Origin: a virus | Lineage: Duplodnaviria; Caudoviricetes | Length of the DNA stretch: 64,000 bases | IMG/VR virus record: IMGVR_UViG_3300025389_000011 | Strand: one strand, 5' to 3' | Shown: piece after piece, positions 1 through 64,000 of the stretch | Layout: the number at the start of each line of letters is the position of its first letter | Numbering within the stretch: the first letter of the stretch is position 1 | Made by a program: the position numbers and the translations under genes | Notes under the pieces: model-generated | What the model was told of the DNA's origin: nothing | Seen by the model: the letters and a program-made list of their open reading frames with translations, nothing else | Databases searched by the model: none

Positions 1-780
1 TGTATACTCTAATTTAACATTTGGCATTAATTGTTTAACTTGTTTAACGTTATTAATAATTGTATCCCATTTTTCTCCATGTCTCCAATATTCGGCAGAA
101 TCTTCAACTGCATCTATACTTACTCTAAAAATAACATCACTAAAATGTTTCCATTTATCAAAAATGTGTTGGTTCTTAAATGTCAATAGTGATGCATTAC
201 TGTAATATAACAACTGAGGGTCTAGTTTGTTTTCTATAAGATAATCTAAAAAGTCCCAATGTTGCCATTGTAGTAGAGGCTCTCCTCCACTAAAGGTAAC
301 TGTTTTTAGATTACTAGCAATTTGCTTTGACTGATTTAATATAAAATTTTCATCTATCCCAGAATAACGTAATACCGGAAACTTCCAATTTAAGTATTTT
401 TTTTCTTCTGTGGCAATTGGTGAACTGGTATTTGGTATGCACGTTCTGCATTTAGAATTGCATATGTTTGAAAATCTAACTTCTAAGTGAGAAAAATTAT
501 CTGATTCAAAAATAGTTTTATCAGTTTTTGACAACCAAAATTGTCTATTGCTACCAATATTTTGGTCTATCTCCTCTAAATTATAACATGAATTACATAA
601 TGGATTTCTAATACCATTTTTCATGTCTGATTTTAATTGTTGTAGTTTTTCGTCTTTCAGATATTCATCAATTGTTTTGACATTGACCATGTTGTTTAAC
701 GAACAGGGTCCCATTTTGTTGTCCATGTCATAATGAACAGCACCAAAAGCCAATGGACATATATATCTGTTATCGGTCAT
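1..780 (-). CDS. Radical SAM protein with N-terminal twitch/SPASM-like Cys cluster (3' end runs off the window; not in the ORF track)
   Basis: My translation from ATG at 780 (ATGA overlap with the upstream stop) is open to base 1: MTDNRYICPLAFGAV...PCSL...LCNSCY...LEVRFSNICNSKCRTC...FSGGEPLL...SIDA. It has CxxxCxxC and GGEP motifs. Confidence 0.9.
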   Translation of the reverse strand, partial: MTDNRYICPLAFGAVHYDMDNKMGPCSLNNMVNVKTIDEYLKDEKLQQLKSDMKNGIRNPLCNSCYNLEEIDQNIGSNRQFWLSKTDKTIFESDNFSHLEVRFSNICNSKCRTCIPNTSSPIATEEKKYLNWKFPVLRYSGIDENFILNQSKQIASNLKTVTFSGGEPLLQWQHWDFLDYLIENKLDPQLLYYSNASLLTFKNQHIFDKWKHFSDVIFRVSIDAVEDSAEYWRHGEKWDTIINNVKQVKQLMPNVKLEYT

Positions 781-2309
781 TGTAAATCTGGGTTAACAAA
801 CACATCTTTACTAGGATCTTCAGCAGGATGAATTGGAATATACCCTGTACCATCACTATATTGACCTGTTGTGATTTCTGTTTCAGTTGGTAAGTCTGTG
901 TCAATACTATCGTAAAAGTCTACAAACTCTTGCGGGAATGTATTACGGAAGTCTTTACCTCTACGAATATCATATTGATGGTAGAATTGTTTAAAGTCAC
1001 GTTTGTTTTGCTCAGGGTCTTTAACATTTTTGTGCGGAGTTTTAATAACGTCAAGATAGTCAATCAGTCGTTGTGTTTGCTCACGCTCAATATGCATAAG
1101 AATTGGGCTACCGCCTGTTGTTCTTTCATCTTTTGCAATTTGTTCATCTAACCATACTTGTAGTTTTTCGCTGTACTTTTGACGAACATCCATTGGCAAT
1201 AATGAGCAACTTTGAAAGCTAGGGAAACGTAAGATGTTCAAACTCATTGTTGGATAGTGAGTGTCATGCTTACGCTTAAATGCTAGTATTTCATCCATGA
1301 ACTCAGTAATACTTGCTAAACACAAACTATTGATTGTCATCATAATGTGTGTCTTTTTGATATTACCTTCAGTATGTAAACGTGTTAAATTATGAATCCA
1401 TTTATCCCAAATGAAACCATCACGAATATATTCGCTATGTGCGCCTAAACTTTCTGCGCTAGTGTATACTTCTAAGTGCGGGACAAAGTGACTTAACTCA
1501 ATCAATCTATCCATGATATCATCTTTAGGAACTAAGTTACTGTTAATCGCATAACGCATAACTTTTCCATCTTTACGATTTTTAACACGTTCTTGATTTG
1601 CTTTGAACCATTCGAATAGTTTCCATACGCCCGGAGCCATTAATGGCTCCCCACCTGTAATGCGAATTTCTTCTAAGTTATCTGCAAGACCATCTTCTTG
1701 TTCCCACCAACGCCAAAAGGCTTGAATATATGGGTTAACTTCATCAGGCAATGGCTTTGCGTGGTCTGCCGCATTAACAAAGTGACTACGGGCATCACCA
1801 TCGATGTTACGATATGGGCCATACTTGTGAATGTCTTTTACCCATGTTGTGCTAAAACTAGGGTTACAATAACTGCAACCAAAGTTGCATGTTCTATCAA
1901 AACTAATTTCTAATGTACGCAACATTGTGTTTTCTTGCCAATCTGCTTTGGCAGTTTTTAAAATATGTTCTTCTTCAAATACAGCAGTCTTGTATACGCG
2001 GTCACTGATGTTGTTACGACCAATATCTTCAATCTTCCAGCAGTACTCACACTCTTGTGGACGTGTGCCTTCCTGCATCATTTTACGCATAAGTTTTTTA
2101 TGTGGAGTATTATGAATTGCTGAAGGGTTTTCAATCAATTCATTGGCATCAATTTGATGACCTAATGGGTGGTGACAGCTTGTTGTTTGACCATTACCCA
2201 ACCAAATAGTTGCGTTTAGCCATTTTGCCGCACAATAACTCTCACTAATTGGATCAATCAATCGTGCTTTATACTCTGCAAAACTTTCTGTGTGTTTTTT
2301 ACCTGCCAT
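777..2309 (-). CDS. Radical SAM protein with N-terminal twitch domain
   Basis: CNFGCSYC, ITGGEPL, and an N-terminal YCAAKW...SCHHP...CEYCW Cys cluster. Confidence 0.92.
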   Translation of the reverse strand: MAGKKHTESFAEYKARLIDPISESYCAAKWLNATIWLGNGQTTSCHHPLGHQIDANELIENPSAIHNTPHKKLMRKMMQEGTRPQECEYCWKIEDIGRNNISDRVYKTAVFEEEHILKTAKADWQENTMLRTLEISFDRTCNFGCSYCNPSFSTTWVKDIHKYGPYRNIDGDARSHFVNAADHAKPLPDEVNPYIQAFWRWWEQEDGLADNLEEIRITGGEPLMAPGVWKLFEWFKANQERVKNRKDGKVMRYAINSNLVPKDDIMDRLIELSHFVPHLEVYTSAESLGAHSEYIRDGFIWDKWIHNLTRLHTEGNIKKTHIMMTINSLCLASITEFMDEILAFKRKHDTHYPTMSLNILRFPSFQSCSLLPMDVRQKYSEKLQVWLDEQIAKDERTTGGSPILMHIEREQTQRLIDYLDVIKTPHKNVKDPEQNKRDFKQFYHQYDIRRGKDFRNTFPQEFVDFYDSIDTDLPTETEITTGQYSDGTGYIPIHPAEDPSKDVFVNPDLQ

Positions 2310-2318
2310 GTGTTTTCC

Positions 2319-3884
2319 TTAATGTTTGGTATACGCTTTAATACATTCTCTCCAGTACCATTTTAGTTCTGGAAATATTTCCATAAAATTTGTTTGCCTA
2401 CGTCTATCGTACTCACTAATAAACATGTAGAAGTTAGTTTTATTTAGTGACACTTGGTCCGCTGGCAAAGATTCTTGCATTATAGCAAGGTCTCGCTTGA
2501 TTTTCAATATCTCATAGGGTTTAAATCCTTCGAATGTTTCCGAATAGTCTTCACCTTGTACGTTGTCTTCCATATATTTCAAACAACGTTCTACTTCTTT
2601 GATACCATATTCTCCTGCATTTTGTATGCTGAACCATGGTGGATAACGTAGAATGGGTATGTCAAAGAATACACGTTGATATTTCTTTTGCTTATAAACT
2701 TTGTGTACAATATTATTTTCTTTTTCAGTTTCAGTTTGTTCGGGTGCGATTGTAAACTCAGTTTGGGCACGTCCACCAAATTCTTCACGTAGTGTTAAAA
2801 TCATTTCTAAAAATTTATGTAAGCTGGGAATGCTTAACATGTTGAATGTATTGATAAAACTAACTGTGCTGTATTTTGTTTCACGTAAAAAGGTACGAAC
2901 ATTGTTCAACAATCTGTCAAACTCTAATCCAGTACGCATATATTCTGCTTGTTCCCCAAATCCATCTAATGATACAAACAACCAAAAGTGCTTGAAGCCT
3001 TTGTCTACATACCAATGATTACCGCTGAACTCATTAAAGTTTTCCTTGTCTTCATATGTACGTAATTCTTCTAGTGCCTTTACTTTTTCTAAAAACTTAT
3101 CAAATAGTTTTTGATCTGGAGGACACATGTTACTTGTTATACTTAATTCAAGTTGACCATGTGGGTTTTCATTTACATAGTCTAATACTTTAAATGTGTT
3201 TTTGTCCATGAGTGGTTCACCGCCGGTCATTCTAAAAACACGTAACTTACGATAAATCTCAGGAAACCATTGCCAAAATGCTTCAACATATGGATTATCT
3301 TTAGCCGCAACCTTAAGTGGCATTAGTCCCTTTTTCTCCAAATGCTCTAAGTTGTTGTGTGTCATGTCAGATAATTTATACCCACCATGTTTTTTAACTT
3401 CTTCTTCCCAACTTGTGCTTAGGTGAGGACTGCAATACATGCACTTGAAATTACATGCTTGATTAAAATTAACCTCTACATAGCGAGGGGTAACATTATA
3501 GTCAAAACTATTTGTTGTTACTTCGTCAAATGTTGGTGCGTTCCACCACTCACTACTGCGATAATGTCTATCACTCATGTGACCTTTGGGGTCATCACTT
3601 TGTGCATCTTCTACTTTCCAACAGTAACTACAACCCTCAGGTCTTTCACCGTTGAGCATTTGTTTGCGTTCATGTATTTTGATAGGTGTATTGTGTAATA
3701 CACTAGGATTATCTTTTAATAACTCTAGTGGAATCTTATGCGTAGGAGGATGGTAACAGCTTTGTGTTAATCCACTTGGCAAGTGTATTGAAACTTGTTG
3801 CCATTTTGCGAGACATAGTGATGGACTGACCGCATTCAAGCGGTCACGCATGTCTCTAGCATATTGGTCGTACTCACCCGACAT
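2319..3884 (-). CDS. Radical SAM protein with N-terminal twitch domain
   Basis: CNFKCMYC, MTGGEPL, SLDGFGEQAEYMR, and an N-terminal LCLAKW...SCYHP...CSYCW cluster. Clear paralogue of 777-2309. Confidence 0.92.
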   Translation of the reverse strand: MSGEYDQYARDMRDRLNAVSPSLCLAKWQQVSIHLPSGLTQSCYHPPTHKIPLELLKDNPSVLHNTPIKIHERKQMLNGERPEGCSYCWKVEDAQSDDPKGHMSDRHYRSSEWWNAPTFDEVTTNSFDYNVTPRYVEVNFNQACNFKCMYCSPHLSTSWEEEVKKHGGYKLSDMTHNNLEHLEKKGLMPLKVAAKDNPYVEAFWQWFPEIYRKLRVFRMTGGEPLMDKNTFKVLDYVNENPHGQLELSITSNMCPPDQKLFDKFLEKVKALEELRTYEDKENFNEFSGNHWYVDKGFKHFWLFVSLDGFGEQAEYMRTGLEFDRLLNNVRTFLRETKYSTVSFINTFNMLSIPSLHKFLEMILTLREEFGGRAQTEFTIAPEQTETEKENNIVHKVYKQKKYQRVFFDIPILRYPPWFSIQNAGEYGIKEVERCLKYMEDNVQGEDYSETFEGFKPYEILKIKRDLAIMQESLPADQVSLNKTNFYMFISEYDRRRQTNFMEIFPELKWYWRECIKAYTKH

Positions 3885-4548
3885 TGTATTCCAATAAATT
3901 AAACATTTCTACTAACTTATCATAATCAGCAAAAAATTCTTTAGGAGTTATATTGTATATATTTTTTACCACTTCACCGATTGGCACAGGTTCTATGTCT
4001 TCATACACCAGTGTATTGTCGCAAGGAAATCTATTAAGTTCTAGAATTTTCTTTATAAAATTATTAATTTCACGTATATCATACTTAACTGGTAAAGGCA
4101 TACCAAGTTGCGAAAAAGTATCATATTTGTATTGTCGATTGGTATGCAAAAAAATACAATGTGACATAAAATGATTTATATAGTTTCTTCTATACAATTT
4201 AATTAAATGATAGTTATCATTATACCATTTAAAACTACTAGGATTGCATGAAATCATATCTAATTCTGTATAGACAATTGTGCCAACACTATAACTATCG
4301 TTATTAGCTGTTACTTTTTGTAGTTTTTCAACCATGTTGAAATATGAATATTCATCGTCGGTGCCTTCCACATCAAATCTATCTGTAAAATACTCACCAT
4401 TATCATTATAAGGAATATTACTCTCTGCTAGTCTAGAACCTACTAATGCACGTAGAAAATTAGAACCAGAACGCATAGTTCCAATAATTATTGTGCCTTT
4501 TTTGTTTAAATCAAATAGTTGAGAGTTTAGCACATTTTTAGAATCCAT
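3874..4548 (-). CDS. Sulfotransferase-like (P-loop/PAPS-binding fold) protein
   Basis: IIIGTMRSGSNFLR resembles the 5'-PSB loop, and IKLYRRNYINHFMS resembles the 3'-PB R...S motif of Stf0-type sulfotransferases. Confidence 0.6.
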   Translation of the reverse strand: MDSKNVLNSQLFDLNKKGTIIIGTMRSGSNFLRALVGSRLAESNIPYNDNGEYFTDRFDVEGTDDEYSYFNMVEKLQKVTANNDSYSVGTIVYTELDMISCNPSSFKWYNDNYHLIKLYRRNYINHFMSHCIFLHTNRQYKYDTFSQLGMPLPVKYDIREINNFIKKILELNRFPCDNTLVYEDIEPVPIGEVVKNIYNITPKEFFADYDKLVEMFNLLEYNVG

Positions 4549-4549
4549 A

Positions 4550-5503
4550 TCACCAACCTTCGATTCTGCGAATGACTTCCATTTCTGTTACCAATGGTCC
4601 TAAATTACGTGCATCTGCTTTATAGTGGCGTTTGAAAAACTTACTTTGTTCTGCGGTATGCATACACATAGGTAAACCTAACTTAGCACTTAAATCATCT
4701 CCGTACTTTTTAATTAACTGTAATGGATCTTCATTTTTAACATTTTCCCACATTGCAAGATAGTTATCAAACCATTGAACTTCAATATGATTCCAGTCAG
4801 TCAGCATTGTCATGTACGTTCCCATACGTGCGCCCATGATTGCCCATTCTCCGTTTTCGGCATCTAATCCAATGTTATGCCAAATTGTTAGATTATTCAT
4901 ATTACGCATGGCTACAGTTTCTTTGAATACATCTACTGAGGGTACCGCACCTTTGTCTAAACACATCTTAACACCTTCACGGAATCCAGCACGCCATGCT
5001 TGGAAGGGAGTTTGATTTGGATATGTAGTTGAATAACAATCATGCATAGCCCAGTATAGATTATCTTTACTATCTAAACAAAAATCAGCAATACGTGTTA
5101 TATCACCTTCTGTTTGATTTTCATGTGTTTGCATTTCACGCACGTATGTTTTTGTCCAACTACTCATACCACCGTTACCATAACGTAACCCATTGATAGC
5201 ATTGATAGCTTTCCAACGAAACTGTGCTTTTTTAAATGTTTCCTCTTTATCAGTAAAATCTAGTTGAATGTTGAAGAAATTTTCTTGTGGCATATTATCG
5301 CCATCAATAAGAATAAAACGTTCTGTTTCACTGGCTTCACCTGCGGCTTTATGTGCGGCATCACTACCTTTGACACCGTCAACACGTTTGGCCCAAGGTA
5401 CCATGTTTTTAATCTTTAACCAGAATTCTTCTTTCTGTGGTTCATCATAACTAAGATAAATGCAATCTAAGTCTGCTACATCAATAATATCATCCGAGTT
5501 CAT
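4550..5503 (-). CDS. Putative GT-A fold glycosyltransferase-like protein
   Basis: IYLSYDEP first strand, AHKAA helix, and FILIDGDN (DxD after a hydrophobic strand). Confidence 0.55.
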   Translation of the reverse strand: MNSDDIIDVADLDCIYLSYDEPQKEEFWLKIKNMVPWAKRVDGVKGSDAAHKAAGEASETERFILIDGDNMPQENFFNIQLDFTDKEETFKKAQFRWKAINAINGLRYGNGGMSSWTKTYVREMQTHENQTEGDITRIADFCLDSKDNLYWAMHDCYSTTYPNQTPFQAWRAGFREGVKMCLDKGAVPSVDVFKETVAMRNMNNLTIWHNIGLDAENGEWAIMGARMGTYMTMLTDWNHIEVQWFDNYLAMWENVKNEDPLQLIKKYGDDLSAKLGLPMCMHTAEQSKFFKRHYKADARNLGPLVTEMEVIRRIEGW

Positions 5504-5861
5504 ATATAGTAAGTTTCCATTTCATTTTATCATTAAATGATTCGTCAACTACGATACTTACATCCTCGCTATAACAACTGATTCCGTCATTGCTTGGCAT
5601 TAATTTATAAACAACAGCATCTGCTTTCGCTGTTGAAATTCTACCATCAATAACTTTTATATCATGACGGGCTTCGGCAAATGTTTGTTTATCGATAACA
5701 ATATAGTTACCACCTTCAATATGGCAGGATTTATCTCCTACATATGAAATAACATTACCTTTATCGTCATAATATAATCTAAATTCGGGAGGCACCATAA
5801 CAGGTGGTTCCCAAACAATAAGAAAATCTGCGTTTTTGTCTTTTACGTATCTGACTGTCAT
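5490..5861 (-). CDS. Hypothetical protein
   Basis: 123-aa ORF overlapping both neighbours in the operon. Confidence 0.7.
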   Translation of the reverse strand: MTVRYVKDKNADFLIVWEPPVMVPPEFRLYYDDKGNVISYVGDKSCHIEGGNYIVIDKQTFAEARHDIKVIDGRISTAKADAVVYKLMPSNDGISCYSEDVSIVVDESFNDKMKWKLTIYELG

Positions 5862-6607
5862 TTTATGCTTTCCAGTATTTTATCAGAAAAATTCTTAATA
5901 TGATAGTGAAATGGATATTGTTGTGATACTGTTTGCACTCTAATTTGGTTTGGTAAACATTCGTACACAAATGTGTCTGTCCAATTTTCAGTTGGGTTGT
6001 TGTTTACAAACTGTTTCATGTGTACCATACTCATTTCATTAAATGAAGGTAATGTTGTTTTTTCAACTCCTACAATATGACATGCAATAGCATATGCCCA
6101 ATCTGTACTAACTTCTTCTTGCGGTTTACATCTTAGTGTAGCTTTATACGTTTCCCAATTTTCAAATACATCTTTAACAACTTCAAAAAATGCTTTTGCT
6201 GTGTCAGATTTTTTAAAGTATGTTATGGCATTGTATACATCTGGTAATTTATTATCATCAATAAATCTACGGTAGGTTCTTGCATCTGAAATTTCTTGTT
6301 TGTAATTTCTAATTGTAGTTGATACAACAACATCTTGTAATGCCAAAATATCCCACCAGTGCTCTATACTGCGTGGTATATACATGTCACTTTCTAATTT
6401 GATTGTTTCATCATATGGGCTAGCCTCATATACTTGCCAATCATTTTGATATCCACCTAAATCTCCATATGGTAACATATCACTGGTTATAATTGTAATA
6501 TTTGCATTAGGCATTACACGTAGTATGCTTTTACTTAATGCTTCAGCACATTTTGTATATTTTGTTTGCTCGGTATCCTGAGCCATGATTACAAACCCTT
6601 TACTCAT
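5858..6607 (-). CDS. Putative glycosyltransferase-like protein (GT8-like, DxD variant ESD)
   Basis: YEASPYDETIKLESDM, NAITYFKKS and STDWAYAIA motifs. Paralogue of 6604-7407. Confidence 0.55.
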   Translation of the reverse strand: MSKGFVIMAQDTEQTKYTKCAEALSKSILRVMPNANITIITSDMLPYGDLGGYQNDWQVYEASPYDETIKLESDMYIPRSIEHWWDILALQDVVVSTTIRNYKQEISDARTYRRFIDDNKLPDVYNAITYFKKSDTAKAFFEVVKDVFENWETYKATLRCKPQEEVSTDWAYAIACHIVGVEKTTLPSFNEMSMVHMKQFVNNNPTENWTDTFVYECLPNQIRVQTVSQQYPFHYHIKNFSDKILESIK

Positions 6608-7407
6608 GCTATAAGCTCCATAAAATTATCTTTGTTCATCATGTGAAAGTCTGTATCTTTAACCATTGAATATTCTTTACGAATTTTTCCTTTAGTCCAG
6701 TTATCAAACATAACGGTATATTCTGTGTTGAATTCATCATCATTGTTTCTGTATACACTTGTGTTTTTACCAACGTGTACCAAATTCCATGGAATAATAT
6801 CTTCGGTAGGAGAAGTATGACCATTGGTAATACGTGCGGCTAATGTTAGTGCATAATCATTTCTAAATGTAATAGAAATAAAACCGTGCAATGTTGCATA
6901 GTGGTCGTAATTAGATTGAATCATTTCTAAACATTCAAATATTTGTTTAGCACGATTTGTCTTTTTGAACATTACAACAGTTGCCCACATAGTCTTAAAA
7001 CTATATACGCTAATCATGTCTTGGTCAGAGTTTGGATGCATTAAAAAACTAGTAGAATCATGGCAACAAAAATCTGTTGGCAATTCAAAAAGTTTTAACA
7101 ACTTATCTGAATTAACCATGTAATCTGTGTCCAATAGTATTGTTTCATCATATGGACTTAAGTCATAAGCACGAAATCTACCTTTATTCATCCACACACC
7201 CCATTCACGACTATTGGTTTTATCGGCTGTGGTTATAATGGTATTATCAAAAATATAAGTTTGATTTTGTGGCAATGACTCTTCATCCGTTACCAATGTA
7301 ACTGGAAGTCCCAAAAAGTGATTAATACGTTTAGCAGTAGCCACTGCCATTTCGTAATAATTGTATTTTGGACTATTAAAGGCGAATAATAGTACCCCTT
7401 GGCTCAT
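6604..7407 (-). CDS. Putative glycosyltransferase-like protein (GT8-like)
   Basis: YDLSPYDETILLDTDY (DxD), WATVVMFKK and RNDYALTLA motifs. Confidence 0.6.
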   Translation of the reverse strand: MSQGVLLFAFNSPKYNYYEMAVATAKRINHFLGLPVTLVTDEESLPQNQTYIFDNTIITTADKTNSREWGVWMNKGRFRAYDLSPYDETILLDTDYMVNSDKLLKLFELPTDFCCHDSTSFLMHPNSDQDMISVYSFKTMWATVVMFKKTNRAKQIFECLEMIQSNYDHYATLHGFISITFRNDYALTLAARITNGHTSPTEDIIPWNLVHVGKNTSVYRNNDDEFNTEYTVMFDNWTKGKIRKEYSMVKDTDFHMMNKDNFMELIA

Positions 7408-7709
7408 CTGTTATTCTCTAGTTCTGTCCATTCATCGTGCCAATCACTCATTACTGTTGTATAAGTATCTTGTAATTTGGCTAACAATGTTTTTCTGTCT
7501 ACTTTGACAGGATTGTTAAAAGTGTCAATAAGAATTACTTCTTTTGACTTGCTTGAATTCAAAAAATTGATGGTTGTTAAATCAGCACGCCAAAGACCAT
7601 TTTGTTCGGCAACAATAAGTTTGCTGTCGTATTTGTCTTTTAAATAGGCTTTGGCTGAGTTATGATTGAAACGTGCTTTGGCTTCGTTAATTAATGTCTT
7701 TGTGTCCAT
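7404..7709 (-). CDS. Hypothetical protein, first gene after a late promoter
   Basis: 101-aa ORF with an AGGAG RBS, preceded by TATAAATA. Confidence 0.8.
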   Translation of the reverse strand: MDTKTLINEAKARFNHNSAKAYLKDKYDSKLIVAEQNGLWRADLTTINFLNSSKSKEVILIDTFNNPVKVDRKTLLAKLQDTYTTVMSDWHDEWTELENNR

Positions 7710-7728
7710 GTATATACTCTCCTATGAG

Positions 7729-7736
7729 TATTTATA
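7729..7736 (-). promoter_or_regulatory. T4-type late promoter TATAAATA
   Basis: Exact T4 late consensus about 20 nt upstream of the 7709 start; it heads the GT/ST/rSAM operon. Confidence 0.7.
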
Positions 7737-7761
7737 GATTAACACAAAGACATTATAAAAA

Positions 7762-8715
7762 TTATGAACCCGAAACAGTACCGGTTACAGTAATTGTACC
7801 CCAAGTATTACTTAAGTATGTTGTTTCTGGAACAACTGCTGTTACTGTTGTAGCAGAACCTGTACCAACAGTTAAGCCACCAGGAATCTCGTCCCAAATT
7901 GTGTATAAAGTAATAACACTACCTGTGTCACTGTGTGAACCTTGCGTACCATTTGATTTAGCAACAACACGAATAAATGTGTTTACATAACCTGAAGGGC
8001 TACCTGTCGCTGTTTGTGTAAACACGTTAGCATTGCTTGTTGTTAATGCATAATATCCGTTATTTGTTAATACAGTTGGTGAATTACCACCTCCACCAAC
8101 TTTTTGAACACCGCTATACGATGTACTTGCAATTGTTGCTGTACCTGAACTAGGTGCGCTTATTACAATTGTACCAACGTTACTTGCTAATTGGTTCATT
8201 AGTAAGTTAATACCCGAAGTATTATTTGGATTACTACATGTAATTTTTAATTGTCCACCTGAGTTAAAGAAATACCGTGCGGCATCACCGTTTGCAAAAG
8301 TAATTGTGTGAGTAAATGTCAATGCAGTTGACCAAGTACTACCATAAGTTGCTGTGTTAGCAACAGTGGTTCCTTGACTGGCTGCATTTAATCTAGGTGA
8401 ATAGATTGATGTTAAGTTTGTAGGGATAGCTGACAAATAAGTAATAACACCGCCCACAACTGGAGCAGTAACTGCTGTGATACTTGTGCCTTGATGTGAA
8501 GCGGCATTAGAAGTTTTATTAACTAAGTTAGCCCAATCACTAGCAAAAACTGAATTACCTGCAGATACGTTTGCTAATGCAGTTTGACCATAACCTGCGG
8601 TTGAGCCGCCGGTTGCCCATACTGTGTTTAATGCACCTGATGTAGTGACAGGATCGCCACCTACTAGTGCATTATAGTCACTAGCTTGAATTGTTCCGTA
8701 TTGTGCGTATGACAT
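7762..8715 (-). CDS. Virion structural protein (tail/baseplate fibre-associated)
   Basis: 317 aa, Thr/Ser/Gly-rich and beta-rich, within the baseplate arm, with an AGGA RBS. Confidence 0.6.
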   Translation of the reverse strand: MSYAQYGTIQASDYNALVGGDPVTTSGALNTVWATGGSTAGYGQTALANVSAGNSVFASDWANLVNKTSNAASHQGTSITAVTAPVVGGVITYLSAIPTNLTSIYSPRLNAASQGTTVANTATYGSTWSTALTFTHTITFANGDAARYFFNSGGQLKITCSNPNNTSGINLLMNQLASNVGTIVISAPSSGTATIASTSYSGVQKVGGGGNSPTVLTNNGYYALTTSNANVFTQTATGSPSGYVNTFIRVVAKSNGTQGSHSDTGSVITLYTIWDEIPGGLTVGTGSATTVTAVVPETTYLSNTWGTITVTGTVSGS

Positions 8716-8733
8716 GTTTTATTAATCCTTTTA

Positions 8734-9993
8734 TTATTTAATTGATACGATTGCTAGAACCAAACCAATTTCGTCTGTGGTTTTGTCTGCTAATGCACGA
8801 CCTATTGAGTTGAATGGTGTAGCTTCCCCTGCTTTTGCGGCACGTGCAATGCCATTGCCTGCACTTACTAATCTGTCAGCCTTCTTAACTTGACCAATTG
8901 CTTTAACTTCTACTCTACCGGCGAGTGCTATAGGAGGGTGGGTTTTATCTGAACCTGCGGCTTGATTCATTAAATATGCCGCTGTATTTGAAACTACACC
9001 AAATACATTGTCGCTTAAATCCAATTTAACTGCGGTGATTTCTTTTTCTCCGCCTATTTCAACTACTGTACCAACTTCATATTCTTGGTCAGCTTCAAAA
9101 CGTTCTGCTAAGTCAGCGTATGTTGCTTGTAACCTTGAACCTGTTGTTAATGTAAAATTACCAGTAAGCGCACCAGCAATTGTATTTCCACCAGTTGTAA
9201 TGTTTGCTGTAGTGACACTTGCAACGCTAATCGAACCACTAAAACGTGATACTGAGTTGCTACCTGTCAAATAATCATACACGTTACCATTATTATAGGT
9301 ACCTGCAAAGCTGACAGGTGTACCATTTGCATAATAATAGTTATCTGTTCTAATACCAATATTACCGCCACCTTGGCTATTTACATTACCTATCAATAAA
9401 TTACCACCAGTGATATATACTGCGGTTCCTCCCTGAGAATTTAGTGAAGCTGAACCATTAACTGTCCAAGCACCAACAATGTTACCTGTTGTAGATGGTG
9501 AACCAGTACTGATAAATTGTGTGTATAATGATCCAATATTACCTGTTGTAACGTTTGCGTTTGCAATACTTGCATTGCTTGTTACAGTTGCTAAACGTAC
9601 TGTAATTGTGTCAGCTGCCAATGCATTAGTGATTGTAGCATTGTTTGCTGTTAAATTTCCTGTAACTTGTAGTGTGCCAAAAGTTGTTGTTCCTGAACTA
9701 CCTGATTGTGCTAATGTCAACCAAGCATTTGCATTGGTGATATAGTCTGTAGGGCAAACATTTAGTGTGTTATTATTTGTATTAAACCATAATTGGCCCT
9801 GTAATGGGTTAGGAGGAGGACTTGCATTGGCAAAATTCTCAGTTAGCCAAACAAAGTTTGTATCTAAAACGTTACCATAACCAGCATAATTACGACCGGG
9901 TAACCCGTATAGTGATGTACTATTTGTGTTGATAGTACCGTCTGCAATGGTAGTTAGTGGTTGCCCATTGAATTTATTAATCGAATATGCCAT
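8734..9993 (-). CDS. Tail-fibre/spike-like protein with C-terminal intramolecular-chaperone-like domain
   Basis: N-terminal GRNYAGYG...ENFA...PNPLQGQLWF anchor, Asn/Thr/Gly beta repeats, and C-terminal ATYADLAERFEADQEYEVGTVV...GVVS...IALAGRV. Confidence 0.65.
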   Translation of the reverse strand: MAYSINKFNGQPLTTIADGTINTNSTSLYGLPGRNYAGYGNVLDTNFVWLTENFANASPPPNPLQGQLWFNTNNNTLNVCPTDYITNANAWLTLAQSGSSGTTTFGTLQVTGNLTANNATITNALAADTITVRLATVTSNASIANANVTTGNIGSLYTQFISTGSPSTTGNIVGAWTVNGSASLNSQGGTAVYITGGNLLIGNVNSQGGGNIGIRTDNYYYANGTPVSFAGTYNNGNVYDYLTGSNSVSRFSGSISVASVTTANITTGGNTIAGALTGNFTLTTGSRLQATYADLAERFEADQEYEVGTVVEIGGEKEITAVKLDLSDNVFGVVSNTAAYLMNQAAGSDKTHPPIALAGRVEVKAIGQVKKADRLVSAGNGIARAAKAGEATPFNSIGRALADKTTDEIGLVLAIVSIK

Positions 9994-10016
9994 GTTTTAA
10001 TTACTCCGTTATCTGT

Positions 10017-10023
10017 TATTTAT
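10017..10023 (-). promoter_or_regulatory. Late promoter ATAAATA
   Basis: Upstream of the 9993 start, followed by a GGAG RBS. Confidence 0.6.
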
Positions 10024-10024
10024 C

Positions 10025-10645
10025 TTAAATTGTTATTAAATTAGTTAAACTCTGTATTCTTACAGTATAATCGATTTGAATTTGTCTATTCAAACTCTTT
10101 TGTACTGGGTGAAAAATCACATGAGTTAATAAAGTAGTAATAACGTTACCGTTATTATCTGTACCGTAATTTGAGAGCAAGCCCAATTCATCAAAAACAT
10201 AAGAACTATCAGTTTGTGTACTATTATCAAATGCGGCTTGACCTGCGGGCTCACCGTAATCTAGTAAACATTGAACTAATATATCTGTATAAACTGTACC
10301 TGTCGTATGCGTTACTGTCATCTTGTTACGTGTAGGATCCAAGTTAAAAACACTAGTATCATCTACGATTTTTGCGTAAGTTTGATTGTACAATGCCGCA
10401 TTTTGTCCAGATACGTTAGGGGGCAAATAAGTAATAACGCCTGTTTCACTTACACTTGCACCACCGTTTCCAAAAGCCATTTCATAAATCTGACCATAAC
10501 CACGATTACTTAATGTGTTAGCAATTGATTCTGACATATTTTCATAATTAATGGCATTTTTCTTTTCCACAAATACTTCTCCGTTGTTAGGATCGTATAC
10601 TTTTAGAAAGCCTTCTACTTTATATGATAATTGTATTACTGACAT
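10025..10645 (-). CDS. Conserved baseplate-region structural protein
   Basis: 206 aa with FDELGL...LLTHVIFHPVQKSLNRQIQIDYTVRI, a terminal pattern typical of baseplate/fibre-junction proteins. Confidence 0.6.
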   Translation of the reverse strand: MSVIQLSYKVEGFLKVYDPNNGEVFVEKKNAINYENMSESIANTLSNRGYGQIYEMAFGNGGASVSETGVITYLPPNVSGQNAALYNQTYAKIVDDTSVFNLDPTRNKMTVTHTTGTVYTDILVQCLLDYGEPAGQAAFDNSTQTDSSYVFDELGLLSNYGTDNNGNVITTLLTHVIFHPVQKSLNRQIQIDYTVRIQSLTNLITI

Positions 10646-10648
10646 TAA

Positions 10649-10798
10649 TTAATCGCCTCGCATGTGTACTAGAACTTCTTTTGTGTTTGGATCAGTTATT
10701 TTAACCCCAGAAGAAAAATAGAACCCGCCAATTTCATTTGGCTTTTTTTGGGGCTTTTCTACGGGTTTTTCTTCTTTTTTGTTTAGGTTTTCGTTCAT
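10649..10798 (-). CDS. 49-aa small protein missed by the ORF track
   Basis: MNENLNKKEEKPVEKPQKKPNEIGGFYFSSGVKITDPNTKEVLVHMRGD*. It fills the gap between neighbours and is preceded by ATAAATA. Confidence 0.75.
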   Translation of the reverse strand: MNENLNKKEEKPVEKPQKKPNEIGGFYFSSGVKITDPNTKEVLVHMRGD

Positions 10799-10799
10799 A

Positions 10800-10810
10800 T
10801 ATTTATTTAT
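10800..10810 (-). promoter_or_regulatory. Late promoter (overlapping ATAAATA copies)
   Basis: Minus strand reads ATGATAAATAAATATATG, immediately before the 49-aa ORF. Confidence 0.55.
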
Positions 10811-10812
10811 CA

Positions 10813-13800
10813 TTAATTTATACCGCCTCTTAGGAAATCTGCGCCCTGAGTATATGCAATCTGTAACGGATCACCGTTAACTGTGTCATAATATCCTGGG
10901 ATAGGATTCCATGTTTCATGATATAAAACATCTGTCATCATGTTAGTTGTGTTTATTCCATACACAGGAGTGTATACTGGTATGTAATTTTGTTCTCCAG
11001 TACCATTTGTTCCCCTAGATAATCCAGTGACTGTGTTGGTATTTAAATCACAGTACTCAAATCCAATCTGTTCTCCGTTAATAAACACTAATCTACCAAT
11101 ACCCACTGTAATAGTTAATGAGTCACCAATAGACACTTGGCTGTTTATCTGCAATATAGGAGCTGTATCAACAATTACAGTTTTGTAACTAGTTTGATTT
11201 AACTCTACTCCTGTAGTGTTGTTATAGACATATATGTAACAGATGTCATTTTTATTAGCACTTAAACCAATATAATAGTCCCCGTCAGTTGCGGCCGCAG
11301 GGCAAGTTGCATTTTGTACAATACTGTTTGTAATTTTTTTAACATCATTAAAATGTATTATACTATCCGTGTATTGCAATGGTTGTGTTAACCAAGTTCT
11401 ATTATTTCCATTAGTTCTGAAAACATTTCCTTGATTTGAAGCAGACACGTTTAACAAATAAACTTCTTCGTTTGGTGTAGCACTTGGCATCATACTTGTA
11501 ATAATAACCTCATCACCTGTTTGAATTGTAGTTAATATGCTTAAATCGTTATATGGGTTTAGTATTAACTTACTTGAAGGAACACGATACCCGTTTATTG
11601 TTACCCATAATCTATCTACGTTAATTTGTACAAATTGTGACACAAACACTTTACCTGTATCAGTTGTTAATACAAACTCACTTTGATTTGGATATTGCTT
11701 TGTGCTAATTGTAAATTCTTGGTCTGCTGTGGCAGTTCCTGTTCCACTACCATAACCTGTTGCAATGAATGTAACGCCAATTGTGTTAGAACTTGCGCCA
11801 ACTGCGGTGAAATTAGTAGTACCTAATGTTACAATCGTATATTGATTTCCAATAATAAAGTTTCCTGCAGTTGTAATAGGACTTACTTCATAAACATAGT
11901 ATTCTACGTCAGCTTGAATACCACCTAAAATATTGTCACCAAAAGTTGAATTTACAGTAGTAAAGTATACAGGAGTATTAGGTATTAATCCTTGTGTGCT
12001 TACCACTGTTATTCTATTACCAGTAGAATTTGTTGCTGTTGTGTTTGTGTTTGAAAGTGTGAACACTCTATCTAACCAAACATAACCATCACCTATGTAT
12101 GTTGAACAATTAGTTACAGGGAAGTTAGGGGCATTTAATGTTGGAGTATATGCTTGTAGATACAAATCAATAATTTTACTTGTAACTATTTTAGCATAAA
12201 ATACATTATTATTCAATTGTACGGAACCAACAGTACCATCTATACGTATCAATGAGTTTTCAGCTAAATTATGGTCAATTCCAGTTGTCACACGAATAGC
12301 TGGCTGACCTCCTGCATATCCAACAATAGTTCCTGTACTATAATCAGTCAATTGAATTGTTGTACCATATTGGTCTGTGATTGTAAAACTTGTATCGTCA
12401 ATAATTGTGCCTACAATATAGTATTCACCAGTTGTACTGATTCCCCCATATGTGCCAGGCGTTTGAGCTTTGAATATAATAAATTGTCCCGGTACCACTG
12501 GGTGTGTCGCATTATAAACAATTGCATTTGTTCCGGAAATTGTTTGAGATACTAATACTGTTGAACTTGCAGGGGTAATGGCATTGTCGATATTAACAAT
12601 ATTAGCCACAGTTAAACCATTCAATGAACCGTTCATTGTACCAGTATCACTAGTAACTGGGAACACAGCACCACCAACTTGAGTTGAAATAGTAAAGTCT
12701 GTAGAATTTAATATTTGAAGAATATAGTAAACTTGTCCGGCGATAATTCCACCAAATGTAGGTGATGAAAACACGATTGGGCTGTTGACAGTTAAATCTG
12801 CCGTAGTACCTGTACTCAAATGTAAGTAATTAAATTGTTCGTCATATGTTACAATTTGTGGATTATTTTCATCATATGTATATGTATTTGGGCTATTTTC
12901 ATCGTATGTAGCCAATGTATTTACAGTAGCACCAACTACAACTTCAACAAATACTGAGCCAGGACTTCCAGTGATACCATATTGAGTATTTAAATATTGA
13001 CGGTCAGTTAAGTTATATGTAGTAACTGCTACCGTTGAGTTTAATAGGGGCGGAGTATAGAACAAAATAGTATTTGTTGAACTATTAATTGAATATAATC
13101 CTATTGTTTGACGTAAGCCATTAATCTCTACAATTGCATTGTTTGGATTGTCACCACCGCAATAGTTTACCAAATTAAATGTTGATTTAGATGCATTACC
13201 AAAGAACACTTGTGTTTGTGGTATTGTGTAACCATATTGTATAGGAGATGTTTGTCCCAATACAGTATAGCTAATATAATCTACTGCTGTGTTGTATGTT
13301 TGTGCAAGAATAATCTTAGCGTTAATTCCATTATCTGCTATACCTAATGCAAAGTCGTTAGATATATAAGTTGCTACACCTGATTCAGTTGACACAACAA
13401 ATACTGGACCACCTGCAGTCTCACTAATGGTGATTCTATCGTATCCTAATATTTGTTTAACGTAGTATGTTATGTATGGAGTAATTCCACCAAAAATACC
13501 GGGACCAAACGTAATTGGCATATTGGGTACAAAGTTATATGTTGAATTAACAATTATTAAATTATCAAAAGAAAGTGTATTTGTAACTATACCAGATTCA
13601 CCCAATACTAATAAATTACCATTATGGTATACCGCTGGTGGAGTCCAAACAACACCATCACCATTTTGAGAGATAGCTTTCATGCTACCACTTGCTGTAG
13701 TTAAATCAAAAGTAACACCTGCTGTACCTGTAGAAAGATTGATACTTGTTGATATAGTAATTCTATTTGATATGTCATCAATTGTTTTTACGTAATAAGG

Positions 13801-16800
13801 AGTTTCTATTGCAACACCACCAAACACAGTTCCTTCAAAAGTTATTACGTTGTTTAATGCAATATTAGCCACTGTATCAAGCGTTATTTGATTTGTGGTT
13901 GAATCAGTATGTGTTGCAGTTGCAATGTAGGGTTGTGATCCTGGTCTGATAACCCCTGAACCTTGATAGATACTTGCACTATAATTTGCATTTAAGTAAA
14001 TTTCTTGGAAGCCAGTAGTTTCGTTTGTTCTAATTGGATTGTTACTCGTACTAGATTTAACCAATTGGTCACCGTTACCAGTTTCATACAAATCAATACG
14101 TAATGAATCTGCGTTGCCAGGGCTTGTAAATGACAATGAGTTTGTCAATATGATTAATTGATTTACCCAATCAACGGTATAGAATCCGTTTTCTTCGTAA
14201 ACTCTTGTGCTTAAACCAGTCGTATAACTTGTAACATATACAGCTAATTCGCTTGGAGTTGTAGCTATACTTGCAAAACTATATTCAGTTTGAGTACCGC
14301 TAGTTGCCTGTATCTCAATTGATTTAGTGCCATAACCTAGGTTTTGATATACTGTGGCGTCCCAGTTTGTACCAGGACGTGTAGCTACTGTCATTGTTAA
14401 TGTGTCGCTTACCACACCAGGTACCAATTCTTCTGGACCATAACCACTAGTAAATGAGTCACCTTGTACATCGTATACAGTAGGTGGATTTCTAAATATA
14501 CTACCTATTGTCCAACCAGATGTGTTACCCTGTAATACCGTGTTGTTATCTCCTACAACAAGATATTCATTAGTATCACTATTGTATGTAACACTTCTTA
14601 AGTTTTGCGTTGTGCCTGAAGTTTGTGTAGTCCAAGTTGTACCGTCAACTGTTCCGTACACTATGGCACCATTATCACCTACAGCCACAAATCTATTATT
14701 AATGTTGTCCCATATAATTTTGTTTAAATTTTCAGTTGTACCTGATGTTTGTACAAACCAAGTATACGTGTTAAATGTAGTATAAATGCTACCGCCTTGG
14801 CCAACAGCAACTATAGTATCAATATTACTTGCAACAGAATTAAGTCCATATTGAGTAGTAAAGGTTAATGGACTCCATGATATACCATCTCTACTAGAGA
14901 AAATAATTGCGACATTATTGATAACTAAATTAGTTGAAACTTGCCCTGAACCAACAGCAATAAATCCAGTGAATCCTGCTGTGTTTGCATATGTTACTCC
15001 TGTCAAATTATTTTCTAATGTGCCAGTAAATTCATAACGTTGTTTCCAATCATTAATATCTGTTGCAGTAACAATATTTTTTCCTACTGCAACATATAAA
15101 CCATTTGCATATGCAATACTGCTTAATCCAGTTGAAGGTACTACAGTTGATGGAGTACTAAAGGTTGTGCCATCAATACTTATTAATATTGGAGTAGCAC
15201 TATTGTTTCCTGTTAGTACATATTCACCATCAACATATATAATGTCATATAAACCAATTGGTGTATTAGCTAACTGTAGGCTAGACCATGTTACTCCGTC
15301 AACACTAGCATTAATTGATGAGTTGTTACCCGAATCACTTGTTGCGATATAAGCATGGTTGTTATATAATACTGCTGATAAATTAATGCCAGTTGGGTAA
15401 AATGGTTGGTCTTGTAAGATAGTATCTAACGGATAATTATCAGCCGGTGCAAATGCATTACCTAAATACGTACTATTTGGATAAGTAATACCTGTTACCA
15501 ATTGTGTTAAATCTACACCTGGCATGTCAACAGTTGGTTGATAGTAACCAATAATTCTATCAAGCGCATTAAGTTTACTTGAACCTGAAGTTAATAATTC
15601 CCATTTACCAAAAATGAAGTCAGCATCATTATTACTTACAATACATTGGTAAACATTATTATTGTACTTAACAATACTACTGTTAAAATAGAATGGTTCT
15701 GGTAATAATAAGTAATCACCTGACTTAGCCATTGTCATTGATCCAGTTGCATTTGTTGTAATTGTAAATGCACTACCACCGATACTTGTACTAATAGTTA
15801 TAGTCGTTGATGTAGGTTTAGTTAGAATATAATATGTTTGACCAATTGTTATACCGCCAAATACAGTTCCCGTAAACACAACAGGATCATTGATATTAAA
15901 TTCAGTATTGCTTACAACAGTAATAACATTACCAGTGGTTGCAGTTTGTGTTGCAGTTGTACTTGTTATTCCTTTATATGGTAAGTTTTGTCCACTCACT
16001 GATACCTTCAAGTTAGGATCGCTGTATAGTGCAATTTGATTTACGTCTACTACATCTACATAATATTTGTTGTCCAATCCAGGTGTTACACCTGTTGCAA
16101 TAGTTCCAGTAATACCACCTGTACTATTAATTGCGGACACAGTTAATGTTAAATCATTTGCCGGTGTAGTTCCTCCTACTGAAGTACCAGGTATTACAAT
16201 GGTATTGTTTATTGCGTATCCAACACCTGCACTTGAAAATGCCACATTGTATCCACCTAAAATATAACTAACGTCAAAACTTGCATAGTTACTTGGATTA
16301 ATATATTGTGTTAATGAAATTGTATTAGTTGTTGCATTTGTTAAAGTGTTGCTTAACACAACATATGGGTCACCTGTACCAGTCATACTACCTGTATCGT
16401 TAGATACTGATAACGGTAATGAGCTTCCAACTGAAGTAGCTATAGTAAATCTTCCTTCACCGCTTGGAGGGCTATTATCAATGCTATGTACATAGTAAAT
16501 TACATTTAATAAAACATTACCTAATGATGTTCCTGAGAAGTATATCGGCATGCCAACATATAATACATCAGTTGAATTAGTACCATTAACTGTTAACCAA
16601 TTTCCAGTGCTACTAGTGCTTAACACCTGAACTGAAGTTACTCCAGTGTTTACGACTGTGTATTCTGTTCCAGTAGTTAATCCACCAATATTACCACTAA
16701 CATTAAATTGCATGTTAGTATAAATGTTGGTTATTCCAGGTCCAGTTTGACTCAAGCAAACTCTATTAACTGTTGCCAATGTAGCTGTAAGATTTATGTT

Positions 16801-19800
16801 CAATAAACTAGATGTGTTTAATGTACCATTTACACCGGTATACACACCTGAAGTATTATATGCTGTAAATTGTTGTCCTTGAATTTGTCCAGGATTAATA
16901 CTTAAATTAACATTCAACGTCATTGAGCCAGTACCATTAGTTAATTTTAATGTATTAGCTTGGCTTGTAAATGTAAGAAGTGATGTGCCAAATACAGGAT
17001 CTAGTGGTGCAGTTGCAGTAGTTAATGTTACTACAGGGCCGTTGATACTTAATGACACAGAAAATTGAGTGTTCTTTGTCCCAGAAAATAACTGGCTTAC
17101 ATAATAAGTAATACCTGTTTGCAGATTACCCACAGCAGTTCCAGTAAATATAATAGGTGTATTTACAGACAAGCCCAACGTACTATCGCAAGTGATTGCG
17201 TTGTTGCTTGAAGATGTTGCCGTAACGTTTACCATTAATGGGTCAGCACTTGTAGACATTGTAAATGTCTGTGGATCAACTACAGTTGTTACATAATAAA
17301 TTTCATTAGCAACAATTCCACCAAACACATCACCTGTAAAGAATATTGGAAGACCAACATAGAAGTTTGTTGTTCCATTTTGACCTGTTGGTGTTAACTC
17401 TACTGTAACATAATTAGTTCCAGCAGTAGTAGCTGTTGTATTTCTGATGCCATCATAGTTGATTGTTAATATTGCTTGATTTGTAACTTCACCAGGATAA
17501 GCTAATAATCCCGCTGTTGGCACAGTAGCAGATGTTAGTGCAAATGTTGAGCCAGGGTTTCCATTACCATCTATTGAAGTTGAAACAGTAAAGCCTGTTG
17601 CCTCTAAGACACCTGTTGTTAAATTAGGAAGCTGTACCAATGATTTTACATAATATGTTGTATAATTACTTAAATTACCAACTGCTTCTCCAATAAATTG
17701 TATTGGCATACCTACGTAAAAACCAAGTGTAGCACCAAGAGTTGGAGTAACAGGATTACCACCAGTACTTGCTGTTATACGAATTGTATTTGGATATGAC
17801 GATCCAGAACCATATGTTTGTACAGTATTTCTAGATAGTGAAGACCAAACTAATGTTTGTTGATTTTCTACAGCTAATATTTCAAAAGGCGCGCCTTGGG
17901 CACTAGCAAGTATATTAGCAATATTAGGTTGAGCATTATCTAATAAAATACTTGAACTTGAAACCAATTCACTATTTGAATATGAACCTGCATAGAATGC
18001 ACCGTAATACCCACCTGGTTGCCAATCAATAACTTGACTGTTATACGTTGTTCTATCAAATTTTAATGTTATGTTATTTTCTCTAACTGGTATAGCACTA
18101 GTTACGCAACTTGCAACAGCACCTACACTAAAATTCTGATATCCAGTACCTTGCGAATTTAATTTCACACGATTGTTGTCGTTTACACAATTCAAGTATG
18201 ATTCATATAACGCAAACGTTATATTTGGATATGATTCCAATACGTTAACATAATATCTTTCACTAGGAATTAAACCTTCAATTGGTTCTGACCCTGTTTC
18301 TGGTTCATATATGATTAAGTCACCTGATTGTAGCAATGGTGATTGTAAATCAATTGTGTTATTAGTTGTATTAACTTGACTGCTGTTAACGCTTACAACA
18401 AGTGCAGGATCAATACTAATGCTAGGTAATATTGCATAACCTTCACCTGGATTATTAACTGTCACCCCAATCACACGATCCAAATTCATAATTGCAGTAA
18501 ATGATGCAGGAACTCTTGGAGCAGGGTATATTGATGTATCAATGTATGCTCTAATCTGCGGAGGATTACTGTAACCCCTACCGCTGTTCAATACCAATAC
18601 TGCTGGTAAATTAATGTAAATTTTTGAACCAGGTAGATGTTGACTAGCACCACTGTTGTTCAATCCACGTGATAATCCCAATAATTGATTTGTAGCAATA
18701 TTCAAATCAGAATATCCAATTTGTTCATTATCAATAGTTATAGTACCGTTGACCGGAAATCCGGTTACATTGTCAACATAACAAGATGTTGTATTAACCG
18801 CCATATACGATTGCAACGTGGATATTAAATAATTATCTTGTCCAACAATACTTAATCCATAATTATTAAACCACTGATTATAACTTGTTTCTTGCCATAT
18901 TGAATCTGTGGGTAAATATTGATTATCACCGCTGGCATTATTGTATACCAATTCAGGAGTTATAAATTGTTGAACACTTGAATTCCATTGAGCAGGTAAA
19001 TCAAAGTCAGTAATATCACCCTCAAATACGTCAGTACCTGTATACGCAAATAAGAAATCTTTGATAAGAACATGGTATGGTTTTACCTCGTTTAAATATC
19101 CTTCTAAGAATATTTCATTATCACTTTGGAAAACTTCTAATGGTAACAATTCACGCACAGTATGTGTAACATCAACCAATGATGTTTTGTTCAACCATGG
19201 TAAAAAGTTTTGATTTTGTACTGTTTCAGCTTGGATATAATTGAATAATAATATTAAACCTACGTTTCTCTCTACTAATAAATTGTCAGGAAGTTCTTCA
19301 TTCAATGAACGTATAATATATCTAGTTTCTTCGCTAGGATATGTATCATATGGTGCTGTGTCAAAATAGTTGTTACCAAATCCAATGGCGTTGTTTGCAT
19401 AATCATATATTGCACTACTGATTTGAACAGTACCATACTGTAAACCAATACGTACCCATCCTAAGGTAGCATCTAATACATATGTTTCTTGGAAACCGTT
19501 TCCGTTTTTCAACACACTTGCAATAGTTCCTACAGGAACATTAAGAGTTGATAAATCTGCATAGATAGGTACTTGCACACTTGCTCTTGTATTGTCATTG
19601 TAGCCAGGAGCCCACCAATTAACAGAATTTACATAATTTGCAACATTGTAGAAAGGTAATCCAGTTGAAGGATTAATTGGACCAACTTCATACAAGAAAA
19701 CACTATTGGCAATTTCATTGAAAGGATATTGAATCAATAATGCATTTGCACCAGTAATATAGTTATCCAATGCTCCCAATCTGTCATAGAAGAAACTTTG

Positions 19801-22800
19801 ACGGGGTCTTGTTAGTACACCTGTGCGAACTGGGGGAGGTAACCTAGGATCAGGAACAACGGCTCCAGTAACATTTGTACCAGACAAACTGTCTAACATT
19901 CTAGCATACAAACCAGTTGGTTGTGTTGATGTTACTGATCCTCTTAAGTTGTATACGCTTGTGCTTGGTAAGCCAGGCAAGAAACTGTCTTTGTTTCCAT
20001 CTTGTATTAGTGTGTATTGCGTATGTGCAACATCATTACCGCCACCTGATGAGTAACCAATATGTAGTACAGAGTCTGTATTGTTTATGTAGTCACTACA
20101 GTTATATAATGCAAATACATTTTGTAATAATGGTGAAAAATAGCTTATACCACTAGCCTGAGGCTGTGCAATATAACTTTGCAATGTAGAATCGGCTAAT
20201 GTTTTTCCCTGTTCTTGATTTACTATATTTGTGTTTCTAGCCCAGAAATAATATATAGGAACAATTGCACCCTGTTCATTAATGATTGGCGTAACCACAA
20301 ATGAATCTATACTATAAGCAGTTCCAGGACCTGAATATTGGTTAGGTGGCACGTTACTTGCTACCCATGAATATATTGCAACGTCACTTCCAGGGAATAC
20401 AGCGCCCCAATATTGGCTATTGTATACTACATCATTTTGATGGTAATTTAAAAACCGAACATTACTTGTATCAAACCAAAGTTTACCAAGATTTTCTGCT
20501 CCCCAAACTTTCCCACCAACTGTTGTACCCACAGAATTATAAGTTGCAGGATCAACATTACTGATAATGTCTATGTTTTCTCTTACTGCACCTAATAATT
20601 TACCTTGCAATGGATCAAAATAATCTAAATTAATTAATGTGTTATTTGTTTTTGCGCTATAAATTAAGATAGGTCCAATGTTATTAACATCTACAACAGG
20701 ACATGATGTTCTATACACAGCCCAGTCATTGCTTGTACTGCTGTTTACATATGTAACCACCTGACCGTTTGTGTCATTTGCATAAGTTGTAGGGCTAAAT
20801 TTAGGAGTACCAATAGTAACCACATTGTTATTATAGTCTAGTGCAGTACCGTATAAAGGTTGTGAACCATAATCAATATTCAATGCATTTGTACTTTGTG
20901 CATATGCAAATAGTCCAGGAGCTGTTATGCTTTCATTATATGCACCTAAATAATCAAACATATAAACAGCACCAGCATTATTGAATGTATCAATAAATTG
21001 TGTTGCGTTGTTGTCAAAGATAGTATCTAAATCTACGTTATTTTGAGGGGTAGCATCAAATGTTGTTGCAGAATAGCGTGTACCTGCAGGAGCACTAACA
21101 ACTATACTTGTACCAAATTCGTTAAACTTAACTACAGTACCAAACTGTGTGGCACCTGCTGTATGTGGGCATTGGATAACTTGTGTTTCAGTATATAATT
21201 CAATTCCTAATTCAGCTAATACTGTACTGTCTAATACCGTCAATGATAATTTGTTGTTTGAAACACCTAATGATACATCAATCAATTGAATCATTAATAT
21301 GCCATCAACTGCGGTTGAGGTAATGTTTGTTATTTTTGCATTGTTAATAAGCTGACTGATAACTGTTGCGTTGCCAGGTTTTAAATTAACTGCATATCCA
21401 TTCAATAATATAGTATGATTTTGTGTTACGTTTGTTGCATAGGCACCAACAATCATACCATATTTTTCACCACTATTGGTAAATCTATGAACAGCACCTT
21501 CATGATTTTCAGGGCTTAATTCAAATGGTGCACCAATCAATATTTCATTTGCAAAATTATTTGTAGCAATACTTGTACCAAATTCTACCCCAACTCTTGG
21601 TGTCATTTCATCGGTAAATGTTTGTGCCAATACAAAATTAATACTACTGATGTTTATCAAATCTCCATAATTAAGTGTTGGGGTCGAGTTACTATATATG
21701 TTAAATGTTGAGCCTAATACTGCGTACATGCTATCAGGTATCAATGTTCCATTGACAGTAACATACAATGGTGAATTTTGTATAACCAAATTCATTGAGC
21801 CTGTTGTTGCGCCGGCTAATGTAAACGCCGGGCCACCTCTGGTCAATGATACTGTGATGTTGTTTCCGCTAATTGATTTTACATAATAAACTGTGTTTAC
21901 TGCTAAACCACCAAATGGTGTACCTGTAATAATAAATGGTAAATTAACATATACACCAACAACAGTATTCAACACCAATGCGTTTCCACTATAACTAGAT
22001 GCTGTTACTGTAGTAGTTGTAGGTGTCCATGCCAATGTAAATGGTTGAGGAACAAAAAGTTGACTTGGATTAGTAGCTTCAAACATTTGAACTGTTCTAT
22101 TGAACAAGAATGCATAACCATAACTAGCAGTATTGGCATCATAGTTTGTATAAGGAGCTCCAATTGTTACTGTATCTCCGTAATAATCTGTTGCAATTGA
22201 ATATCCAAATTCTGCATTTGAATTAATACCGGCTACACTTAATGTTTCCATTAATTCATATAGATATGTGATTGCTGATTTACGATATACATAAACATTA
22301 TTGTTTGCGGTATCACTAATGTATAACCAATTTGCATCACCTGATATTGCAAGACCTTTACCCCATATACTGCCACCAGCAGGAGCCGGAATAGTTTGTT
22401 GTAATTCAAGTGAATTTACCAATGCTGTTTGAATCAATTCATAAACATAAACGTTACCTGTTGGTTCTGATATAATAAATGTGTTTCCAGTATAGGCAAT
22501 TGTAGTACCAAAAGAAGTATTCTGCGTCAATGTTTGTGTGATTTCATATGCCTGATATACACTATTATATTGATATCTATAAACTTTACCTGCACCCGCA
22601 TCAGCAATCATATATCCTAAATTATATGCGTATGCAACGGCAGAACCAAATGTTTCACTTGCTGGTAACAATATTTCAGCATCATAGGTGTAATTCAACG
22701 ATTTTTGATATACCGCCCAACCACCATTGGTATTTGCGTCTGTCCAAACTAACAGCTGGTTGAATTCGTTGTTAAGTAGTGATGGTAGTTCTGCAATCTC

Positions 22801-25800
22801 AGGTGCTGTTGCAACACGTTGACTGTCAAACATAAAACCAACACCTAACCCTGTGACATTTGTTAGTTGTGGATTTAATGATAAATTAATCAATACTCTA
22901 TTTGCATCAACAACACCAGCAACAATATAGTAATTGTTGATTTGTGTATTAAAATTAACGATTGCAAAAATTTGATTTTTTGTTAAGTTGTGTGGTTGTA
23001 CAAATGTAATCGTTACTGTACCATTTAAATTATTTTTAGCATTAACAATAGGACCTAAACTTGCAGGTGTAAATACGTCCCAATCACTTAAGTAATTTGC
23101 TATCCATGCATAGTCACCAACGTAAAAATTACTTAATGGTACTACTGTTCCAAAACTATTTTTAGCAGTAGCTAATCCTGAATAGTAATAGCTTGCCATT
23201 TTTACGTCATCAAAATTAACATAACCTGCAGTTGGGTATACTGTACTAGGTGTTGTTGTTGAAATTGTAGGTAGTATATTAGGCTGTGTAATTGTTTCTG
23301 AGTAGTTAACCAATTGATACAACGGAACTTCTTGTTGTACCCCGTCAGTATATACACCATTTGTTAACCCAACAATACTTGGGTTACCTGTTAATTGATT
23401 TTGTTGTAAAATAAATTCTACGTAATTGTTGTTTAATGTTCCACCAAATTGCCCTGACAATATGGCCCAATTTTCATAGATTGTGTAATCAATACCACCC
23501 TGTGGCAAATTAGCGCCCTTAAATGCGTTAAGAGCATTTATTGTACCCTTTTCTTTAATCATGTTTTTATAAACATTGATTTGTGTAATATCAGTTAAGT
23601 CAACTGTTGCTAGGTAATTTCTAGGACGATATCCAATCAAACTGTAACTTAATAAGTTAGCATCTTCATCTAAATTGTTTCTGTATGTGTCATAGTACAA
23701 GGTAGATTCATATGCACGTGTTTGTCCATTTGGTAATAAACCTTTTTGTACTTCATTATAGTTAGTAACTTTCCAACTCTTTTCTATAAACGTTGGATTT
23801 GGTTGAACAATATCTAGTGCAAACCAATATTTGTTTTTGTATGTAACAATACTACCAGCAGTATATTTGACAGTTGGGTCCCATGGTAAAATATTATCTT
23901 GATTTAATATAAATCCATTAGCATCTAATGTACCGTTCCAATCAGCAGTTTTTACACCACGCACATAAATTCTATTTTGACGTAAACCTGTAATCAAATT
24001 ATAAATGATGTCATTAAATTGTGTTACATTATCAAATACAATACCATGCTCAATGTTACTGATATTAAATTGTCCATAACTAATTGAGTCACCTTGATTT
24101 TGCGGAGCTACATTAAACAATGTACCATTACGGAATATTGACAAATCAATATTCTTTATTGGGTATAAGTTTTGATTCAATACAAAGTTTTGTTCTTGTA
24201 CCGATAATGGCTGTACTACATAACTATCTTTATCAATTGTTAATTGTGAGGCAGCAGGATTTAGTGTTGTTATAACTCCCAAGTCCCATCCCATTTGTGC
24301 CCAATATAAGAATTCAGCAATCATTTGATTCCATGTTACCGGGACGCCATTTTCTACTGATTCATAAATCATACCTTGTTCAATAAGATATGCACTATAA
24401 CCACTGATAAATGATGCTACTTCTTGTGCAGAATAAAATTCAGTACCATATGGAACTAACACCACATCATTGTAAAATTGTGAGTATACTTTTACTGACA
24501 AATTTTCTACTGTACTTACTGTATATTTTGAACTTGTATTTGGCAGGTAAACTCTGAAATATGCATCGTTTTGACTGTTTCCGTATACCTTATAACCGTT
24601 TTGAGTTATTTGCACAACTACGCCACTATAGACTAAAGTTGTGAAAGGTGTGTTCTCGTATAATAGTACAGAATAGTTTTCATTAGGAATTAATAATGAA
24701 CTGTTGTTACTGTTTGCAGAACTCTTTTCTAAATAGAAATTCAATAATGACTGGTCACTAAAGCCAGCTAGTCTATATACCAAACGAACATCTAAGTTAC
24801 TGAATAGGTTTGTAATCTGTGTTGTTGCATCTACACCTAATTGTTTTTCGTAATCAACAATCCAATTGATGTAACTAGTTGCAGGTGTGCCACTACCATA
24901 CACAGGTATGTTTTGTATATCTAAATGACTTCTATCATTGATTAAGAATTGATTAAACTCTGCATTGTATTTGTAATTGTCAACGTCAACACCCAAGTTA
25001 AAGAACTCTGCAGGTTTGAATAATGCATACAAGCGCATTAAATCAAATGGCCATGTGCTACTTCTGCGATAAGAAAATTCTGCAGGACCACTGTCACCTA
25101 CTACCCAGTCATTTTGGAAAGTAAAATGATTGTAATTACCCATAATAGAATCAAACGGTGATAACAAATTACCTTGACTATCTACTGGTAAAACACTTAA
25201 CAAACCATCACGAACATAAAGAGGATTAATAAATGGATTACCATTATTGTAATCTATACCTTGAGCCATGTCGTTCCATAACACCAAGTTATCACTTGTA
25301 TATGGTGCGGGACCATAACGGTCAGTCCACCAACCTGGCATTGTTGTGTAGCCTACCATTTCCCAAGGTGTTTCATTTGGAGTACTTGTATCATAGTAAT
25401 ACAAATATAAACCTCTAAAGTTACCTTGTTGGATAGGTTCTTGATTTATCTTATTTGCGCTGTTAGAATAATTATAACTAAACTGGTCTGATTTCAAATA
25501 GAATTGAGTTTTATAATTAATACGATTGATACCAACCCAGTTTAAGAAACCTTCACTATAGATTTCTAAAAATTCATCATATGAATATGGCAACGTTCTA
25601 AAGAAACCGGGAACTACTTCATATTGTGTAATTGGTATAACGTTGCTTAGTTTTAAGTTATTGTATACACGTGTTTCATACTCTAATAACGCTTGGTCTC
25701 TGAAATCATCTAATGCGCCTGTATCTGGATCGTAATTACCATATAGTTTATTATATGAACCATCATGTCCTACAATAAAATATGTTGGTTGAAAGTAATC

Positions 25801-28800
25801 TGAATCTAATGTTACGCTAGGAATTGTTGCAGGGTATAATCCTAACTTAGTTGGTGTGTTAGGTACATAGCTACCTGTTGTGTTATTATATTCATTAATT
25901 GTAATGGTATCGTTTTGTAACAAGTCATATGTTACCGTTAATGAAGGTGCGGTACTGCTGACAGTATAATCAACACCACGTATCAATTGAGTTTGAACAC
26001 CATTGCGTGTTAAGTATACCAATACGCTACTATAATTTGCTTTACTAAAATCATAAATTGTACTCAATGGATAGATACTAATATCTAATGAGTTTGCAAA
26101 AGTATATGTATTTGTAATATAAGGAGCATTACAAGGCAACATATCACTCCAAAAGAATGGTTGATCTGAAGAATGTGTTGCTGATATTTGCGTTATTGCA
26201 TCATCTAAAATTTGAGCAGGAGTTTGTATATAACTATAATTTGTATTATTAATTGTGTAAACTAACAAATCTTTAAATGTAATATATTCTCTACTATTAT
26301 ATTGTAATGAGTCAAATAAATTAGTATTTGGGTCACGTAAAAATGCACCAGGCAATACTAAACTTGCACTATTTTGAATAATAGCATTGCCCCATGGAAC
26401 TAAATTACCTAAATCACGGTAATTATTAGGTCCAAAGATTTGACCGCTAGTATTTGGATTATTGTAGAAAATACTTTGATATTGTCTACGAATATCACCA
26501 ACATTCGCTGTTGTAATATTGGTGTTGAAAGGATTGTTATTAATATTAATAGGTGTTTGGTAGTAAGCAGTTTCACTTACTTGGTCACTTAATATTAAAA
26601 CTTGTATTACACAATCAGTTACCGGAATATATGCTGAAGATATAATAATGCTTGTGGTATCAGAAGTTGTTGTTAATGTATAATTAGCAGGATCCAAATA
26701 TGTATTGTTTACATAAACTTGAACCTTAGGCCATTGAATATCAGATGTTGAACTTAATGGAGCAATGTCGCAATTAAATGCTGTGAGTCCACTTAGTGCA
26801 GGTACACTAAAATCAAAAATTTGATATTGAACGCTAGGACTTACTGCTGTTTGCCAACCTAATTGACGAATATATGTTGTACCGTCAATAGAGTAATTAT
26901 ATACATAACCAGTGTTAACATTTTCAGTTATAGGACTTAACCCACTTACATAGGTAAAAGTATCACTATTCAATGTTACATTGAAAGATATATCACCAAT
27001 GTTGTCTACACCAGAATATTGAATTGGGAAACCTAATACCGTGTCATTTGTTCCTGTACCAACACCATATTGAAATAGTGTGCTTCCCTTAAATGAGCTA
27101 CCTTGATAAACTGTTAAGTCACCAAAACTTATTCCATTGCTATCAAACACATCAAAATAAGGTGTTTGATTTACATTTATTTTTTGTTGGCATTCTATCC
27201 AAGCTGTACCATTGTAATAAAAATCTGTACCTTGATAATTATACCCACGATAAATTGTTGTTTGTTCATTTGGTAATACCAATCCGTCTTCTGCTTCTGT
27301 TAGTGTAATGATTGGTACACCATTGGTTACAGTTGTAGAAAATTGTGACACATAGATTTTGTTTCTTACATTTACATCGGTGTCATTTGCAAAAACAATT
27401 CTTGCACCATCGAACAATGCGTAATTGCTTAGTTGAGTATATGCTGTAACTAAACTAGCTACCGTTGTTCCTTGAACAGTTGATTGATTATACCAACTTA
27501 CTGTAATGATAGTATTGGTATCAACTTTTTCAATATTTGTAATTTGCGTAATTGCAGGTAATACCAATGTTGAATCTGTAATATATTGTCCAATTCCAAA
27601 TGTACCTGACAGATCGGCAGTTGGGATAGTAATCAATGTACTGTATGGATATATTGATGCACTTAATGTACCAGTAGCTGTAGTTAATGTTAAGTTTGTA
27701 CCTTGTTTTTGCGTTGAAATTGTAATATTAGTACCAATGATTGATGTAATATAATATGTAACACCTGTGCTTATTCCACCAAAAGTTGTACCACTAAAAG
27801 TGATTGTGTCATTTACAAACAATCCATTGGTATCACTCAATGTAATTTGATTTATTAATGCAGTTGTATGTGTCGCAGTTTTAGTTGAAGGACCTGTTAC
27901 TGCTTGAATCGTTGCATTATATGTTGTGTATCCTGCTACATCAGGATAGTAATTTGTTTGCCCAGCCACTTGAGTAAACGCATTTGTTGTTCTAAAATCT
28001 ATAAAGTCAATAGGTGATTTACCAATTGTACCTGAATCAAACAATTGTAAGTTTGGATAAAACTCAATGATAGGTCTTATTGCTTTGGCAGCCTGTGTTG
28101 CATATGTAGAAATAATAGTTGGATCATTGTTATATTTTGCAGTTGCAGTAATAACGTCTGTGTGGAACCAACGATTGCTACGTGACCAGGCATTTCTATT
28201 AATAGAATTTCTAGCAATTGTTATATAATCTTGCAGTAGTGGCAAGTATAATGTAATATCATAGTTACCAATATCATATGGTAATGTATCATATGGAATA
28301 TATTGTCCTTCTGAAAATAAGCCCGGGCTTATTAATTCAGTAGTAGGAATTAATTCAATAGCGGTACCAACACCCTGTACATAGTATTCTCCACTTGCAT
28401 AACTTGTTGGGAAAATATCACCCTGAAATGTTACCTTTAAACCATTTGTAAAAACAATTCCTGTAGTCGATGTATATTGAGTTTTACCTAATATTTCTGT
28501 ATCAACGTTTAGTGTATTATTATTGTTGTTTTCAACTAATTTAATAATGCCCACTTTACTTGGAGTAGTGCCATCTTGATAATATAATGTATCTAATATT
28601 GCACTATTATACGGTATTTCTTCTATAGTACCATTTGTATTTCTAAAGAATTTAAGGTTAATATATTCATTACCATATGTTGCAGTAATGTTTTCATTTG
28701 TTGGAATAAAACCAGATGGCGTTAATTGGATTTGTGGATTTGAAGGATCTCCGATTAAACTTATTGTGTAAAATGTAGCATTTACTTGTGTATAATAACC

Positions 28801-29826
28801 ACCTTCAAAATTATCATTGTCTAAAGGTGTACCAGGGAACACATAAGGATTTGGATTACCACCATCTTGGTCGTATGTAGTTTGTGCATAAAATTGATTT
28901 ACATAACCATATTCATCTTCAACGCCAGTATTATAAAACATTACTGTTAAACCATTTAATGCAGTAACACTATCAATGCCACCTAAGGCGTTTACAAATG
29001 CACCATTAACTTGACTAAAAGGAACATTACAAACAACATCTACTAAATTGTTTCCCGGGAATATATATTGGTCTAAGGCATTGGCTTCTGGTACTTGGAA
29101 TGTGATTACTCCATAATCAGCACCATTGTTTGATACTCCATATACATCACGTGTTTGTACATTTGGTTGAGTTGGACTATAACCAGTAATGCCTGGTTGA
29201 CCCTGTATCCAAAATTGACTATTTTGATTTACTGTAAATGTATATGTTCCTCCACGCAATAATGTTAGTGTTGGATTTACAGCCCCGGCAGGGTCTATAT
29301 TTGAAGTAATCAAATATGATTCAGATTGACTTTGTACTAAAAAGTTTACAGAATTATATATAACACTTGTAGAAATAGTAACAGCAGGCGGACCTGATGG
29401 CAACCAATAATATTGATTGTAATTAATAATTTTATCTAAATCAACAAAAGGATCCCATGAATAAAATTGACTGTTAAACAATCTACTGTTATTATCTGTA
29501 ATGCCACCTTGTAATTTTAATGCATCTAAAATACCAGGATAACTAATAAAATCTTGTGCTACAGTTGCACCGCTAGATGGATCAACCCCAGTGAAAACAA
29601 CACCTGGTTCTAATTGATAATCTGTTCTAGTTTTAGTTGGTTCAGTTACATAATAGTTATTTGGATTTACACCATATCCAAACTTACTACCAATATAACC
29701 TTGTATCTTTTGCGTGTTAGGCTGTGATGTGATTTGGTCTAATGTCGCACCTAAAAACTGTGTGTTTGTAGGTGTTTGGAATATTTCTGGAAGAAAATTA
29801 ATTGTTCTAACTCTTGTAGTTGCCAT
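10813..29826 (-). CDS. Giant (6337-aa) baseplate wedge/fibre protein, gp7-like position
   Basis: A single open 19-kb frame directly downstream of the gp6-like gene. It has FG-GAP-like repeats (FGSAVA, FGYSIA, FGTSIA), BNR/WD-like propeller repeats (VAVG...G.I) and about 14 copies of a P(I/V)xF...FGGI...YYV module. Confidence 0.8.
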   Translation of the reverse strand: MATTRVRTINFLPEIFQTPTNTQFLGATLDQITSQPNTQKIQGYIGSKFGYGVNPNNYYVTEPTKTRTDYQLEPGVVFTGVDPSSGATVAQDFISYPGILDALKLQGGITDNNSRLFNSQFYSWDPFVDLDKIINYNQYYWLPSGPPAVTISTSVIYNSVNFLVQSQSESYLITSNIDPAGAVNPTLTLLRGGTYTFTVNQNSQFWIQGQPGITGYSPTQPNVQTRDVYGVSNNGADYGVITFQVPEANALDQYIFPGNNLVDVVCNVPFSQVNGAFVNALGGIDSVTALNGLTVMFYNTGVEDEYGYVNQFYAQTTYDQDGGNPNPYVFPGTPLDNDNFEGGYYTQVNATFYTISLIGDPSNPQIQLTPSGFIPTNENITATYGNEYINLKFFRNTNGTIEEIPYNSAILDTLYYQDGTTPSKVGIIKLVENNNNNTLNVDTEILGKTQYTSTTGIVFTNGLKVTFQGDIFPTSYASGEYYVQGVGTAIELIPTTELISPGLFSEGQYIPYDTLPYDIGNYDITLYLPLLQDYITIARNSINRNAWSRSNRWFHTDVITATAKYNNDPTIISTYATQAAKAIRPIIEFYPNLQLFDSGTIGKSPIDFIDFRTTNAFTQVAGQTNYYPDVAGYTTYNATIQAVTGPSTKTATHTTALINQITLSDTNGLFVNDTITFSGTTFGGISTGVTYYITSIIGTNITISTQKQGTNLTLTTATGTLSASIYPYSTLITIPTADLSGTFGIGQYITDSTLVLPAITQITNIEKVDTNTIITVSWYNQSTVQGTTVASLVTAYTQLSNYALFDGARIVFANDTDVNVRNKIYVSQFSTTVTNGVPIITLTEAEDGLVLPNEQTTIYRGYNYQGTDFYYNGTAWIECQQKINVNQTPYFDVFDSNGISFGDLTVYQGSSFKGSTLFQYGVGTGTNDTVLGFPIQYSGVDNIGDISFNVTLNSDTFTYVSGLSPITENVNTGYVYNYSIDGTTYIRQLGWQTAVSPSVQYQIFDFSVPALSGLTAFNCDIAPLSSTSDIQWPKVQVYVNNTYLDPANYTLTTTSDTTSIIISSAYIPVTDCVIQVLILSDQVSETAYYQTPININNNPFNTNITTANVGDIRRQYQSIFYNNPNTSGQIFGPNNYRDLGNLVPWGNAIIQNSASLVLPGAFLRDPNTNLFDSLQYNSREYITFKDLLVYTINNTNYSYIQTPAQILDDAITQISATHSSDQPFFWSDMLPCNAPYITNTYTFANSLDISIYPLSTIYDFSKANYSSVLVYLTRNGVQTQLIRGVDYTVSSTAPSLTVTYDLLQNDTITINEYNNTTGSYVPNTPTKLGLYPATIPSVTLDSDYFQPTYFIVGHDGSYNKLYGNYDPDTGALDDFRDQALLEYETRVYNNLKLSNVIPITQYEVVPGFFRTLPYSYDEFLEIYSEGFLNWVGINRINYKTQFYLKSDQFSYNYSNSANKINQEPIQQGNFRGLYLYYYDTSTPNETPWEMVGYTTMPGWWTDRYGPAPYTSDNLVLWNDMAQGIDYNNGNPFINPLYVRDGLLSVLPVDSQGNLLSPFDSIMGNYNHFTFQNDWVVGDSGPAEFSYRRSSTWPFDLMRLYALFKPAEFFNLGVDVDNYKYNAEFNQFLINDRSHLDIQNIPVYGSGTPATSYINWIVDYEKQLGVDATTQITNLFSNLDVRLVYRLAGFSDQSLLNFYLEKSSANSNNSSLLIPNENYSVLLYENTPFTTLVYSGVVVQITQNGYKVYGNSQNDAYFRVYLPNTSSKYTVSTVENLSVKVYSQFYNDVVLVPYGTEFYSAQEVASFISGYSAYLIEQGMIYESVENGVPVTWNQMIAEFLYWAQMGWDLGVITTLNPAASQLTIDKDSYVVQPLSVQEQNFVLNQNLYPIKNIDLSIFRNGTLFNVAPQNQGDSISYGQFNISNIEHGIVFDNVTQFNDIIYNLITGLRQNRIYVRGVKTADWNGTLDANGFILNQDNILPWDPTVKYTAGSIVTYKNKYWFALDIVQPNPTFIEKSWKVTNYNEVQKGLLPNGQTRAYESTLYYDTYRNNLDEDANLLSYSLIGYRPRNYLATVDLTDITQINVYKNMIKEKGTINALNAFKGANLPQGGIDYTIYENWAILSGQFGGTLNNNYVEFILQQNQLTGNPSIVGLTNGVYTDGVQQEVPLYQLVNYSETITQPNILPTISTTTPSTVYPTAGYVNFDDVKMASYYYSGLATAKNSFGTVVPLSNFYVGDYAWIANYLSDWDVFTPASLGPIVNAKNNLNGTVTITFVQPHNLTKNQIFAIVNFNTQINNYYIVAGVVDANRVLINLSLNPQLTNVTGLGVGFMFDSQRVATAPEIAELPSLLNNEFNQLLVWTDANTNGGWAVYQKSLNYTYDAEILLPASETFGSAVAYAYNLGYMIADAGAGKVYRYQYNSVYQAYEITQTLTQNTSFGTTIAYTGNTFIISEPTGNVYVYELIQTALVNSLELQQTIPAPAGGSIWGKGLAISGDANWLYISDTANNNVYVYRKSAITYLYELMETLSVAGINSNAEFGYSIATDYYGDTVTIGAPYTNYDANTASYGYAFLFNRTVQMFEATNPSQLFVPQPFTLAWTPTTTTVTASSYSGNALVLNTVVGVYVNLPFIITGTPFGGLAVNTVYYVKSISGNNITVSLTRGGPAFTLAGATTGSMNLVIQNSPLYVTVNGTLIPDSMYAVLGSTFNIYSNSTPTLNYGDLINISSINFVLAQTFTDEMTPRVGVEFGTSIATNNFANEILIGAPFELSPENHEGAVHRFTNSGEKYGMIVGAYATNVTQNHTILLNGYAVNLKPGNATVISQLINNAKITNITSTAVDGILMIQLIDVSLGVSNNKLSLTVLDSTVLAELGIELYTETQVIQCPHTAGATQFGTVVKFNEFGTSIVVSAPAGTRYSATTFDATPQNNVDLDTIFDNNATQFIDTFNNAGAVYMFDYLGAYNESITAPGLFAYAQSTNALNIDYGSQPLYGTALDYNNNVVTIGTPKFSPTTYANDTNGQVVTYVNSSTSNDWAVYRTSCPVVDVNNIGPILIYSAKTNNTLINLDYFDPLQGKLLGAVRENIDIISNVDPATYNSVGTTVGGKVWGAENLGKLWFDTSNVRFLNYHQNDVVYNSQYWGAVFPGSDVAIYSWVASNVPPNQYSGPGTAYSIDSFVVTPIINEQGAIVPIYYFWARNTNIVNQEQGKTLADSTLQSYIAQPQASGISYFSPLLQNVFALYNCSDYINNTDSVLHIGYSSGGGNDVAHTQYTLIQDGNKDSFLPGLPSTSVYNLRGSVTSTQPTGLYARMLDSLSGTNVTGAVVPDPRLPPPVRTGVLTRPRQSFFYDRLGALDNYITGANALLIQYPFNEIANSVFLYEVGPINPSTGLPFYNVANYVNSVNWWAPGYNDNTRASVQVPIYADLSTLNVPVGTIASVLKNGNGFQETYVLDATLGWVRIGLQYGTVQISSAIYDYANNAIGFGNNYFDTAPYDTYPSEETRYIIRSLNEELPDNLLVERNVGLILLFNYIQAETVQNQNFLPWLNKTSLVDVTHTVRELLPLEVFQSDNEIFLEGYLNEVKPYHVLIKDFLFAYTGTDVFEGDITDFDLPAQWNSSVQQFITPELVYNNASGDNQYLPTDSIWQETSYNQWFNNYGLSIVGQDNYLISTLQSYMAVNTTSCYVDNVTGFPVNGTITIDNEQIGYSDLNIATNQLLGLSRGLNNSGASQHLPGSKIYINLPAVLVLNSGRGYSNPPQIRAYIDTSIYPAPRVPASFTAIMNLDRVIGVTVNNPGEGYAILPSISIDPALVVSVNSSQVNTTNNTIDLQSPLLQSGDLIIYEPETGSEPIEGLIPSERYYVNVLESYPNITFALYESYLNCVNDNNRVKLNSQGTGYQNFSVGAVASCVTSAIPVRENNITLKFDRTTYNSQVIDWQPGGYYGAFYAGSYSNSELVSSSSILLDNAQPNIANILASAQGAPFEILAVENQQTLVWSSLSRNTVQTYGSGSSYPNTIRITASTGGNPVTPTLGATLGFYVGMPIQFIGEAVGNLSNYTTYYVKSLVQLPNLTTGVLEATGFTVSTSIDGNGNPGSTFALTSATVPTAGLLAYPGEVTNQAILTINYDGIRNTTATTAGTNYVTVELTPTGQNGTTNFYVGLPIFFTGDVFGGIVANEIYYVTTVVDPQTFTMSTSADPLMVNVTATSSSNNAITCDSTLGLSVNTPIIFTGTAVGNLQTGITYYVSQLFSGTKNTQFSVSLSINGPVVTLTTATAPLDPVFGTSLLTFTSQANTLKLTNGTGSMTLNVNLSINPGQIQGQQFTAYNTSGVYTGVNGTLNTSSLLNINLTATLATVNRVCLSQTGPGITNIYTNMQFNVSGNIGGLTTGTEYTVVNTGVTSVQVLSTSSTGNWLTVNGTNSTDVLYVGMPIYFSGTSLGNVLLNVIYYVHSIDNSPPSGEGRFTIATSVGSSLPLSVSNDTGSMTGTGDPYVVLSNTLTNATTNTISLTQYINPSNYASFDVSYILGGYNVAFSSAGVGYAINNTIVIPGTSVGGTTPANDLTLTVSAINSTGGITGTIATGVTPGLDNKYYVDVVDVNQIALYSDPNLKVSVSGQNLPYKGITSTTATQTATTGNVITVVSNTEFNINDPVVFTGTVFGGITIGQTYYILTKPTSTTITISTSIGGSAFTITTNATGSMTMAKSGDYLLLPEPFYFNSSIVKYNNNVYQCIVSNNDADFIFGKWELLTSGSSKLNALDRIIGYYQPTVDMPGVDLTQLVTGITYPNSTYLGNAFAPADNYPLDTILQDQPFYPTGINLSAVLYNNHAYIATSDSGNNSSINASVDGVTWSSLQLANTPIGLYDIIYVDGEYVLTGNNSATPILISIDGTTFSTPSTVVPSTGLSSIAYANGLYVAVGKNIVTATDINDWKQRYEFTGTLENNLTGVTYANTAGFTGFIAVGSGQVSTNLVINNVAIIFSSRDGISWSPLTFTTQYGLNSVASNIDTIVAVGQGGSIYTTFNTYTWFVQTSGTTENLNKIIWDNINNRFVAVGDNGAIVYGTVDGTTWTTQTSGTTQNLRSVTYNSDTNEYLVVGDNNTVLQGNTSGWTIGSIFRNPPTVYDVQGDSFTSGYGPEELVPGVVSDTLTMTVATRPGTNWDATVYQNLGYGTKSIEIQATSGTQTEYSFASIATTPSELAVYVTSYTTGLSTRVYEENGFYTVDWVNQLIILTNSLSFTSPGNADSLRIDLYETGNGDQLVKSSTSNNPIRTNETTGFQEIYLNANYSASIYQGSGVIRPGSQPYIATATHTDSTTNQITLDTVANIALNNVITFEGTVFGGVAIETPYYVKTIDDISNRITISTSINLSTGTAGVTFDLTTASGSMKAISQNGDGVVWTPPAVYHNGNLLVLGESGIVTNTLSFDNLIIVNSTYNFVPNMPITFGPGIFGGITPYITYYVKQILGYDRITISETAGGPVFVVSTESGVATYISNDFALGIADNGINAKIILAQTYNTAVDYISYTVLGQTSPIQYGYTIPQTQVFFGNASKSTFNLVNYCGGDNPNNAIVEINGLRQTIGLYSINSSTNTILFYTPPLLNSTVAVTTYNLTDRQYLNTQYGITGSPGSVFVEVVVGATVNTLATYDENSPNTYTYDENNPQIVTYDEQFNYLHLSTGTTADLTVNSPIVFSSPTFGGIIAGQVYYILQILNSTDFTISTQVGGAVFPVTSDTGTMNGSLNGLTVANIVNIDNAITPASSTVLVSQTISGTNAIVYNATHPVVPGQFIIFKAQTPGTYGGISTTGEYYIVGTIIDDTSFTITDQYGTTIQLTDYSTGTIVGYAGGQPAIRVTTGIDHNLAENSLIRIDGTVGSVQLNNNVFYAKIVTSKIIDLYLQAYTPTLNAPNFPVTNCSTYIGDGYVWLDRVFTLSNTNTTATNSTGNRITVVSTQGLIPNTPVYFTTVNSTFGDNILGGIQADVEYYVYEVSPITTAGNFIIGNQYTIVTLGTTNFTAVGASSNTIGVTFIATGYGSGTGTATADQEFTISTKQYPNQSEFVLTTDTGKVFVSQFVQINVDRLWVTINGYRVPSSKLILNPYNDLSILTTIQTGDEVIITSMMPSATPNEEVYLLNVSASNQGNVFRTNGNNRTWLTQPLQYTDSIIHFNDVKKITNSIVQNATCPAAATDGDYYIGLSANKNDICYIYVYNNTTGVELNQTSYKTVIVDTAPILQINSQVSIGDSLTITVGIGRLVFINGEQIGFEYCDLNTNTVTGLSRGTNGTGEQNYIPVYTPVYGINTTNMMTDVLYHETWNPIPGYYDTVNGDPLQIAYTQGADFLRGGIN

Positions 29827-29845
29827 ATTTTTTATAATTCTTTAA

Positions 29846-32800
29846 TTATGATGTACTTCCTGATTGTAACTCAGCCGGGGTCAGCGCGGCAATTACAACA
29901 ATATCATTAGCAGTTGCCGCATTTACAAATATTTCATAAGGTGCAGACTGAATTTCATACAAATCACCAAACGTTAAATTTGGATCGTTTGGTACTAACA
30001 CACACGAACTTACATAATCACCTATATTGCTATGAATATATGCGCTTAACTCACTAAAATAAAATGTGTCTCCAAAATTCCAATTATCAATACTAAAGTA
30101 ATTATTCATTTGCGTTAACACCGCACTTACAATTTCACTCGTACTTGCATTTGTAGTTGCATTTGGAATAACTTTAATTGTTGCTTGTAATAATGGATCA
30201 GCTTTAGGACCAAATAATGGTTTGAAAACAACATTATTTACGACCACGCTGTCACTTAACATTTTATAATCTTGTAATTGTGAATATTCAGTTGTCAATT
30301 CATTGATTGTAGGTGGAATTGGTTTTGGAATAGTATTTGTACTATTCTGAATATAATTTTGATATTGTGTATAATACGATTGAGTTACAACATATAAATC
30401 AATAATGTTTGTTGTAGCTGGATCAATACGTGTAGTGTTATTGCTATTATGGCGATATTGAAAACTTAATCCCTGACGACCTGTTTGAACACTATATTGT
30501 GATTGCTGTGCCAATGTATAATATGGAGTTGTAACTGTTGGGTCTTGTACAGTAATGTAAAACACATTATCTGTGTATGCATAAAATAGTTGTCCAACTG
30601 GATATTCATATTTTACAACTTCAATTTGTGATTGTGTTGCATATTGATAGCAAACTGTAGTACTGTCAATCAAATCATATCGTGTTAAATTAAGTGCATC
30701 TTGCACTTGTATAAAGAATGCATAAATTCCAATATTAGTACCATTTGGAATATATCCAGTTGCTTGATTAAAGAAGTCTGGATTATCTACGATACTGGAA
30801 TTATTAACATCTATACTTGCTATTTCTACTTCAAAGTCATCAACATAACCGTCACTTTCAACTGTTTGTCCAATAATACTTGCAGTAATAGGAGTGCTTA
30901 ATGGATAATTGCTGTTAGGTTGTGAATTAGTCTCTAATATTTTTATATAATCTTGTAAGATTTTTCCTGTAAATGGATCATATACTAATGACCCGGTTTC
31001 AAATGTAAATCTAGTTTGGTCTACACTACCAAAGTAATAAGCCAATGAACGATATGTTATTTGGTAACGATTATATCCTGTGCTTTCAAAAAGAACAAAC
31101 CAATTTGGATTAGTGTATAATTCTACACTCCAACGATCCTGTGCTATTGTTAATGAGTTATCAAATACCAATGAGAAATTTTGTTGTAATTCAAGTCTAG
31201 TAATACATTCTTGAATAACTGCATTGCTTAATGAATTGGTAAATGCAGGAATTACAACAGACAGTATTGCGCCTGTTGGTACAAATCCATTTAATGTTAC
31301 CGGGCCCGAACCATTAGTAAAGCTACCTTGACCATTATTATAACCATCACCGATGACATTTAACACAGTAGTCCAAATATATGTTTGATTACTTGGTGTG
31401 GGGATACCGCTTACTAAACGATTATTACTGTCAAAATAATAACCAGCGGGTGCAACAAATTTTAAGATAGCTCCGGCAGTAATATATTTTGCATTTGTTG
31501 TAGAATATGTACCAATTGGAATTGGAGTGTTTACATTATTTGTAAAATTATAAAAATATCCACTTAAACTGTTGGCATCAACTGTGCTGATTTGCCAATA
31601 ATCAAATGCTGTTCCTGTGTCTGCTACATATGTAGAATTACTACTTATTGATGGACCAGTTGCGTATCTAGGATAGTATTGTATATAGTATTGCATTGCT
31701 CGGTTACCAGCTAATACAGCTGCCAATGTACCGCTTAAGAATGTAATAATATCGCCAGTGTTATTAATTGTTAATAACGAAAATCCTGAGGTTGCATTTA
31801 ACCAAATACCACCATCGTCTGCAAAGCTATTGCTACTACTATATTTTCCTGTAGGGTCTAGTAAGTCTAAGTTTTTACTTACACCTACGCTACTACGGTT
31901 GATTGCTTTACTTTTAATAATTGAACTATACAATGTATACGGGAAGTTGTTATAGTCTTCTCCATTAACCATACGATTTTGTGTATAGTATCTGCTAGGA
32001 GCGTTTAGTTTAATACTTGCTAAACTTTCACGTACCAATGCATTTGATACTGGCAATTGTAATGCAAAACCAACTGTTAATGTTTCTACACGACCAAGTC
32101 TGCTTACATAACTAAAACTTACACTAAGTCCTTGCATTTCGCTAGGTTGTATTGTATATGTTAATGCATTACCTGCACGTACATATGCACGGAAAGTTCC
32201 AACTGGAATCTCACTAAACACACCATCACCAAATATATAACTTACTTGGTCATTAAATCTTGAGTTTACAGAGAAAATAGTTCTTTGGCTAGATTCTGTT
32301 TGTAAGTATGCATCAGCATAAATGTTATCAACTTGTTGCCAATAACCATATGTGCCATTGTTTGCATTGATTTGATATAACCAAGTGTCAGTATTGTTAA
32401 TACCTTGAATATTAATGTCCACTACTTGATTACTGATTTGTTGTTGTAATGTAAAATCGTAGCTTTCTAATGCACCTTGCTTAAAGTAAAAGAAGAAGCC
32501 TGTGTTTGGACTGCCATATCCTAATTTGTCATTACGATATAGTATGTTGAATTTATTTGTTGGTTGAGGTGGAATTTCATAAATGTAATCTTCACCCACG
32601 CTAGTTACACTACATAATTCAAATCTCATACTTTGACCATTAACAGTACTCGTGAATGGAACTACCGGCAAGCTACCTGCTGGTATTTGCATGTTGTATT
32701 CACTTGTTGTCACCCCAAGAATTTCTTGACTATTTGCTGGTCTACCAATTTGCTGTGCGTTTACCAATGAAGCATTGATAATTGTGTTAAACTGTTGTAA

Positions 32801-33256
32801 CCAATTTGGGTTAGCCGGGTCGTTCCATAATACAGGAACGTTACTTAAATTATAACCATTTAAGTCTGTGATATTTTGTGTGGTTTGAATACTTGTTACT
32901 TTGATGTAACCTTGACCTGCTAGGTTACGTTTTGGAGTATAACTAACAAGATTGGCTAATTTGATAACAGAGTCTCTACGTTCTGCTGTGTCAATAAAGT
33001 TTTCACGTGTGTTCAGGTCATCACGGAAAGCAATACCTTGTCCCATGAATGACATTACGTCTAGTAACGCAATAAATTCACTACTTTCAATGTAATCGTT
33101 GTAAGTTTCAGGGTAATATAGACGTAGATAGTCTATCATTGTCTTACGAAGTGTTTCGTAATCATAACTTCTAAAGTCTGCCTGTTGGAAGGTTTGGTAG
33201 ATAGCCTGCCAATCATTTACACCAAATAACGCGGATTGTCTTGAACTTGTAGCCAT
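29846..33256 (-). CDS. gp6: Baseplate wedge protein, T4 gp6-like
   Basis: N-terminal DFRSYDYETLRKTMIDYL...YNDYIESSEFIALLD...ENFIDTAERRDSV..LA..VSY.PK, and later QNRMVNGEDY. Confidence 0.85.
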   Translation of the reverse strand: MATSSRQSALFGVNDWQAIYQTFQQADFRSYDYETLRKTMIDYLRLYYPETYNDYIESSEFIALLDVMSFMGQGIAFRDDLNTRENFIDTAERRDSVIKLANLVSYTPKRNLAGQGYIKVTSIQTTQNITDLNGYNLSNVPVLWNDPANPNWLQQFNTIINASLVNAQQIGRPANSQEILGVTTSEYNMQIPAGSLPVVPFTSTVNGQSMRFELCSVTSVGEDYIYEIPPQPTNKFNILYRNDKLGYGSPNTGFFFYFKQGALESYDFTLQQQISNQVVDINIQGINNTDTWLYQINANNGTYGYWQQVDNIYADAYLQTESSQRTIFSVNSRFNDQVSYIFGDGVFSEIPVGTFRAYVRAGNALTYTIQPSEMQGLSVSFSYVSRLGRVETLTVGFALQLPVSNALVRESLASIKLNAPSRYYTQNRMVNGEDYNNFPYTLYSSIIKSKAINRSSVGVSKNLDLLDPTGKYSSSNSFADDGGIWLNATSGFSLLTINNTGDIITFLSGTLAAVLAGNRAMQYYIQYYPRYATGPSISSNSTYVADTGTAFDYWQISTVDANSLSGYFYNFTNNVNTPIPIGTYSTTNAKYITAGAILKFVAPAGYYFDSNNRLVSGIPTPSNQTYIWTTVLNVIGDGYNNGQGSFTNGSGPVTLNGFVPTGAILSVVIPAFTNSLSNAVIQECITRLELQQNFSLVFDNSLTIAQDRWSVELYTNPNWFVLFESTGYNRYQITYRSLAYYFGSVDQTRFTFETGSLVYDPFTGKILQDYIKILETNSQPNSNYPLSTPITASIIGQTVESDGYVDDFEVEIASIDVNNSSIVDNPDFFNQATGYIPNGTNIGIYAFFIQVQDALNLTRYDLIDSTTVCYQYATQSQIEVVKYEYPVGQLFYAYTDNVFYITVQDPTVTTPYYTLAQQSQYSVQTGRQGLSFQYRHNSNNTTRIDPATTNIIDLYVVTQSYYTQYQNYIQNSTNTIPKPIPPTINELTTEYSQLQDYKMLSDSVVVNNVVFKPLFGPKADPLLQATIKVIPNATTNASTSEIVSAVLTQMNNYFSIDNWNFGDTFYFSELSAYIHSNIGDYVSSCVLVPNDPNLTFGDLYEIQSAPYEIFVNAATANDIVVIAALTPAELQSGSTS

Positions 33257-33273
33257 GTGTATTCTCTTTTAAG

Positions 33274-33280
33274 TATTTAT
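33274..33280 (-). promoter_or_regulatory. Late promoter ATAAATA
   Basis: Upstream of the gp6-like start. Confidence 0.65.
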
Positions 33281-33308
33281 CATACCTAAAAAACGCTATT
33301 TTTAACAA

Positions 33309-33761
33309 TTACTGTAATATTGCTCTATTAGTAGCGTTGTTAAAAAACACGTTCAATAACTGTGCTTGATTAAACGGACTTACTGCAAATTCTACTTCAA
33401 CTAGTATTCCGTTCTCTTGCGGGTATGCTTTTACTGTGTTTAGTATGATTCTAGGGTCTTTGCTGGCTACCCTACGTATTTCATTTTCCAACTGAAACTG
33501 TACATCTGCTGTATTTGGTTCAAATACAAAACTCCATAGAGTTGTACCATATTCAGGTTGACCTACTTTTTCACCTTGACGTATGTTTAGTGCGTTAAGA
33601 AAATCTCTGATGACTAATGGTGTATCCACCAATGTAAAACTTTTTCCGTATACTATAGGCTGTACAACTGAACCCAAACCACCGTCTACTCCTGCATTAT
33701 ACACAGTAGAAGGTTTGGGTATGTTTACGTTTTGTGTGTTAAATCCAATATAATTAGGCAT
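33309..33761 (-). CDS. gp25: Baseplate wedge protein, gp25-like
   Basis: LNIRQGEKVGQPEYGTTLWSFVFEP...DPRI is the gp25/GPW pattern. Confidence 0.85.
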   Translation of the reverse strand: MPNYIGFNTQNVNIPKPSTVYNAGVDGGLGSVVQPIVYGKSFTLVDTPLVIRDFLNALNIRQGEKVGQPEYGTTLWSFVFEPNTADVQFQLENEIRRVASKDPRIILNTVKAYPQENGILVEVEFAVSPFNQAQLLNVFFNNATNRAILQ

Positions 33762-33765
33762 GATG

Positions 33766-33772
33766 TATTTAT
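33766..33772 (-). promoter_or_regulatory. Late promoter ATAAATA
   Basis: 4 nt upstream of the gp25-like ATG. Confidence 0.55.
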
Positions 33773-33776
33773 TCTG

Positions 33777-36700
33777 TTATGCTATCTGGCTTAACAAGTC
33801 TAATGCTTGTTTTTTAAGTGCTGAACGCTGGTCAAATGCATCGCTGTATTCTTGATATGCGGCGTCAACTTGAGGGTCACCTTTTGGTAATGTGTCTCGT
33901 AGATTGTGCCAATTGGCTTGTGCAGTTGTTACGACTGGATTTAAATCATCTATTTTTGCTTTTAAAGCATCCACTTGTGATAAAATATCTTCATTTTTCT
34001 TATTTTGTGCTTCATATTGTGCTAGTAACTGGTCTGTTCCAGAGAAGTTTGGAGCTGGTATTTTTGAGCTACCAAACACAGACGTAAGTTGACTAGATAT
34101 TTGACTTCTGTTAGTTGTTCCTGTTGCTACAGTTGGTAATGTAATCGGTAGTGATCCAGGAGTACTTAACGAATTAATACCTGCTTGAAGTGCGGCTGAT
34201 GCGCCTGCCGGCATACCTAAAGATGCCAATGATGCAAGACTTTGACTTGCGTTGCCTAAACCACCCAATAATGATGATGCATTCAAGCTACTTGCATTAT
34301 TCAATACACCGCTCAAGCCGCCGGCTGCTAGTCCAGCGATTGAACTTGATGCACTTGAACCAAGTCCCAACCCATTTAATGCAGAACTAGAGACATTTTT
34401 AATTAAATTAGAAACTCCACCTAAGCTGGGAATACTTGTTAACGAACCTGTTGCTGAATTAACTACACTTGCAACTGCATCAAGTCCACCTGGCAACGCT
34501 CCTAATCCACTAGCAGGATTTATTGCTGTAGAGAAACCTGAAGCACCGGCCACCTTACTAGTTAATGCAGATAATGATCCTGTTGCAACACTAACCCCTC
34601 CTATAGATAAGTTATTAGGATTATTAACACCAGTTAATGTGTTTGTTAGATTATTAAATGTACTTGCACTTTGACCTGTTAGTGCCCCTGCTGTAGTGCC
34701 AAATGCGCTACCAACTGAATTAACCAATGACGATGCCCCACTAGCTATATTACCTGCATCACCTACATTTAGATTTGGTAATGCAGAGGTCGTTGCACCC
34801 AACACATCACTTGAAACGCCACTGGCTGCGCTTGTTTCACTTGCAGTTTGTTCAGCTTGATTTTGTGCTGTAATGGCAGTAAGGTCTTGAGGTACTCCTG
34901 GCGTGAATGGCTTGAATGATTTTGTAATTGCGGCAAATGCTGAACCTGCAATACCTTTAGCGGCATCCAATGCACCACTAATACCGTTGATAGCTGATGA
35001 TCCAATGCCACCTAATGCTGTAGCAATTGATCCCAAACCACTGGTTAAATTTGTACCAATGCCGGCGGCGAAATTACCTCCTGCGATTGCACTACTAACT
35101 GCACCTTGAACACCACCTGCTACTCCGGCTGCAGAACCAGACACAGAACCTCCTATATTTGACAATGTACTACCAAGAGAGCCTGTTGAGTTTTTTACAA
35201 AATCTTGTACAGGACCAATACCAACTTGTGAAGTGGCGTTTACTAAACCTGCAACAGCCCCGGCGGCTTCAGTACCAGTAATTACCCCTGACTGAGTAAG
35301 TGCAGTTTGTGCTTTATTAAAGTTGGTAATTTGTGCACCAACTTGTGCATTTACGTTATTTGATATTTGTGACAAGTTTTGTGCGCCCGGAGCACCTGTA
35401 AACAAATTATCTGTCATTGCGGCTTGTACGTTTACGCCACCCTGAACTAATCCATTGACCAATGCACTTGAACCTGGCTTCATGATTCCTGCTGTTTCTA
35501 ATTGTGCTGGTGTTTGCGCTAATGAACCCACTGCGGCAGTTAATTGCCCTGATGCATCTTTTATAACACCTGTACCAGTTGCCACTACACTACTTGCGGC
35601 TCCTGCCGCTTGACTGGCTACACCACCAACTAATGTTGCTGTTACTGAACCATCAATTGCATCACTAACTGATCCTAATGCAGGCACTGTACTTGCAGTT
35701 GCCGCAGACACTACATTTTCAGGTGTGTTGGTTGCTGACGCATTAGTTGCGGCAACTGCGGCACTTGGAGCAGATGGTAGAGCATCACTGGAATTGTTAC
35801 TAACTTGTACATTAACACCTTGATTTGCACTTGCCCATGGTGCGTGTGCAGGTGCTCTACTTACAATAGATAATAATTTACCCGGTGCACTTGCCCAGCC
35901 TTTAGTTGCATCAAATAACGTGTCAGTATGTGCTATTGCTGTAATTAATGATGCAGTTTCTGGTGTAACTGATGTTTGACCGCTATTTAAATTAACCTTG
36001 TCTCCATTAATGTACATAGTACCACTACTAGCATATGAACCTTCACCACCAGATGCCATGCTCATTGCACCGTCAATTCTGTATGTATATGTACCAATTG
36101 TGTAACCTTTGAAGTTTCCACCTGTTCTAAAAGTAACATCTTTTTCTGTGTTTACATTTAAATTTTTAGATGCTATATTAATATCTTTTGCGGCGTTGAT
36201 ATTAATGTTATTATCTGCATGTAAATTTAAATCACCCTGTGTTCTAACGTTAAATGAATTAGTAGAGTACATGTCAATTGTACCTTCTTTACCTAATTCA
36301 ATATAACTTTGTCCATTGCTATGAATAATGAATAGTGTTTGACCATCATCACTCATTAATATTTGATGTCCAGTAGCAGTTCGTAATCTTATCAATTGGT
36401 CTTTACCACTAACGTCACCATCGTCCATTACTAGTGTATGCCCACCTCTACGTGCAATAATTTTTAATTGTGATGCATCAGTTGATGTTTGATTAGCCGC
36501 ACTTTTAATTGTACTATCATCATAGCCACCTTGATATATAGGTCTACCAGGTGTGCTTACACCCCAACCAACACGACTTGGACTTTCACGCAACGCACTA
36601 CTTGTTATAGGACCTCTGATTGGATCTCTAATTAAACCCTGTTGACTGTATATACCTGCTTGATAACTGTGTACTGGTTTTGCCGCATTTAAAAATTGGT

Positions 36701-37223
36701 CGTTATCATTGATAGAACTATTATTGCTATTGATATTAACTACAGGTAAAACGGTTGCACCACCATAACTTTGTGCTTCACCACTGTTTGTAATAACATT
36801 TGCAAAAGAGCCAATTGCTGGCACCATTTGTAATTGTTCTGGTTTAGGTACACACCCTATCCAATAGCCATAGTTTACATCACCGTTGATGAAAATACAA
36901 ATAACAGAGCTACCAATATCAGGAGGGCTATACCACATACCATAACTATTTGGGTTAGTTAAGTAACTGCCATTATCTGATGTTCCGCCTTGTGCTGGAG
37001 TTACACCAAAAAACGGTGTCATGTATGAAACTGTAGTCCATGAGTGACTATCATCGGGATTACTACCACCAAAATCTGCAATGTATACTTGTAGTCGTCC
37101 ACCTCTAACTTTGTCAATAACGTTTTTGACAACTCCTATAACAGGAACGTTACGTGCAACGCCTCCTCCGCTGGTAGGCTGACTTGCTTTTGGTTGTCCT
37201 TTTGTTTTTACTATATCTTCCAT
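33777..37223 (-). CDS. gp5: Baseplate central spike, gp5/VgrG-like, with long Ala/Gly/Ser-rich C-terminal extension
   Basis: OB-fold N-terminus (GRLQVYI...YGMWYSPPDIGSSVICIF.NGD...YWIG), then RGGHTLVMDDG...IRLRTATGHQILMSD and beta-helix repeats. No lysozyme motif seen. Confidence 0.75.
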   Translation of the reverse strand: MEDIVKTKGQPKASQPTSGGGVARNVPVIGVVKNVIDKVRGGRLQVYIADFGGSNPDDSHSWTTVSYMTPFFGVTPAQGGTSDNGSYLTNPNSYGMWYSPPDIGSSVICIFINGDVNYGYWIGCVPKPEQLQMVPAIGSFANVITNSGEAQSYGGATVLPVVNINSNNSSINDNDQFLNAAKPVHSYQAGIYSQQGLIRDPIRGPITSSALRESPSRVGWGVSTPGRPIYQGGYDDSTIKSAANQTSTDASQLKIIARRGGHTLVMDDGDVSGKDQLIRLRTATGHQILMSDDGQTLFIIHSNGQSYIELGKEGTIDMYSTNSFNVRTQGDLNLHADNNININAAKDINIASKNLNVNTEKDVTFRTGGNFKGYTIGTYTYRIDGAMSMASGGEGSYASSGTMYINGDKVNLNSGQTSVTPETASLITAIAHTDTLFDATKGWASAPGKLLSIVSRAPAHAPWASANQGVNVQVSNNSSDALPSAPSAAVAATNASATNTPENVVSAATASTVPALGSVSDAIDGSVTATLVGGVASQAAGAASSVVATGTGVIKDASGQLTAAVGSLAQTPAQLETAGIMKPGSSALVNGLVQGGVNVQAAMTDNLFTGAPGAQNLSQISNNVNAQVGAQITNFNKAQTALTQSGVITGTEAAGAVAGLVNATSQVGIGPVQDFVKNSTGSLGSTLSNIGGSVSGSAAGVAGGVQGAVSSAIAGGNFAAGIGTNLTSGLGSIATALGGIGSSAINGISGALDAAKGIAGSAFAAITKSFKPFTPGVPQDLTAITAQNQAEQTASETSAASGVSSDVLGATTSALPNLNVGDAGNIASGASSLVNSVGSAFGTTAGALTGQSASTFNNLTNTLTGVNNPNNLSIGGVSVATGSLSALTSKVAGASGFSTAINPASGLGALPGGLDAVASVVNSATGSLTSIPSLGGVSNLIKNVSSSALNGLGLGSSASSSIAGLAAGGLSGVLNNASSLNASSLLGGLGNASQSLASLASLGMPAGASAALQAGINSLSTPGSLPITLPTVATGTTNRSQISSQLTSVFGSSKIPAPNFSGTDQLLAQYEAQNKKNEDILSQVDALKAKIDDLNPVVTTAQANWHNLRDTLPKGDPQVDAAYQEYSDAFDQRSALKKQALDLLSQIA

Positions 37224-37229
37224 GATTAA

Positions 37230-40106
37230 TTAAGGTCCTTGTGACAGGTCTTCTCTTCCTCCCTGATTAGCAGTATCAACACTATTTGTAACTACTGGTG
37301 CCGGTGCGTCTATTGCTACTACAGGATTATTTGGATCTCCAGTAGGTGTTGTGTTTTGCCCAGTAGGTGATTCAATCGATGCTGGACTAGATAGATTTGT
37401 ATCAAGTGACTGAGGTAATATAGGCGCATTTTGTGTAATTGGTGTTGGAAATCCAGTTGTACTAGATGTATTATTTCCAGTAGATGATTGCGAACTTCCG
37501 CTTCCAGTTCTATTATCACCTGCATTTGCCGCAGAAGTTTCTCTACCATTGGCATTACTGTTAGCTGTACTACCTGATGCAGTACCACTGGCATCATCAC
37601 CAAATGTATTAATATTTAAATCTAATTCTTGTGTAAATTTACCTTGATTAAATGTGCTAACTACAGTTTTTACCATGTAGCTTACACCGCCACCTCTACT
37701 GTTTATATCTGCTTGAATTGCAGGAGGGTATTGATAAAATGCAATATTTGTGTTGAGTTCAAATAATCCAGTGTTATTATTATAGTCTACTGGTTCTCTG
37801 AAATTTATTTCAATAAACACTTGTCCACCATTAGGGCTAACTGTATACCCATCTGTTCCATAATATTTGTTATACACACTTGCCACACTACTAGGATTAG
37901 GTTCCATCAAAAAATCAGGATCTCCTAATATTGTTATTTTAGCTTCACTCCAAGAACCAGGATCATATAAACTTGTCATGTATGAGTTTTGTGCCTCCAT
38001 ACCTTGATTCAACAATCCAGTCTTTGCTTGATTTTGTGGAATACCGTTAATAATAGGTATATTTGCACTACCACCTGATGCAGTTTGACTAGATGCTGGG
38101 TCTAGTGTAACATTAAAAAATGAATTGTTTAGCGTTTGTTCATATTTTATAATTTCAGTATTTTTTCCTGTAAACCAATATTCATATCGTTTATGAGGGC
38201 CATAATAGTTTGCAGTCTTATTAACATATGCGCTAGTCACAATTGGTGTTTCATATGGTTGTATAATATATTTTATTTTATAACCAAAGTCTTGTTGTAA
38301 TTGATCCCATGCTTTAGGTGTAACTTCTACACCAATGTTATACCATTTAATTGTCTTTGGTGATGGATCTGCTATTTCATTTTCTGAATCAGTATCTGGA
38401 TTTGGTTCTTCTTCAGTTGTTATAACTGATTTTAAAGCATCTGTTAAGTACGTACTTTGTTTAATAATTTGTTCTATTGCTTGTACCACTGGTGTGCCAT
38501 TATCAAACTTTATCTTATTAATATTTTTATTAGGAGTGGCTTGTTGTGCTGTTTGCTCGTTAACCTGACTAGATTTTGAAACATCACTCATGGTTTGTTT
38601 TGATTTATCTGTATCTGCTGGTGAAATGATTTTAGCATCTGCTATTTCAGTAGATGAGGTTCCTAAATAAACAAGACTATACTCATTTGGAATTTGTATT
38701 TTGCTATCGTTTAATAATTGCTGTTGTTCTTGGTTTAATTTAGTTAGCAATCCTTGAACTCCGTCACCTGTGCCCTGAATAACATCGTCTACTGTTTCTC
38801 CGTAAACTTCAGCACCTGTCCACACGATTCCACGTTTCAATCCCATGCCAGACATAGTTGCACTATTAACTGCCTTACATGCATACACAACACTTTTACC
38901 TGCTAAACTAAAATGAAGCTCTGTTATATTAATATCATAATATCTTGCATAGACACCGTATGCGTTGCCCGCCGGGTCACTATTAGGTCCTGTTATATCT
39001 TTGGAACTAATTAAACTCCCATCTTCATTATAGCCTAAAAATTGTATACCTAATATAAAAAATTGTCGTGAGGGATCTTGTAACTGAGTGGCACCAGGAG
39101 TACCACTACCTGAATTGCTACTACCTTGTGTACCGGCATTGCCCCCTGTGTTTCCACCTACCTGTAACAATTGCGTAAATGCATCACGTAATCTAGATAA
39201 GAATGAAAATCCATATGGTTCAATAATATTGAATGACATGTCTGTGACATTGGTAGCACTACCGGTATCTTTACCGTTAATGGCTTGAGTTATTTTTAAG
39301 TTATCAATATAAAAATCTTGGTCAAAATATGGAGCACGTTTTTGTGTACTGTTATTAATACCCCCACTTTGTGCTATTAAAAATGCGCCATTGCCTGCAC
39401 CTGTTGCGGCCGTATTACCAGTGGTATTAACTTGTAGTGCATTGATATTTTTTCTTCCAGAATCAACAAATGCCTGGTATGCATCAGGAGTAATCATATA
39501 CAATGATATTTGATATGTGTAACTGCTAAAATTACCTAAAGGATTTTGTAGTCTTTTACCAGGTAATGCATTACTATTTGTAACAGCGGCTGATGTCCCT
39601 GATGCACCTGCTGATGTCGTACCTGCATTAGTGTAGTTTTGGGGAATAGCAGGTGGATTATTAGGAGCACCCGAGTTGTCAGCAGTGGTATTTGCACCAG
39701 TCTGCACATTATTCACAGTCCCAGTTTCGTCATTTGCACTGCCACTTGCTACATAGGCATTATTTTGTTGGTCTGTTTGTGCTAAAGTATTTGCCGGCGG
39801 TGTTACTGAGGCGGACGGTTCTGTTGGTTTATTTGCATCGATTACTTGTTGTTGTATTGACGCTTCTTGACTACTTAAATCACTATTAAGTTGAAATAAT
39901 TGGTCAGCTAAATCCGTGTTGCCGGCTGCTCTTGCTTTATTGGACAAACTATTTAATCCAGAACTTAATCCAAAAGCATCACCTGCACTAATTAATTGAC
40001 TGCCATCTGGATTATTGACAGTATAGCTAATCGCTCCATAACTATAGTTGTATTGAGCAATGACAGTATATCCGTCAATTGTAAGTGTTACTGTTCCATC
40101 AGACAT
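37230..40106 (-). CDS. Baseplate hub protein (gp27-like)
   Basis: Position between the gp53-like and gp5-like genes, plus NPLGNFSSYTY and AKITILGDPDF motifs typical of hub proteins. Confidence 0.55.
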   Translation of the reverse strand: MSDGTVTLTIDGYTVIAQYNYSYGAISYTVNNPDGSQLISAGDAFGLSSGLNSLSNKARAAGNTDLADQLFQLNSDLSSQEASIQQQVIDANKPTEPSASVTPPANTLAQTDQQNNAYVASGSANDETGTVNNVQTGANTTADNSGAPNNPPAIPQNYTNAGTTSAGASGTSAAVTNSNALPGKRLQNPLGNFSSYTYQISLYMITPDAYQAFVDSGRKNINALQVNTTGNTAATGAGNGAFLIAQSGGINNSTQKRAPYFDQDFYIDNLKITQAINGKDTGSATNVTDMSFNIIEPYGFSFLSRLRDAFTQLLQVGGNTGGNAGTQGSSNSGSGTPGATQLQDPSRQFFILGIQFLGYNEDGSLISSKDITGPNSDPAGNAYGVYARYYDINITELHFSLAGKSVVYACKAVNSATMSGMGLKRGIVWTGAEVYGETVDDVIQGTGDGVQGLLTKLNQEQQQLLNDSKIQIPNEYSLVYLGTSSTEIADAKIISPADTDKSKQTMSDVSKSSQVNEQTAQQATPNKNINKIKFDNGTPVVQAIEQIIKQSTYLTDALKSVITTEEEPNPDTDSENEIADPSPKTIKWYNIGVEVTPKAWDQLQQDFGYKIKYIIQPYETPIVTSAYVNKTANYYGPHKRYEYWFTGKNTEIIKYEQTLNNSFFNVTLDPASSQTASGGSANIPIINGIPQNQAKTGLLNQGMEAQNSYMTSLYDPGSWSEAKITILGDPDFLMEPNPSSVASVYNKYYGTDGYTVSPNGGQVFIEINFREPVDYNNNTGLFELNTNIAFYQYPPAIQADINSRGGGVSYMVKTVVSTFNQGKFTQELDLNINTFGDDASGTASGSTANSNANGRETSAANAGDNRTGSGSSQSSTGNNTSSTTGFPTPITQNAPILPQSLDTNLSSPASIESPTGQNTTPTGDPNNPVVAIDAPAPVVTNSVDTANQGGREDLSQGP

Positions 40107-40107
40107 C

Positions 40108-40422
40108 TTATATCCCTAATACTTGTTTTAATAAAGCTAGTTTAGGTAAATATATTCCAGTACCCGCTACAAAATCACCATACGGATCTGCTAATGTGTT
40201 TGGATTGCGCTGTGCAAATACCCACCATAATCTGCTATCAGCATATAAATCGTAGGCTAATGTGTCAGGGCGATATTCATAAACGGGGGTGATTTGCCAA
40301 TAGATATCCGAAGGTTGCATCGGTATAACTCTGTTTACCATAACATCTAAAAAATTGCTGTTTACTATTCCTGTTAGATAATAAGGACTAGTTGCTGGAT
40401 ATACTCCATTAATTGTTGCCAT
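40108..40422 (-). CDS. gp53: Baseplate wedge protein, gp53/LysM-like
   Basis: YEYRPDTLAYDLYADSRLWWVFAQRN. Likely start is ATG 40422 (TAATG overlap with the upstream stop). Confidence 0.7.
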   Translation of the reverse strand: MATINGVYPATSPYYLTGIVNSNFLDVMVNRVIPMQPSDIYWQITPVYEYRPDTLAYDLYADSRLWWVFAQRNPNTLADPYGDFVAGTGIYLPKLALLKQVLGI

Positions 40423-41936
40423 TACCAAATACCTCCGCCTTGTCGTTTTGAACCTTGCAATAATGCACCACTACCATAGTTTGGCCCAGGGCCATTTAAG
40501 CTGAAATTGTTACTAATATCGTTACGTGTAACGATTGGTATTGCTGTTATTGACATTTGAATTTTTGTTGGTACATATGTTGGAGTGCGTGTGCCATCAC
40601 TAGTTGCAAATTGGGGTGAACCAGTGGTCGCTCCTGGATTTAATCCACTACTATTTAATCGATCACCAGACACACTACTACTATTTTGTGTTGCAACATT
40701 CATTGATGCCAAATTGACACCGGGTGCTGTTGTTGCGGCGCCTGCACGAATATAATCAACATCTGTGGGTAATGAATAATTAAATGCGGTAATTGCTAAA
40801 GGATGGCTATCAAATTGAAATTGTCCCAATCCATATAGATAACATAATGGAGGAGGTGTCCCATTGTTTGGATTTAAATCTTGACCATAAAACATTTTTG
40901 TAACACTACGGAAAAAGTGTATTACAGCTAATACATAGTTAGCTTCCTGCGTGTCTTGTGCTGTAAAATCGCATGTTATTGAAATACTATCTACTGCACT
41001 ATTCTTGTACTGAAAAAATTTATAGTTACTATGTGTTAATTCAGTGGCATCATAATTTGCGGCATATTGAACGGAAATCGCAGGTGTATAGGGGAATATT
41101 ACTCCATCTGTCGCGGCTAATGGTAATAGTATTCCTTCATTGCCCTTGTTCTTATACAAATAGGTTGCACTCGGTGCCAATGCTAATCTAACACGCCAAT
41201 CACCAAGTTGTGCAAAGTTTGCCGCATCCTGTTGAGTTGCTTGACTTTGTGTGTTTAATAATGGACCGGTTAATGCAGTTTGATTGGTATTGTTGTTGGC
41301 TTGAGCGGAATCGTTTTGAGCAACTGCTTGATTTGAAGCAGATGCATCTGCCGCACCTACATTGGCTGTTGTGGCTGCAGGATCAGCATTGCTAACTACA
41401 GTATTACTATTTGCCGGTAAATCACCCACATAAAAAGGTTTTCCTGTGGCCTCATCGATTTGCCAACCTGGATTTAAATTACCATTATCATCATAGGGTT
41501 GATTTGTCGCATCTCCTAAATAAGGATCATTCTGACTAGTAATTGTTGTTGGGCTTGTGTTGGTTGGAGTTGATCCTGCTCCAGGAACATTTTCATCAGT
41601 ACCAACAGGTGCGTCGGCGGCGGTTGTGTTCGGTGCTACTGCTAACTGTTGTTCAGCGTATTGTTGAATTTGAAAGGTGTTTAGTACAATATCTCCTCCA
41701 TTTTCAATATCGGCTGGGTTAGTAGATGTTGCTACAGTTTGACCATTGTATGTTAATATGAATTGCTCTGGAGGAGGTATAGTTATTGTTTGGCTACCAA
41801 CATTTACCAATTGGTCTCCGGTATAGGGACCGGCACTTGAGCCATTAGCCAAGTTTATTACATATTGTATGCCCGTCGATGTCATCGTTGCAACGACATT
41901 TACTCCACCGCCTATACTAGCTGTTACTGATGCCAT
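40422..41936 (-). CDS. Tail-tube initiator/baseplate cap-like protein (gp48/gp54-like) with low-complexity N-terminus
   Basis: C-terminal VIFPYTPAISVQY...THSNY...ISITCDFTAQ...PPPLCYLYGLG domain. Confidence 0.55.
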   Translation of the reverse strand: MASVTASIGGGVNVVATMTSTGIQYVINLANGSSAGPYTGDQLVNVGSQTITIPPPEQFILTYNGQTVATSTNPADIENGGDIVLNTFQIQQYAEQQLAVAPNTTAADAPVGTDENVPGAGSTPTNTSPTTITSQNDPYLGDATNQPYDDNGNLNPGWQIDEATGKPFYVGDLPANSNTVVSNADPAATTANVGAADASASNQAVAQNDSAQANNNTNQTALTGPLLNTQSQATQQDAANFAQLGDWRVRLALAPSATYLYKNKGNEGILLPLAATDGVIFPYTPAISVQYAANYDATELTHSNYKFFQYKNSAVDSISITCDFTAQDTQEANYVLAVIHFFRSVTKMFYGQDLNPNNGTPPPLCYLYGLGQFQFDSHPLAITAFNYSLPTDVDYIRAGAATTAPGVNLASMNVATQNSSSVSGDRLNSSGLNPGATTGSPQFATSDGTRTPTYVPTKIQMSITAIPIVTRNDISNNFSLNGPGPNYGSGALLQGSKRQGGGIW

Positions 41937-41957
41937 AATATTAGTATTCCTTAATTG

Positions 41958-41964
41958 TATTTAG
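41958..41964 (-). promoter_or_regulatory. Late promoter CTAAATA heading the baseplate arm
   Basis: Upstream of an AAGGA RBS and the 41936 start. Confidence 0.6.
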
Positions 41965-42007
41965 TCATAAATAAGAGTGCTATTTTTAGTAATCTATCCA
42001 AAACATG

Positions 42008-42037
42008 TTGCCCTTGTGCAACAACAAATGCTACAAT
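42008..42037 (+). promoter_or_regulatory. Sigma70-like promoter TTGCCC-N18-TACAAT for the late sigma gene
   Basis: -35 at 42008-42013 and -10 at 42032-42037; GGAG RBS before ATG 42063. Confidence 0.45.
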
Positions 42038-42062
42038 GTTTCTAACACATTAACGGAGAAAT

Positions 42063-42968
42063 ATGTCATTACCAAGCAAAAAGCCTGTAAATTATCTTAA
42101 CAACAAAGATATTTTAAAAGAAATTCACGAAAGCAAAAATACATATTGTTACTATACACTCCCTGAATATCATAGGTATGATTATATTGTAGACATGCCA
42201 CATGATAGTATAGAACTTAGTTTAGAAAGTGCTTTTAAACCAGAAAATATTCAACAAGCAAAGGAAACACGTGCTACACGCTTATCTGTTGAAAGTGGGA
42301 CAAAAATCAACCCAGATACGGTATCAGTTAATGATTTAGTATTTAGGGTTATGACATGGGATCATGTTCCAGTCGCACCCAAAGTACCTAGGAAATCAGT
42401 AAAAAAGAAAACAGCAAAAGATATCTTTGAGTTTGAAGACGATATTGTAGATCCAGATGAAATTTTTGCCGATTTAGAAGATGTTACAACCAAAAAAGAA
42501 GTTGATGACATGGTCCATGTTAAAGTTAACTTTCCACCATTCCAACATTACAAGATTGACGAAAACAATAAATTTTATTGTGTGGGTAAAAGTCACTGGA
42601 AAGGTGATTTAGTTACCGGCTCATTCAGTAAAGATCATGGGCAAATTACAAACAAATTAGCCAAAATGTATATCATGATGTGTGAGAAATACGCCATGAA
42701 ATTTAATTGGCGCGGATATACGTACAATGATGAAATGCGTAATAGCGCCATTCTACAATTAACATATGTTGGGTTACGTTTTAATGAAGCCAAAAGTGCT
42801 AACCCATTCGCTTACTATACAGCGGCTATCACAAATAGTTTCTGTCGTGTATTGAACATTGAAAAACGTAATCAGAATATACGTGATGATATCTTAGAAA
42901 TCAATGGGCTTAACCCAAGCTGGAGTCGCCAAAACTCTGGTGGCGGTGTTGCTGTATTTGAAGAATAA
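42063..42968 (+). CDS. gp55: Late-transcription sigma factor, T4 gp55-like
   Basis: NYLNNKDILKEI N-terminus, and WRGYTYNDEM...FNEAKSANPFAYYT..ITNSFCRVLNIEKRNQ matches the gp55 pattern. (A/C)TAAATA promoters occur throughout the window. Confidence 0.8.
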   Translation: MSLPSKKPVNYLNNKDILKEIHESKNTYCYYTLPEYHRYDYIVDMPHDSIELSLESAFKPENIQQAKETRATRLSVESGTKINPDTVSVNDLVFRVMTWDHVPVAPKVPRKSVKKKTAKDIFEFEDDIVDPDEIFADLEDVTTKKEVDDMVHVKVNFPPFQHYKIDENNKFYCVGKSHWKGDLVTGSFSKDHGQITNKLAKMYIMMCEKYAMKFNWRGYTYNDEMRNSAILQLTYVGLRFNEAKSANPFAYYTAAITNSFCRVLNIEKRNQNIRDDILEINGLNPSWSRQNSGGGVAVFEE

Positions 42969-42986
42969 TCAATTTAACCAATGCCA

Positions 42987-43016
42987 TTGCATTTGTAGTG
43001 GCATTTCCTATACACT
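42987..43016 (+). promoter_or_regulatory. Sigma70-like promoter TTGCAT-N18-TACACT upstream of gp47
   Basis: -35 at 42987-42992 and -10 at 43011-43016, with the -35 inside an AATGCCA/TGGCATT inverted repeat. Confidence 0.35.
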
Positions 43017-43022
43017 ATCGAG

Positions 43023-44039
43023 ATGACTAACCTATTTAAAAAAGCTGCCGTTTTTACGGATATTCACTTTGGACTAAAAAGCAATAGCATACAGCACAAT
43101 GAAGACTGTATGAATTTTGTTGATTGGTTTATACAAAAAGCCAAAGCAGAAAATTGTGAAACATGTTTCTTTTTGGGTGATTACAATCACCACAGAGCAA
43201 GTATCAACATTCACACACTACAGTTTGGTCTACAAGCATTGGAAAAACTAAGTGCCAATTTTGATACGGTGTATTTTATCCCCGGCAATCATGACCTTTA
43301 TTATCGTGACCGTCGTGATATTCATAGTGTCGAGTGGGCTAAACATTTGCCGAATGTAAAAATTGTCAATGACTTTTTTAGTGAGGGTGATGTAGTTATT
43401 GCTCCTTGGTTAGTACATGATGATTATAAAAAAATTCAAAAACTAAGTGGCAAATACTTATTTGGTCATTTTGAATTACCCCGATTTTACATGAACGCTA
43501 TGGTTGAAATGCCCGACCATGGTGAAATTAACACAGACCATATGCGTGGCTTTGATAAAGTATTCAGTGGTCACTTTCACAAGAGGCAAAGTCGTGCCAA
43601 TGTTTGGTATATTGGTAATGCTTTCCCGCATAACTATGCTGATGCAGGAGATGATGCACGGGGAATGATGATACTTGAGTGGGGTGAAGATCCAATCTTT
43701 CATAGTTGGCCACGTCAACCAGTGTATCGTGTACACAAATTGAGTGATATCTTAGAAAGCCCGGAACAGTATCTTTTGATTGATAGTCATGTTAGAGTAC
43801 ATCTTGATATTGATATCAGCTATGAGGAGGCTAATTTTTTGCGTGAAACATTTATACCAGAATACAAACTAAGAGAAATGTCGCTTATCCCAATTAAGGG
43901 TGAGGCTGTAGAACAAGGCATGAGTGCTGACGGTCTTAAGTTTGAAAGCGTTGACCAAATTATTATTGACCAAATCAATGCAATTGAAAGCAATAGTTTT
44001 GACAAAAAAATACTTTTGGACATCTATAATAATCTATGA
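43023..44039 (+). CDS. gp47: Recombination endonuclease subunit, gp47/Mre11/SbcD-like
   Basis: Metallophosphoesterase motifs TDIHFG, LGD, PGNHD, GHF and SGHFH. Confidence 0.92.
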   Translation: MTNLFKKAAVFTDIHFGLKSNSIQHNEDCMNFVDWFIQKAKAENCETCFFLGDYNHHRASINIHTLQFGLQALEKLSANFDTVYFIPGNHDLYYRDRRDIHSVEWAKHLPNVKIVNDFFSEGDVVIAPWLVHDDYKKIQKLSGKYLFGHFELPRFYMNAMVEMPDHGEINTDHMRGFDKVFSGHFHKRQSRANVWYIGNAFPHNYADAGDDARGMMILEWGEDPIFHSWPRQPVYRVHKLSDILESPEQYLLIDSHVRVHLDIDISYEEANFLRETFIPEYKLREMSLIPIKGEAVEQGMSADGLKFESVDQIIIDQINAIESNSFDKKILLDIYNNL

Positions 44040-44272
44040 TTATGGAACCAAGACGGTATGGGAAAGAGTATAGAGATTTAGAATCTCTTATAAAGATTAA
44101 TAAACATTTGGGTATTGCACTATCTGAATTGTCACGTACTCAACCCTATATAGGTAGTTTAAGAGAAACCAGCAGATTGATTAAAGTTAAGTTAAAATTA
44201 GAAGGTATATTAGAAAAAACATTGAAGGCTGAACAATTAGCCAAAGATAGTTTTTTTAGAAAATTAAAATGA
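44036..44272 (+). CDS. Hypothetical basic protein between gp47 and gp46
   Basis: 78 aa, with ATGA overlaps at both ends. Confidence 0.65.
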   Translation: MIMEPRRYGKEYRDLESLIKINKHLGIALSELSRTQPYIGSLRETSRLIKVKLKLEGILEKTLKAEQLAKDSFFRKLK

Positions 44273-46032
44273 TAACACTCCAGAACATAACATTACGAAA
44301 CTTTTTAAGTATTGGACAAGTTACACAAGCAGTTGACTTTGACAGAAAAGACTTAACACTTATTTTAGGTGAAAACTTAGACTTAGGTGGAGATGGTGCT
44401 AGAAATGGTACCGGTAAGACCACACTAATTCAAGGGTTATCCTACGCATTGTTTGGTGTTCCCATTAATGATATTCGTAAAGACAATTTAGTTAACCGTA
44501 CCAATACAAAAAACATGATGGTAACACTAGAGTTTAATGTAAATGGTACTGAGTATAAGATTGAACGTGGTCGTAAACCAAACATCTTAAAATTTTACGT
44601 CAACAATATACAAGATAAAACAAGTGAAGACCAACAAGGTGAAAACAAAGAAACACAGTTAGCCATTGAGCGTGTGATTAACATGACTCCTGAAATGTTT
44701 CGTCACATTGTGGTTCTTAACACATATAGTCAACCGTTTTTGGCGTTGAAACCAAACGAACAACGTGATATTATTGAACAATTATTGGGTATTACTTTAT
44801 TAAGTGAAAAAGCCGAAATCATTAAAAACATGATTAGGACTAGCAAAGACAATATTCAACAAGAAGAATTTAATATCAAGGCTATTGAAGAAGCCAACAA
44901 ACGTGTTAAAGAACAAATTGAAGCTACCAAACGTAGACAAAAACTTTGGCAAACTAAACACGATGATGATTTAGCTAAACTTGCGTTGGCTTATGATGAA
45001 CTAACCAAGATTGATATCAACGTTGAGTTACAAGCACATAAAGATTTAATTTCATATAATGAAAAGCGTAAGGCTATTGATGACTTGAAAAAACTTATTG
45101 CACGATGCCAAACTGATGAAGGCAAAGAATTAAAAGTAATTGATAAGTTAAACAAAGAAATCGTAGACTTACAGAATCATACATGTTATGCATGTGGACA
45201 AGAATTTCACGATGCGAAACATGAAAGTGTGTTAGCTGAAAAACAAAAAGCATTACAAGAAGCCTCAGCACAGGCATTAACAACCAATAATCAATATATT
45301 GAGTATACAACCAGTCTTAAAGACTTGGGTGAGTTGGGGCCTATGCCTAAAACGCATTATGATACTGAGGCAGATGCGGTCAAGCATTCAAGTCAGATAA
45401 GCAATATTTTAAATCAAATTGAAATTAAAGCAGTTGAAGTTGATCCATATAGTGAACAGATTAGTGAGATGGAAAGTCAAGCACTACAAGAAATTAGTTT
45501 TGACAAAATCAACACATACACCAAAACTATGGAACATCAAAAGTTCTTATTAGACTTACTAACAAGTAAAGACAGCTTTGTTCGTAAAAAGATTATTGAC
45601 CAAAACTTAAGTTACTTGAACGCACGACTAACACACTATTTGGACAAGATTGGTTTACCGCATAATGTAGTATTCAAAAATGATTTACAAGTTGAGATTA
45701 CAGAATTGGGTCGTGAGTTAGACTTTGATAACTTATCACGTGGTGAACGTAACAGATTGATTCTTGGTTTGAGTTTTGCGTTCCGTGATGTATGGGAGAA
45801 CCTATATAGCCCAATCAACACGTTGTTTATTGATGAGTTAATTGATAGTGGTCTTGACACAATGGGTGTTGAGAACAGTATTGCTATTTTAAAAGACATG
45901 AGCCGTCGTAGACATAAATCAATTTGGTTAGTCAGTCATAGAGAAGAATTAGCGGGAAGAGTACCTAGTGTGCTTAAAGTAGTGAAGGAAAATGGTTTTA
46001 CTACATACAATTCAGCAGTGGACATGGAATAA
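44269..46032 (+). CDS. gp46: Recombination ATPase subunit, gp46/Rad50/SbcC-like
   Basis: Walker A GARNGTGKT, coiled coils with a CYAC zinc hook, signature LSRGE, Walker B LFIDE, D-loop SGLD, and H-switch VSH. Confidence 0.95.
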   Translation: MITLQNITLRNFLSIGQVTQAVDFDRKDLTLILGENLDLGGDGARNGTGKTTLIQGLSYALFGVPINDIRKDNLVNRTNTKNMMVTLEFNVNGTEYKIERGRKPNILKFYVNNIQDKTSEDQQGENKETQLAIERVINMTPEMFRHIVVLNTYSQPFLALKPNEQRDIIEQLLGITLLSEKAEIIKNMIRTSKDNIQQEEFNIKAIEEANKRVKEQIEATKRRQKLWQTKHDDDLAKLALAYDELTKIDINVELQAHKDLISYNEKRKAIDDLKKLIARCQTDEGKELKVIDKLNKEIVDLQNHTCYACGQEFHDAKHESVLAEKQKALQEASAQALTTNNQYIEYTTSLKDLGELGPMPKTHYDTEADAVKHSSQISNILNQIEIKAVEVDPYSEQISEMESQALQEISFDKINTYTKTMEHQKFLLDLLTSKDSFVRKKIIDQNLSYLNARLTHYLDKIGLPHNVVFKNDLQVEITELGRELDFDNLSRGERNRLILGLSFAFRDVWENLYSPINTLFIDELIDSGLDTMGVENSIAILKDMSRRRHKSIWLVSHREELAGRVPSVLKVVKENGFTTYNSAVDME

Positions 46033-46066
46033 TTTTATTGCTGAAAAATAGAGATAAGTAAAACAT

Positions 46067-46621
46067 ATGACAAGTCCACAAAAAGCAAAAGGTTCAGGTT
46101 TTGAGCGTGAGGTAGCTAAATATCTCACAGACACTTACGGTGAGAGTTTTATCCGTGTACCTGGATCTGGTGCTTATGTTGGTGGTAAAAATCAAGTGCG
46201 TAAAGAAGTACTACATGAAGGACAAATACGTAGCTTTAAGGGCGATGTGGTTCCTGGCTTGTCATTCAGTAAAATGAACATTGAATGTAAATTTTACGCT
46301 GATTTTCCTTTTCATCTGTTATTATCAGGCGACTGTAAAGTAATAGATGGTTGGTTGAGTCAGTTAATGGACGTTGCCGACCCGGGTGATGTAAATATTC
46401 TTTTCATGAAATTCAACCGCAAAGGTAGATATGTTGCAGTACAAAGCAAATTAACATGGATATCAGATAATTTTATATATTACAGTTCAAAAGAACATGG
46501 AGATTGGACAATCTTTGAGTTCGACTTATTTTTTAAATCAAACACTCAGTTATTAAAAACATATTCTCAATCAGACACCAAGTCAAAACCAGTTGAAGAA
46601 TTACTAACAATAGAAATCTAA
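46067..46621 (+). CDS. PD-(D/E)XK nuclease, Holliday-junction resolvase (Hjc)-like
   Basis: KAKGSGFEREVAKYL...GDVV...IECK, downstream of gp46/47. Confidence 0.75.
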   Translation: MTSPQKAKGSGFEREVAKYLTDTYGESFIRVPGSGAYVGGKNQVRKEVLHEGQIRSFKGDVVPGLSFSKMNIECKFYADFPFHLLLSGDCKVIDGWLSQLMDVADPGDVNILFMKFNRKGRYVAVQSKLTWISDNFIYYSSKEHGDWTIFEFDLFFKSNTQLLKTYSQSDTKSKPVEELLTIEI

Positions 46622-47020
46622 AATTTGTTGTCTCCGTGGGAGACCTCCTTGAGGAAGCGTGAAATATCGCCAACGGATCTGGAGTAAGCATAGTTAGCGA
46701 TAACTATGGATATACCGAGAAGGCAATCGGCAAAGCGAACCTTCAACAAGTCTATGAATACTTTATCTTGATTTCATAGAATGTGCGTTGCTGAAGAAAC
46801 AATTAAAGTTGTTAGCTTCACTACAGTCCCATAAGTACTTTACAGAGCAACCGGTAGCAAGTAGTGTCAGAAATAGGCAATTACTTGGGGAAAAGATAAC
46901 ATTGGATGACGGGCGTGGCAAACTCCTTTACCATTGGTAGTGCTGAATAGCACTACCATGGCTTCAAAGCGGCAATAAGTCTTTTAGTAAAATAAAGTTT
47001 TAGAGAATAGATCACCGTAA
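46622..47020 (+). ncRNA. Candidate large structured non-coding RNA (class unassigned; strand inferred)
   Basis: No ORF of 60 aa or more. About 42% GC over 46621-46980 (152/360 counted). At least 7 hairpins, including CATAGTTA-GCGA-TAACTATG and TGGTAGTGCT-GAAT-AGCACTACCA. Confidence 0.6.
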
Positions 47021-47024
47021 AAAT

Positions 47025-47088
47025 TAAGAACGAACGAAGTGAGTTCTTAGACAAACGAAGTTTGTCTCTACAAGAGATGTCTCCGAAG
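47025..47088 (+). other. Cluster of C-GAA-G mini-hairpins
   Basis: TAAGAAC-GA-AC-GAA-GT-GA-GTTCTTA (47025-47049), AGACAAAC-GAA-GTTTGTCT (47049-47067), and a third CGAAG at 47084-47088. Confidence 0.7.
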
Positions 47089-47114
47089 TTGATAAATGAA
47101 TAACTGCGTCCAGA

Positions 47115-47333
47115 TTAAAAGAATGGTAACTGGGTTTTCTTGGTTGTATCTAAATTATTCTCTATCAGTTCATTAATGAGTTTTCTTTCTTCCATGGACA
47201 TATTCAATACGTCCTCGTATGAGACTCCGCCCCTCATGTACCAGCTAAAGCTAAATGCAGATTTTCGTATAGAGGTACATTCTTTTTCCATATCATCTAA
47301 CAGCTTTTGAACCTTCTCGGGTTCAAGGTACAA
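47115..47333 (-). CDS. gp51-like baseplate/tail assembly segment, probably expressed as the -1 frameshift extension of 47339-48169
   Basis: SWYMRGGVSYEDVLNMSMEERK is a gp51-like pattern. It has only a TTG start, and its frame is open back to the slippery site at 47345-47351. Confidence 0.7.
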   Translation of the reverse strand: MYLEPEKVQKLLDDMEKECTSIRKSAFSFSWYMRGGVSYEDVLNMSMEERKLINELIENNLDTTKKTQLPFF

Positions 47334-47351
47334 AAGCCTTATCCGAAAAAA
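47303..47351 (-). promoter_or_regulatory. Predicted -1 programmed ribosomal frameshift signal (T TTT TTC plus 3' hairpin)
   Basis: Minus strand GAT TTT TTC GGA TAA; 7-nt spacer; then GCTT..TTGAACC-CGAGAA-GGTTCAA-AAGC stem-loop. Confidence 0.7.
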
Positions 47352-48169
47352 TCAGATGCGTTAAATGTAAAGTTTTGATCGTATTCGTGTTGGCAGTTGG
47401 TGCATGTAATATGCATTGGCTTCATTTCAGATGCATTTTTTAGTTCTGTATTATAGTCACGGATAGCACTATACGTTTCACTATCACAGTTTTGCAAAAA
47501 GTCTAAAATAAAAGGTTTTTCTGTTACTTTACCTGAGGGTGTTGCTATATATTCAATTGTTTCCGCTAGTACTTCCATTGTTACTTTTGTAATAGTAGCA
47601 ATACCTTCAGTAGTTTTAACACCGCGTTCTGTTTCATCTTCAATAGTAGTTAATGAATTAAACAAACGTTGCATTTCAAATTGTTTTAATGCTGCCTGGT
47701 TCATTTCTTTATAAAGTAAAGGTCTTAGCTTTATGGATAAGTTGTTTATCTGTATCTCTTTGCTATAGTCTGGTGCTTTTAGTGTAGACAAAATACCAAC
47801 TAAGTTTACTCCATATTCAGATACTTCTTTACAGTTTGGGCATTCTGTTTGAATATCCAATTGATTACCTTGACTTGCTGACTTTATAGCAATCAATACT
47901 GCATCTAAGTCAGTACTTTGTAGGCGCCATGGATCTAAAATATCAGGGATACAGCTTTTAATAATGTCTGAAACAGCAGAACCGTTAAACAATGCGTCAG
48001 GTGTTCTACTAGTGATTTCATCAATTGCAGTCATTGGGTAAACAGGGAACTCACCAGTTTCTGTAGTGTTCAATACCCCTTCAGGATATCCAATACCTTG
48101 ACTTGGTAGTTTTAAAAAGATTGCAGGTCTACGAAAATACTGTCTTAGTGGATTATTTGCCAGTGCCAT
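47339..48169 (-). CDS. Baseplate hub assembly protein/tail assembly chaperone, gp26-like
   Basis: NPLRQYFRRPAIFLKLPS..., MTAIDEI, CPNC and CTNC zinc-ribbon pairs, ends DFFG. The true start is probably ATG 48169 (AGGA RBS) rather than 48205. Confidence 0.7.
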   Translation of the reverse strand: MALANNPLRQYFRRPAIFLKLPSQGIGYPEGVLNTTETGEFPVYPMTAIDEITSRTPDALFNGSAVSDIIKSCIPDILDPWRLQSTDLDAVLIAIKSASQGNQLDIQTECPNCKEVSEYGVNLVGILSTLKAPDYSKEIQINNLSIKLRPLLYKEMNQAALKQFEMQRLFNSLTTIEDETERGVKTTEGIATITKVTMEVLAETIEYIATPSGKVTEKPFILDFLQNCDSETYSAIRDYNTELKNASEMKPMHITCTNCQHEYDQNFTFNASDFFG

Positions 48170-48207
48170 AAATTTTGTCCTTTTGAAATTTGGGTGTTTG
48201 CCCAATG

Positions 48208-48231
48208 CTAAATACTATGTAGTCTATTTAT
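48208..48231. promoter_or_regulatory. Overlapping opposed late promoters (CTAAATA + at 48208-48214; ATAAATA - at 48225-48231)
   Basis: Both boxes lie in the short intergenic region between the divergent chaperone and tape-measure genes. Confidence 0.55.
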
Positions 48232-48273
48232 TGGTATAAAATAGCACCTAAAAAAACCGGACATCTAACATAT

Positions 48274-51200
48274 ATGAGCAGTAATGACGAAATCAACGCA
48301 CAACTAGCAGAACAGATGCGTAATTTAGCCGACACTATGGCGGCTAGTAGTACTAGTACTATTTTACAAACTGAAATTCTTAAAAAGCTAGCCGCCGCTC
48401 AAGGTGTTGATGTAAAGAATATTAAGGGGTTAGACCAAGATTTTAGTAACTTAAAAACTAATATCAGTCAACAGTCTGCCGCATATCAAGCAAATCAAAA
48501 AGCCGCTGAAGAATATGCTAAAGCCATGGGCAACTTTAATGCGGCCCTTACATCAGGTACTAGAAGTTTAACATCTTTAGCCGGCGCATTATTATCATCT
48601 GAAAGAAGTTTTGGAAAGTACAATCAAGCACTAGAGGGAGCCGGAGATGCCGCATGGCAATTAGGTAAAAACTTTGGTGTGTTGGGTATGGCACTTGGCG
48701 CCTTAGTCAAGGGTGTCACAGTAGCAGCCGAACAATGGACTAAACAAGCAGATGCTACATTAAAAGCCACCGATAATTTATCTAAATTAGGTGCTGCCGG
48801 TTCACTAACGGCAAATCAAGTATTGGATATGGGCCACAATGCTGGCTTAACATCAAAAAATCTTGAAGTAATGACCAAAGCCGCTGGGCGTGCAAATAGC
48901 GGTTTATCAATATTAGGTTCTACTGTAGGTGATGGCACAAAAGCATTTGGTGCCATGGTTGCTGTTACCGCAGAACAACGTCAGGCATTTCAAAGATTAG
49001 GTGTAAGTCAAGAAGAATTGATGGATCGTCAGGCAGACTATGTAAAATTACAAGAGTTGTCTGGTAAATCATATTCCGATAGTTTATCGGATCAAAAAAG
49101 ATTAAAAAGAGAATCATTAGAATACGCAGAACAATTAACTAGATTAAGTGTTTTAACAGGTAAAAGTGCAGACAAACTACAAGAAGAACAAAATGCCGTT
49201 CAGTTAGAATACGAAGAAGTATTGTTTGAACGCCAACAGCAAAATAAAATTAATAGATTAAAAGCTGAAGGTAGAGACAAAGAAGCAAAAGATTTAGAAG
49301 AACAAGAAAAGAAACGTATTGACTTTAACAAAGTCATTACAGCAGAGTACGGTAAGAAAAAAGGTCTAGAGGTAGCTAGGGTCGGTCGTACCGGTCAGTT
49401 TGATGAAAAAACATCAGGTCTTGCACAATTAGGTATCACTGTAGGTCAGATTCAACAAGGTCAAAAAGGCGGTGAAGCTGGTGGTGCAAAGTTTGCTGAA
49501 GAACTAAAACAAGCAGGCGATAAACAAATTGACAGACTTGGTACTGCTATTGGAAAAACAAATGATGCTGAAAAGTTAGGAGCGCAATTAGGTCTAGACC
49601 AAGAGTTTATACAACGTACTGGTAACAAACAAAATCGCAACGAAGAACAAGCACTAGCTGATGCAAGGAATAAAACAGGTGGTGCCGCAGAAGGAAAATC
49701 AACTGCAGGTGGTGCCGCAGCCACAGATCCTGCTCAAATAGCAAGAAACAACTTAACAGAAACAGAAATATCTGCACAAGTAGCAGTAGATAAACTAGTA
49801 CAATCAACCAATCCTTTATTGAATGGATTTAATGCAACAACAATAGCCGCAACTGCTTTGGCAGCTGCCGCGGCCGCGGCCGCATTGGCGCTGGGTGTAA
49901 TGGCCGGAGCATCATTGCTTAAAGGTGGCAAAGGTGGATTGGGTAAATTATTGGGTAAAGGTAAAGGAGCCGCAGGCGCTGTTGAGGGAGAGGCTGCCGC
50001 ATTAGGTAAAGGAGCCGCAGGCGCTGTTGAGGGAGAGGCTGCCGCATTAGGTAAAGGAGCCGCAGGAGCAGCCGAAGGAGCAGTTGCTAAAGAAGTTGGT
50101 ACTTTAGGCAAAATGGCAGGCGTTCTTGGAAAAGTAGGTAAACTAGCAGGGCCGTTAGGCACCGCATTATCAGTAGGACTTGCTGCCAAAGAAGGATATG
50201 ATAAAGTAAGTGATGTTAACAAACAGCGTGATGCTGGGTTAATATCTAAAAATGAAGCAACAATGCAAAAAAGCCAAGCAATTGGTAGTGCCGCCGGTAG
50301 TGCAGCCGGTGGTGCAGGTGGTGCATGGGCTGGAGCAGCCGCAGGCGCCGCAATTGGATCAGTTGTACCAGTAGTAGGTACTGTTATTGGTGGATTATTA
50401 GGAGCCGCAGTTGGTGGATGGTTGGGTAGTAAGGGTGGTGAAATAATTGGTGAGAAAGCAGGTAAAATAGCCGGCGACAAATTAAAAGATGATAGTCCTG
50501 GAGCAGATAGAGCAAGTGCTGGTTTATCAGACGAAGATATTAAAAAACAAGAAGAATCAGATAAAAAAGCACTACAATCTGAAAAACAAAACACATTAGA
50601 TACTGACAAAGAAACAAAAGGGTTAACAGAAAATACAATAGCGTTAATCAATTTAACTCAAGCATTAGACGATTTAAGCAATATTCAAACTATTCAGTAT
50701 CAGGGTGGCACTGAAGAAGAAAAACAAAAAAGAATGCAGGACATCTATGCTAGATTAGGTGCAGTTGGTGGTAGAGGAAGTGCCCCGTCTGGTGGAACAG
50801 CGCCGACTACACCAACAGCGCCGACTACACCTAGTGCTCCTATCACTATGGGTAGTGGCGGTGCCGGCACTACACCTAATGACATAGTAAAAGCATTAAG
50901 TGCAAATGGTATTACTGATACAAAATCGCAATCTAATATTCTTGCTCAAATAAAAGGTGAGTCAGGTGACTTTAAACCAAAATCAGAAAATCTAAATTAT
51001 AGCCCCGAACAACTATTAAAAGTATTCCCTAATAAAGTAAAATCAATAGACGATGCCAAACGTATAGTAGCTGGTGGTCCTGAAGCAATTGGTAATTTGG
51101 TTTATGGCGGTAGAATGGGAAATGCCGCTGATGAGGGATATAAATATCGCGGTCGTGGATTAATTCAATTAACAGGTAAAGATAATTACGCTAAGTTTGG

Positions 51201-51717
51201 TAAATTGATAGGTGTAGATTTAGTAAAAAATCCAGACTTAGCCAATGATCCTGAAGTTGCAAAAAAGTTAGTTGTAGCATATTTTAAGGAAGCACAGAAA
51301 AAAGGAACCAATTTAGCGGATATTAATTCTGTAGGTAAAGCAGTTGGATACGCAGGTGGAACTGCTGAGACTGCAAAAAGATCAGGTTTTGCCACACAAT
51401 TTGCCGCTAATCTTGGTTCAGGATCTAATAATGCCGGAACAATACTAGCAAGTGCAAACGCACAAACTATACCAAGTGCACCTAATGCAGGTCAAGCATT
51501 AGCAAAAGATAATACTGCAACATCATCTAGTAAAATTGTTGCTAGTAATGCACCAACCACATCGAATACAACGCCACCGGCTGCACAACCTGATCCAATA
51601 TTAGCATCAATTGATAATCTTAACACAACAATGAACACTAAGCTAGATATGTTAATTGAGGCTGTACACAGAGGAAATGATACCCAGTCTAAATTATTAA
51701 AGACTGCAAGGGCTTAA
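48274..51717 (+). CDS. Tape-measure-like protein with GH19 (chitinase/lysozyme-like) domain
   Basis: Long helical Ala/Gly-rich body with GGxxG hydrophobic segments. ILAQIKGESG...ENLNYS...VYGGRMGN...GYKYRGRGLIQLTGKDNY is GH19-type. Confidence 0.8.
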   Translation: MSSNDEINAQLAEQMRNLADTMAASSTSTILQTEILKKLAAAQGVDVKNIKGLDQDFSNLKTNISQQSAAYQANQKAAEEYAKAMGNFNAALTSGTRSLTSLAGALLSSERSFGKYNQALEGAGDAAWQLGKNFGVLGMALGALVKGVTVAAEQWTKQADATLKATDNLSKLGAAGSLTANQVLDMGHNAGLTSKNLEVMTKAAGRANSGLSILGSTVGDGTKAFGAMVAVTAEQRQAFQRLGVSQEELMDRQADYVKLQELSGKSYSDSLSDQKRLKRESLEYAEQLTRLSVLTGKSADKLQEEQNAVQLEYEEVLFERQQQNKINRLKAEGRDKEAKDLEEQEKKRIDFNKVITAEYGKKKGLEVARVGRTGQFDEKTSGLAQLGITVGQIQQGQKGGEAGGAKFAEELKQAGDKQIDRLGTAIGKTNDAEKLGAQLGLDQEFIQRTGNKQNRNEEQALADARNKTGGAAEGKSTAGGAAATDPAQIARNNLTETEISAQVAVDKLVQSTNPLLNGFNATTIAATALAAAAAAAALALGVMAGASLLKGGKGGLGKLLGKGKGAAGAVEGEAAALGKGAAGAVEGEAAALGKGAAGAAEGAVAKEVGTLGKMAGVLGKVGKLAGPLGTALSVGLAAKEGYDKVSDVNKQRDAGLISKNEATMQKSQAIGSAAGSAAGGAGGAWAGAAAGAAIGSVVPVVGTVIGGLLGAAVGGWLGSKGGEIIGEKAGKIAGDKLKDDSPGADRASAGLSDEDIKKQEESDKKALQSEKQNTLDTDKETKGLTENTIALINLTQALDDLSNIQTIQYQGGTEEEKQKRMQDIYARLGAVGGRGSAPSGGTAPTTPTAPTTPSAPITMGSGGAGTTPNDIVKALSANGITDTKSQSNILAQIKGESGDFKPKSENLNYSPEQLLKVFPNKVKSIDDAKRIVAGGPEAIGNLVYGGRMGNAADEGYKYRGRGLIQLTGKDNYAKFGKLIGVDLVKNPDLANDPEVAKKLVVAYFKEAQKKGTNLADINSVGKAVGYAGGTAETAKRSGFATQFAANLGSGSNNAGTILASANAQTIPSAPNAGQALAKDNTATSSSKIVASNAPTTSNTTPPAAQPDPILASIDNLNTTMNTKLDMLIEAVHRGNDTQSKLLKTARA
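49960..50066 (+). repeat. Perfect 45-nt tandem repeat (2.4 copies) in the tape-measure gene
   Basis: GGTAAAGGAGCCGCAGGCGCTGTTGAGGGAGAGGCTGCCGCATTA at 49960 and 50005, partial at 50050. Encodes GKGAAGAVEGEAAAL. Confidence 0.95.
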
Positions 51718-51719
51718 CA

Positions 51720-51726
51720 ATAAATA
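51720..51726 (+). promoter_or_regulatory. Late promoter ATAAATA
   Basis: Between the tape-measure stop and the portal ATG. Confidence 0.6.
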
Positions 51727-51730
51727 CATT

Positions 51731-53527
51731 ATGTCATATAAAAAGCGTTTTACCAACAAAACAGGTATATCTAGTCCAATCAGCGGTGCTAATAGTACCA
51801 CTGGAGCTTGGAACGGCAGTCCAGGTCAAAATGGTTCTGAAACAGGTGGTTGGAATAATCAAGAAATGGGTTATAAAAACTATATGTCTAGACTTCCTGA
51901 AGTCTATACAGGACACCCAAACCGTATCGAACGTTATAATCAATATGAAATGATGGATGTTGATGCTGAAATTAATGCTTGTTTAGATATTTTAGCTGAG
52001 TTCAGTACGCAAAAAAATGAACATAACAACACTCCATTTAACTTAAAATACAAAGATGACCCTACTCCACATGAAGTAGAATTGTTAAAAACACAGTTAC
52101 AGCAATGGTGTAAATTAAATGATTTTGATAAAAGAGCATTTAAAATTTTCCGTAATGTTGTAAAATACGGAGACCAAGTATTTGTGCGTGACCCAGAAAC
52201 GTTTAAGTTATTTTGGGTAGACATGACTAAAGTTGTTAAAGTTATTGTTAACGAAAGTGAAGGTAAATTACCAGAACAGTATGTTATCAAAGATATTAAC
52301 ATTAATTTACAAAATTTAACAGTAGCACAAAAAACAAACACAGACTTTGCCGCTAATCCTGCAACTGGTTTAGGTGGTACAGGTGGTGGTTCTAATACAA
52401 ATGGTTATACTGTTCCAAGTATGCCATACAATACAACAGGTTCAAGATTTACTTTAGGTCAAAGCGAAAGTGCTATTGATAGTAAACACATTGTTCACTT
52501 GAGTTTAACTGAAGGTTTAGACAGATTTTGGCCGTTTGGTCAATCAATATTAGAGAATATTTTTAAAGTATACAAACAAAAAGAACTGTTAGAAGATGCT
52601 GTTCTTATCTATCGTGTACAACGTGCTCCAGAACGTAGAATGTTTAAGATTGACGTTGGTAATATGCCAAGTCACTTAGCTATGGCTTTTGTTGAACGTA
52701 TTAAAAATGAAATTCACCAAAGACGTATCCCTTCAATCAATGGTGGACAATCTGTAGTAGATGCTACATACAATCCATTAAGTATGAACGAAGATTACTT
52801 TTTCCCAGTAACTGCTGATGGTCGTGGTAGTAGCGTTGAAGTATTACCAGGTGGACAAAATCTTGGTGAAATTGATGACTTGAAGTATTTTAATAATAGA
52901 TTGGCACGTGGACTACGTGTACCAAGTAGTTATTTACCTACAGGCCCTGATGACAATACTACTCCATTAAATGATGGCCGTGTTGGTACAGCTATGATTC
53001 AAGAGTTTCGTTTCAATCAATATTGTGAACGTCTACAAAAATACATGAGTGATAAGTTGGATGAAGAATTCAAACTATTCTTGCGTTGGAGAGGTTTTAA
53101 TATTGATAGTGGATTGTTTACAATGGAATTTAATCCACCGCAAAACTTTGCAAGTTATCGTCAAAGTGAGTTAGATACTGCACGTGTTAATACATTTAGT
53201 ACGATGGAAGCGTTTCCTTACATCAGTAAACGTTTTGCAATGGAACGTTTCTTAGGTTTAACTGAAGACGAAATCAACAAAAACGAAACATTATGGCGTG
53301 AAGAAAACGGTAAAAATGTTACGGAAGAACCACAGGGTGAAGACTTACGTAATATTGGTATCAATGCAGGAAGTATTGATAGCGATTTAGAAACAGCAGA
53401 CCAACTTGAAAATCCTCCACCAGAGGGTGATGAGACAGGTGGACTTGATGTTGCAGGTCCAGTTGTAGGAGGACAAGCAGGCAATCAACCAGCGGGAACA
53501 CCTGCTCCAACAGGAACACCAGTTTAA
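51731..53527 (+). CDS. gp20: Portal protein, T4 gp20-like
   Basis: RIERYNQYEMM, LLEDAVLIYRVQRAPERRMFKIDVGNMP, EDYFFP, LPGGQNLGEIDDLKYF and ARGLRVPSS motifs. Confidence 0.95.
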   Translation: MSYKKRFTNKTGISSPISGANSTTGAWNGSPGQNGSETGGWNNQEMGYKNYMSRLPEVYTGHPNRIERYNQYEMMDVDAEINACLDILAEFSTQKNEHNNTPFNLKYKDDPTPHEVELLKTQLQQWCKLNDFDKRAFKIFRNVVKYGDQVFVRDPETFKLFWVDMTKVVKVIVNESEGKLPEQYVIKDININLQNLTVAQKTNTDFAANPATGLGGTGGGSNTNGYTVPSMPYNTTGSRFTLGQSESAIDSKHIVHLSLTEGLDRFWPFGQSILENIFKVYKQKELLEDAVLIYRVQRAPERRMFKIDVGNMPSHLAMAFVERIKNEIHQRRIPSINGGQSVVDATYNPLSMNEDYFFPVTADGRGSSVEVLPGGQNLGEIDDLKYFNNRLARGLRVPSSYLPTGPDDNTTPLNDGRVGTAMIQEFRFNQYCERLQKYMSDKLDEEFKLFLRWRGFNIDSGLFTMEFNPPQNFASYRQSELDTARVNTFSTMEAFPYISKRFAMERFLGLTEDEINKNETLWREENGKNVTEEPQGEDLRNIGINAGSIDSDLETADQLENPPPEGDETGGLDVAGPVVGGQAGNQPAGTPAPTGTPV

Positions 53528-53528
53528 G

Positions 53529-53535
53529 ATAAATA
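53529..53535 (+). promoter_or_regulatory. Late promoter ATAAATA
   Basis: Immediately upstream of ATG 53542. Confidence 0.6.
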
Positions 53536-53541
53536 CTATCT

Positions 53542-53781
53542 ATGAAATTAATGGAAATGTTCGACAAAGCCATAGAAGGCTATCAAGATGTTGCAAGTGA
53601 CAACAGTAGACCTGAATGGAAAGAAAGCCGTAAAACAAAATTAACATTACGTCAAATCAGAAAATTACGAAAAATGATGGATGTTCGTAATTACGAAAAA
53701 CAAATGCACATGAAAAAAGTACAAGAACAATATGGCGCGGCAAGTGCGGCCGCAGCCGGAGCCGCTCAACCCACTCTCTAA
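53542..53781 (+). CDS. Small head-region protein
   Basis: 79 aa with a basic helix RKTKLTLRQIRKLRKM, between the portal and core genes. Confidence 0.75.
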   Translation: MKLMEMFDKAIEGYQDVASDNSRPEWKESRKTKLTLRQIRKLRKMMDVRNYEKQMHMKKVQEQYGAASAAAAGAAQPTL

Positions 53782-53846
53782 AAACCATTATCTCTCCTAA
53801 AAACGTAAAAAATACGTGCTTATTGAGTAGTTTGTATAACTACGCA

Positions 53847-53853
53847 CTAAATA
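53847..53853 (+). promoter_or_regulatory. Late promoter CTAAATA
   Basis: Upstream of the TTAGGAG RBS of 53886 and preceded by a GTAGTT-TGTAT-AACTAC hairpin. Confidence 0.55.
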
Positions 53854-53885
53854 ATTCTACAAAGCCATTACTTAGGAGAATATAA

Positions 53886-54731
53886 ATGGACAACAAAAAA
53901 TTTGAACAACTTATTGATTTGATTATCAATGAGAACGAAGAACAAGCACGTGCGTTATTCCACGACATCGTTGTTGAAAAATCCCGCGAGATTTATGAGA
54001 CAATCATGGACGAAGAAAACATGGAAGAAGACGGCATGGGTGGTCAAGTAGGCCAAATGATGGACGAAATCTCAGCAGAACACGAAGGTATGGTTGAAGC
54101 TGAAGACGAAGAAATCGACTTTGACGATGATGGCGATGATGAAATCATTGACATTGACGGTGAAGATGATGACCACGAAGAAGAAGAATTAGAAGACCGT
54201 GTAACTGACTTAGAAGACAAGTTAGATGAGTTGATGGCTGAATTTGAAGAAATTATGGCTGACCGTGATGGTGAAGAATCTGATGCTGAGTTTGATGACC
54301 AAGCTGAAGAAGAAGGTGAAGACTTAACTCACGACATGGAACAAGAACATGATGACTTAGACGAAATGGAAATGGACGAAGACCCAATGATGGAAGCCAT
54401 TGCATTAAAGAAAGTTCCTGTAACTCATGGTGATAACGGTGTACAAACTAAATCTACTGTAACATCTAATTCAGGTCAAGCTGGAATGGATAGTAAGCCA
54501 GTTAAGTTCAGTGGTAGCGCAGAAGCTAACCCAACAAGTCCTAAGAAACCAAGTAACATTTATTCAAAGGGCGAAACACAAGTTAAAGATGCAACTAAGT
54601 GGAAAAATGCTCCTGCACAAAACAATGCAGACTTAGAAAGCACACCAAAACCAGTGACTAAAGACGGCGCAACAGGAACTAAGAGTCCAGTAGCTGAGTC
54701 ACGTAAAACTTCTACTAAGCGTAGAGTATAA
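53886..54731 (+). CDS. Acidic prohead core/scaffold-like protein (gp67/68 position)
   Basis: Very Asp/Glu-rich, located between portal and protease. Confidence 0.65.
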   Translation: MDNKKFEQLIDLIINENEEQARALFHDIVVEKSREIYETIMDEENMEEDGMGGQVGQMMDEISAEHEGMVEAEDEEIDFDDDGDDEIIDIDGEDDDHEEEELEDRVTDLEDKLDELMAEFEEIMADRDGEESDAEFDDQAEEEGEDLTHDMEQEHDDLDEMEMDEDPMMEAIALKKVPVTHGDNGVQTKSTVTSNSGQAGMDSKPVKFSGSAEANPTSPKKPSNIYSKGETQVKDATKWKNAPAQNNADLESTPKPVTKDGATGTKSPVAESRKTSTKRRV

Positions 54732-54745
54732 AGGATCTGAGAGCA

Positions 54746-55381
54746 ATGGCTTTGTATCTCAAAGAACACTTATCTTTCGACCGTGCCAGTATGGTAGTCG
54801 AGAGTATAAGTGAGGGCGATAAGAAAAACCTTTACATGAAAGGTATTTTCATTCAGGGCGGGGTAAAAAACGCTAATGAGCGTATTTACCCTGTTTCCGA
54901 AATCGAAGCCGCAGTACAAACACTAAACTCACAAATCGCTGAAGGACATTCAGTATTAGGTGAAGTGGATCATCCAGATGATTTAAAGATTAATTTAGAC
55001 CGTGTATCACATATGATTACTCAAATGTGGATGGACGGAGCTAATGGATTCGGTAAATTAAAGATTTTACCAACTCCAATGGGGCAGTTAGTAGCTACTA
55101 TGTTGGAGAGTGGAGTGAAACTAGGCGTTTCAAGTCGTGGATCAGGTAATGTAAACGACATGGACGGCAAAGTGAGTGACTTTGAAATAGTCACGGTGGA
55201 TATTGTTGCTCAACCGAGCGCACCAAATGCATATCCTAAAGCAATTTATGAAGGCATGATGAATATGAAGCATGGTCATAAGTTGTTAGATATAGCAAAA
55301 GACGCACAAGGCAACAAGAAAGTAGAAAGATACTTGAAAGAGGAAGTAATGCGCCTTATCAAGGATCTTAAAATTAAATAA
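54746..55381 (+). CDS. gp21: Prohead protease, T4 gp21-like
   Basis: GIFIQGGVKNANERIY, LGEVDHP, RVSH, GVSSRGSG and DIVAQPSAPNAY motifs. Confidence 0.95.
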   Translation: MALYLKEHLSFDRASMVVESISEGDKKNLYMKGIFIQGGVKNANERIYPVSEIEAAVQTLNSQIAEGHSVLGEVDHPDDLKINLDRVSHMITQMWMDGANGFGKLKILPTPMGQLVATMLESGVKLGVSSRGSGNVNDMDGKVSDFEIVTVDIVAQPSAPNAYPKAIYEGMMNMKHGHKLLDIAKDAQGNKKVERYLKEEVMRLIKDLKIK

Positions 55382-55392
55382 GGGGAAACAGC

Positions 55393-56493
55393 ATGTTTGA
55401 TGCTATCAAGCCATTACTTGAAAGTGGACTTATTAACGAAGATGTAGGCCAGGCTCTAAATGAAGCATGGGAATCTAAGTTAAATGAGGCACGTGAACAA
55501 GTTCGTGCAGAACTACGTGAGGAATTCGCACAACGTTATGAACACGACAGAATCGTGATGGTAGAAGCCCTTGATAAAATGGTTACAGAAAGTTTATCAG
55601 AAGAAATTTCCGAATTTCAAACTGAAAGACAAGCAATGAACGAAGACCGCGTAAAAGCTAAACAGCAATTACGTGAACACGCAACAAAATTCAATGATTT
55701 TATGGTTACTAAACTAGCTGAAGAAATCAAAGAATTACGTGGCGAGCGCAAACTACAAATGGAAAATCAGCAAAAGTTAGAACAATTCGTTGTTCATGCT
55801 TTAGCACGTGAAATCAAAGAATTCTCACAAGATAAGAAAGCTGTAGTCGAAGCCAAAGTTAAGTTAGTTGCTGAAGGCCGTAAACAATTAGAAGCACTAA
55901 AAGCAAAATTTGTTAATGAAAGTGCTGAAAGATTGAATAAGGTTGTAACTACACATCTTAAAGGCGAATTGAGCCAGTTGAAGGAAGACATCAAAGTTGC
56001 AAAAGAAAACAACTTTGGCCGTCGTATCTTTGAAAGTTTTGCAAGTGAGTTCTCAGTAACACACTTAAATGACAAAGCGGAAACACGCAAGTTATTGAAT
56101 GCATTACAATTAAAAGACCAGCAATTAGCTGAATCTATCGAAACACTTAACCAAACTAAAAAATTGGTTGAAACAAAGGAACGTGAAGTCCGCATTATCA
56201 AAGAATCTAATCAACGTGAAAAAATGATGAGTGAGTTACTTGCTCCATTAAACAATGAGAAGGCTAAGGTAATGAAGGATTTACTAGAAAGTGTGCAAAC
56301 ACCAAAATTGCAAGCCACTTTCGATAAGTATCTACCAGCAGTTCTAAATTCTGGCGCAGTAAACAAGACTACCAAGTCTGTTTTAAGCGAAAGTATTAAA
56401 GAAGTAACTGGTGATAAATCTGCCAAGAAACAAGAAGTTGATATGGACCAACGTGACAACGTTATCGATATCAAGCGTCTGGCAGGGCTTTAA
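55393..56493 (+). CDS. gp22: Prohead core scaffold protein, T4 gp22-like
   Basis: Long coiled coil between protease and MCP, with ENNFGRRIFESF motif. Confidence 0.85.
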   Translation: MFDAIKPLLESGLINEDVGQALNEAWESKLNEAREQVRAELREEFAQRYEHDRIVMVEALDKMVTESLSEEISEFQTERQAMNEDRVKAKQQLREHATKFNDFMVTKLAEEIKELRGERKLQMENQQKLEQFVVHALAREIKEFSQDKKAVVEAKVKLVAEGRKQLEALKAKFVNESAERLNKVVTTHLKGELSQLKEDIKVAKENNFGRRIFESFASEFSVTHLNDKAETRKLLNALQLKDQQLAESIETLNQTKKLVETKEREVRIIKESNQREKMMSELLAPLNNEKAKVMKDLLESVQTPKLQATFDKYLPAVLNSGAVNKTTKSVLSESIKEVTGDKSAKKQEVDMDQRDNVIDIKRLAGL

Positions 56494-56522
56494 AAAAAAG
56501 ACATAGATTAGGAGAATATAAA

Positions 56523-57719
56523 ATGTCAAAAGTTCTATTAGAAAGCCGTTGGGACGAGACCAAGGAAGCTCTGTTAGAAGGCTTAAAAGGCACTCGCCGC
56601 TCAACAATGAGTGTTATTTTAGAAAACACTAAAAAACAGTTGTTAGCTGAATCATCAGCAGGAACAACAACATCTGGTAATATCGCTACATTAAACCGTG
56701 TGATTCTTCCAGTTATCCGTCGTGTAATGCCAACTGTTATCGCTAATGAGTTGGTAGGCGTTCAGCCAATGACTGGTCCAGTAGGTCAGATTCATACATT
56801 ACGTGTACGTTATGCAAACAACTTGACTGATAACTCAGCCGCTCAAACTAGCGTAACAGCTGGTCAAGAAGCGTTAAGTCCATTCTTGATTGCTCAAGCA
56901 TATTCACGTACTCCATATGGTACTGACACATCAAGTTACTATACTGCTAACGACACAGCTGCCTTAGAAGGCAACGGTGGTAAGCAAATCAGCGTACAAA
57001 TCTTACGTCAAGCTGTTGAAGCTAAATCACGTAAGTTACAAGCACGTTGGACATTTGAGGCAGCACAAGATGCTCAGTCTCAACATGGTATTGACGTAGA
57101 AGCAGAAATCATGGCAGCTCTTGCACAAGAGATTACTGCTGAGATTGACCAAGAAATTCTATTGTCATTAGCTACATTAGCAACAACAGAGTATACATAC
57201 AACCAAGCTACTGTATCAGGTACAGCTACTTACGTTGGTGACGAACACGCTGCCTTAGCTGTTCTAATCAATCGTGTTGCTAACTTGATTGCACAACGCA
57301 CACGTCGTGGTGCTGGTAACTGGGCAGTTGTATCTCCAGCTTCATTGACTGTATTACAGTCAGCAACAACATCAGCTTTTGCTCGTACAACAGAAGGTAC
57401 ATTCGAAGCTCCAACTAACACTAAGTTCGTTGGTACATTGAATGGTGCTATGCGTGTATTTGTAAATAGCTATGCTCCAGATACACAACCTGTATTGGTT
57501 GGTTACAAAGGTTCATCAGAGACTGATGCGGCAGCTTTCTATTGCCCATACATTCCATTGATGAGTTCTGGTGTTGTTCTAGATCCTAGCTCATTCGAGC
57601 CAGTAGTTTCATTTATGACTCGTTATGGTTATATCGAGTTAACAAATACTGCGTCATCATTTGGTAACGCGGCTGACTACGTTGGTGAAATTGCGGTTCA
57701 GAATTTAACTTTTCAGTGA
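56523..57719 (+). CDS. gp23: Major capsid protein, T4 gp23-like
   Basis: RRVMPTVIANELVGVQPMTGPVGQIHTLR, RKLQARWTFEAAQD, EIDQEIL, YCPYIPL and FMTRYG motifs. Confidence 0.97.
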   Translation: MSKVLLESRWDETKEALLEGLKGTRRSTMSVILENTKKQLLAESSAGTTTSGNIATLNRVILPVIRRVMPTVIANELVGVQPMTGPVGQIHTLRVRYANNLTDNSAAQTSVTAGQEALSPFLIAQAYSRTPYGTDTSSYYTANDTAALEGNGGKQISVQILRQAVEAKSRKLQARWTFEAAQDAQSQHGIDVEAEIMAALAQEITAEIDQEILLSLATLATTEYTYNQATVSGTATYVGDEHAALAVLINRVANLIAQRTRRGAGNWAVVSPASLTVLQSATTSAFARTTEGTFEAPTNTKFVGTLNGAMRVFVNSYAPDTQPVLVGYKGSSETDAAAFYCPYIPLMSSGVVLDPSSFEPVVSFMTRYGYIELTNTASSFGNAADYVGEIAVQNLTFQ

Positions 57720-57760
57720 AATTCAAAACACATTAATATCTTTACAGATATTATCAAATC

Positions 57761-57784
57761 AAAAGGCTCTTCGGAGCCTTTTTT
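57761..57784 (+). terminator. Rho-independent terminator after the capsid gene
   Basis: AAAAGGCTC-TTCG-GAGCCTTTTTT: UUCG loop, U-tract, and bidirectional-type A-tract. Confidence 0.9.
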
Positions 57785-57807
57785 GTTGGCTATCTATTAA
57801 ATACTAT

Positions 57808-58521
57808 ATGTCAATTATTTTATATACGTTAATAGTAACACACATCACTATAGTATGTGTCACATTATTTCTTCATCGTGGGCAAGCGCACAAAGGAATA
57901 GAATTTCATCCAATACTAAGTCATTTTATGCGCTTTTGGCTATGGATAACAACAGGTATGGTTACTAAGCAATGGGTAGCGATACATAGAAAGCATCATA
58001 GATTTAGTGACGTAGAAGGTGATCCACACAGTCCCCATGTATTTGGTATATGGAATATCGTTTTAAGAGGTGTTATGTATTATGTACGTGAAGGACGCAA
58101 CGCATCTACAATGACACAATATGGTAGAGGTACACCAAATGATTGGATAGAACGTAGAGTGTATAGCAGATATAACTTTCATGGTATATTAATTATGCTT
58201 TTAATAAATGTGTTGTTATTTGGTTATTGGGGTTTATTAGTTTGGGGCATACAAATGATATGGATACCATTTTGGGCCGCTGGAGTTATTAATGGCATAG
58301 GTCATTGGTTTGGTTATAAAAATGGTGAGACCAGAGACAAATCAACAAACATAATTCCATGGGGAATCATCATTGGTGGTGAAGAATTGCATAATAATCA
58401 TCACTTAAATCCTGCAAGTGTAAAATTAAGTAGACGTTGGTTTGAATTTGATATTGGTTACATGTGGTTAAAATTATTTGAAATAATAAAATTAGCAAAA
58501 ATAAGGAGCATACAATGTTAG
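57808..58521 (+). CDS. Membrane fatty-acid (acyl-CoA/acyl-lipid delta-9-type) desaturase
   Basis: Three His boxes HRGQAH, HRKHH and HNNHH; DPHSP; WFEFDIGY; hydrophobic segments. Confidence 0.92.
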   Translation: MSIILYTLIVTHITIVCVTLFLHRGQAHKGIEFHPILSHFMRFWLWITTGMVTKQWVAIHRKHHRFSDVEGDPHSPHVFGIWNIVLRGVMYYVREGRNASTMTQYGRGTPNDWIERRVYSRYNFHGILIMLLINVLLFGYWGLLVWGIQMIWIPFWAAGVINGIGHWFGYKNGETRDKSTNIIPWGIIIGGEELHNNHHLNPASVKLSRRWFEFDIGYMWLKLFEIIKLAKIRSIQC

Positions 58522-58616
58522 ATTTTGTGGTACATGTATTTGGTGGTGTAATATTTGTTTGTATTATATATTTGGTTATTGAAGAATTAATTCAAAACAC
58601 TATTAAGAAATCCTAA
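58515..58616 (+). CDS. 33-aa single-pass membrane peptide (not in the ORF track)
   Basis: AAGGAG RBS, then MLDFVVHVFGGVIFVCIIYLVIEELIQNTIKKS*; overlaps the desaturase stop. Confidence 0.5.
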   Translation: MLDFVVHVFGGVIFVCIIYLVIEELIQNTIKKS

Positions 58617-58974
58617 TATCAGCATCAACAGTTACAACTTTAAGTATTGATTTTTTACTTCTTTTATTTTTCTTTTGATACAGTCTATGGCAATTAGCAC
58701 AGAGTGTCATAAGATTTTTTATATTTTTATTCTTTTTATCTCCGTCTTTGTAAACTAAATCTAGTTGACATTTATCTTTTGGTATAAAATTACATATATC
58801 ACATTTTAATTTTTTATTTTCTAAGTGCTTATGTTTATCACTATAAACAATTTTAGCACAATCAACACAATACTTGTGCCATTTTTGAAATCCAAGTTTA
58901 CTTTTTCCATTAGGTTTTGCCAATGCAAAACTACATTTTACACACACTGGTCTTGGTTGATTTGATGTTAACAT
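58603..58974 (-). CDS. Zinc-finger/HNH-like protein with degenerate active site
   Basis: Four CxxC pairs; QLDLVYKDGDKKN...NLMTLCANCHR, where HNH proteins have D(V/H)DHIDG. Confidence 0.75.
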   Translation of the reverse strand: MLTSNQPRPVCVKCSFALAKPNGKSKLGFQKWHKYCVDCAKIVYSDKHKHLENKKLKCDICNFIPKDKCQLDLVYKDGDKKNKNIKNLMTLCANCHRLYQKKNKRSKKSILKVVTVDADIRIS

Positions 58975-58978
58975 GCAT

Positions 58979-58986
58979 TATTTATA
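58979..58986 (-). promoter_or_regulatory. Late promoter TATAAATA for the HNH-like gene
   Basis: Exact consensus 4 nt upstream of ATG 58974. Confidence 0.6.
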
Positions 58987-59035
58987 AAAAGCACTTCATG
59001 GTTCTTTTTTCCGTGATTTGTATTTTGGAATATAG

Positions 59036-59042
59036 ATAAATA
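59036..59042 (+). promoter_or_regulatory. Late promoter ATAAATA
   Basis: Upstream of ATG 59068. Confidence 0.6.
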
Positions 59043-59067
59043 CTTAATCATATAGTGGATTTATTTA

Positions 59068-61314
59068 ATGGCCGCAGAACTTTTTAACTCAATTAATGGC
59101 TTTTCAGTTGGCATACCTCCGATAGAAGTCATAGACTCCAACGGCAATGTTGTAACAAACGTTAACAGTCTAAGCGGTAATGTTGCCGCAAACGTAGTGT
59201 ATGCAAATTCATATTACTATGCAAATGGCCAACCGTTCAATGCATCTGCGGCTGGAGCAAACACACAATTACAGTTTAATGCTAATGGTGTTTTTGGTGG
59301 AATACCAAATGTAACATGGAATGGAACTATACTATCGTTAGGTAGTATATCCAATGTTTCTATTGGTGGCGGTAATGATGGATATGTTTTACAAACAGAT
59401 GGTACAGGTAATCTATCTTGGACTGCACAAACAGGCGGTGGCGGTGGCAATGGCTCTCCTGGTGGTAGTAATACAGAAGTCCAATATAATAATGCAGGTA
59501 CTTTTGGCGGTCATCCTGGTTTTACTTTTAATGATGTATCAAATGTATTACACGTAAGCGGCAATATTGTATCAGTTAATTATAACGCATCAGGAAACAT
59601 AAATGCTACTAATGTTATTGGTAACTTTACAGGTGATGGTTCAAACATAAGCAATATCAATGGATCCAATATCACAGGTAATGTGTCATTCGCTATAAAT
59701 GCAGGTACAGTAACCAATAACGCTCAACCTAATATTACAAGTGTTGGCACACTAACAAACTTAAATGTTAGTGGAAATATTATTTCACTTAATGCTAATT
59801 TAGGTAACATAGTAACAGCCAATTACTATTTTGGTAATGGTGCATACTTAACAGGTGTTGGTAATGCAAACTATAGCCCATTAGCAAACTTTGCAAATTA
59901 TGCAGGTAATGTTACTGTAAGCAGTCAACCAAATATTACAAGTGTTGGTACATTAACAACGTTAACGGTAGCAGGAAATTTAATAAGCGGTAATGCTAAT
60001 TTAGGTAATAGTGTAAACGCCAATTACTATTTTGGTAATGGTGCATACTTAACAGGTGTTGGTAATGCAAACTATAGTCCTTTAGCTAATTTTGCTAATT
60101 ATGCAGGTAATGTTACTGTAAGCAGTCAACCAAATATTACAAGTGTTGGTACGTTACTTAACGTTAGTACATCAGGGAACGTAACCGCAACAGGTAATAT
60201 CATTGGCGCTAACATAGTCGCAAACCAATCTCTTACAGCATTAAATGCAAATATAACAGGTACTGCCAATTTATCAGGGGCAGTTACAGTTGCCGTTACG
60301 GGAACACTAACATCACAAGGTAATATTAATTTTAACAGCGCACCGAATGTTACATTAGGTCCAGTTGGTAATATTCATATTGGTGGCGGAGCTCCTGGAT
60401 ATTTTTTACGCACAGATGGGGCAGGCACACTAAGTTGGGCAGTAGGTGGTGGCGGAGGTAATGGTTCTCCGGGTGGTAATACAACAGCAGTACAATTTAA
60501 TGACAATGGTAATTTTGGTGGTAGTGCTAATTTTGTATTCAATCAATTTAGTAATACACTAACAGTAGATGCAATACGTACAATTGATTTAACAGCTAAC
60601 AACAACATTGTTGTAAGCAATACTGCAAATCTTTCTAACGTAAACATAACACGTAATTTATATTTACCTGCTAATGTAAATGCAACAGGATCACCTAATG
60701 TTTCTTTTGGTGATATAAGTACTTTGCACATTCAAGGTGGCAATAACGGTTATGTATTGAGTACAGACGGAGCCGGCAACTTAGCTTGGTCTGCCGGTGG
60801 TGGCGGTGGCAACGGCACCCCGGGTGGCAGTAATTCACAAGTACAATATAATAAAACAGGCACATTTGCAGGTTCACCTTATTTTACTTTTGATGATACC
60901 AATAATGCATTACACATATCAGGTAATTTAGTAGCAAATACATTTACAATGGGTTCGGGTGTTTATGCATTTAGTCACTCTAATGTATTTTTTGCAACAA
61001 CAATAAGCACATCACCTAATCAAGTATTGTTGGCAATTGATGCGGCTAACATAGCATGTGTTGAGTACACGATTATTTCAACTGATACAGGCGCATCAAT
61101 TAGAAATTTTGTTAAATTATCGGCAGTAATGATAGGGGGAGTATTAAACTATAATGACTATAGTACACTACCTGTCAATGGATATGTGGGGGATTTTTCA
61201 GTAATATATGATCCTGGAAACGTAATCACTACCCCTAGCGTAGTGCTGAAATTTTCCCCTCAGAGTGCAAATTACATGACTCACAAGATGATGGTGACAA
61301 CCTATAATGCATAA
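59068..61314 (+). CDS. Gly/Asn-rich virion fibre-like protein
   Basis: Repeated L.TDG.GNLSW..GGGG.G.PGG.N..VQ(Y/F)N..G.F.G modules and NITSVGTL repeats. Confidence 0.75.
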   Translation: MAAELFNSINGFSVGIPPIEVIDSNGNVVTNVNSLSGNVAANVVYANSYYYANGQPFNASAAGANTQLQFNANGVFGGIPNVTWNGTILSLGSISNVSIGGGNDGYVLQTDGTGNLSWTAQTGGGGGNGSPGGSNTEVQYNNAGTFGGHPGFTFNDVSNVLHVSGNIVSVNYNASGNINATNVIGNFTGDGSNISNINGSNITGNVSFAINAGTVTNNAQPNITSVGTLTNLNVSGNIISLNANLGNIVTANYYFGNGAYLTGVGNANYSPLANFANYAGNVTVSSQPNITSVGTLTTLTVAGNLISGNANLGNSVNANYYFGNGAYLTGVGNANYSPLANFANYAGNVTVSSQPNITSVGTLLNVSTSGNVTATGNIIGANIVANQSLTALNANITGTANLSGAVTVAVTGTLTSQGNINFNSAPNVTLGPVGNIHIGGGAPGYFLRTDGAGTLSWAVGGGGGNGSPGGNTTAVQFNDNGNFGGSANFVFNQFSNTLTVDAIRTIDLTANNNIVVSNTANLSNVNITRNLYLPANVNATGSPNVSFGDISTLHIQGGNNGYVLSTDGAGNLAWSAGGGGGNGTPGGSNSQVQYNKTGTFAGSPYFTFDDTNNALHISGNLVANTFTMGSGVYAFSHSNVFFATTISTSPNQVLLAIDAANIACVEYTIISTDTGASIRNFVKLSAVMIGGVLNYNDYSTLPVNGYVGDFSVIYDPGNVITTPSVVLKFSPQSANYMTHKMMVTTYNA
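59821..60152 (+). repeat. Internal duplication (~131 nt, period 201 nt) in the fibre gene
   Basis: 59821-59951 and 60022-60152 both encode NYYFGNGAYLTGVGNANYSPLANFANYAGNVTVSSQPNITSVGT, with only a few synonymous changes. Confidence 0.9.
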
Positions 61315-61320
61315 AAAATG

Positions 61321-61327
61321 ATAAATA
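61321..61327 (+). promoter_or_regulatory. Late promoter ATAAATA
   Basis: Upstream of an AAGGA RBS and ATG 61350. Confidence 0.6.
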
Positions 61328-61349
61328 AAGATATAAAAGGACAATTAAA

Positions 61350-64000
61350 ATGGCACTAAAACCCTTTAACTCAGTTGGTGGATTTTCAGTAGGTGAAATC
61401 CCCGCAAATGTTATATTAGCTAATAGTGATATATTCACTAACAACTTTACAGTAAATACCTTTGCTAATTTAGGCAACGTTGGTAACGTTTACATCGGCG
61501 GCGGATCATCTGGTGCTGTACTAAGTACTGATGGTACTGGTAATTTATCTTGGTCATCAAGTCCAGGTGTTACTGAAATTCAAAACGGAAATAGTAACGT
61601 AAGCATACCTACAGCTAACGGCAACATTTATATCAATGCTAATAACGGTGCTGATTATCAATGGGTTTTTGATAACACTGGTATATTAACTTTAGCAAAT
61701 AGTGGCGGCTACTCGATAATTGCATCTCCTTCAGGTTCTAACGTTGACATCTACACAGGTGGCTCACAGTATACTGAATTGTTCATGATTGACGGTGGTA
61801 ATATCCAACTTAATACAGCTGGTGGAAATTATAGTTGGGTGTTTAGCAATACTGGTAATTTAACGGTACCTGGAAGTAGTTATATTACACCAGTAACCGG
61901 TAGTCTAAATCTAACTGACGCTTCTGGCAATAGTTATATTGACATTGATACAAACAACATCTACTTGTATACTGATTACGAAGGTAGTGAGTACGAATGG
62001 AATCTAGATAATACAGGTAACACTACATTCCCTGCAACCGGTACAGCAAATCTTGGTAATTTAGTAACTGCCAATTATGCAAACTTTGCCAATGATGTTG
62101 CAATTACAGGCAATGCTAATGTAACTGGCAATGTAACAGCAAGTAATTTCTCTACAACAGGTAGTGCAGGTAATATTAGTGGTGCAAATGTTATTTTTGC
62201 TAACAGTTTTACAAGCAACGGCGGCACAGTAGACTTTAATACTAACAATGCAAATGTACTATTAGGCAATATCGCTAATGTTCATATCTATGGTGGTAGT
62301 AACGGTCAGGCATTGATTACTGACGGCACCGGTAACTTAAGTTGGACATCAACTGCTAACGTCAGTGAAATCTACAATGGTAATAGTAACGTAACTATCC
62401 CAACTACAGACGGCAATGTTTATATCAATGCTAATAGCGGTACAGATCAACAATGGGTATTTGACACAAACGGTTTATTAACATTAGCAACTCCTACCGG
62501 CGGTTATTCACAAATAACATCAAATTCAGGGTCTAATATTGACATCTATACCGGAGGCGCAAATTACTCTGAAATTTATTTGATAGATGGCGGCAATGTA
62601 ACAATCGCTACAAACGGTGAATTACAAAACTGGACATTTGATCAAAACGGTCAATTAACATTGCCAAATGGTTCTAGTATAACTGGTCAACCAAACACAG
62701 CAATTAACATCTATACCAATTCTGGTGTCTATTCAGGTATCCAATTAAATGACAATGGCACTAATAGTAATGTTAGGTTGTACAGTCAAGAAGGTGCATA
62801 TAACTGGATATTCGAAGATAATGGTAATTTAATTTTACCTAACGCCGCAAGTGGTTATGCAACAATAACAACACCGGCTGCCAACAACATTAGTATTCAA
62901 ACAGGTGGCGCACAGTACAGTCAAGTTATATTGAATGACGGTGGCGATGTAATCATTTACGGTAATGCACAGAATGCTGAATATGTGTTTGGTGCAAACG
63001 GCACGTTTAGTGTTGGTAGTGGCACAACAATTGATTTTAACACTAACAACGCAAATGTATTGTTGGGTAATATTGCTAATGTTCACATTTACGGTGGTTC
63101 AAATAATCAAGTGCTTACAACAGATGGTAATGGTAATTTATCATGGTCATCTGGTTCACAAATTGCTAATGGTGCAAGTAATGTAACTATTCCAACTGGT
63201 AACGGCAACGTTTATATTAATGCTAACGCAGGTACAGACTATCAATGGACATTTGATACAACAGGTAATACAACATTCCCTGCAATTGGTGTAGCAAACT
63301 TAGGCAACTTAGTAACGGCTAATTATGCTAACTTTGCAAATGATTTATATGCAGGTGGTAATGGTAACATTCAAGGTAATCTTGAAGTTGCTGGTAATAT
63401 TACTACAGGCGGAGGTTCAGGTGGTAACATCAGCGGTGTTGATTACTTATTTGCTGACTATGCAAATATTACCTATGATGTAAACGCAGGTAATACAGTA
63501 ACAGCAAACTATTTCTATGCAAATTATGATGCAAATATTGCTGGTAATTTGTATGTACAAAATAATGCAACTATTACAGGTAATTTAAGTGCAGGTAATA
63601 TTACCGGCGCTCTAGCTAACGGTACAAGTAATGTTTCTATTCCATCTGCTAATGGTAATGTTATCATTTCAGTTAATGGAACAGCTAATGTATTAACAGT
63701 TAGTAATGTTAATGTTACTATAGCTGGTAATACAATTACTAGTGGTAATGTTATTTCTAATGCTACATTTATTGGTAATACAATAACTTCAGTTGGTACA
63801 TATTTAACAATTGCAAGTGACCAATCTTCTAACGGTACATATAATATTAACTTAGTACCAGGTGGTGCAGGCAATGTTGATGTACATAGTACAAATATTA
63901 CAAGTCTTGCTGATCCAGTTAATCCGCAAGATGCGGCTACAAAACAATATGTTGATAATATCAGTCAAGGTCTTTATGTTCACCCTGCCGCAAATGTATT
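61350..64000 (+). CDS. Large fibre-like repeat protein (runs off the window; not in the ORF track)
   Basis: My translation from ATG 61350 is open to the window end: MALKPFNSVGGFSVGEIP..., with repeated GN(I/V)ANVHIYGG...TDG.GNLSW...NG.SNV.IPT..GN.YINAN...QW.FD modules; ends ...DPVNPQDAATKQYVD. Confidence 0.85.
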   Translation, partial: MALKPFNSVGGFSVGEIPANVILANSDIFTNNFTVNTFANLGNVGNVYIGGGSSGAVLSTDGTGNLSWSSSPGVTEIQNGNSNVSIPTANGNIYINANNGADYQWVFDNTGILTLANSGGYSIIASPSGSNVDIYTGGSQYTELFMIDGGNIQLNTAGGNYSWVFSNTGNLTVPGSSYITPVTGSLNLTDASGNSYIDIDTNNIYLYTDYEGSEYEWNLDNTGNTTFPATGTANLGNLVTANYANFANDVAITGNANVTGNVTASNFSTTGSAGNISGANVIFANSFTSNGGTVDFNTNNANVLLGNIANVHIYGGSNGQALITDGTGNLSWTSTANVSEIYNGNSNVTIPTTDGNVYINANSGTDQQWVFDTNGLLTLATPTGGYSQITSNSGSNIDIYTGGANYSEIYLIDGGNVTIATNGELQNWTFDQNGQLTLPNGSSITGQPNTAINIYTNSGVYSGIQLNDNGTNSNVRLYSQEGAYNWIFEDNGNLILPNAASGYATITTPAANNISIQTGGAQYSQVILNDGGDVIIYGNAQNAEYVFGANGTFSVGSGTTIDFNTNNANVLLGNIANVHIYGGSNNQVLTTDGNGNLSWSSGSQIANGASNVTIPTGNGNVYINANAGTDYQWTFDTTGNTTFPAIGVANLGNLVTANYANFANDLYAGGNGNIQGNLEVAGNITTGGGSGGNISGVDYLFADYANITYDVNAGNTVTANYFYANYDANIAGNLYVQNNATITGNLSAGNITGALANGTSNVSIPSANGNVIISVNGTANVLTVSNVNVTIAGNTITSGNVISNATFIGNTITSVGTYLTIASDQSSNGTYNINLVPGGAGNVDVHSTNITSLADPVNPQDAATKQYVDNISQGLYVHPAANV

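Follow-up and report, generated by a model that had tools for sequence, protein, structure and literature searches.

A tail-fibre-linked glycosyltransferase and radical SAM operon in an uncultured jumbo phage: a candidate cytoplasmic pathway for glycan decoration of virion proteins

Results

Organization and extent of the operon

The DNA analysed was a 64,000-nt stretch (the window) of the uncultured jumbo phage IMGVR_UViG_3300025389_000011. A preliminary description, made from the sequence alone, had claimed nine closely packed ORFs at its start, and all nine were found, on the minus strand, where it had placed them:

7729..7736, minus strand: late-promoter-like motif TATAAATA, 19 nt ahead of the o101 ATG at 7709
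7404..7709, minus strand: o101, 101 aa, small, soluble, conserved protein without known family; it opens the operon
6604..7407, minus strand: o267, 267 aa, GT8-like retaining GT-A glycosyltransferase
5858..6607, minus strand: o249, 249 aa, GT8-like, paralogue of o267
5490..5861, minus strand: o123, 123 aa, small, soluble, conserved protein of unassigned fold; 14-nt overlap with o317
4550..5503, minus strand: o317, 317 aa, GT-A glycosyltransferase with its own C-terminal helical domain
3874..4548, minus strand: o224, 224 aa, sulfotransferase-like accessory enzyme
2319..3884, minus strand: r1, 521 aa, core radical SAM protein (NF033640) with CxxxCxxC at residue 144
777..2309, minus strand: r2, 510 aa, second NF033640 radical SAM paralogue (290 bits)
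1..780, minus strand: r3, third NF033640 radical SAM protein; the first 260 of its 377 residues lie in the window

The gaps between consecutive ORFs from o101 to r3 are -4, -4, -4, -14, +1, -11, +9, and -4 nt. The four 4-nt overlaps at 7404-7407, 6604-6607, 5858-5861, and 777-780 were borne out, with ATGA directly read at 7407-7404.

The operon appeared cut short because the window edge falls inside it. A second contig, identical to the window across all 15,503 shared bases, extended it to 26 genes (possibly 30) with gaps of at most 9 nt, 13 of which encode radical SAM enzymes; the "nine genes" and "triple radical SAM" of the preliminary description are thus window-edge artefacts. Ten more radical SAM genes follow r3 beyond the window start, after which the operon goes on with genes for three SGNH-like proteins and a carbamoyltransferase (PF02543/PF16861). 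We read the window region as the opening third of one long transcription unit. Hydrophobic or membrane helices are absent from all 26 operon proteins (KD19 maximum 1.39), which also include no flippase, no polymerase, and no polyprenyl-phosphate transferase. Thus, the acceptor of any glycan made should be cytoplasmic.

Glycosyltransferases and small proteins of the core

The lack of a GT-A fold had been named beforehand as evidence against a glycan pathway; structure predictions and profile comparison identified three GT-A glycosyltransferases, o317, o267, and o249. In the AF2 model of o317 (pLDDT 92.6), GT-A matches span residues 3-170 (VIA Z 9.7 versus B4GALNT1), and further structural neighbours were PBCV-1 A64R, SunS/ThuS, and TarP. 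D67 and D69 are nearly invariant in the o317 family, which comprises 1144 clusters at 50% identity and includes many members of ~740 aa with a fused GT-B domain. Judged by its modelled fold, o317 stands here as the founding member of a large viral GT-A family that is new and has no name.

Foldseek analysis of the o267 model (pLDDT 91.5) gave 317 matches at E<=1e-3; at E about 5e-7 these include glycogenin-1/2, alpha-1,3-GalT, UGGT, and GlyE. Residues D93 and D95 of o267 are invariant. The paralogue o249 aligned with o267 over its profile (hhalign 99.5%, E 4e-23) and matched glycogenin across the DxD region (E 0.002), with E72 and D74 as invariant residues (ExD replaces DxD). Pfam, including its GT8 model, detected neither protein. 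The two small proteins are conserved as well: o101 is present in 79/80 related loci and in Ralstonia phage RsoM2USA (gp354, hhalign 97.9%), its alignment showing neither a Cys nor a variable core, and o123 is present in 70/80, with no family match in Pfam/NCBIfam-type searches.

Linkage to fibre genes and the variable slot

Immediately upstream of the operon lie three genes of a fibre block; homologues of baseplate wedge and hub genes are also among the upstream genes:

7762..8715, minus strand: f317, fibre-like protein rich in Ser/Thr (29%), next to the operon on its upstream side
8734..9993, minus strand: f419, tail-fibre/spike-like protein with a Peptidase_G2 IMC autoproteolytic chaperone domain (PF11962 at 26.3 bits, cut-off 25) and PHROG matches
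10025..10645, minus strand: f206, conserved virion-module protein (phrog_11259) heading the fibre block

In 80 loci of metagenomic phages the core cassette adjoins fibre genes, and a search of 50,697 phage records found it in RsoM2USA only. The paper on RsoM2USA, which describes mass spectrometry of virions, contains nothing on the cassette genes. The order kept in the 80 loci is giant protein, f206, f419, f317, o101, o267, o249, o123, o317, radical SAM. f206 is present in 74/80 loci, and f317, a candidate glycan acceptor, is syntenic with the cassette in at least 75/80 loci; the same holds for RsoM2USA (gp355) and for MAG-binned phage contigs of marine origin. In RsoM2USA and marine contigs o317 identity is down to 41-44%, yet the linkage to f317-like/f419-like fibre genes is retained.

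In relatives, the core is followed downstream by a hypervariable slot, in which nucleotide-sugar enzymes are joined by radical SAM genes numbering from one to seven or more. An NAD epimerase/dehydratase lies in the slot after o317 in 16 loci, and the slot also holds an RmlC-like epimerase, DegT, UDP-glucose dehydrogenase, a nucleotidyltransferase-kinase fusion, HAD phosphatases, FkbM methyltransferases, hexapeptide acyltransferases, and Stf0. These sugar enzymes lend support to the earlier proposal of a glycan assembly and tailoring pathway.

In the phage studied here, the slot enzymes include o224. Its Atlas feature and structure matches all belong to the sulfotransferase clan (Stf0, Sulfotransfer_3, NodH; TM 0.64-0.72), and G23..R26-S27-G28 and R120..S129 are conserved; only 10 homologues were found, and Pfam and PDB sequence searches gave no match. 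The predicted structure of the 224-aa protein resembles that of a sulfotransferase. The sulfotransferase-like assignment made earlier held up; o224 is an accessory gene, present in only 2/80 related loci.

Promoter motif and timing

The preliminary description had placed a perfect late-promoter motif TATAAATA at the operon head, next to fibre and baseplate genes, and this position was confirmed. In the whole window, the motif is rarer than expected (3 copies versus 12.1). Of the 14 occurrences of the 7-mer ATAAATA in the window, 9 precede a start codon on the same strand by no more than 50 nt; 1.4% of positions do so. The gene starts so preceded include those of baseplate and fibre genes, among them f419 (10017-10023), and this clustering indicates that the motif class is more than chance. 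In the near clade, CTAAATA/ATAAATA occurs upstream of o101 in 28/29 loci. In the far clade, a terminator hairpin and a sigma-70-like promoter precede the cassette in 28/41 loci and the late motif in only 4/41, whereas fibre gene f419 retains the late motif in 40/44 of the loci. Thus, late co-expression with the fibres is not a conserved property. The label "late-expressed" fits the motif in this phage and its near clade but not the 28/41 distant relatives with a sigma-70-like promoter.

Early action, with which the far-clade promoter is compatible, would suit enzymes directed at the host or at a soluble glycoconjugate: during infection they would rewire the supply of nucleotide sugars in the host, alter a precursor of its envelope, or produce a soluble glycoside, possibly for superinfection exclusion or to keep progeny off cell debris. 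Stf0/NodH-type sulfotransferases and NodU-type carbamoyltransferases act on small bacterial glycosides, which also speaks for this reading. So does the fact that phage-encoded glycosyltransferases altering host surface glycans are well known (cited in PMC12619734). However, the lack of membrane helices throughout the operon proteins speaks against remodelling of the host surface, offered earlier as an option; membrane-anchored enzymes, flippases, and polyprenyl-phosphate transferases are all missing from the 26 proteins, and a fibre linkage so tight and deeply conserved is unexpected for a host-takeover module. We consider a host-directed or soluble product quite unlikely.

The cytoplasmic nature of all operon enzymes would also suit hypermodification of DNA, in which modified bases would receive tailored sugars from the glycosyltransferases, with the radical SAM enzymes contributing to the base chemistry. 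Phage GT-A/GT-B enzymes are known to hypermodify DNA with diverse glycans, sometimes beside sugar epimerases (bioRxiv 10.1101/2023.12.21.572611). The known DNA-sugar pathways, however, adjoin C5-methyltransferase/5mYOX genes or ThyA-family hydroxymethylases (same source). Five cassette-bearing relatives (three >=92% complete) contained no C5-cytosine methyltransferase and at most one ThyA-family gene, matching E. coli-type thymidylate synthase at 3.7e-87, with no additional ThyA-family hydroxymethylase. Together with the fibre-gene neighbours and the late-type promoter in this phage, this makes DNA a very improbable substrate. A Tet_JBP search gave no match, with its control silent as well.

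The radical SAM array

Pfam and NCBIfam profiles established that the radical SAM enzymes proposed earlier are real. Of the 13, 11 or 12 belong to NCBIfam NF033640 (N-terminal twitch domain, N_Twi_rSAM): ten paralogues score 194-365 bits, one 170.0, and one 166.2 against a curated cut-off of 170. The phage NF033640 paralogues retain an N-terminal Cys cluster and CxxxCxxC, with pairwise identities of just 19-32%. We found no characterised member of NF033640 and no paper on the function of the family. With 288 bits (cut-off 170), r1 is the best match for 70 downstream ORFs across the 80 loci, and an r1-like gene directly follows o317 in 38; in RsoM2USA, gp349 (35% identity to r1) overlaps the glycosyltransferase gene. 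r1 is a conserved partner of the glycosyltransferase cassette. RsoM2USA gp202 is 49% identical to r2 but lies at a different locus, about 90 kb from the cassette.

The array may be independent of the glycosyltransferases, an expanding accessory family at an insertion-tolerant locus with, e.g., a nucleotide, cofactor, or RNA as substrate. Copy numbers of 2, 6, 7, 8, and 17 among relatives would fit, as would the 17-copy relative (92% complete), in which many copies are scattered as single insertions between unrelated conserved genes. The remote r2-like copy in RsoM2USA, the low identity between paralogues, and bacterial NF033640 genes occurring as orphans and tandem pairs without glycosyltransferases point the same way. 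Against this stand the r1-like ORF in most of the 80 loci and RsoM2USA, and the translational packing of all 13 copies into one unit with the glycosyltransferases. On chromosomes of Bdellovibrionales and Myxococcales, NF033640 again occurs with carbamoyltransferase and GDSL/SGNH-like genes, a recurrence that suggests a shared pathway. An independent array, which would be compatible with the glycosyltransferase part of our preferred reading, is therefore somewhat unlikely.

Radical SAM enzymes with SPASM and twitch domains are mostly peptide or protein maturases, and the array might act in RiPP-like maturation of a fibre protein or of o101/o123. Here, cross-links or epimerised or oxidised residues would be introduced, each paralogue serving one site or substrate, and the GT-A enzymes would then glycosylate the polypeptide, as in glycocins. 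Secondary NCBIfam matches of several paralogues are to peptide maturases (CefB, PapB, SCIFF, YhhB), the glycocin S-glycosyltransferases SunS and ThuS are among the o317 structural neighbours, and scattered copies in a relative adjoin conserved, partly structural-module genes. On a Cellvibrionaceae chromosome, an NF033640 gene is flanked by a 70-aa ORF and a GT2 gene, with an HlyD-like protein and a C39-peptidase ABC exporter encoded alongside, a context that looks peptide-directed, or RiPP-like, from its gene content; other bacterial contexts are orphan or resemble small-molecule clusters. However, o101 and o123 do not have a leader-plus-variable-core layout, o101 is devoid of Cys, the operon encodes no protease, exporter, or membrane protein, Pfam and NCBIfam searches detected no RRE domain, and the nucleotide-sugar enzymes of the variable slot point to sugar chemistry. 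We regard peptide maturation as unlikely.

Discussion

The reading we prefer is that virion proteins are decorated by a cytoplasmic glycan pathway attached to the tail-fibre module; as a whole we give it nearly an even chance. Its parts differ in strength. That a glycan is made is probable, that its acceptor is a virion protein is about as plausible as the whole, and the radical SAM enzymes may tailor the glycan or its acceptor, which we hold slightly less likely. The core (o101, o267, o249, o123, o317, r1) would use nucleotide sugars to build a short glycan on an acceptor in the cytoplasm, and the hypervariable slot would then contribute tailoring enzymes: in this phage the sulfotransferase-like protein, 12 further radical SAM paralogues, the three SGNH-like proteins, and the carbamoyltransferase, and in relatives enzymes of nucleotide-sugar synthesis and modification. 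The likeliest acceptor would be a virion surface protein from the neighbouring genes, the Ser/Thr-rich f317 first. The fibres of each phage lineage would then carry a decorated glycan of their own, and the glycan on the particle would be unusual and highly variable. We know of no phage of this group that decorates its particle with such a glycan.

The best structural neighbours of o267 include the protein-glycosylating GT8 enzymes glycogenin, GlyE, and UGGT, which were counted for virion decoration, as were the GT-B fusions of the o317 family, the sulfotransferase-like o224, and the carbamoyltransferase. Counted against it were the scattered NF033640 copies, the far-clade sigma-70-like promoter, and the fibre synteny, insofar as the end of the structural arm could simply be a hotspot that tolerates insertions.

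Among known systems, the virion glycosylation operons of mycobacteriophages (Che8/Corndog/Myrna) likewise have phage-encoded glycosyltransferases within or beside the structural block, and a Che8 glycosyltransferase is among the weak structural neighbours of o317 (E 4.8e-3). They belong to another host phylum and phage lineage, with no detectable sequence relationship; in the present system, for which virion glycosylation is proposed, radical SAM enzymes and a hypervariable slot are added (up to 13 radical SAM, sulfotransferase, carbamoyltransferase). Glycans are reported on virion proteins of this type of phage (Freeman et al. 2023, as cited in PMC12619734).

Glycosylation of the chlorovirus PBCV-1 capsid and of giant-virus fibrils likewise employs virus-encoded cytoplasmic GT-A and nucleotide-sugar enzymes for the particle, and the A64R GT-A domain matches o317 structurally (E 8.9e-4). 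These are eukaryotic viruses, and the likeness is at the fold level (10-16% identity); to our knowledge, no radical SAM arrays have been described for their glycosylation clusters. Several retaining GT8 enzymes glycosylate Ser/Thr/Tyr of proteins, and o267/o249 share fold, DxD position, and size with glycogenin, LgtC-type enzymes, and GlyE of serine-rich-repeat protein glycosylation, but identity is 11-15%, o249 has ExD rather than DxD, and Pfam GT8 does not see them. Compared with other NF033640 members, the phage copies form tandem arrays of up to 12-13 fused into a glycosyltransferase operon.

Phage DNA sugar-hypermodification (bioRxiv 10.1101/2023.12.21.572611) has phage GT-A enzymes and sometimes sugar epimerases in common with our system, but its glycosyltransferases are JGT/TarP-like with an R...DDD...EDY/F motif and lie near C5-MT/5mYOX or ThyS, whereas here the neighbours are fibre genes and the relatives lack C5-MT or ThyA-family hydroxymethylase base-modifying enzymes. 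Bacterial O-antigen and capsule loci differ from the phage island, which is devoid of a polyprenyl-phosphate initiator, Wzx, Wzy, and ABC exporter and encodes soluble proteins throughout, but they show the same mix of glycosyltransferases, nucleotide-sugar enzymes, and acetyl-, methyl-, sulfo-, and carbamoyltransferases, hypervariable between conserved flanks.

Extent and layout of the operon

The nine minus-strand ORFs of the preliminary description were all recovered in place at the start of the window, with neighbouring ORFs overlapping by 4, 4, 4, 14, 11, and 4 nt or separated by spacers of 1 and 9 nt. Four ATGA overlaps had been proposed; ATGA was read at 7407-7404, and the other three 4-nt overlaps were deduced from the ORF coordinates. 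The count of nine genes with three radical SAM members stands for the ORFs inside the window, but the window edge cuts the operon, and the real number of radical SAM genes is 13. The extension was read from a 105-kb metagenomic contig (ENA ERZ27271967 k141_82741), which is identical to the window across all 15,503 shared bases and on which the operon runs on past window position 1.

Features of the operon in gene order (minus strand for the part inside the window)
7736-7729 (-), perfect TATAAATA motif, 19 nt before the ATG of o101
o101, o267, o249, o123, o317, o224, the six ORFs outside the radical SAM group, numbered by length in aa
r1 and r2, radical SAM genes, 521 aa and 510 aa
r3 to r12, radical SAM genes, in order 377, 469, 392, 427, 377, 385, 438, 447, 417, and 398 aa (r3 cut by the window edge)
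Three genes after r12, ~250 aa each, weak GDSL/SGNH matches
r13, radical SAM gene after the three GDSL/SGNH-like genes, 424 aa
Very basic 34-codon ORF, ~15.1 kb beyond window position 1
Gene for a 280-aa protein
Gene for a NodU/CmcH-type carbamoyltransferase (PF02543/PF16861)
Gene for a 1770-aa protein

On this contig every spacer from r1 through r13 is 9 nt or less, and the next late-type motif, GATAAATACTCTTAG, is located only 3' of the 1770-aa gene, ahead of the next gene; thus, the transcription unit comprises 26 genes, possibly 30. Its only larger gap is one of 120 nt 3' of r13, which is filled by the 34-codon ORF. None of the operon proteins contains a membrane-spanning stretch.

Upstream of the operon lie one gene with homology to a baseplate hub/lysozyme and two with homology to baseplate wedge proteins, together with a 6337-aa ORF and the genes for the fibre-block proteins f206, f419 (fibre-like, with a Peptidase_G2 IMC domain), and f317 (Ser/Thr-rich, next to o101). 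With these baseplate and fibre homologues upstream, it was fair of the preliminary description to place the operon where the tail-fibre arm ends. The 6337-aa ORF (10813-29826, minus strand) is flanked by the gp6-like baseplate wedge gene on one side and the fibre genes on the other, and neither of its halves matched a Pfam family; in nearly all related loci, a homologous giant ORF stands ahead of the fibre block. The phage is a member of the T4 superfamily; its SbcC-like homologue of gp46 shares 49% identity with the one in Pseudomonas phage PA5oct.

Conservation of the cassette among relatives

An o317 relative was identified by profile scan in at least 589 IMG/VR loci, of which the best 80 were analysed. 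In nearly all of these 80 loci the cassette from o101 to o317 was kept beside the fibre genes, with the common order giant protein, f206, f419, f317, o101, o267, o249, o123, o317, and a variable stretch containing radical SAM genes. Where the full 10 kb downstream were available (n = 58), four to seven radical SAM ORFs were present in 46 loci and just one in six. Among the best 80 of the at least 589 loci, the first gene 3' of o317 was r1-like in 38, and a NAD-dependent sugar epimerase/dehydratase was found in the variable stretch of 16. The variable stretch also encodes a nucleotidyltransferase-kinase fusion, HAD phosphatases, an RmlC-like epimerase, a DegT aminotransferase, a UDP-glucose dehydrogenase, hexapeptide acyltransferases, FkbM methyltransferases, an Stf0 sulfotransferase, and DUF6071, a gene content that is that of a nucleotide-sugar and glycan-tailoring locus. 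In most loci of the more distant (far) clade of cassette-bearing relatives, the first radical SAM gene is followed by a member of an unnamed family of ~368 aa (L047:12271-13377 and 66 relatives) that lacks CxxxCxxC and any Pfam or PHROG match and is absent from this phage.

At the DNA level, the region had no match in 50,697 phage records at near or distant sensitivity. Among the same records, the cassette was present only in Ralstonia phage RsoM2USA, where gp355 is f317-like, gp354 is the o101 homologue (hhalign 97.9%), gp353 and gp352 form the GT8-like pair, gp350 matches o317, gp349 matches r1, and gp348 is a second o317-like gene; none of gp348-gp350 and gp352-gp355 is annotated in the RsoM2USA paper. 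The fibre and cassette layout is shared by contigs binned in metagenome-assembled genomes (MAGs) of Haliscomenobacter (L096, L097, L173), Legionellales (L094), and marine Rickettsiales (MED657; L118, L120, L152). Besides phage fibre genes and the glycosyltransferase (GT) cassette, these contigs carry a carbamoyltransferase and arrays of radical SAM genes (L152 has about 13 places), and they are probably mis-binned jumbo-phage contigs. A 2.5-kb contig binned in a Polynucleobacter MAG (L095) encodes a radical SAM protein 38% identical to r10, which may faintly hint at a betaproteobacterial host. The lineage of the 'moraphage' paper, which has Bacteroidota hosts, is a different one and was set aside.

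Promoter signals upstream of the cassette

The perfect TATAAATA motif ahead of o101 was confirmed. The full octamer is depleted in the window (3 copies versus 12.1 expected); the other two copies lie at 58979-58986 (minus strand), 4 nt before the ATG of a 123-aa ORF (58603-58974), and at 51139-51146 (plus strand), within a 1147-aa ORF. The shorter ATAAATA occurs 14 times, nine of them no more than 50 nt ahead of a start codon on the same strand (1.4% expected), and the genes behind it include those for baseplate and fibre proteins. In the closer (near) clade of relatives, (C/A)TAAATA was found upstream of the o101 homologue in 28 of 29 loci, within the conserved context ...TCTAAATACTC.TAGGAG. 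Judged by its sequence, the element would be a T4-type late promoter, with a TATAAATA-like -10 region, no -35 region, and a short distance to the start. The promoter scan listed no sigma-70 promoter in the 52-nt gap between f317 and o101 of this phage.

The claim that the operon is expressed late was therefore borne out, as far as the motif goes, for this phage and the near clade, but not for the far clade (L043-L092). There, a GC-rich terminator hairpin lying ~60 nt ahead of the o101 homologue is followed by a sigma-70-like promoter (TTTAC/TTGAC-N16-19-TAnAnT, the -10 region also given as TATAAT) in 28 of 41 loci; the late motif precedes the cassette in just 4 of 41, and f419 of the same loci keeps it in 40 of 44. 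Late wiring of the module is thus not universal, and the step from late expression to a virion target is weakened accordingly. The switch of promoter class between the clades provides a natural experiment on when the module must be expressed.

A new family of GT-A glycosyltransferases

Three ORFs had been assigned as GTs, for which structure predictions were expected to yield a GT-A fold; this fold was found for o317 and o267, and o249 is a paralogue of o267 (hhalign 99.5%). The AlphaFold (AF2) model of o317, built from 44 homologues, had a pLDDT of 92.6. Its residues 3-170 are predicted to form a GT-A domain, a single Rossmann-like alpha/beta/alpha nucleotide-sugar-binding domain that aligned with GT-A enzymes at VIA Z 9.7-7.5 and rmsd 3.0-3.8 Å over about 140 residues. 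The best match (Z 9.7) was B4GALNT1; others included PBCV-1 A64R, SunS/ThuS, TarP, and cellulose synthase, and the Foldseek matches were GT-A or nucleotidyltransferase folds without exception. A DxD motif (D67 and D69 of the IDGDN segment at the end of the fourth strand) is kept in at least 90% of 44 sequences sharing 30-44% identity. For the C-terminal helical half, no clear structural match was obtained. Because o317 had no match in Pfam, NCBIfam, or PHROG, and sub-threshold GT2 matches occurred only in two longer members, it represents a new family within the GT-A fold, outside GT2 as currently modelled. The family comprises at least 8000 proteins scored in one search, 1144 clusters at 50% identity in a second, and about 99 viral Atlas clusters without a Pfam domain; many members are ~740 aa long and have a GT-B domain (EryCIII/UDPGT/GT28 type) at the N terminus.

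The model of o267 (pLDDT 91.5) gave 317 Foldseek matches at E ≤ 1e-3, with glycogenin-1/2 as best (E 5e-7, TM 0.43-0.50) and alpha-1,3-galactosyltransferase, the UGGT catalytic domain, GlyE, and LARGE1 also at E about 5e-7. The o249 profile reached glycogenin by sequence (E 0.002-0.03). Both proteins are classed as GT-A enzymes closest to the glycogenin/LgtC-type retaining enzymes of family GT8. An acidic motif is invariant (D93/D95 in o267, E72/D74 in o249), as are H255 of o267 and H196 and H234 of o249, which from sequence conservation may be counterparts of the C-terminal metal-binding His of GT8. Neither protein matched Pfam PF01501 even at E ≤ 10, and PDB profile searches with o317 and o267 gave nothing meaningful. 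A single unnamed PHROG hit by o249 was the only Pfam, PHROG, or NCBIfam match among the six proteins outside the radical SAM group.

The sulfotransferase-like protein and the small proteins

The Atlas model of exactly the o224 protein (moderate pLDDT of 0.69) matched sulfotransferase clusters at TM 0.64-0.72, and its ten best named feature matches all belonged to the sulfotransferase clan (Stf0, Sulfotransfer_3, NodH). Thus modelled, o224 is predicted to have a P-loop-like sulfotransferase fold. Across 10 homologues, conservation (in part invariance) extends over a Gly..Arg-Ser-Gly loop (G23, R26, S27, G28) and the pair R120 and S129; the G23-G28 loop and R120...S129 may correspond to the 5'-PSB and 3'-PB motifs for PAPS binding. 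No Pfam or PDB sequence match to o224 was obtained, its homologues are few, and it is present in 2 of the 80 loci.

The small, soluble, and conserved proteins o101 and o123 have no known relatives among the matches found, apart from a weak Pfam match of o101 to T4 Gp45.2 (E 0.023). Both are globular-looking. A role as RiPP precursors was rejected because both are uniformly conserved and o101 in addition has no Cys. A RiPP or glycocin layout (precursor with leader and core, leader protease, exporter) was also not found, the operon encoding no protease, exporter, or membrane protein.

The radical SAM array

Ten of the paralogues were reported well above the curated cut-off of 170 bits of NF033640 (N_Twi_rSAM), one at 170.0 (r8), and one (r7) slightly under it at 166.2. 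The scores of r1 to r6 were 288, 290, 260 (full-length r3), 295, 324, and 283 bits, and those of r9 to r11 were 338, 365, and 242 bits. Membership was rejected for r12 (38 bits) and r13, the latter having only a weak match to Pfam Radical_SAM (E 6.9e-5, 23.5 bits versus a 29.5-bit cut-off). The CxxxCxxC motif is present in all 13 paralogues, and the N-terminal C19, C38, C79, and C82 of a twitch/SPASM-like domain are conserved over 11 aligned ones; Pfam SPASM matches the N terminus of r9 and r10 (residues 14-83). The aligned paralogues share a mere 19-32% identity, so that the array is old and not recently amplified. A search of genome contigs with one radical SAM protein gave no match. No publication on the function of NF033640 was found in the literature, nor a prior description of radical SAM proteins together with GTs in jumbo phages or in RsoM2USA.

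Participation of the array in the GT pathway is suggested by the r1-like gene conserved beside o317, by the packing of all 13 copies with the GTs in one unit, and by the carbamoyltransferase and GDSL/SGNH-like neighbours that recur on Bdellovibrionales and Myxococcales chromosomes. Against it, related genomes carry 2, 6, 7, 8, or 17 NF033640 copies, many as scattered single insertions, and bacterial copies occur in a seemingly peptide-directed context in Cellvibrionaceae or as orphans. Bacterial contexts are inconsistent overall, with one RiPP-like locus, one conserved Bdellovibrionales cluster, and several orphans.

The 320-kb relative G009 (IMGVR_UViG_3300031857_000002) has 17 NF033640 genes, many of them inserted singly between otherwise conserved genes (L181-L187), for example beside homologues of the window genes 56523-57719 and 43023-44039; in this genome the family appears to spread around. 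The Bdellovibrionales cluster (L175, L176, L177) lies between the lon and NADH dehydrogenase genes in the order patatin, two to three NF033640 genes, class-V aminotransferase, sometimes a GDSL-like gene, DUF5989, and carbamoyltransferase. In Cellvibrionaceae OZ252214.1 (L102), a 70-aa ORF and a GT2 gene flank the NF033640 gene, and its neighbours include a C39-peptidase ABC exporter and an HlyD-like protein; the locus looks peptide-directed and is possibly a glycosylated RiPP cluster.

Product and acceptor

Taken together, the operon very probably encodes a pathway for building and tailoring a glycan. No flippase, polymerase, or polyprenyl-phosphate transferase is encoded in it, which, with the lack of membrane helices, speaks for a putative cytoplasmic acceptor rather than a lipid-linked glycan that is exported. 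Phage DNA would be another possible acceptor. In the known routes, GTs lie beside a ThyA-family hydroxymethylase or a C5-methyltransferase plus TET-like oxygenase (bioRxiv 10.1101/2023.12.21.572611). Among the cassette-bearing relatives, canonical ThyA (thymidylate synthase) is present once or not at all, and C5-methyltransferase (PF00145) is missing; a Tet_JBP search in them gave no match, its control being silent too. The 5-hydroxymethyl-pyrimidine enzymes that accompany phage DNA sugar-hypermodification (a ThyA-family hydroxymethylase, or C5-MT plus 5mYOX) were thus not found in these relatives.

With the lipid-linked and DNA routes disfavoured, virion proteins are left as the best candidate acceptor. 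Linkage of the cassette to f317 and f419 homologues holds down to 41-44% o317 identity, 29% of f317 is Ser plus Thr, and GT8 enzymes that glycosylate proteins are among the closest structural relatives of o267. On this indirect evidence, the virion is the best reading of the target, at not quite an even chance. More speculatively, and rather unlikely at present, the radical SAM arrays might serve as a combinatorial toolkit in which each oxygen-sensitive paralogue adds a different radical modification to fibre glycan or fibre protein. The surface chemistry of the virion would then be particular to each lineage, as a viral counterpart of O-antigen diversity; such radical chemistry is not known to have been linked to virus particles before, and NF033640 would gain its first function.

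The cassette is abundant in metagenomes and defines at least one new glycosyltransferase family, and it ties the uncharacterised NF033640 family to a concrete pathway that is open to testing in RsoM2USA, a phage cultured on Ralstonia. Decoration of the fibres by the product, if it occurs, would bear on host range, adsorption, and surface diversification of environmental phages. Virus-encoded glycosylation of particles is established in mycobacteriophages, chloroviruses, and mimiviruses, and we know of no case in T4-superfamily jumbo phages of Gram-negative hosts. The system described here would fall into this class, set apart by its new GT-A family and by a radical SAM array without precedent.

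Follow-up and report, generated by a model that had tools for sequence, protein, structure and literature searches.

Phage T4 makes gp26 (208 aa) and gp51 (249 aa) from two paralogous genes that lie on opposite strands and are expressed without a frameshift. Both proteins match PF12322 and phrog_150, and gp51 consists of the shared PF12322 domain plus an extra C-terminal tail of ~48 aa. A T4 review lists the two as hub assembly chaperones and records gp51 as absent from virions (PMC3004832), while in a 2020 GenBank record gp51 appears as 'tape measure protein assembly chaperone'. Two citing papers (PMC10885494, PMC12846349) credit Vladimirov, Gautam and Davidson (Virology 2022; 566:9-15) with identifying the tail chaperones of T4-like phages. 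The first describes T4-like phages in which a short gene and a longer fused gene replace frameshifting, and the second states that the TAC-N genes of T4-like phages contain poly-T slippery sequences. In the lambda system, gpG and gpGT are, like some other tail assembly chaperones, the products of a -1 frameshift (Levin et al., 1993; Xu, Hendrix and Duda, 2004, as cited in PMC12859696).

Here we describe a gp26-family gene in a 64,000-nucleotide stretch of DNA from a T4-like giant phage, hereafter the window, in which a single gene probably gives rise to both the short and the long form of a hub/tape-measure chaperone through a -1 slip. This reading comes from sequence comparison.

The gp26-family gene, its predicted slip site and its neighbor

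The features of the locus, with positions in the window, are as follows:

47115..47345, minus strand: extension of 76 codons and a stop in the -1 frame, which would form the C-terminal tail in the predicted long product
about 47302..47338, minus strand: stem-loop predicted to act as a stimulator, starting 6-7 nt past the heptamer (minimum free energy, pairing counts)
47345..47351, minus strand: slippery heptamer T_TTT_TTC, with TTT in the P-site and TTC in the A-site (zero frame), in phase in 30/30 relatives
47339..48169, minus strand: gp26-family gene, zero frame, short product of 276 aa (translation, PF12322, phrog_150)
48170..48273, no strand: 104-bp intergenic region from which the putative chaperone gene and the tape-measure-like gene diverge
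48274..51717, plus strand: 1147-aa tape-measure-like protein that contains a glycine zipper and a GH19 lysozyme domain

The gp26-family gene is preceded by AAGGA ~9 nt upstream of its ATG at 48169 and translates in the zero frame to a 276-aa protein that carries two CxxC pairs (CPNC and CTNC) and ends in ...DFFG*. Its only match in Pfam was PF12322 (T4_baseplate; E 1.2e-16, 61.5 bits, cut-off 24.5), for which T4 gp26 and gp51 scored 215.6 and 177.5 bits, respectively; it also matched phrog_150, 'baseplate hub', at E 1.1e-17. Its 5285 homologues were nearly all 274-277 aa in length. A nucleotide search of the phage collection gave no match, and Rfam and terminator scans of 46400-48400 returned nothing.

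As the initial annotation had noted, the gene lies head-to-head with a tape-measure-like gene, across a 104-bp gap. The 1147-aa product of this neighbor, which is presumed to be the client of the chaperone, matched PHROG tape-measure families 794 and 167 as well as Glyco_hydro_19 and Gly-zipper. The same layout was seen in RaK2, 121Q, PA5oct and CBB, where the gp26-family gene also stands head-to-head with the tape-measure region, and the RaK2 counterpart of the 1147-aa protein is annotated as similar to tape-measure protein. No tube gene was identified beside the gp26-family gene. Complete jumbo-phage genomes contained one gp26-family place each (95 places in 95 records), and the genome of the window phage may hold a second paralogue elsewhere.

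At the 3' end of the gene the zero frame reads GAT TTT TTC GGA TAA, with the stop at 47341-47339. The heptamer fits X_XXY_YYZ in the zero-frame phase, and the -1 frame is open across T_TTT_TTC: in the window, a TGA at 47354-47352 is followed by an uninterrupted -1 frame (FFRIRLLYLEPEK...QLPFF) that ends with a TAA at 47117-47115. The heptamer, the stop, the -1 TGA and the open frame are thus all present where the initial annotation had placed them, and the two products it had given as 276 and ~351 aa were predicted here at 276 and 351 aa. The long product would comprise 275 + 76 residues (...DFF/RIRLL...WYMRGG.SYEDVLNMS.EER...TKKTQLPFF). The two predicted forms have their N-terminus in common and use overlapping frames, an arrangement that is kept in relatives. 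The -1-frame TGA just 5' of the slip site is peculiar to the window; in relatives the opening of this frame lies 10-124 nt 5' of the zero-frame stop.

In the proposed mechanism, some of the ribosomes that read UUU-UUC with two tRNA-Phe would slip by -1 on U_UUU_UUC (47351-47345), with the hairpin 6-7 nt downstream predicted to pause them at this site. The slipped ribosomes would bypass the TAA two codons on and continue for 76 codons, and the outcome would be a 351-aa long form whose added tail corresponds to the C-terminal tail that sets T4 gp51 apart from gp26. The zero-frame product would be the short, gp26-like form of a T4-type hub/tape-measure assembly chaperone (PF12322). Since the slip would yield both forms, one gene would supply the short and long pair that T4 obtains from two paralogues.

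Relation to the T4 and lambda chaperones and the role of the products

We used hhalign to compare the extension with T4 gp51. An initial comparison of the extension profile with the single T4 gp51 sequence gave a probability of 1.5% and fell on the N-terminal part of gp51; it was rejected as noise. The comparison was informative only with a gp51 family profile, which was built from ten T4-like phages: the extension then matched the gp51 tail with 87% probability (E 4e-6), over an alignment of only 33 columns, while cross-controls gave 0.3-0.5%. The fused family also aligned with the gp51 family (77%, E 2e-5), collinearly over 49-345 and 31-253. On these profile alignments, the -1 extension is homologous to the C-terminal tail of gp51 alone. 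With the window protein as query, BLASTP found no match in T4 gp26. Because both T4 proteins belong to PF12322 and the extension matches the gp51 tail, the short product is gp26-like and the long product gp51-like. The labels proposed for the two reading frames therefore hold in a specific sense: both products carry the PF12322 domain and the extension resembles the gp51 tail, but the downstream frame is not an entire gp51.

Other traits also recall T4. The short T4 protein ends just past the same FF motif as the window protein (...EFFELL* in T4, ...DFFG* in the window), and T4 gene 26 points away from the 51-27-28-29 operon much as the window gene does from the tape-measure gene. However, in place of the two T4 genes the window has one gene and a predicted -1 slip, and compared with T4 the N-domain of the window clade is ~70 aa longer and the tail ~25 aa longer.

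The likeness to lambda gpG/gpGT lies in the predicted short and long forms with a common N-terminus from overlapping frames, and the expression logic would be that of G/GT. Beyond this, the systems differ. The window protein is 276 aa in length, whereas lambda-type chaperones have ~100-140 aa, and unlike them it has zinc-ribbon-like CxxC pairs. Its gene and the tape-measure gene run in opposite directions, whereas the classical G/GT genes are co-directional and lie between the tube and tape-measure genes, and the heptamer is U_UUU_UUC here but G_GGA_AAG in lambda. Sequence and fold searches linked the protein neither to lambda-type chaperone families nor to solved folds: a profile search against PDB sequences gave nothing below E 0.1, Foldseek against the PDB gave no match at E <= 0.001, VIA-align returned only generic helical-hairpin matches (Z ~8), and matches in BFVD were other 'baseplate hub' predictions only. 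We therefore describe the gene as working like G/GT and not as a gpG homologue.

A U-rich tRNA-Phe slip site is also used in T7 10A/10B, where it leads to a minor C-terminally extended form. The T7 heptamer is G_GUU_UUC, in a different context, and the product is a capsid protein rather than a chaperone. This gene 10 frameshift is mentioned in PMC12846349.

Both predicted forms would bind the tape-measure protein and act in hub and tail-tube assembly, with the tail of the long form providing a second contact. It is nevertheless conceivable, though we consider it unlikely, that the frameshift is real and the proteins are structural subunits of the baseplate hub or act as a zinc-ribbon factor in the assembly of some other part of the hub, instead of serving the tape-measure protein as G/GT-like chaperones. 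Databases call the family 'baseplate hub subunit', the RefSeq label of the CBB homologue is 'structural protein', the T4 review mentions genetic hints of gp26 in the hub (PMC3004832), and the lack of lambda-type homology in Pfam and in the PDB sequence and fold searches fits such a role as well. Against this, that review counts both gp26 and gp51 among the hub assembly chaperones and states that particles lack gp51. The excerpt of the CBB virion mass spectrometry table contains CBB_247 and CBB_251 without CBB_250, and the PA5oct homologue does not bear the ESI-MS/MS note carried by its tape-measure-like neighbor. Moreover, tail assembly chaperones are typified by a short and long pair beside the tape-measure gene, and papers citing the 2022 study attribute the chaperone assignment to it. 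These points favor a pair of assembly chaperones over structural hub proteins.

Conservation of the heptamer, hairpin and extension

Conservation of the heptamer and of the -1 phase in homologues had been suggested as a check on the frameshift. The comparison set comprised 30 distinct related genes with 23-63% protein identity, among them those of the cultured jumbo phages Atu_ph07, 7t3, Xoo-sp13, CBB, PA5oct, RaK2, SCTP-2 and 121Q. All 30 had NNT TTT TT(C/T) in the same phase. The codon before TTT TT(C/T) was of six kinds (GAT, AGT, AAT, CAT, CGT and GCT), all ending in T, and the second Phe codon was TTC, the rarer one, in 29/30. Given x-F-F, the codon usage of these genes predicts the heptamer at a frequency of ~0.08 per gene, so that its presence in all 30 exceeds chance. 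It is retained even in genes whose zero-frame stop is 16-43 nt downstream instead of 10.

A stem-loop had been claimed 7 nt past the heptamer, at 47337-47303; we found a hairpin 6-7 nt on, at about 47338-47302. Its outer helix pairs GGCUUUUG with CAAAAGCU and its inner helix ACCUU with AAGGU, and its minimum free energy of -16.9 kcal/mol corresponded to z = -2.2 against shuffles. When this structure was supplied for 15 sequences, 77% of cells could pair compared to 38-48% with slid partner columns, and 16 cells were compensatory compared to 8.3 +/- 2.4 in shuffles. RNAalifold did not return a consensus structure from the 15-sequence alignment. The hairpin also lies within coding sequence (the RLL and KKL codons), and selection on the protein may account for some of its conservation.

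The same two products could also arise if RNA polymerase added one U in U6. Transcriptional slippage is established on A/T runs in bacteria and some phage genes, and the site is indeed a homopolymer, T6 (T7 in Xoo-sp13), but known sites of this kind as a rule require about 8-9 or more bases. A run of just six T with a C after it is kept in 29/30 genes, which fits a tandem slip on X_XXY_YYZ, and the predicted stem-loop appears to be conserved at the canonical 6-7-nt spacing. We therefore regard slippage of the polymerase as very unlikely, and a -1 slip of the ribosome as the better reading.

The extension, ~76 aa, was conserved as protein in every relative examined (30 genes), with a W.MRG motif exactly 34 codons past the slip in 26/30. 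Searched against Pfam and PHROGs, it gave one weak match to an unnamed PHROG family and otherwise noise. A phmmer search with the extension found 205 relatives, among which were single-ORF fusions. In 16 representatives from uncultured relatives the extension formed the C-terminus of a single ORF of 319-351 aa, and the PF12322 domain was present in 10/10 of the fusions scanned. The fusions aligned to frameshift loci in two frames and switched exactly at the heptamer. Their junctions read ..FR..L.., and the T-run was absent from both of the junctions read at the DNA level, so the fusions are not homopolymer sequencing errors. In 2/2 contigs checked, the fused long gene was accompanied by an adjoining separate short paralogue, which ended just past the FF motif. 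An AlphaFold2 model of one natural fusion was compact and confident (pLDDT 94.9, pTM 0.90).

These fusions also count against two independent genes, in which the 72-aa ORF would initiate by itself, at TTG 47333 or at an ATG ~18 codons in, and the T-run would be incidental. Gene callers and GenBank records do place separate small ORFs downstream in Atu_ph07, 7t3, Xoo-sp13, CBB, SCTP-2 and 121Q, many stand-alone predicted proteins of 40-98 aa are among the matches to the extension, and the window does have the TTG. However, no start codon for the extension was conserved among the 30 genes: the first ATG lay anywhere from codon 1 to 36 and was absent in PA5oct. The conserved FFR.RLL residues start right at the slip site, 5' of most of the possible initiation codons, and TTG 47333 lies inside the hairpin stem with no Shine-Dalgarno sequence visible. 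With the heptamer and the -1 phase invariant in 30/30 genes, independent initiation is the least probable of these alternatives and can be largely set aside. Conservation of the arrangement in 30 divergent genes led us to reject a sequencing error or a pseudogene.

Together, the conserved heptamer, frame offset and extension strongly support a -1 frameshift, from which we infer the slip itself. The idea that the gp26/gp51-like pair is a frameshifted tape-measure chaperone linking the T4 and lambda systems thus gained comparative support; the function is proposed rather than observed, and the link between T4-like and lambda chaperones does not appear new, judging by the papers that cite the 2022 study. 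As the concept has apparently been published, the value of the present analysis lies in extension and confirmation, not discovery.

Evolution and implications of the short and long pair

Both states, the frameshift and the short gene with a fused gene, were found independently in our analysis. In the tree, T4 gp26 and gp51 grouped together, apart from the window clade (100/99, with long branches), which suggests that the T4 duplication is lineage-specific. In an uncultured lineage, the short tandem paralogue still has a relic T-run, and in the tree it falls with frameshifting genes. We tentatively propose, as a possibility that we hold to be less likely than its opposite, that the -1 frameshift, universal in a very large and mostly uncultured clade of jumbo phages (5285 homologues), was ancestral and by far the commonest route to the gp26/gp51 pair in T4-type myoviruses, and that it was then replaced by short and long genes at least twice independently, in the T4 family and in the uncultured lineage. 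If the 2022 paper omits the jumbo-phage clade or the second replacement, this evolutionary pattern would be new.

The frameshift is unannotated in the GenBank records of the cultured jumbo phages checked (RaK2, 121Q, PA5oct, CBB, Atu_ph07, 7t3, SCTP-2 and Xoo-sp13). Among the metagenomic homologues listed, only the short form of ~275 aa was called, and small ORFs matching the extension were called separately. The long form is missing from the annotation of every cultured genome checked, and these annotations could be corrected. The cultured relatives also offer direct systems in which to measure the slip and to find the binding partner of the tail. For T4, the locus suggests a concrete and testable account of genes 26 and 51, which have long been puzzling: the two would encode the short and the long form of a single chaperone, with frameshifting and gene duplication as interchangeable solutions to one need.

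The slippery heptamer and its conservation

The gp26-family protein of 276 aa (the short form), encoded at the one PF12322-type place in the 64-kb window, matched PF12322 (T4_baseplate) at 61.5 bits (cut-off 24.5) and was a member of phrog_150 in a PHROG search. It has 5285 database homologues, nearly all of 274-277 aa among the matches listed. Its zero-frame terminal codons are GAT TTT TTC GGA TAA, and the heptamer proposed in the initial annotation is present within them in the proposed phase. The -1 frame stays open for 78 codons after a TGA, until a TAA at 47117-47115 (minus strand). Translation gives the two anticipated products: 276 aa, and a predicted trans-frame product (the long form) of 275 zero-frame residues plus 76 more, or 351 aa.

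Features of the locus
48169-47339, minus strand: gp26-family gene, short product of 276 aa ending in NASDFFG and a stop
47351-47345, minus strand: T_TTT_TTC heptamer in X_XXY_YYZ phase
47354-47352, minus strand: TGA in the -1 frame, directly before the open stretch
48274-51717, divergent from the putative chaperone gene: tape-measure-like gene, 1147 aa, PHROG tape-measure families

We compared, on viral contigs, 23 related loci with 31-63% identity, together with the loci of eight jumbo phages in culture (Atu_ph07, Salmonella 7t3, Xoo-sp13, CBB, PA5oct, RaK2, SCTP-2, and 121Q), comprising 30 distinct genes. As the initial annotation had expected of homologues, heptamer and -1 phase were kept in all 30 (TTTTTTC in 29, TTTTTTT in Xoo-sp13), with the -1 frame open across the heptamer in every case. 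The extension, the roughly 76-residue tail read after the slip, was likewise kept at the protein level in 30/30 (FFR.RLL ... W.MRG..SY.D...MS..ER..I...I..N.E.TKK...PFF). The codon before the heptamer was of six kinds, for six amino acids, and always ended in T; from these genes' own codon usage, NNT-TTT-TTC is expected in about 8% of genes encoding x-F-F, a figure that cannot be raised to a power, as the 30 genes share kinship. Because synonymous sites are saturated at 23-35% protein identity, yet the site is invariant, these alignments indicate selection on the nucleotides themselves. The heptamer was also unmoved where the zero-frame stop had shifted 16-43 nt downstream (loci L015-17 and L021-22, 7t3, CBB, RaK2, SCTP-2, and PA5oct), and in 26 genes out of 30 it lay 34 codons from W.MRG.

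The best-supported reading is programmed -1 ribosomal frameshifting on U_UUU_UUC, in which a tandem tRNA-Phe slip would make the 351-aa form as a minor product beside a major one of 276 aa. That slippage occurs during transcription instead seems quite improbable to us. Independent initiation of the downstream ORF is hardly credible: the initial annotation had set relatives lacking the heptamer, or carrying a strong start of their own, against its proposal, and across the 30 genes the heptamer was universal and no start codon in the -1 frame was conserved, the position of the first ATG ranging over codons 1-36 and PA5oct having none.

Folding of 68 nt, beginning with the heptamer, predicted a hairpin beginning 6-7 nt downstream (-16.9 kcal/mol, z = -2.2), in agreement with the stem-loop claimed earlier. 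In 15 sequences aligned from the heptamer, a 12-bp helix set by hand (outer GGCUUCU/AGAAGCU, inner part variable) had 77% of cells paired, compared with 38-48% when the 3' partners were slid, and 16 doubly changed cells, compared with 8.3 +/- 2.4 in shuffles. Because these statistics favor the helix but RNAalifold returned no consensus structure for the 15-sequence alignment, and the outer stem falls on conserved RLL and KKL codons, we consider an RNA element at canonical spacing plausible, not proven. Such a hairpin would stimulate the slip.

T4 counterparts and natural fusions

Of the T4 proteins, gp26 has 208 aa and gp51 has 249 aa; each covers the entire PF12322 profile and also matches phrog_150, and gp51 runs about 48 residues past the profile end. 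T4 gp26 stops (EFFELL) at the same FF motif as the short form in the window; past this motif, gp51 continues with DVFKLLVNPDE, and the long form similarly with ...DFFRIRLLYLEPE... Using a gp51 family alignment built from ten T4-like phages, profile-profile comparison matched the fused family to gp51 at 77% (E 2e-5), collinear across both parts, and the extension alone to the gp51 tail alone at 87% (E 4e-6); two cross-controls gave 0.3-0.5%. By this match, the downstream ORF would be "gp51-like" only as the counterpart of the tail by which gp51 exceeds gp26 in length, so that the earlier label holds for the C-terminal tail and not for a gp51 gene.

With the 78-aa -1 peptide as query, an exhaustive phmmer search gave 205 relatives, most of them stand-alone gene calls of 40-98 aa. 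Among the matches listed, 16 representatives were proteins of 319-351 aa with the extension at the C-terminus, and PF12322 preceded it in all ten fused proteins scanned. Aligned with the frameshift loci, the fused proteins match in two frames, with the switch exactly at the heptamer. Their junction (..LD.S..FR..L..) has a single Phe, and its codons are non-slippery in both fusions read as DNA (AGT TTC AGA and AAC TTT CGT), which rules out homopolymer sequencing error as the origin of the fused genes.

In both contigs retrieved, from uncultured relatives (L043 and L044), a second PF12322 gene lies immediately upstream of the fused gene and stops just past the FF motif (NFFTDNK and DFFAK); in the L043 short copy, the -1 frame stops within two codons of the T-run. 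These phages therefore have one short and one long gene. The tandem genes lie at L043:411-2389 and L044:4931-6914, and the T-run persists in the short copies (AAT TTT TTC and GAT TTT TTT). Every frameshift locus shows one PF12322-type place, and in complete genomes of cultured jumbo phages the window's protein matched exactly once per genome (95 places in 95 records). In an ML tree, T4 gp26 grouped with the gp51 family (100/99) and away from the clade of jumbo and uncultured phages, and short tandem paralogues adjoined the frameshifting genes L018 and L019 (99/85); on long branches, these placements are only suggestive of a two-gene state that arose more than once.

An AlphaFold2 prediction for a natural fusion was compact and confident (pLDDT 94.9, pTM 0.90), with an extension of four helices. 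PDB sequence and fold searches found no solved relative, and the only other examples of the fold were predicted "baseplate hub" proteins from many myoviruses.

Gene neighborhood and putative chaperone function

The head-to-head layout with the tape-measure gene described initially was seen, with 104 bp between the two genes. In T4, similarly, gene 26 diverges from 51-27-28-29, gene 29 being the tape measure. The gene lies beside the tape-measure gene, and its predicted short/long expression logic resembles that of lambda G/GT. T4 gp26 and gp51 are listed among hub assembly chaperones, and gp51 is missing from particles (PMC3004832); homologues appear absent from the available portions of the CBB and PA5oct virion MS lists. 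From T4 genetics, position, G/GT-like expression logic, and virion proteomics, we infer that the window's gene encodes a tail-assembly chaperone; a structural role instead is unlikely.

The tape-measure-like protein (48274-51717) carries a GH19 domain (chitinase class I/endolysin-like) at about 870-1072 and a glycine zipper at about 682-721, and thus appears to have a cell-wall hydrolase built in. T4-type neighbors include portal gp20, prohead protease, gp23 capsid protein, gp25, and a Rad50/Mre11-like pair; since contigs carrying related loci reach 270-364 kb, "T4-like jumbo phage" was a fair description. On the 3' side of the putative chaperone gene, a recombination/repair block (43023-46621) encodes a Mre11-like phosphoesterase, a Rad50-like ATPase (gp47/gp46 type), and a PDDEXK/RusA-like nuclease; in L043, 7t3, CBB, and RaK2, too, the surroundings of this gene include a PDDEXK_15 gene or endonuclease VII. 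Directly downstream of the extension ORF, between convergent genes, is an ORF-free gap of about 490 nt (46622-47114) with no Rfam match at E <= 1 and no terminator-like site in our scan. Elsewhere, a single uninterrupted 6337-aa ORF (10813-29826, minus strand) lies among baseplate-region genes, and a 521-aa ORF among tail/baseplate genes (2319-3884) has a weak radical-SAM match (24.7 bits, below the Pfam cut-off of 29.5).

Precedent and annotation

The link between gp26/gp51 and G/GT, initially presented as new, is probably not: according to papers that cite them, Vladimirov, Gautam & Davidson (2022) described some T4-like phages with a short gene and a longer fused gene and no frameshifting (PMC10885494), as well as poly-T slippery sequences in TAC-N genes of T4-like phages (PMC12846349). 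In GenBank, gp51 was already labeled "tape measure protein assembly chaperone" in the 2020 record of Acinetobacter phage Octan. The records of the eight cultured jumbo phages carry no frameshift annotation; they list a "baseplate hub" gene, with a separate small hypothetical ORF in six. The gp26-family gene is called "Lead, cadmium, zinc and mercury transporting ATPase" in LT960552, LR596615, and NC_042116 (Yersinia phages fHe-Yen9-03/-04), and some homologues carry the JGI names "Nob1" or "Com"; we take these as probable mis-annotations, prompted by CxxC zinc-ribbon motifs. The finding is well supported, yet will not surprise specialists; its use lies in better annotation and in an experimental handle.
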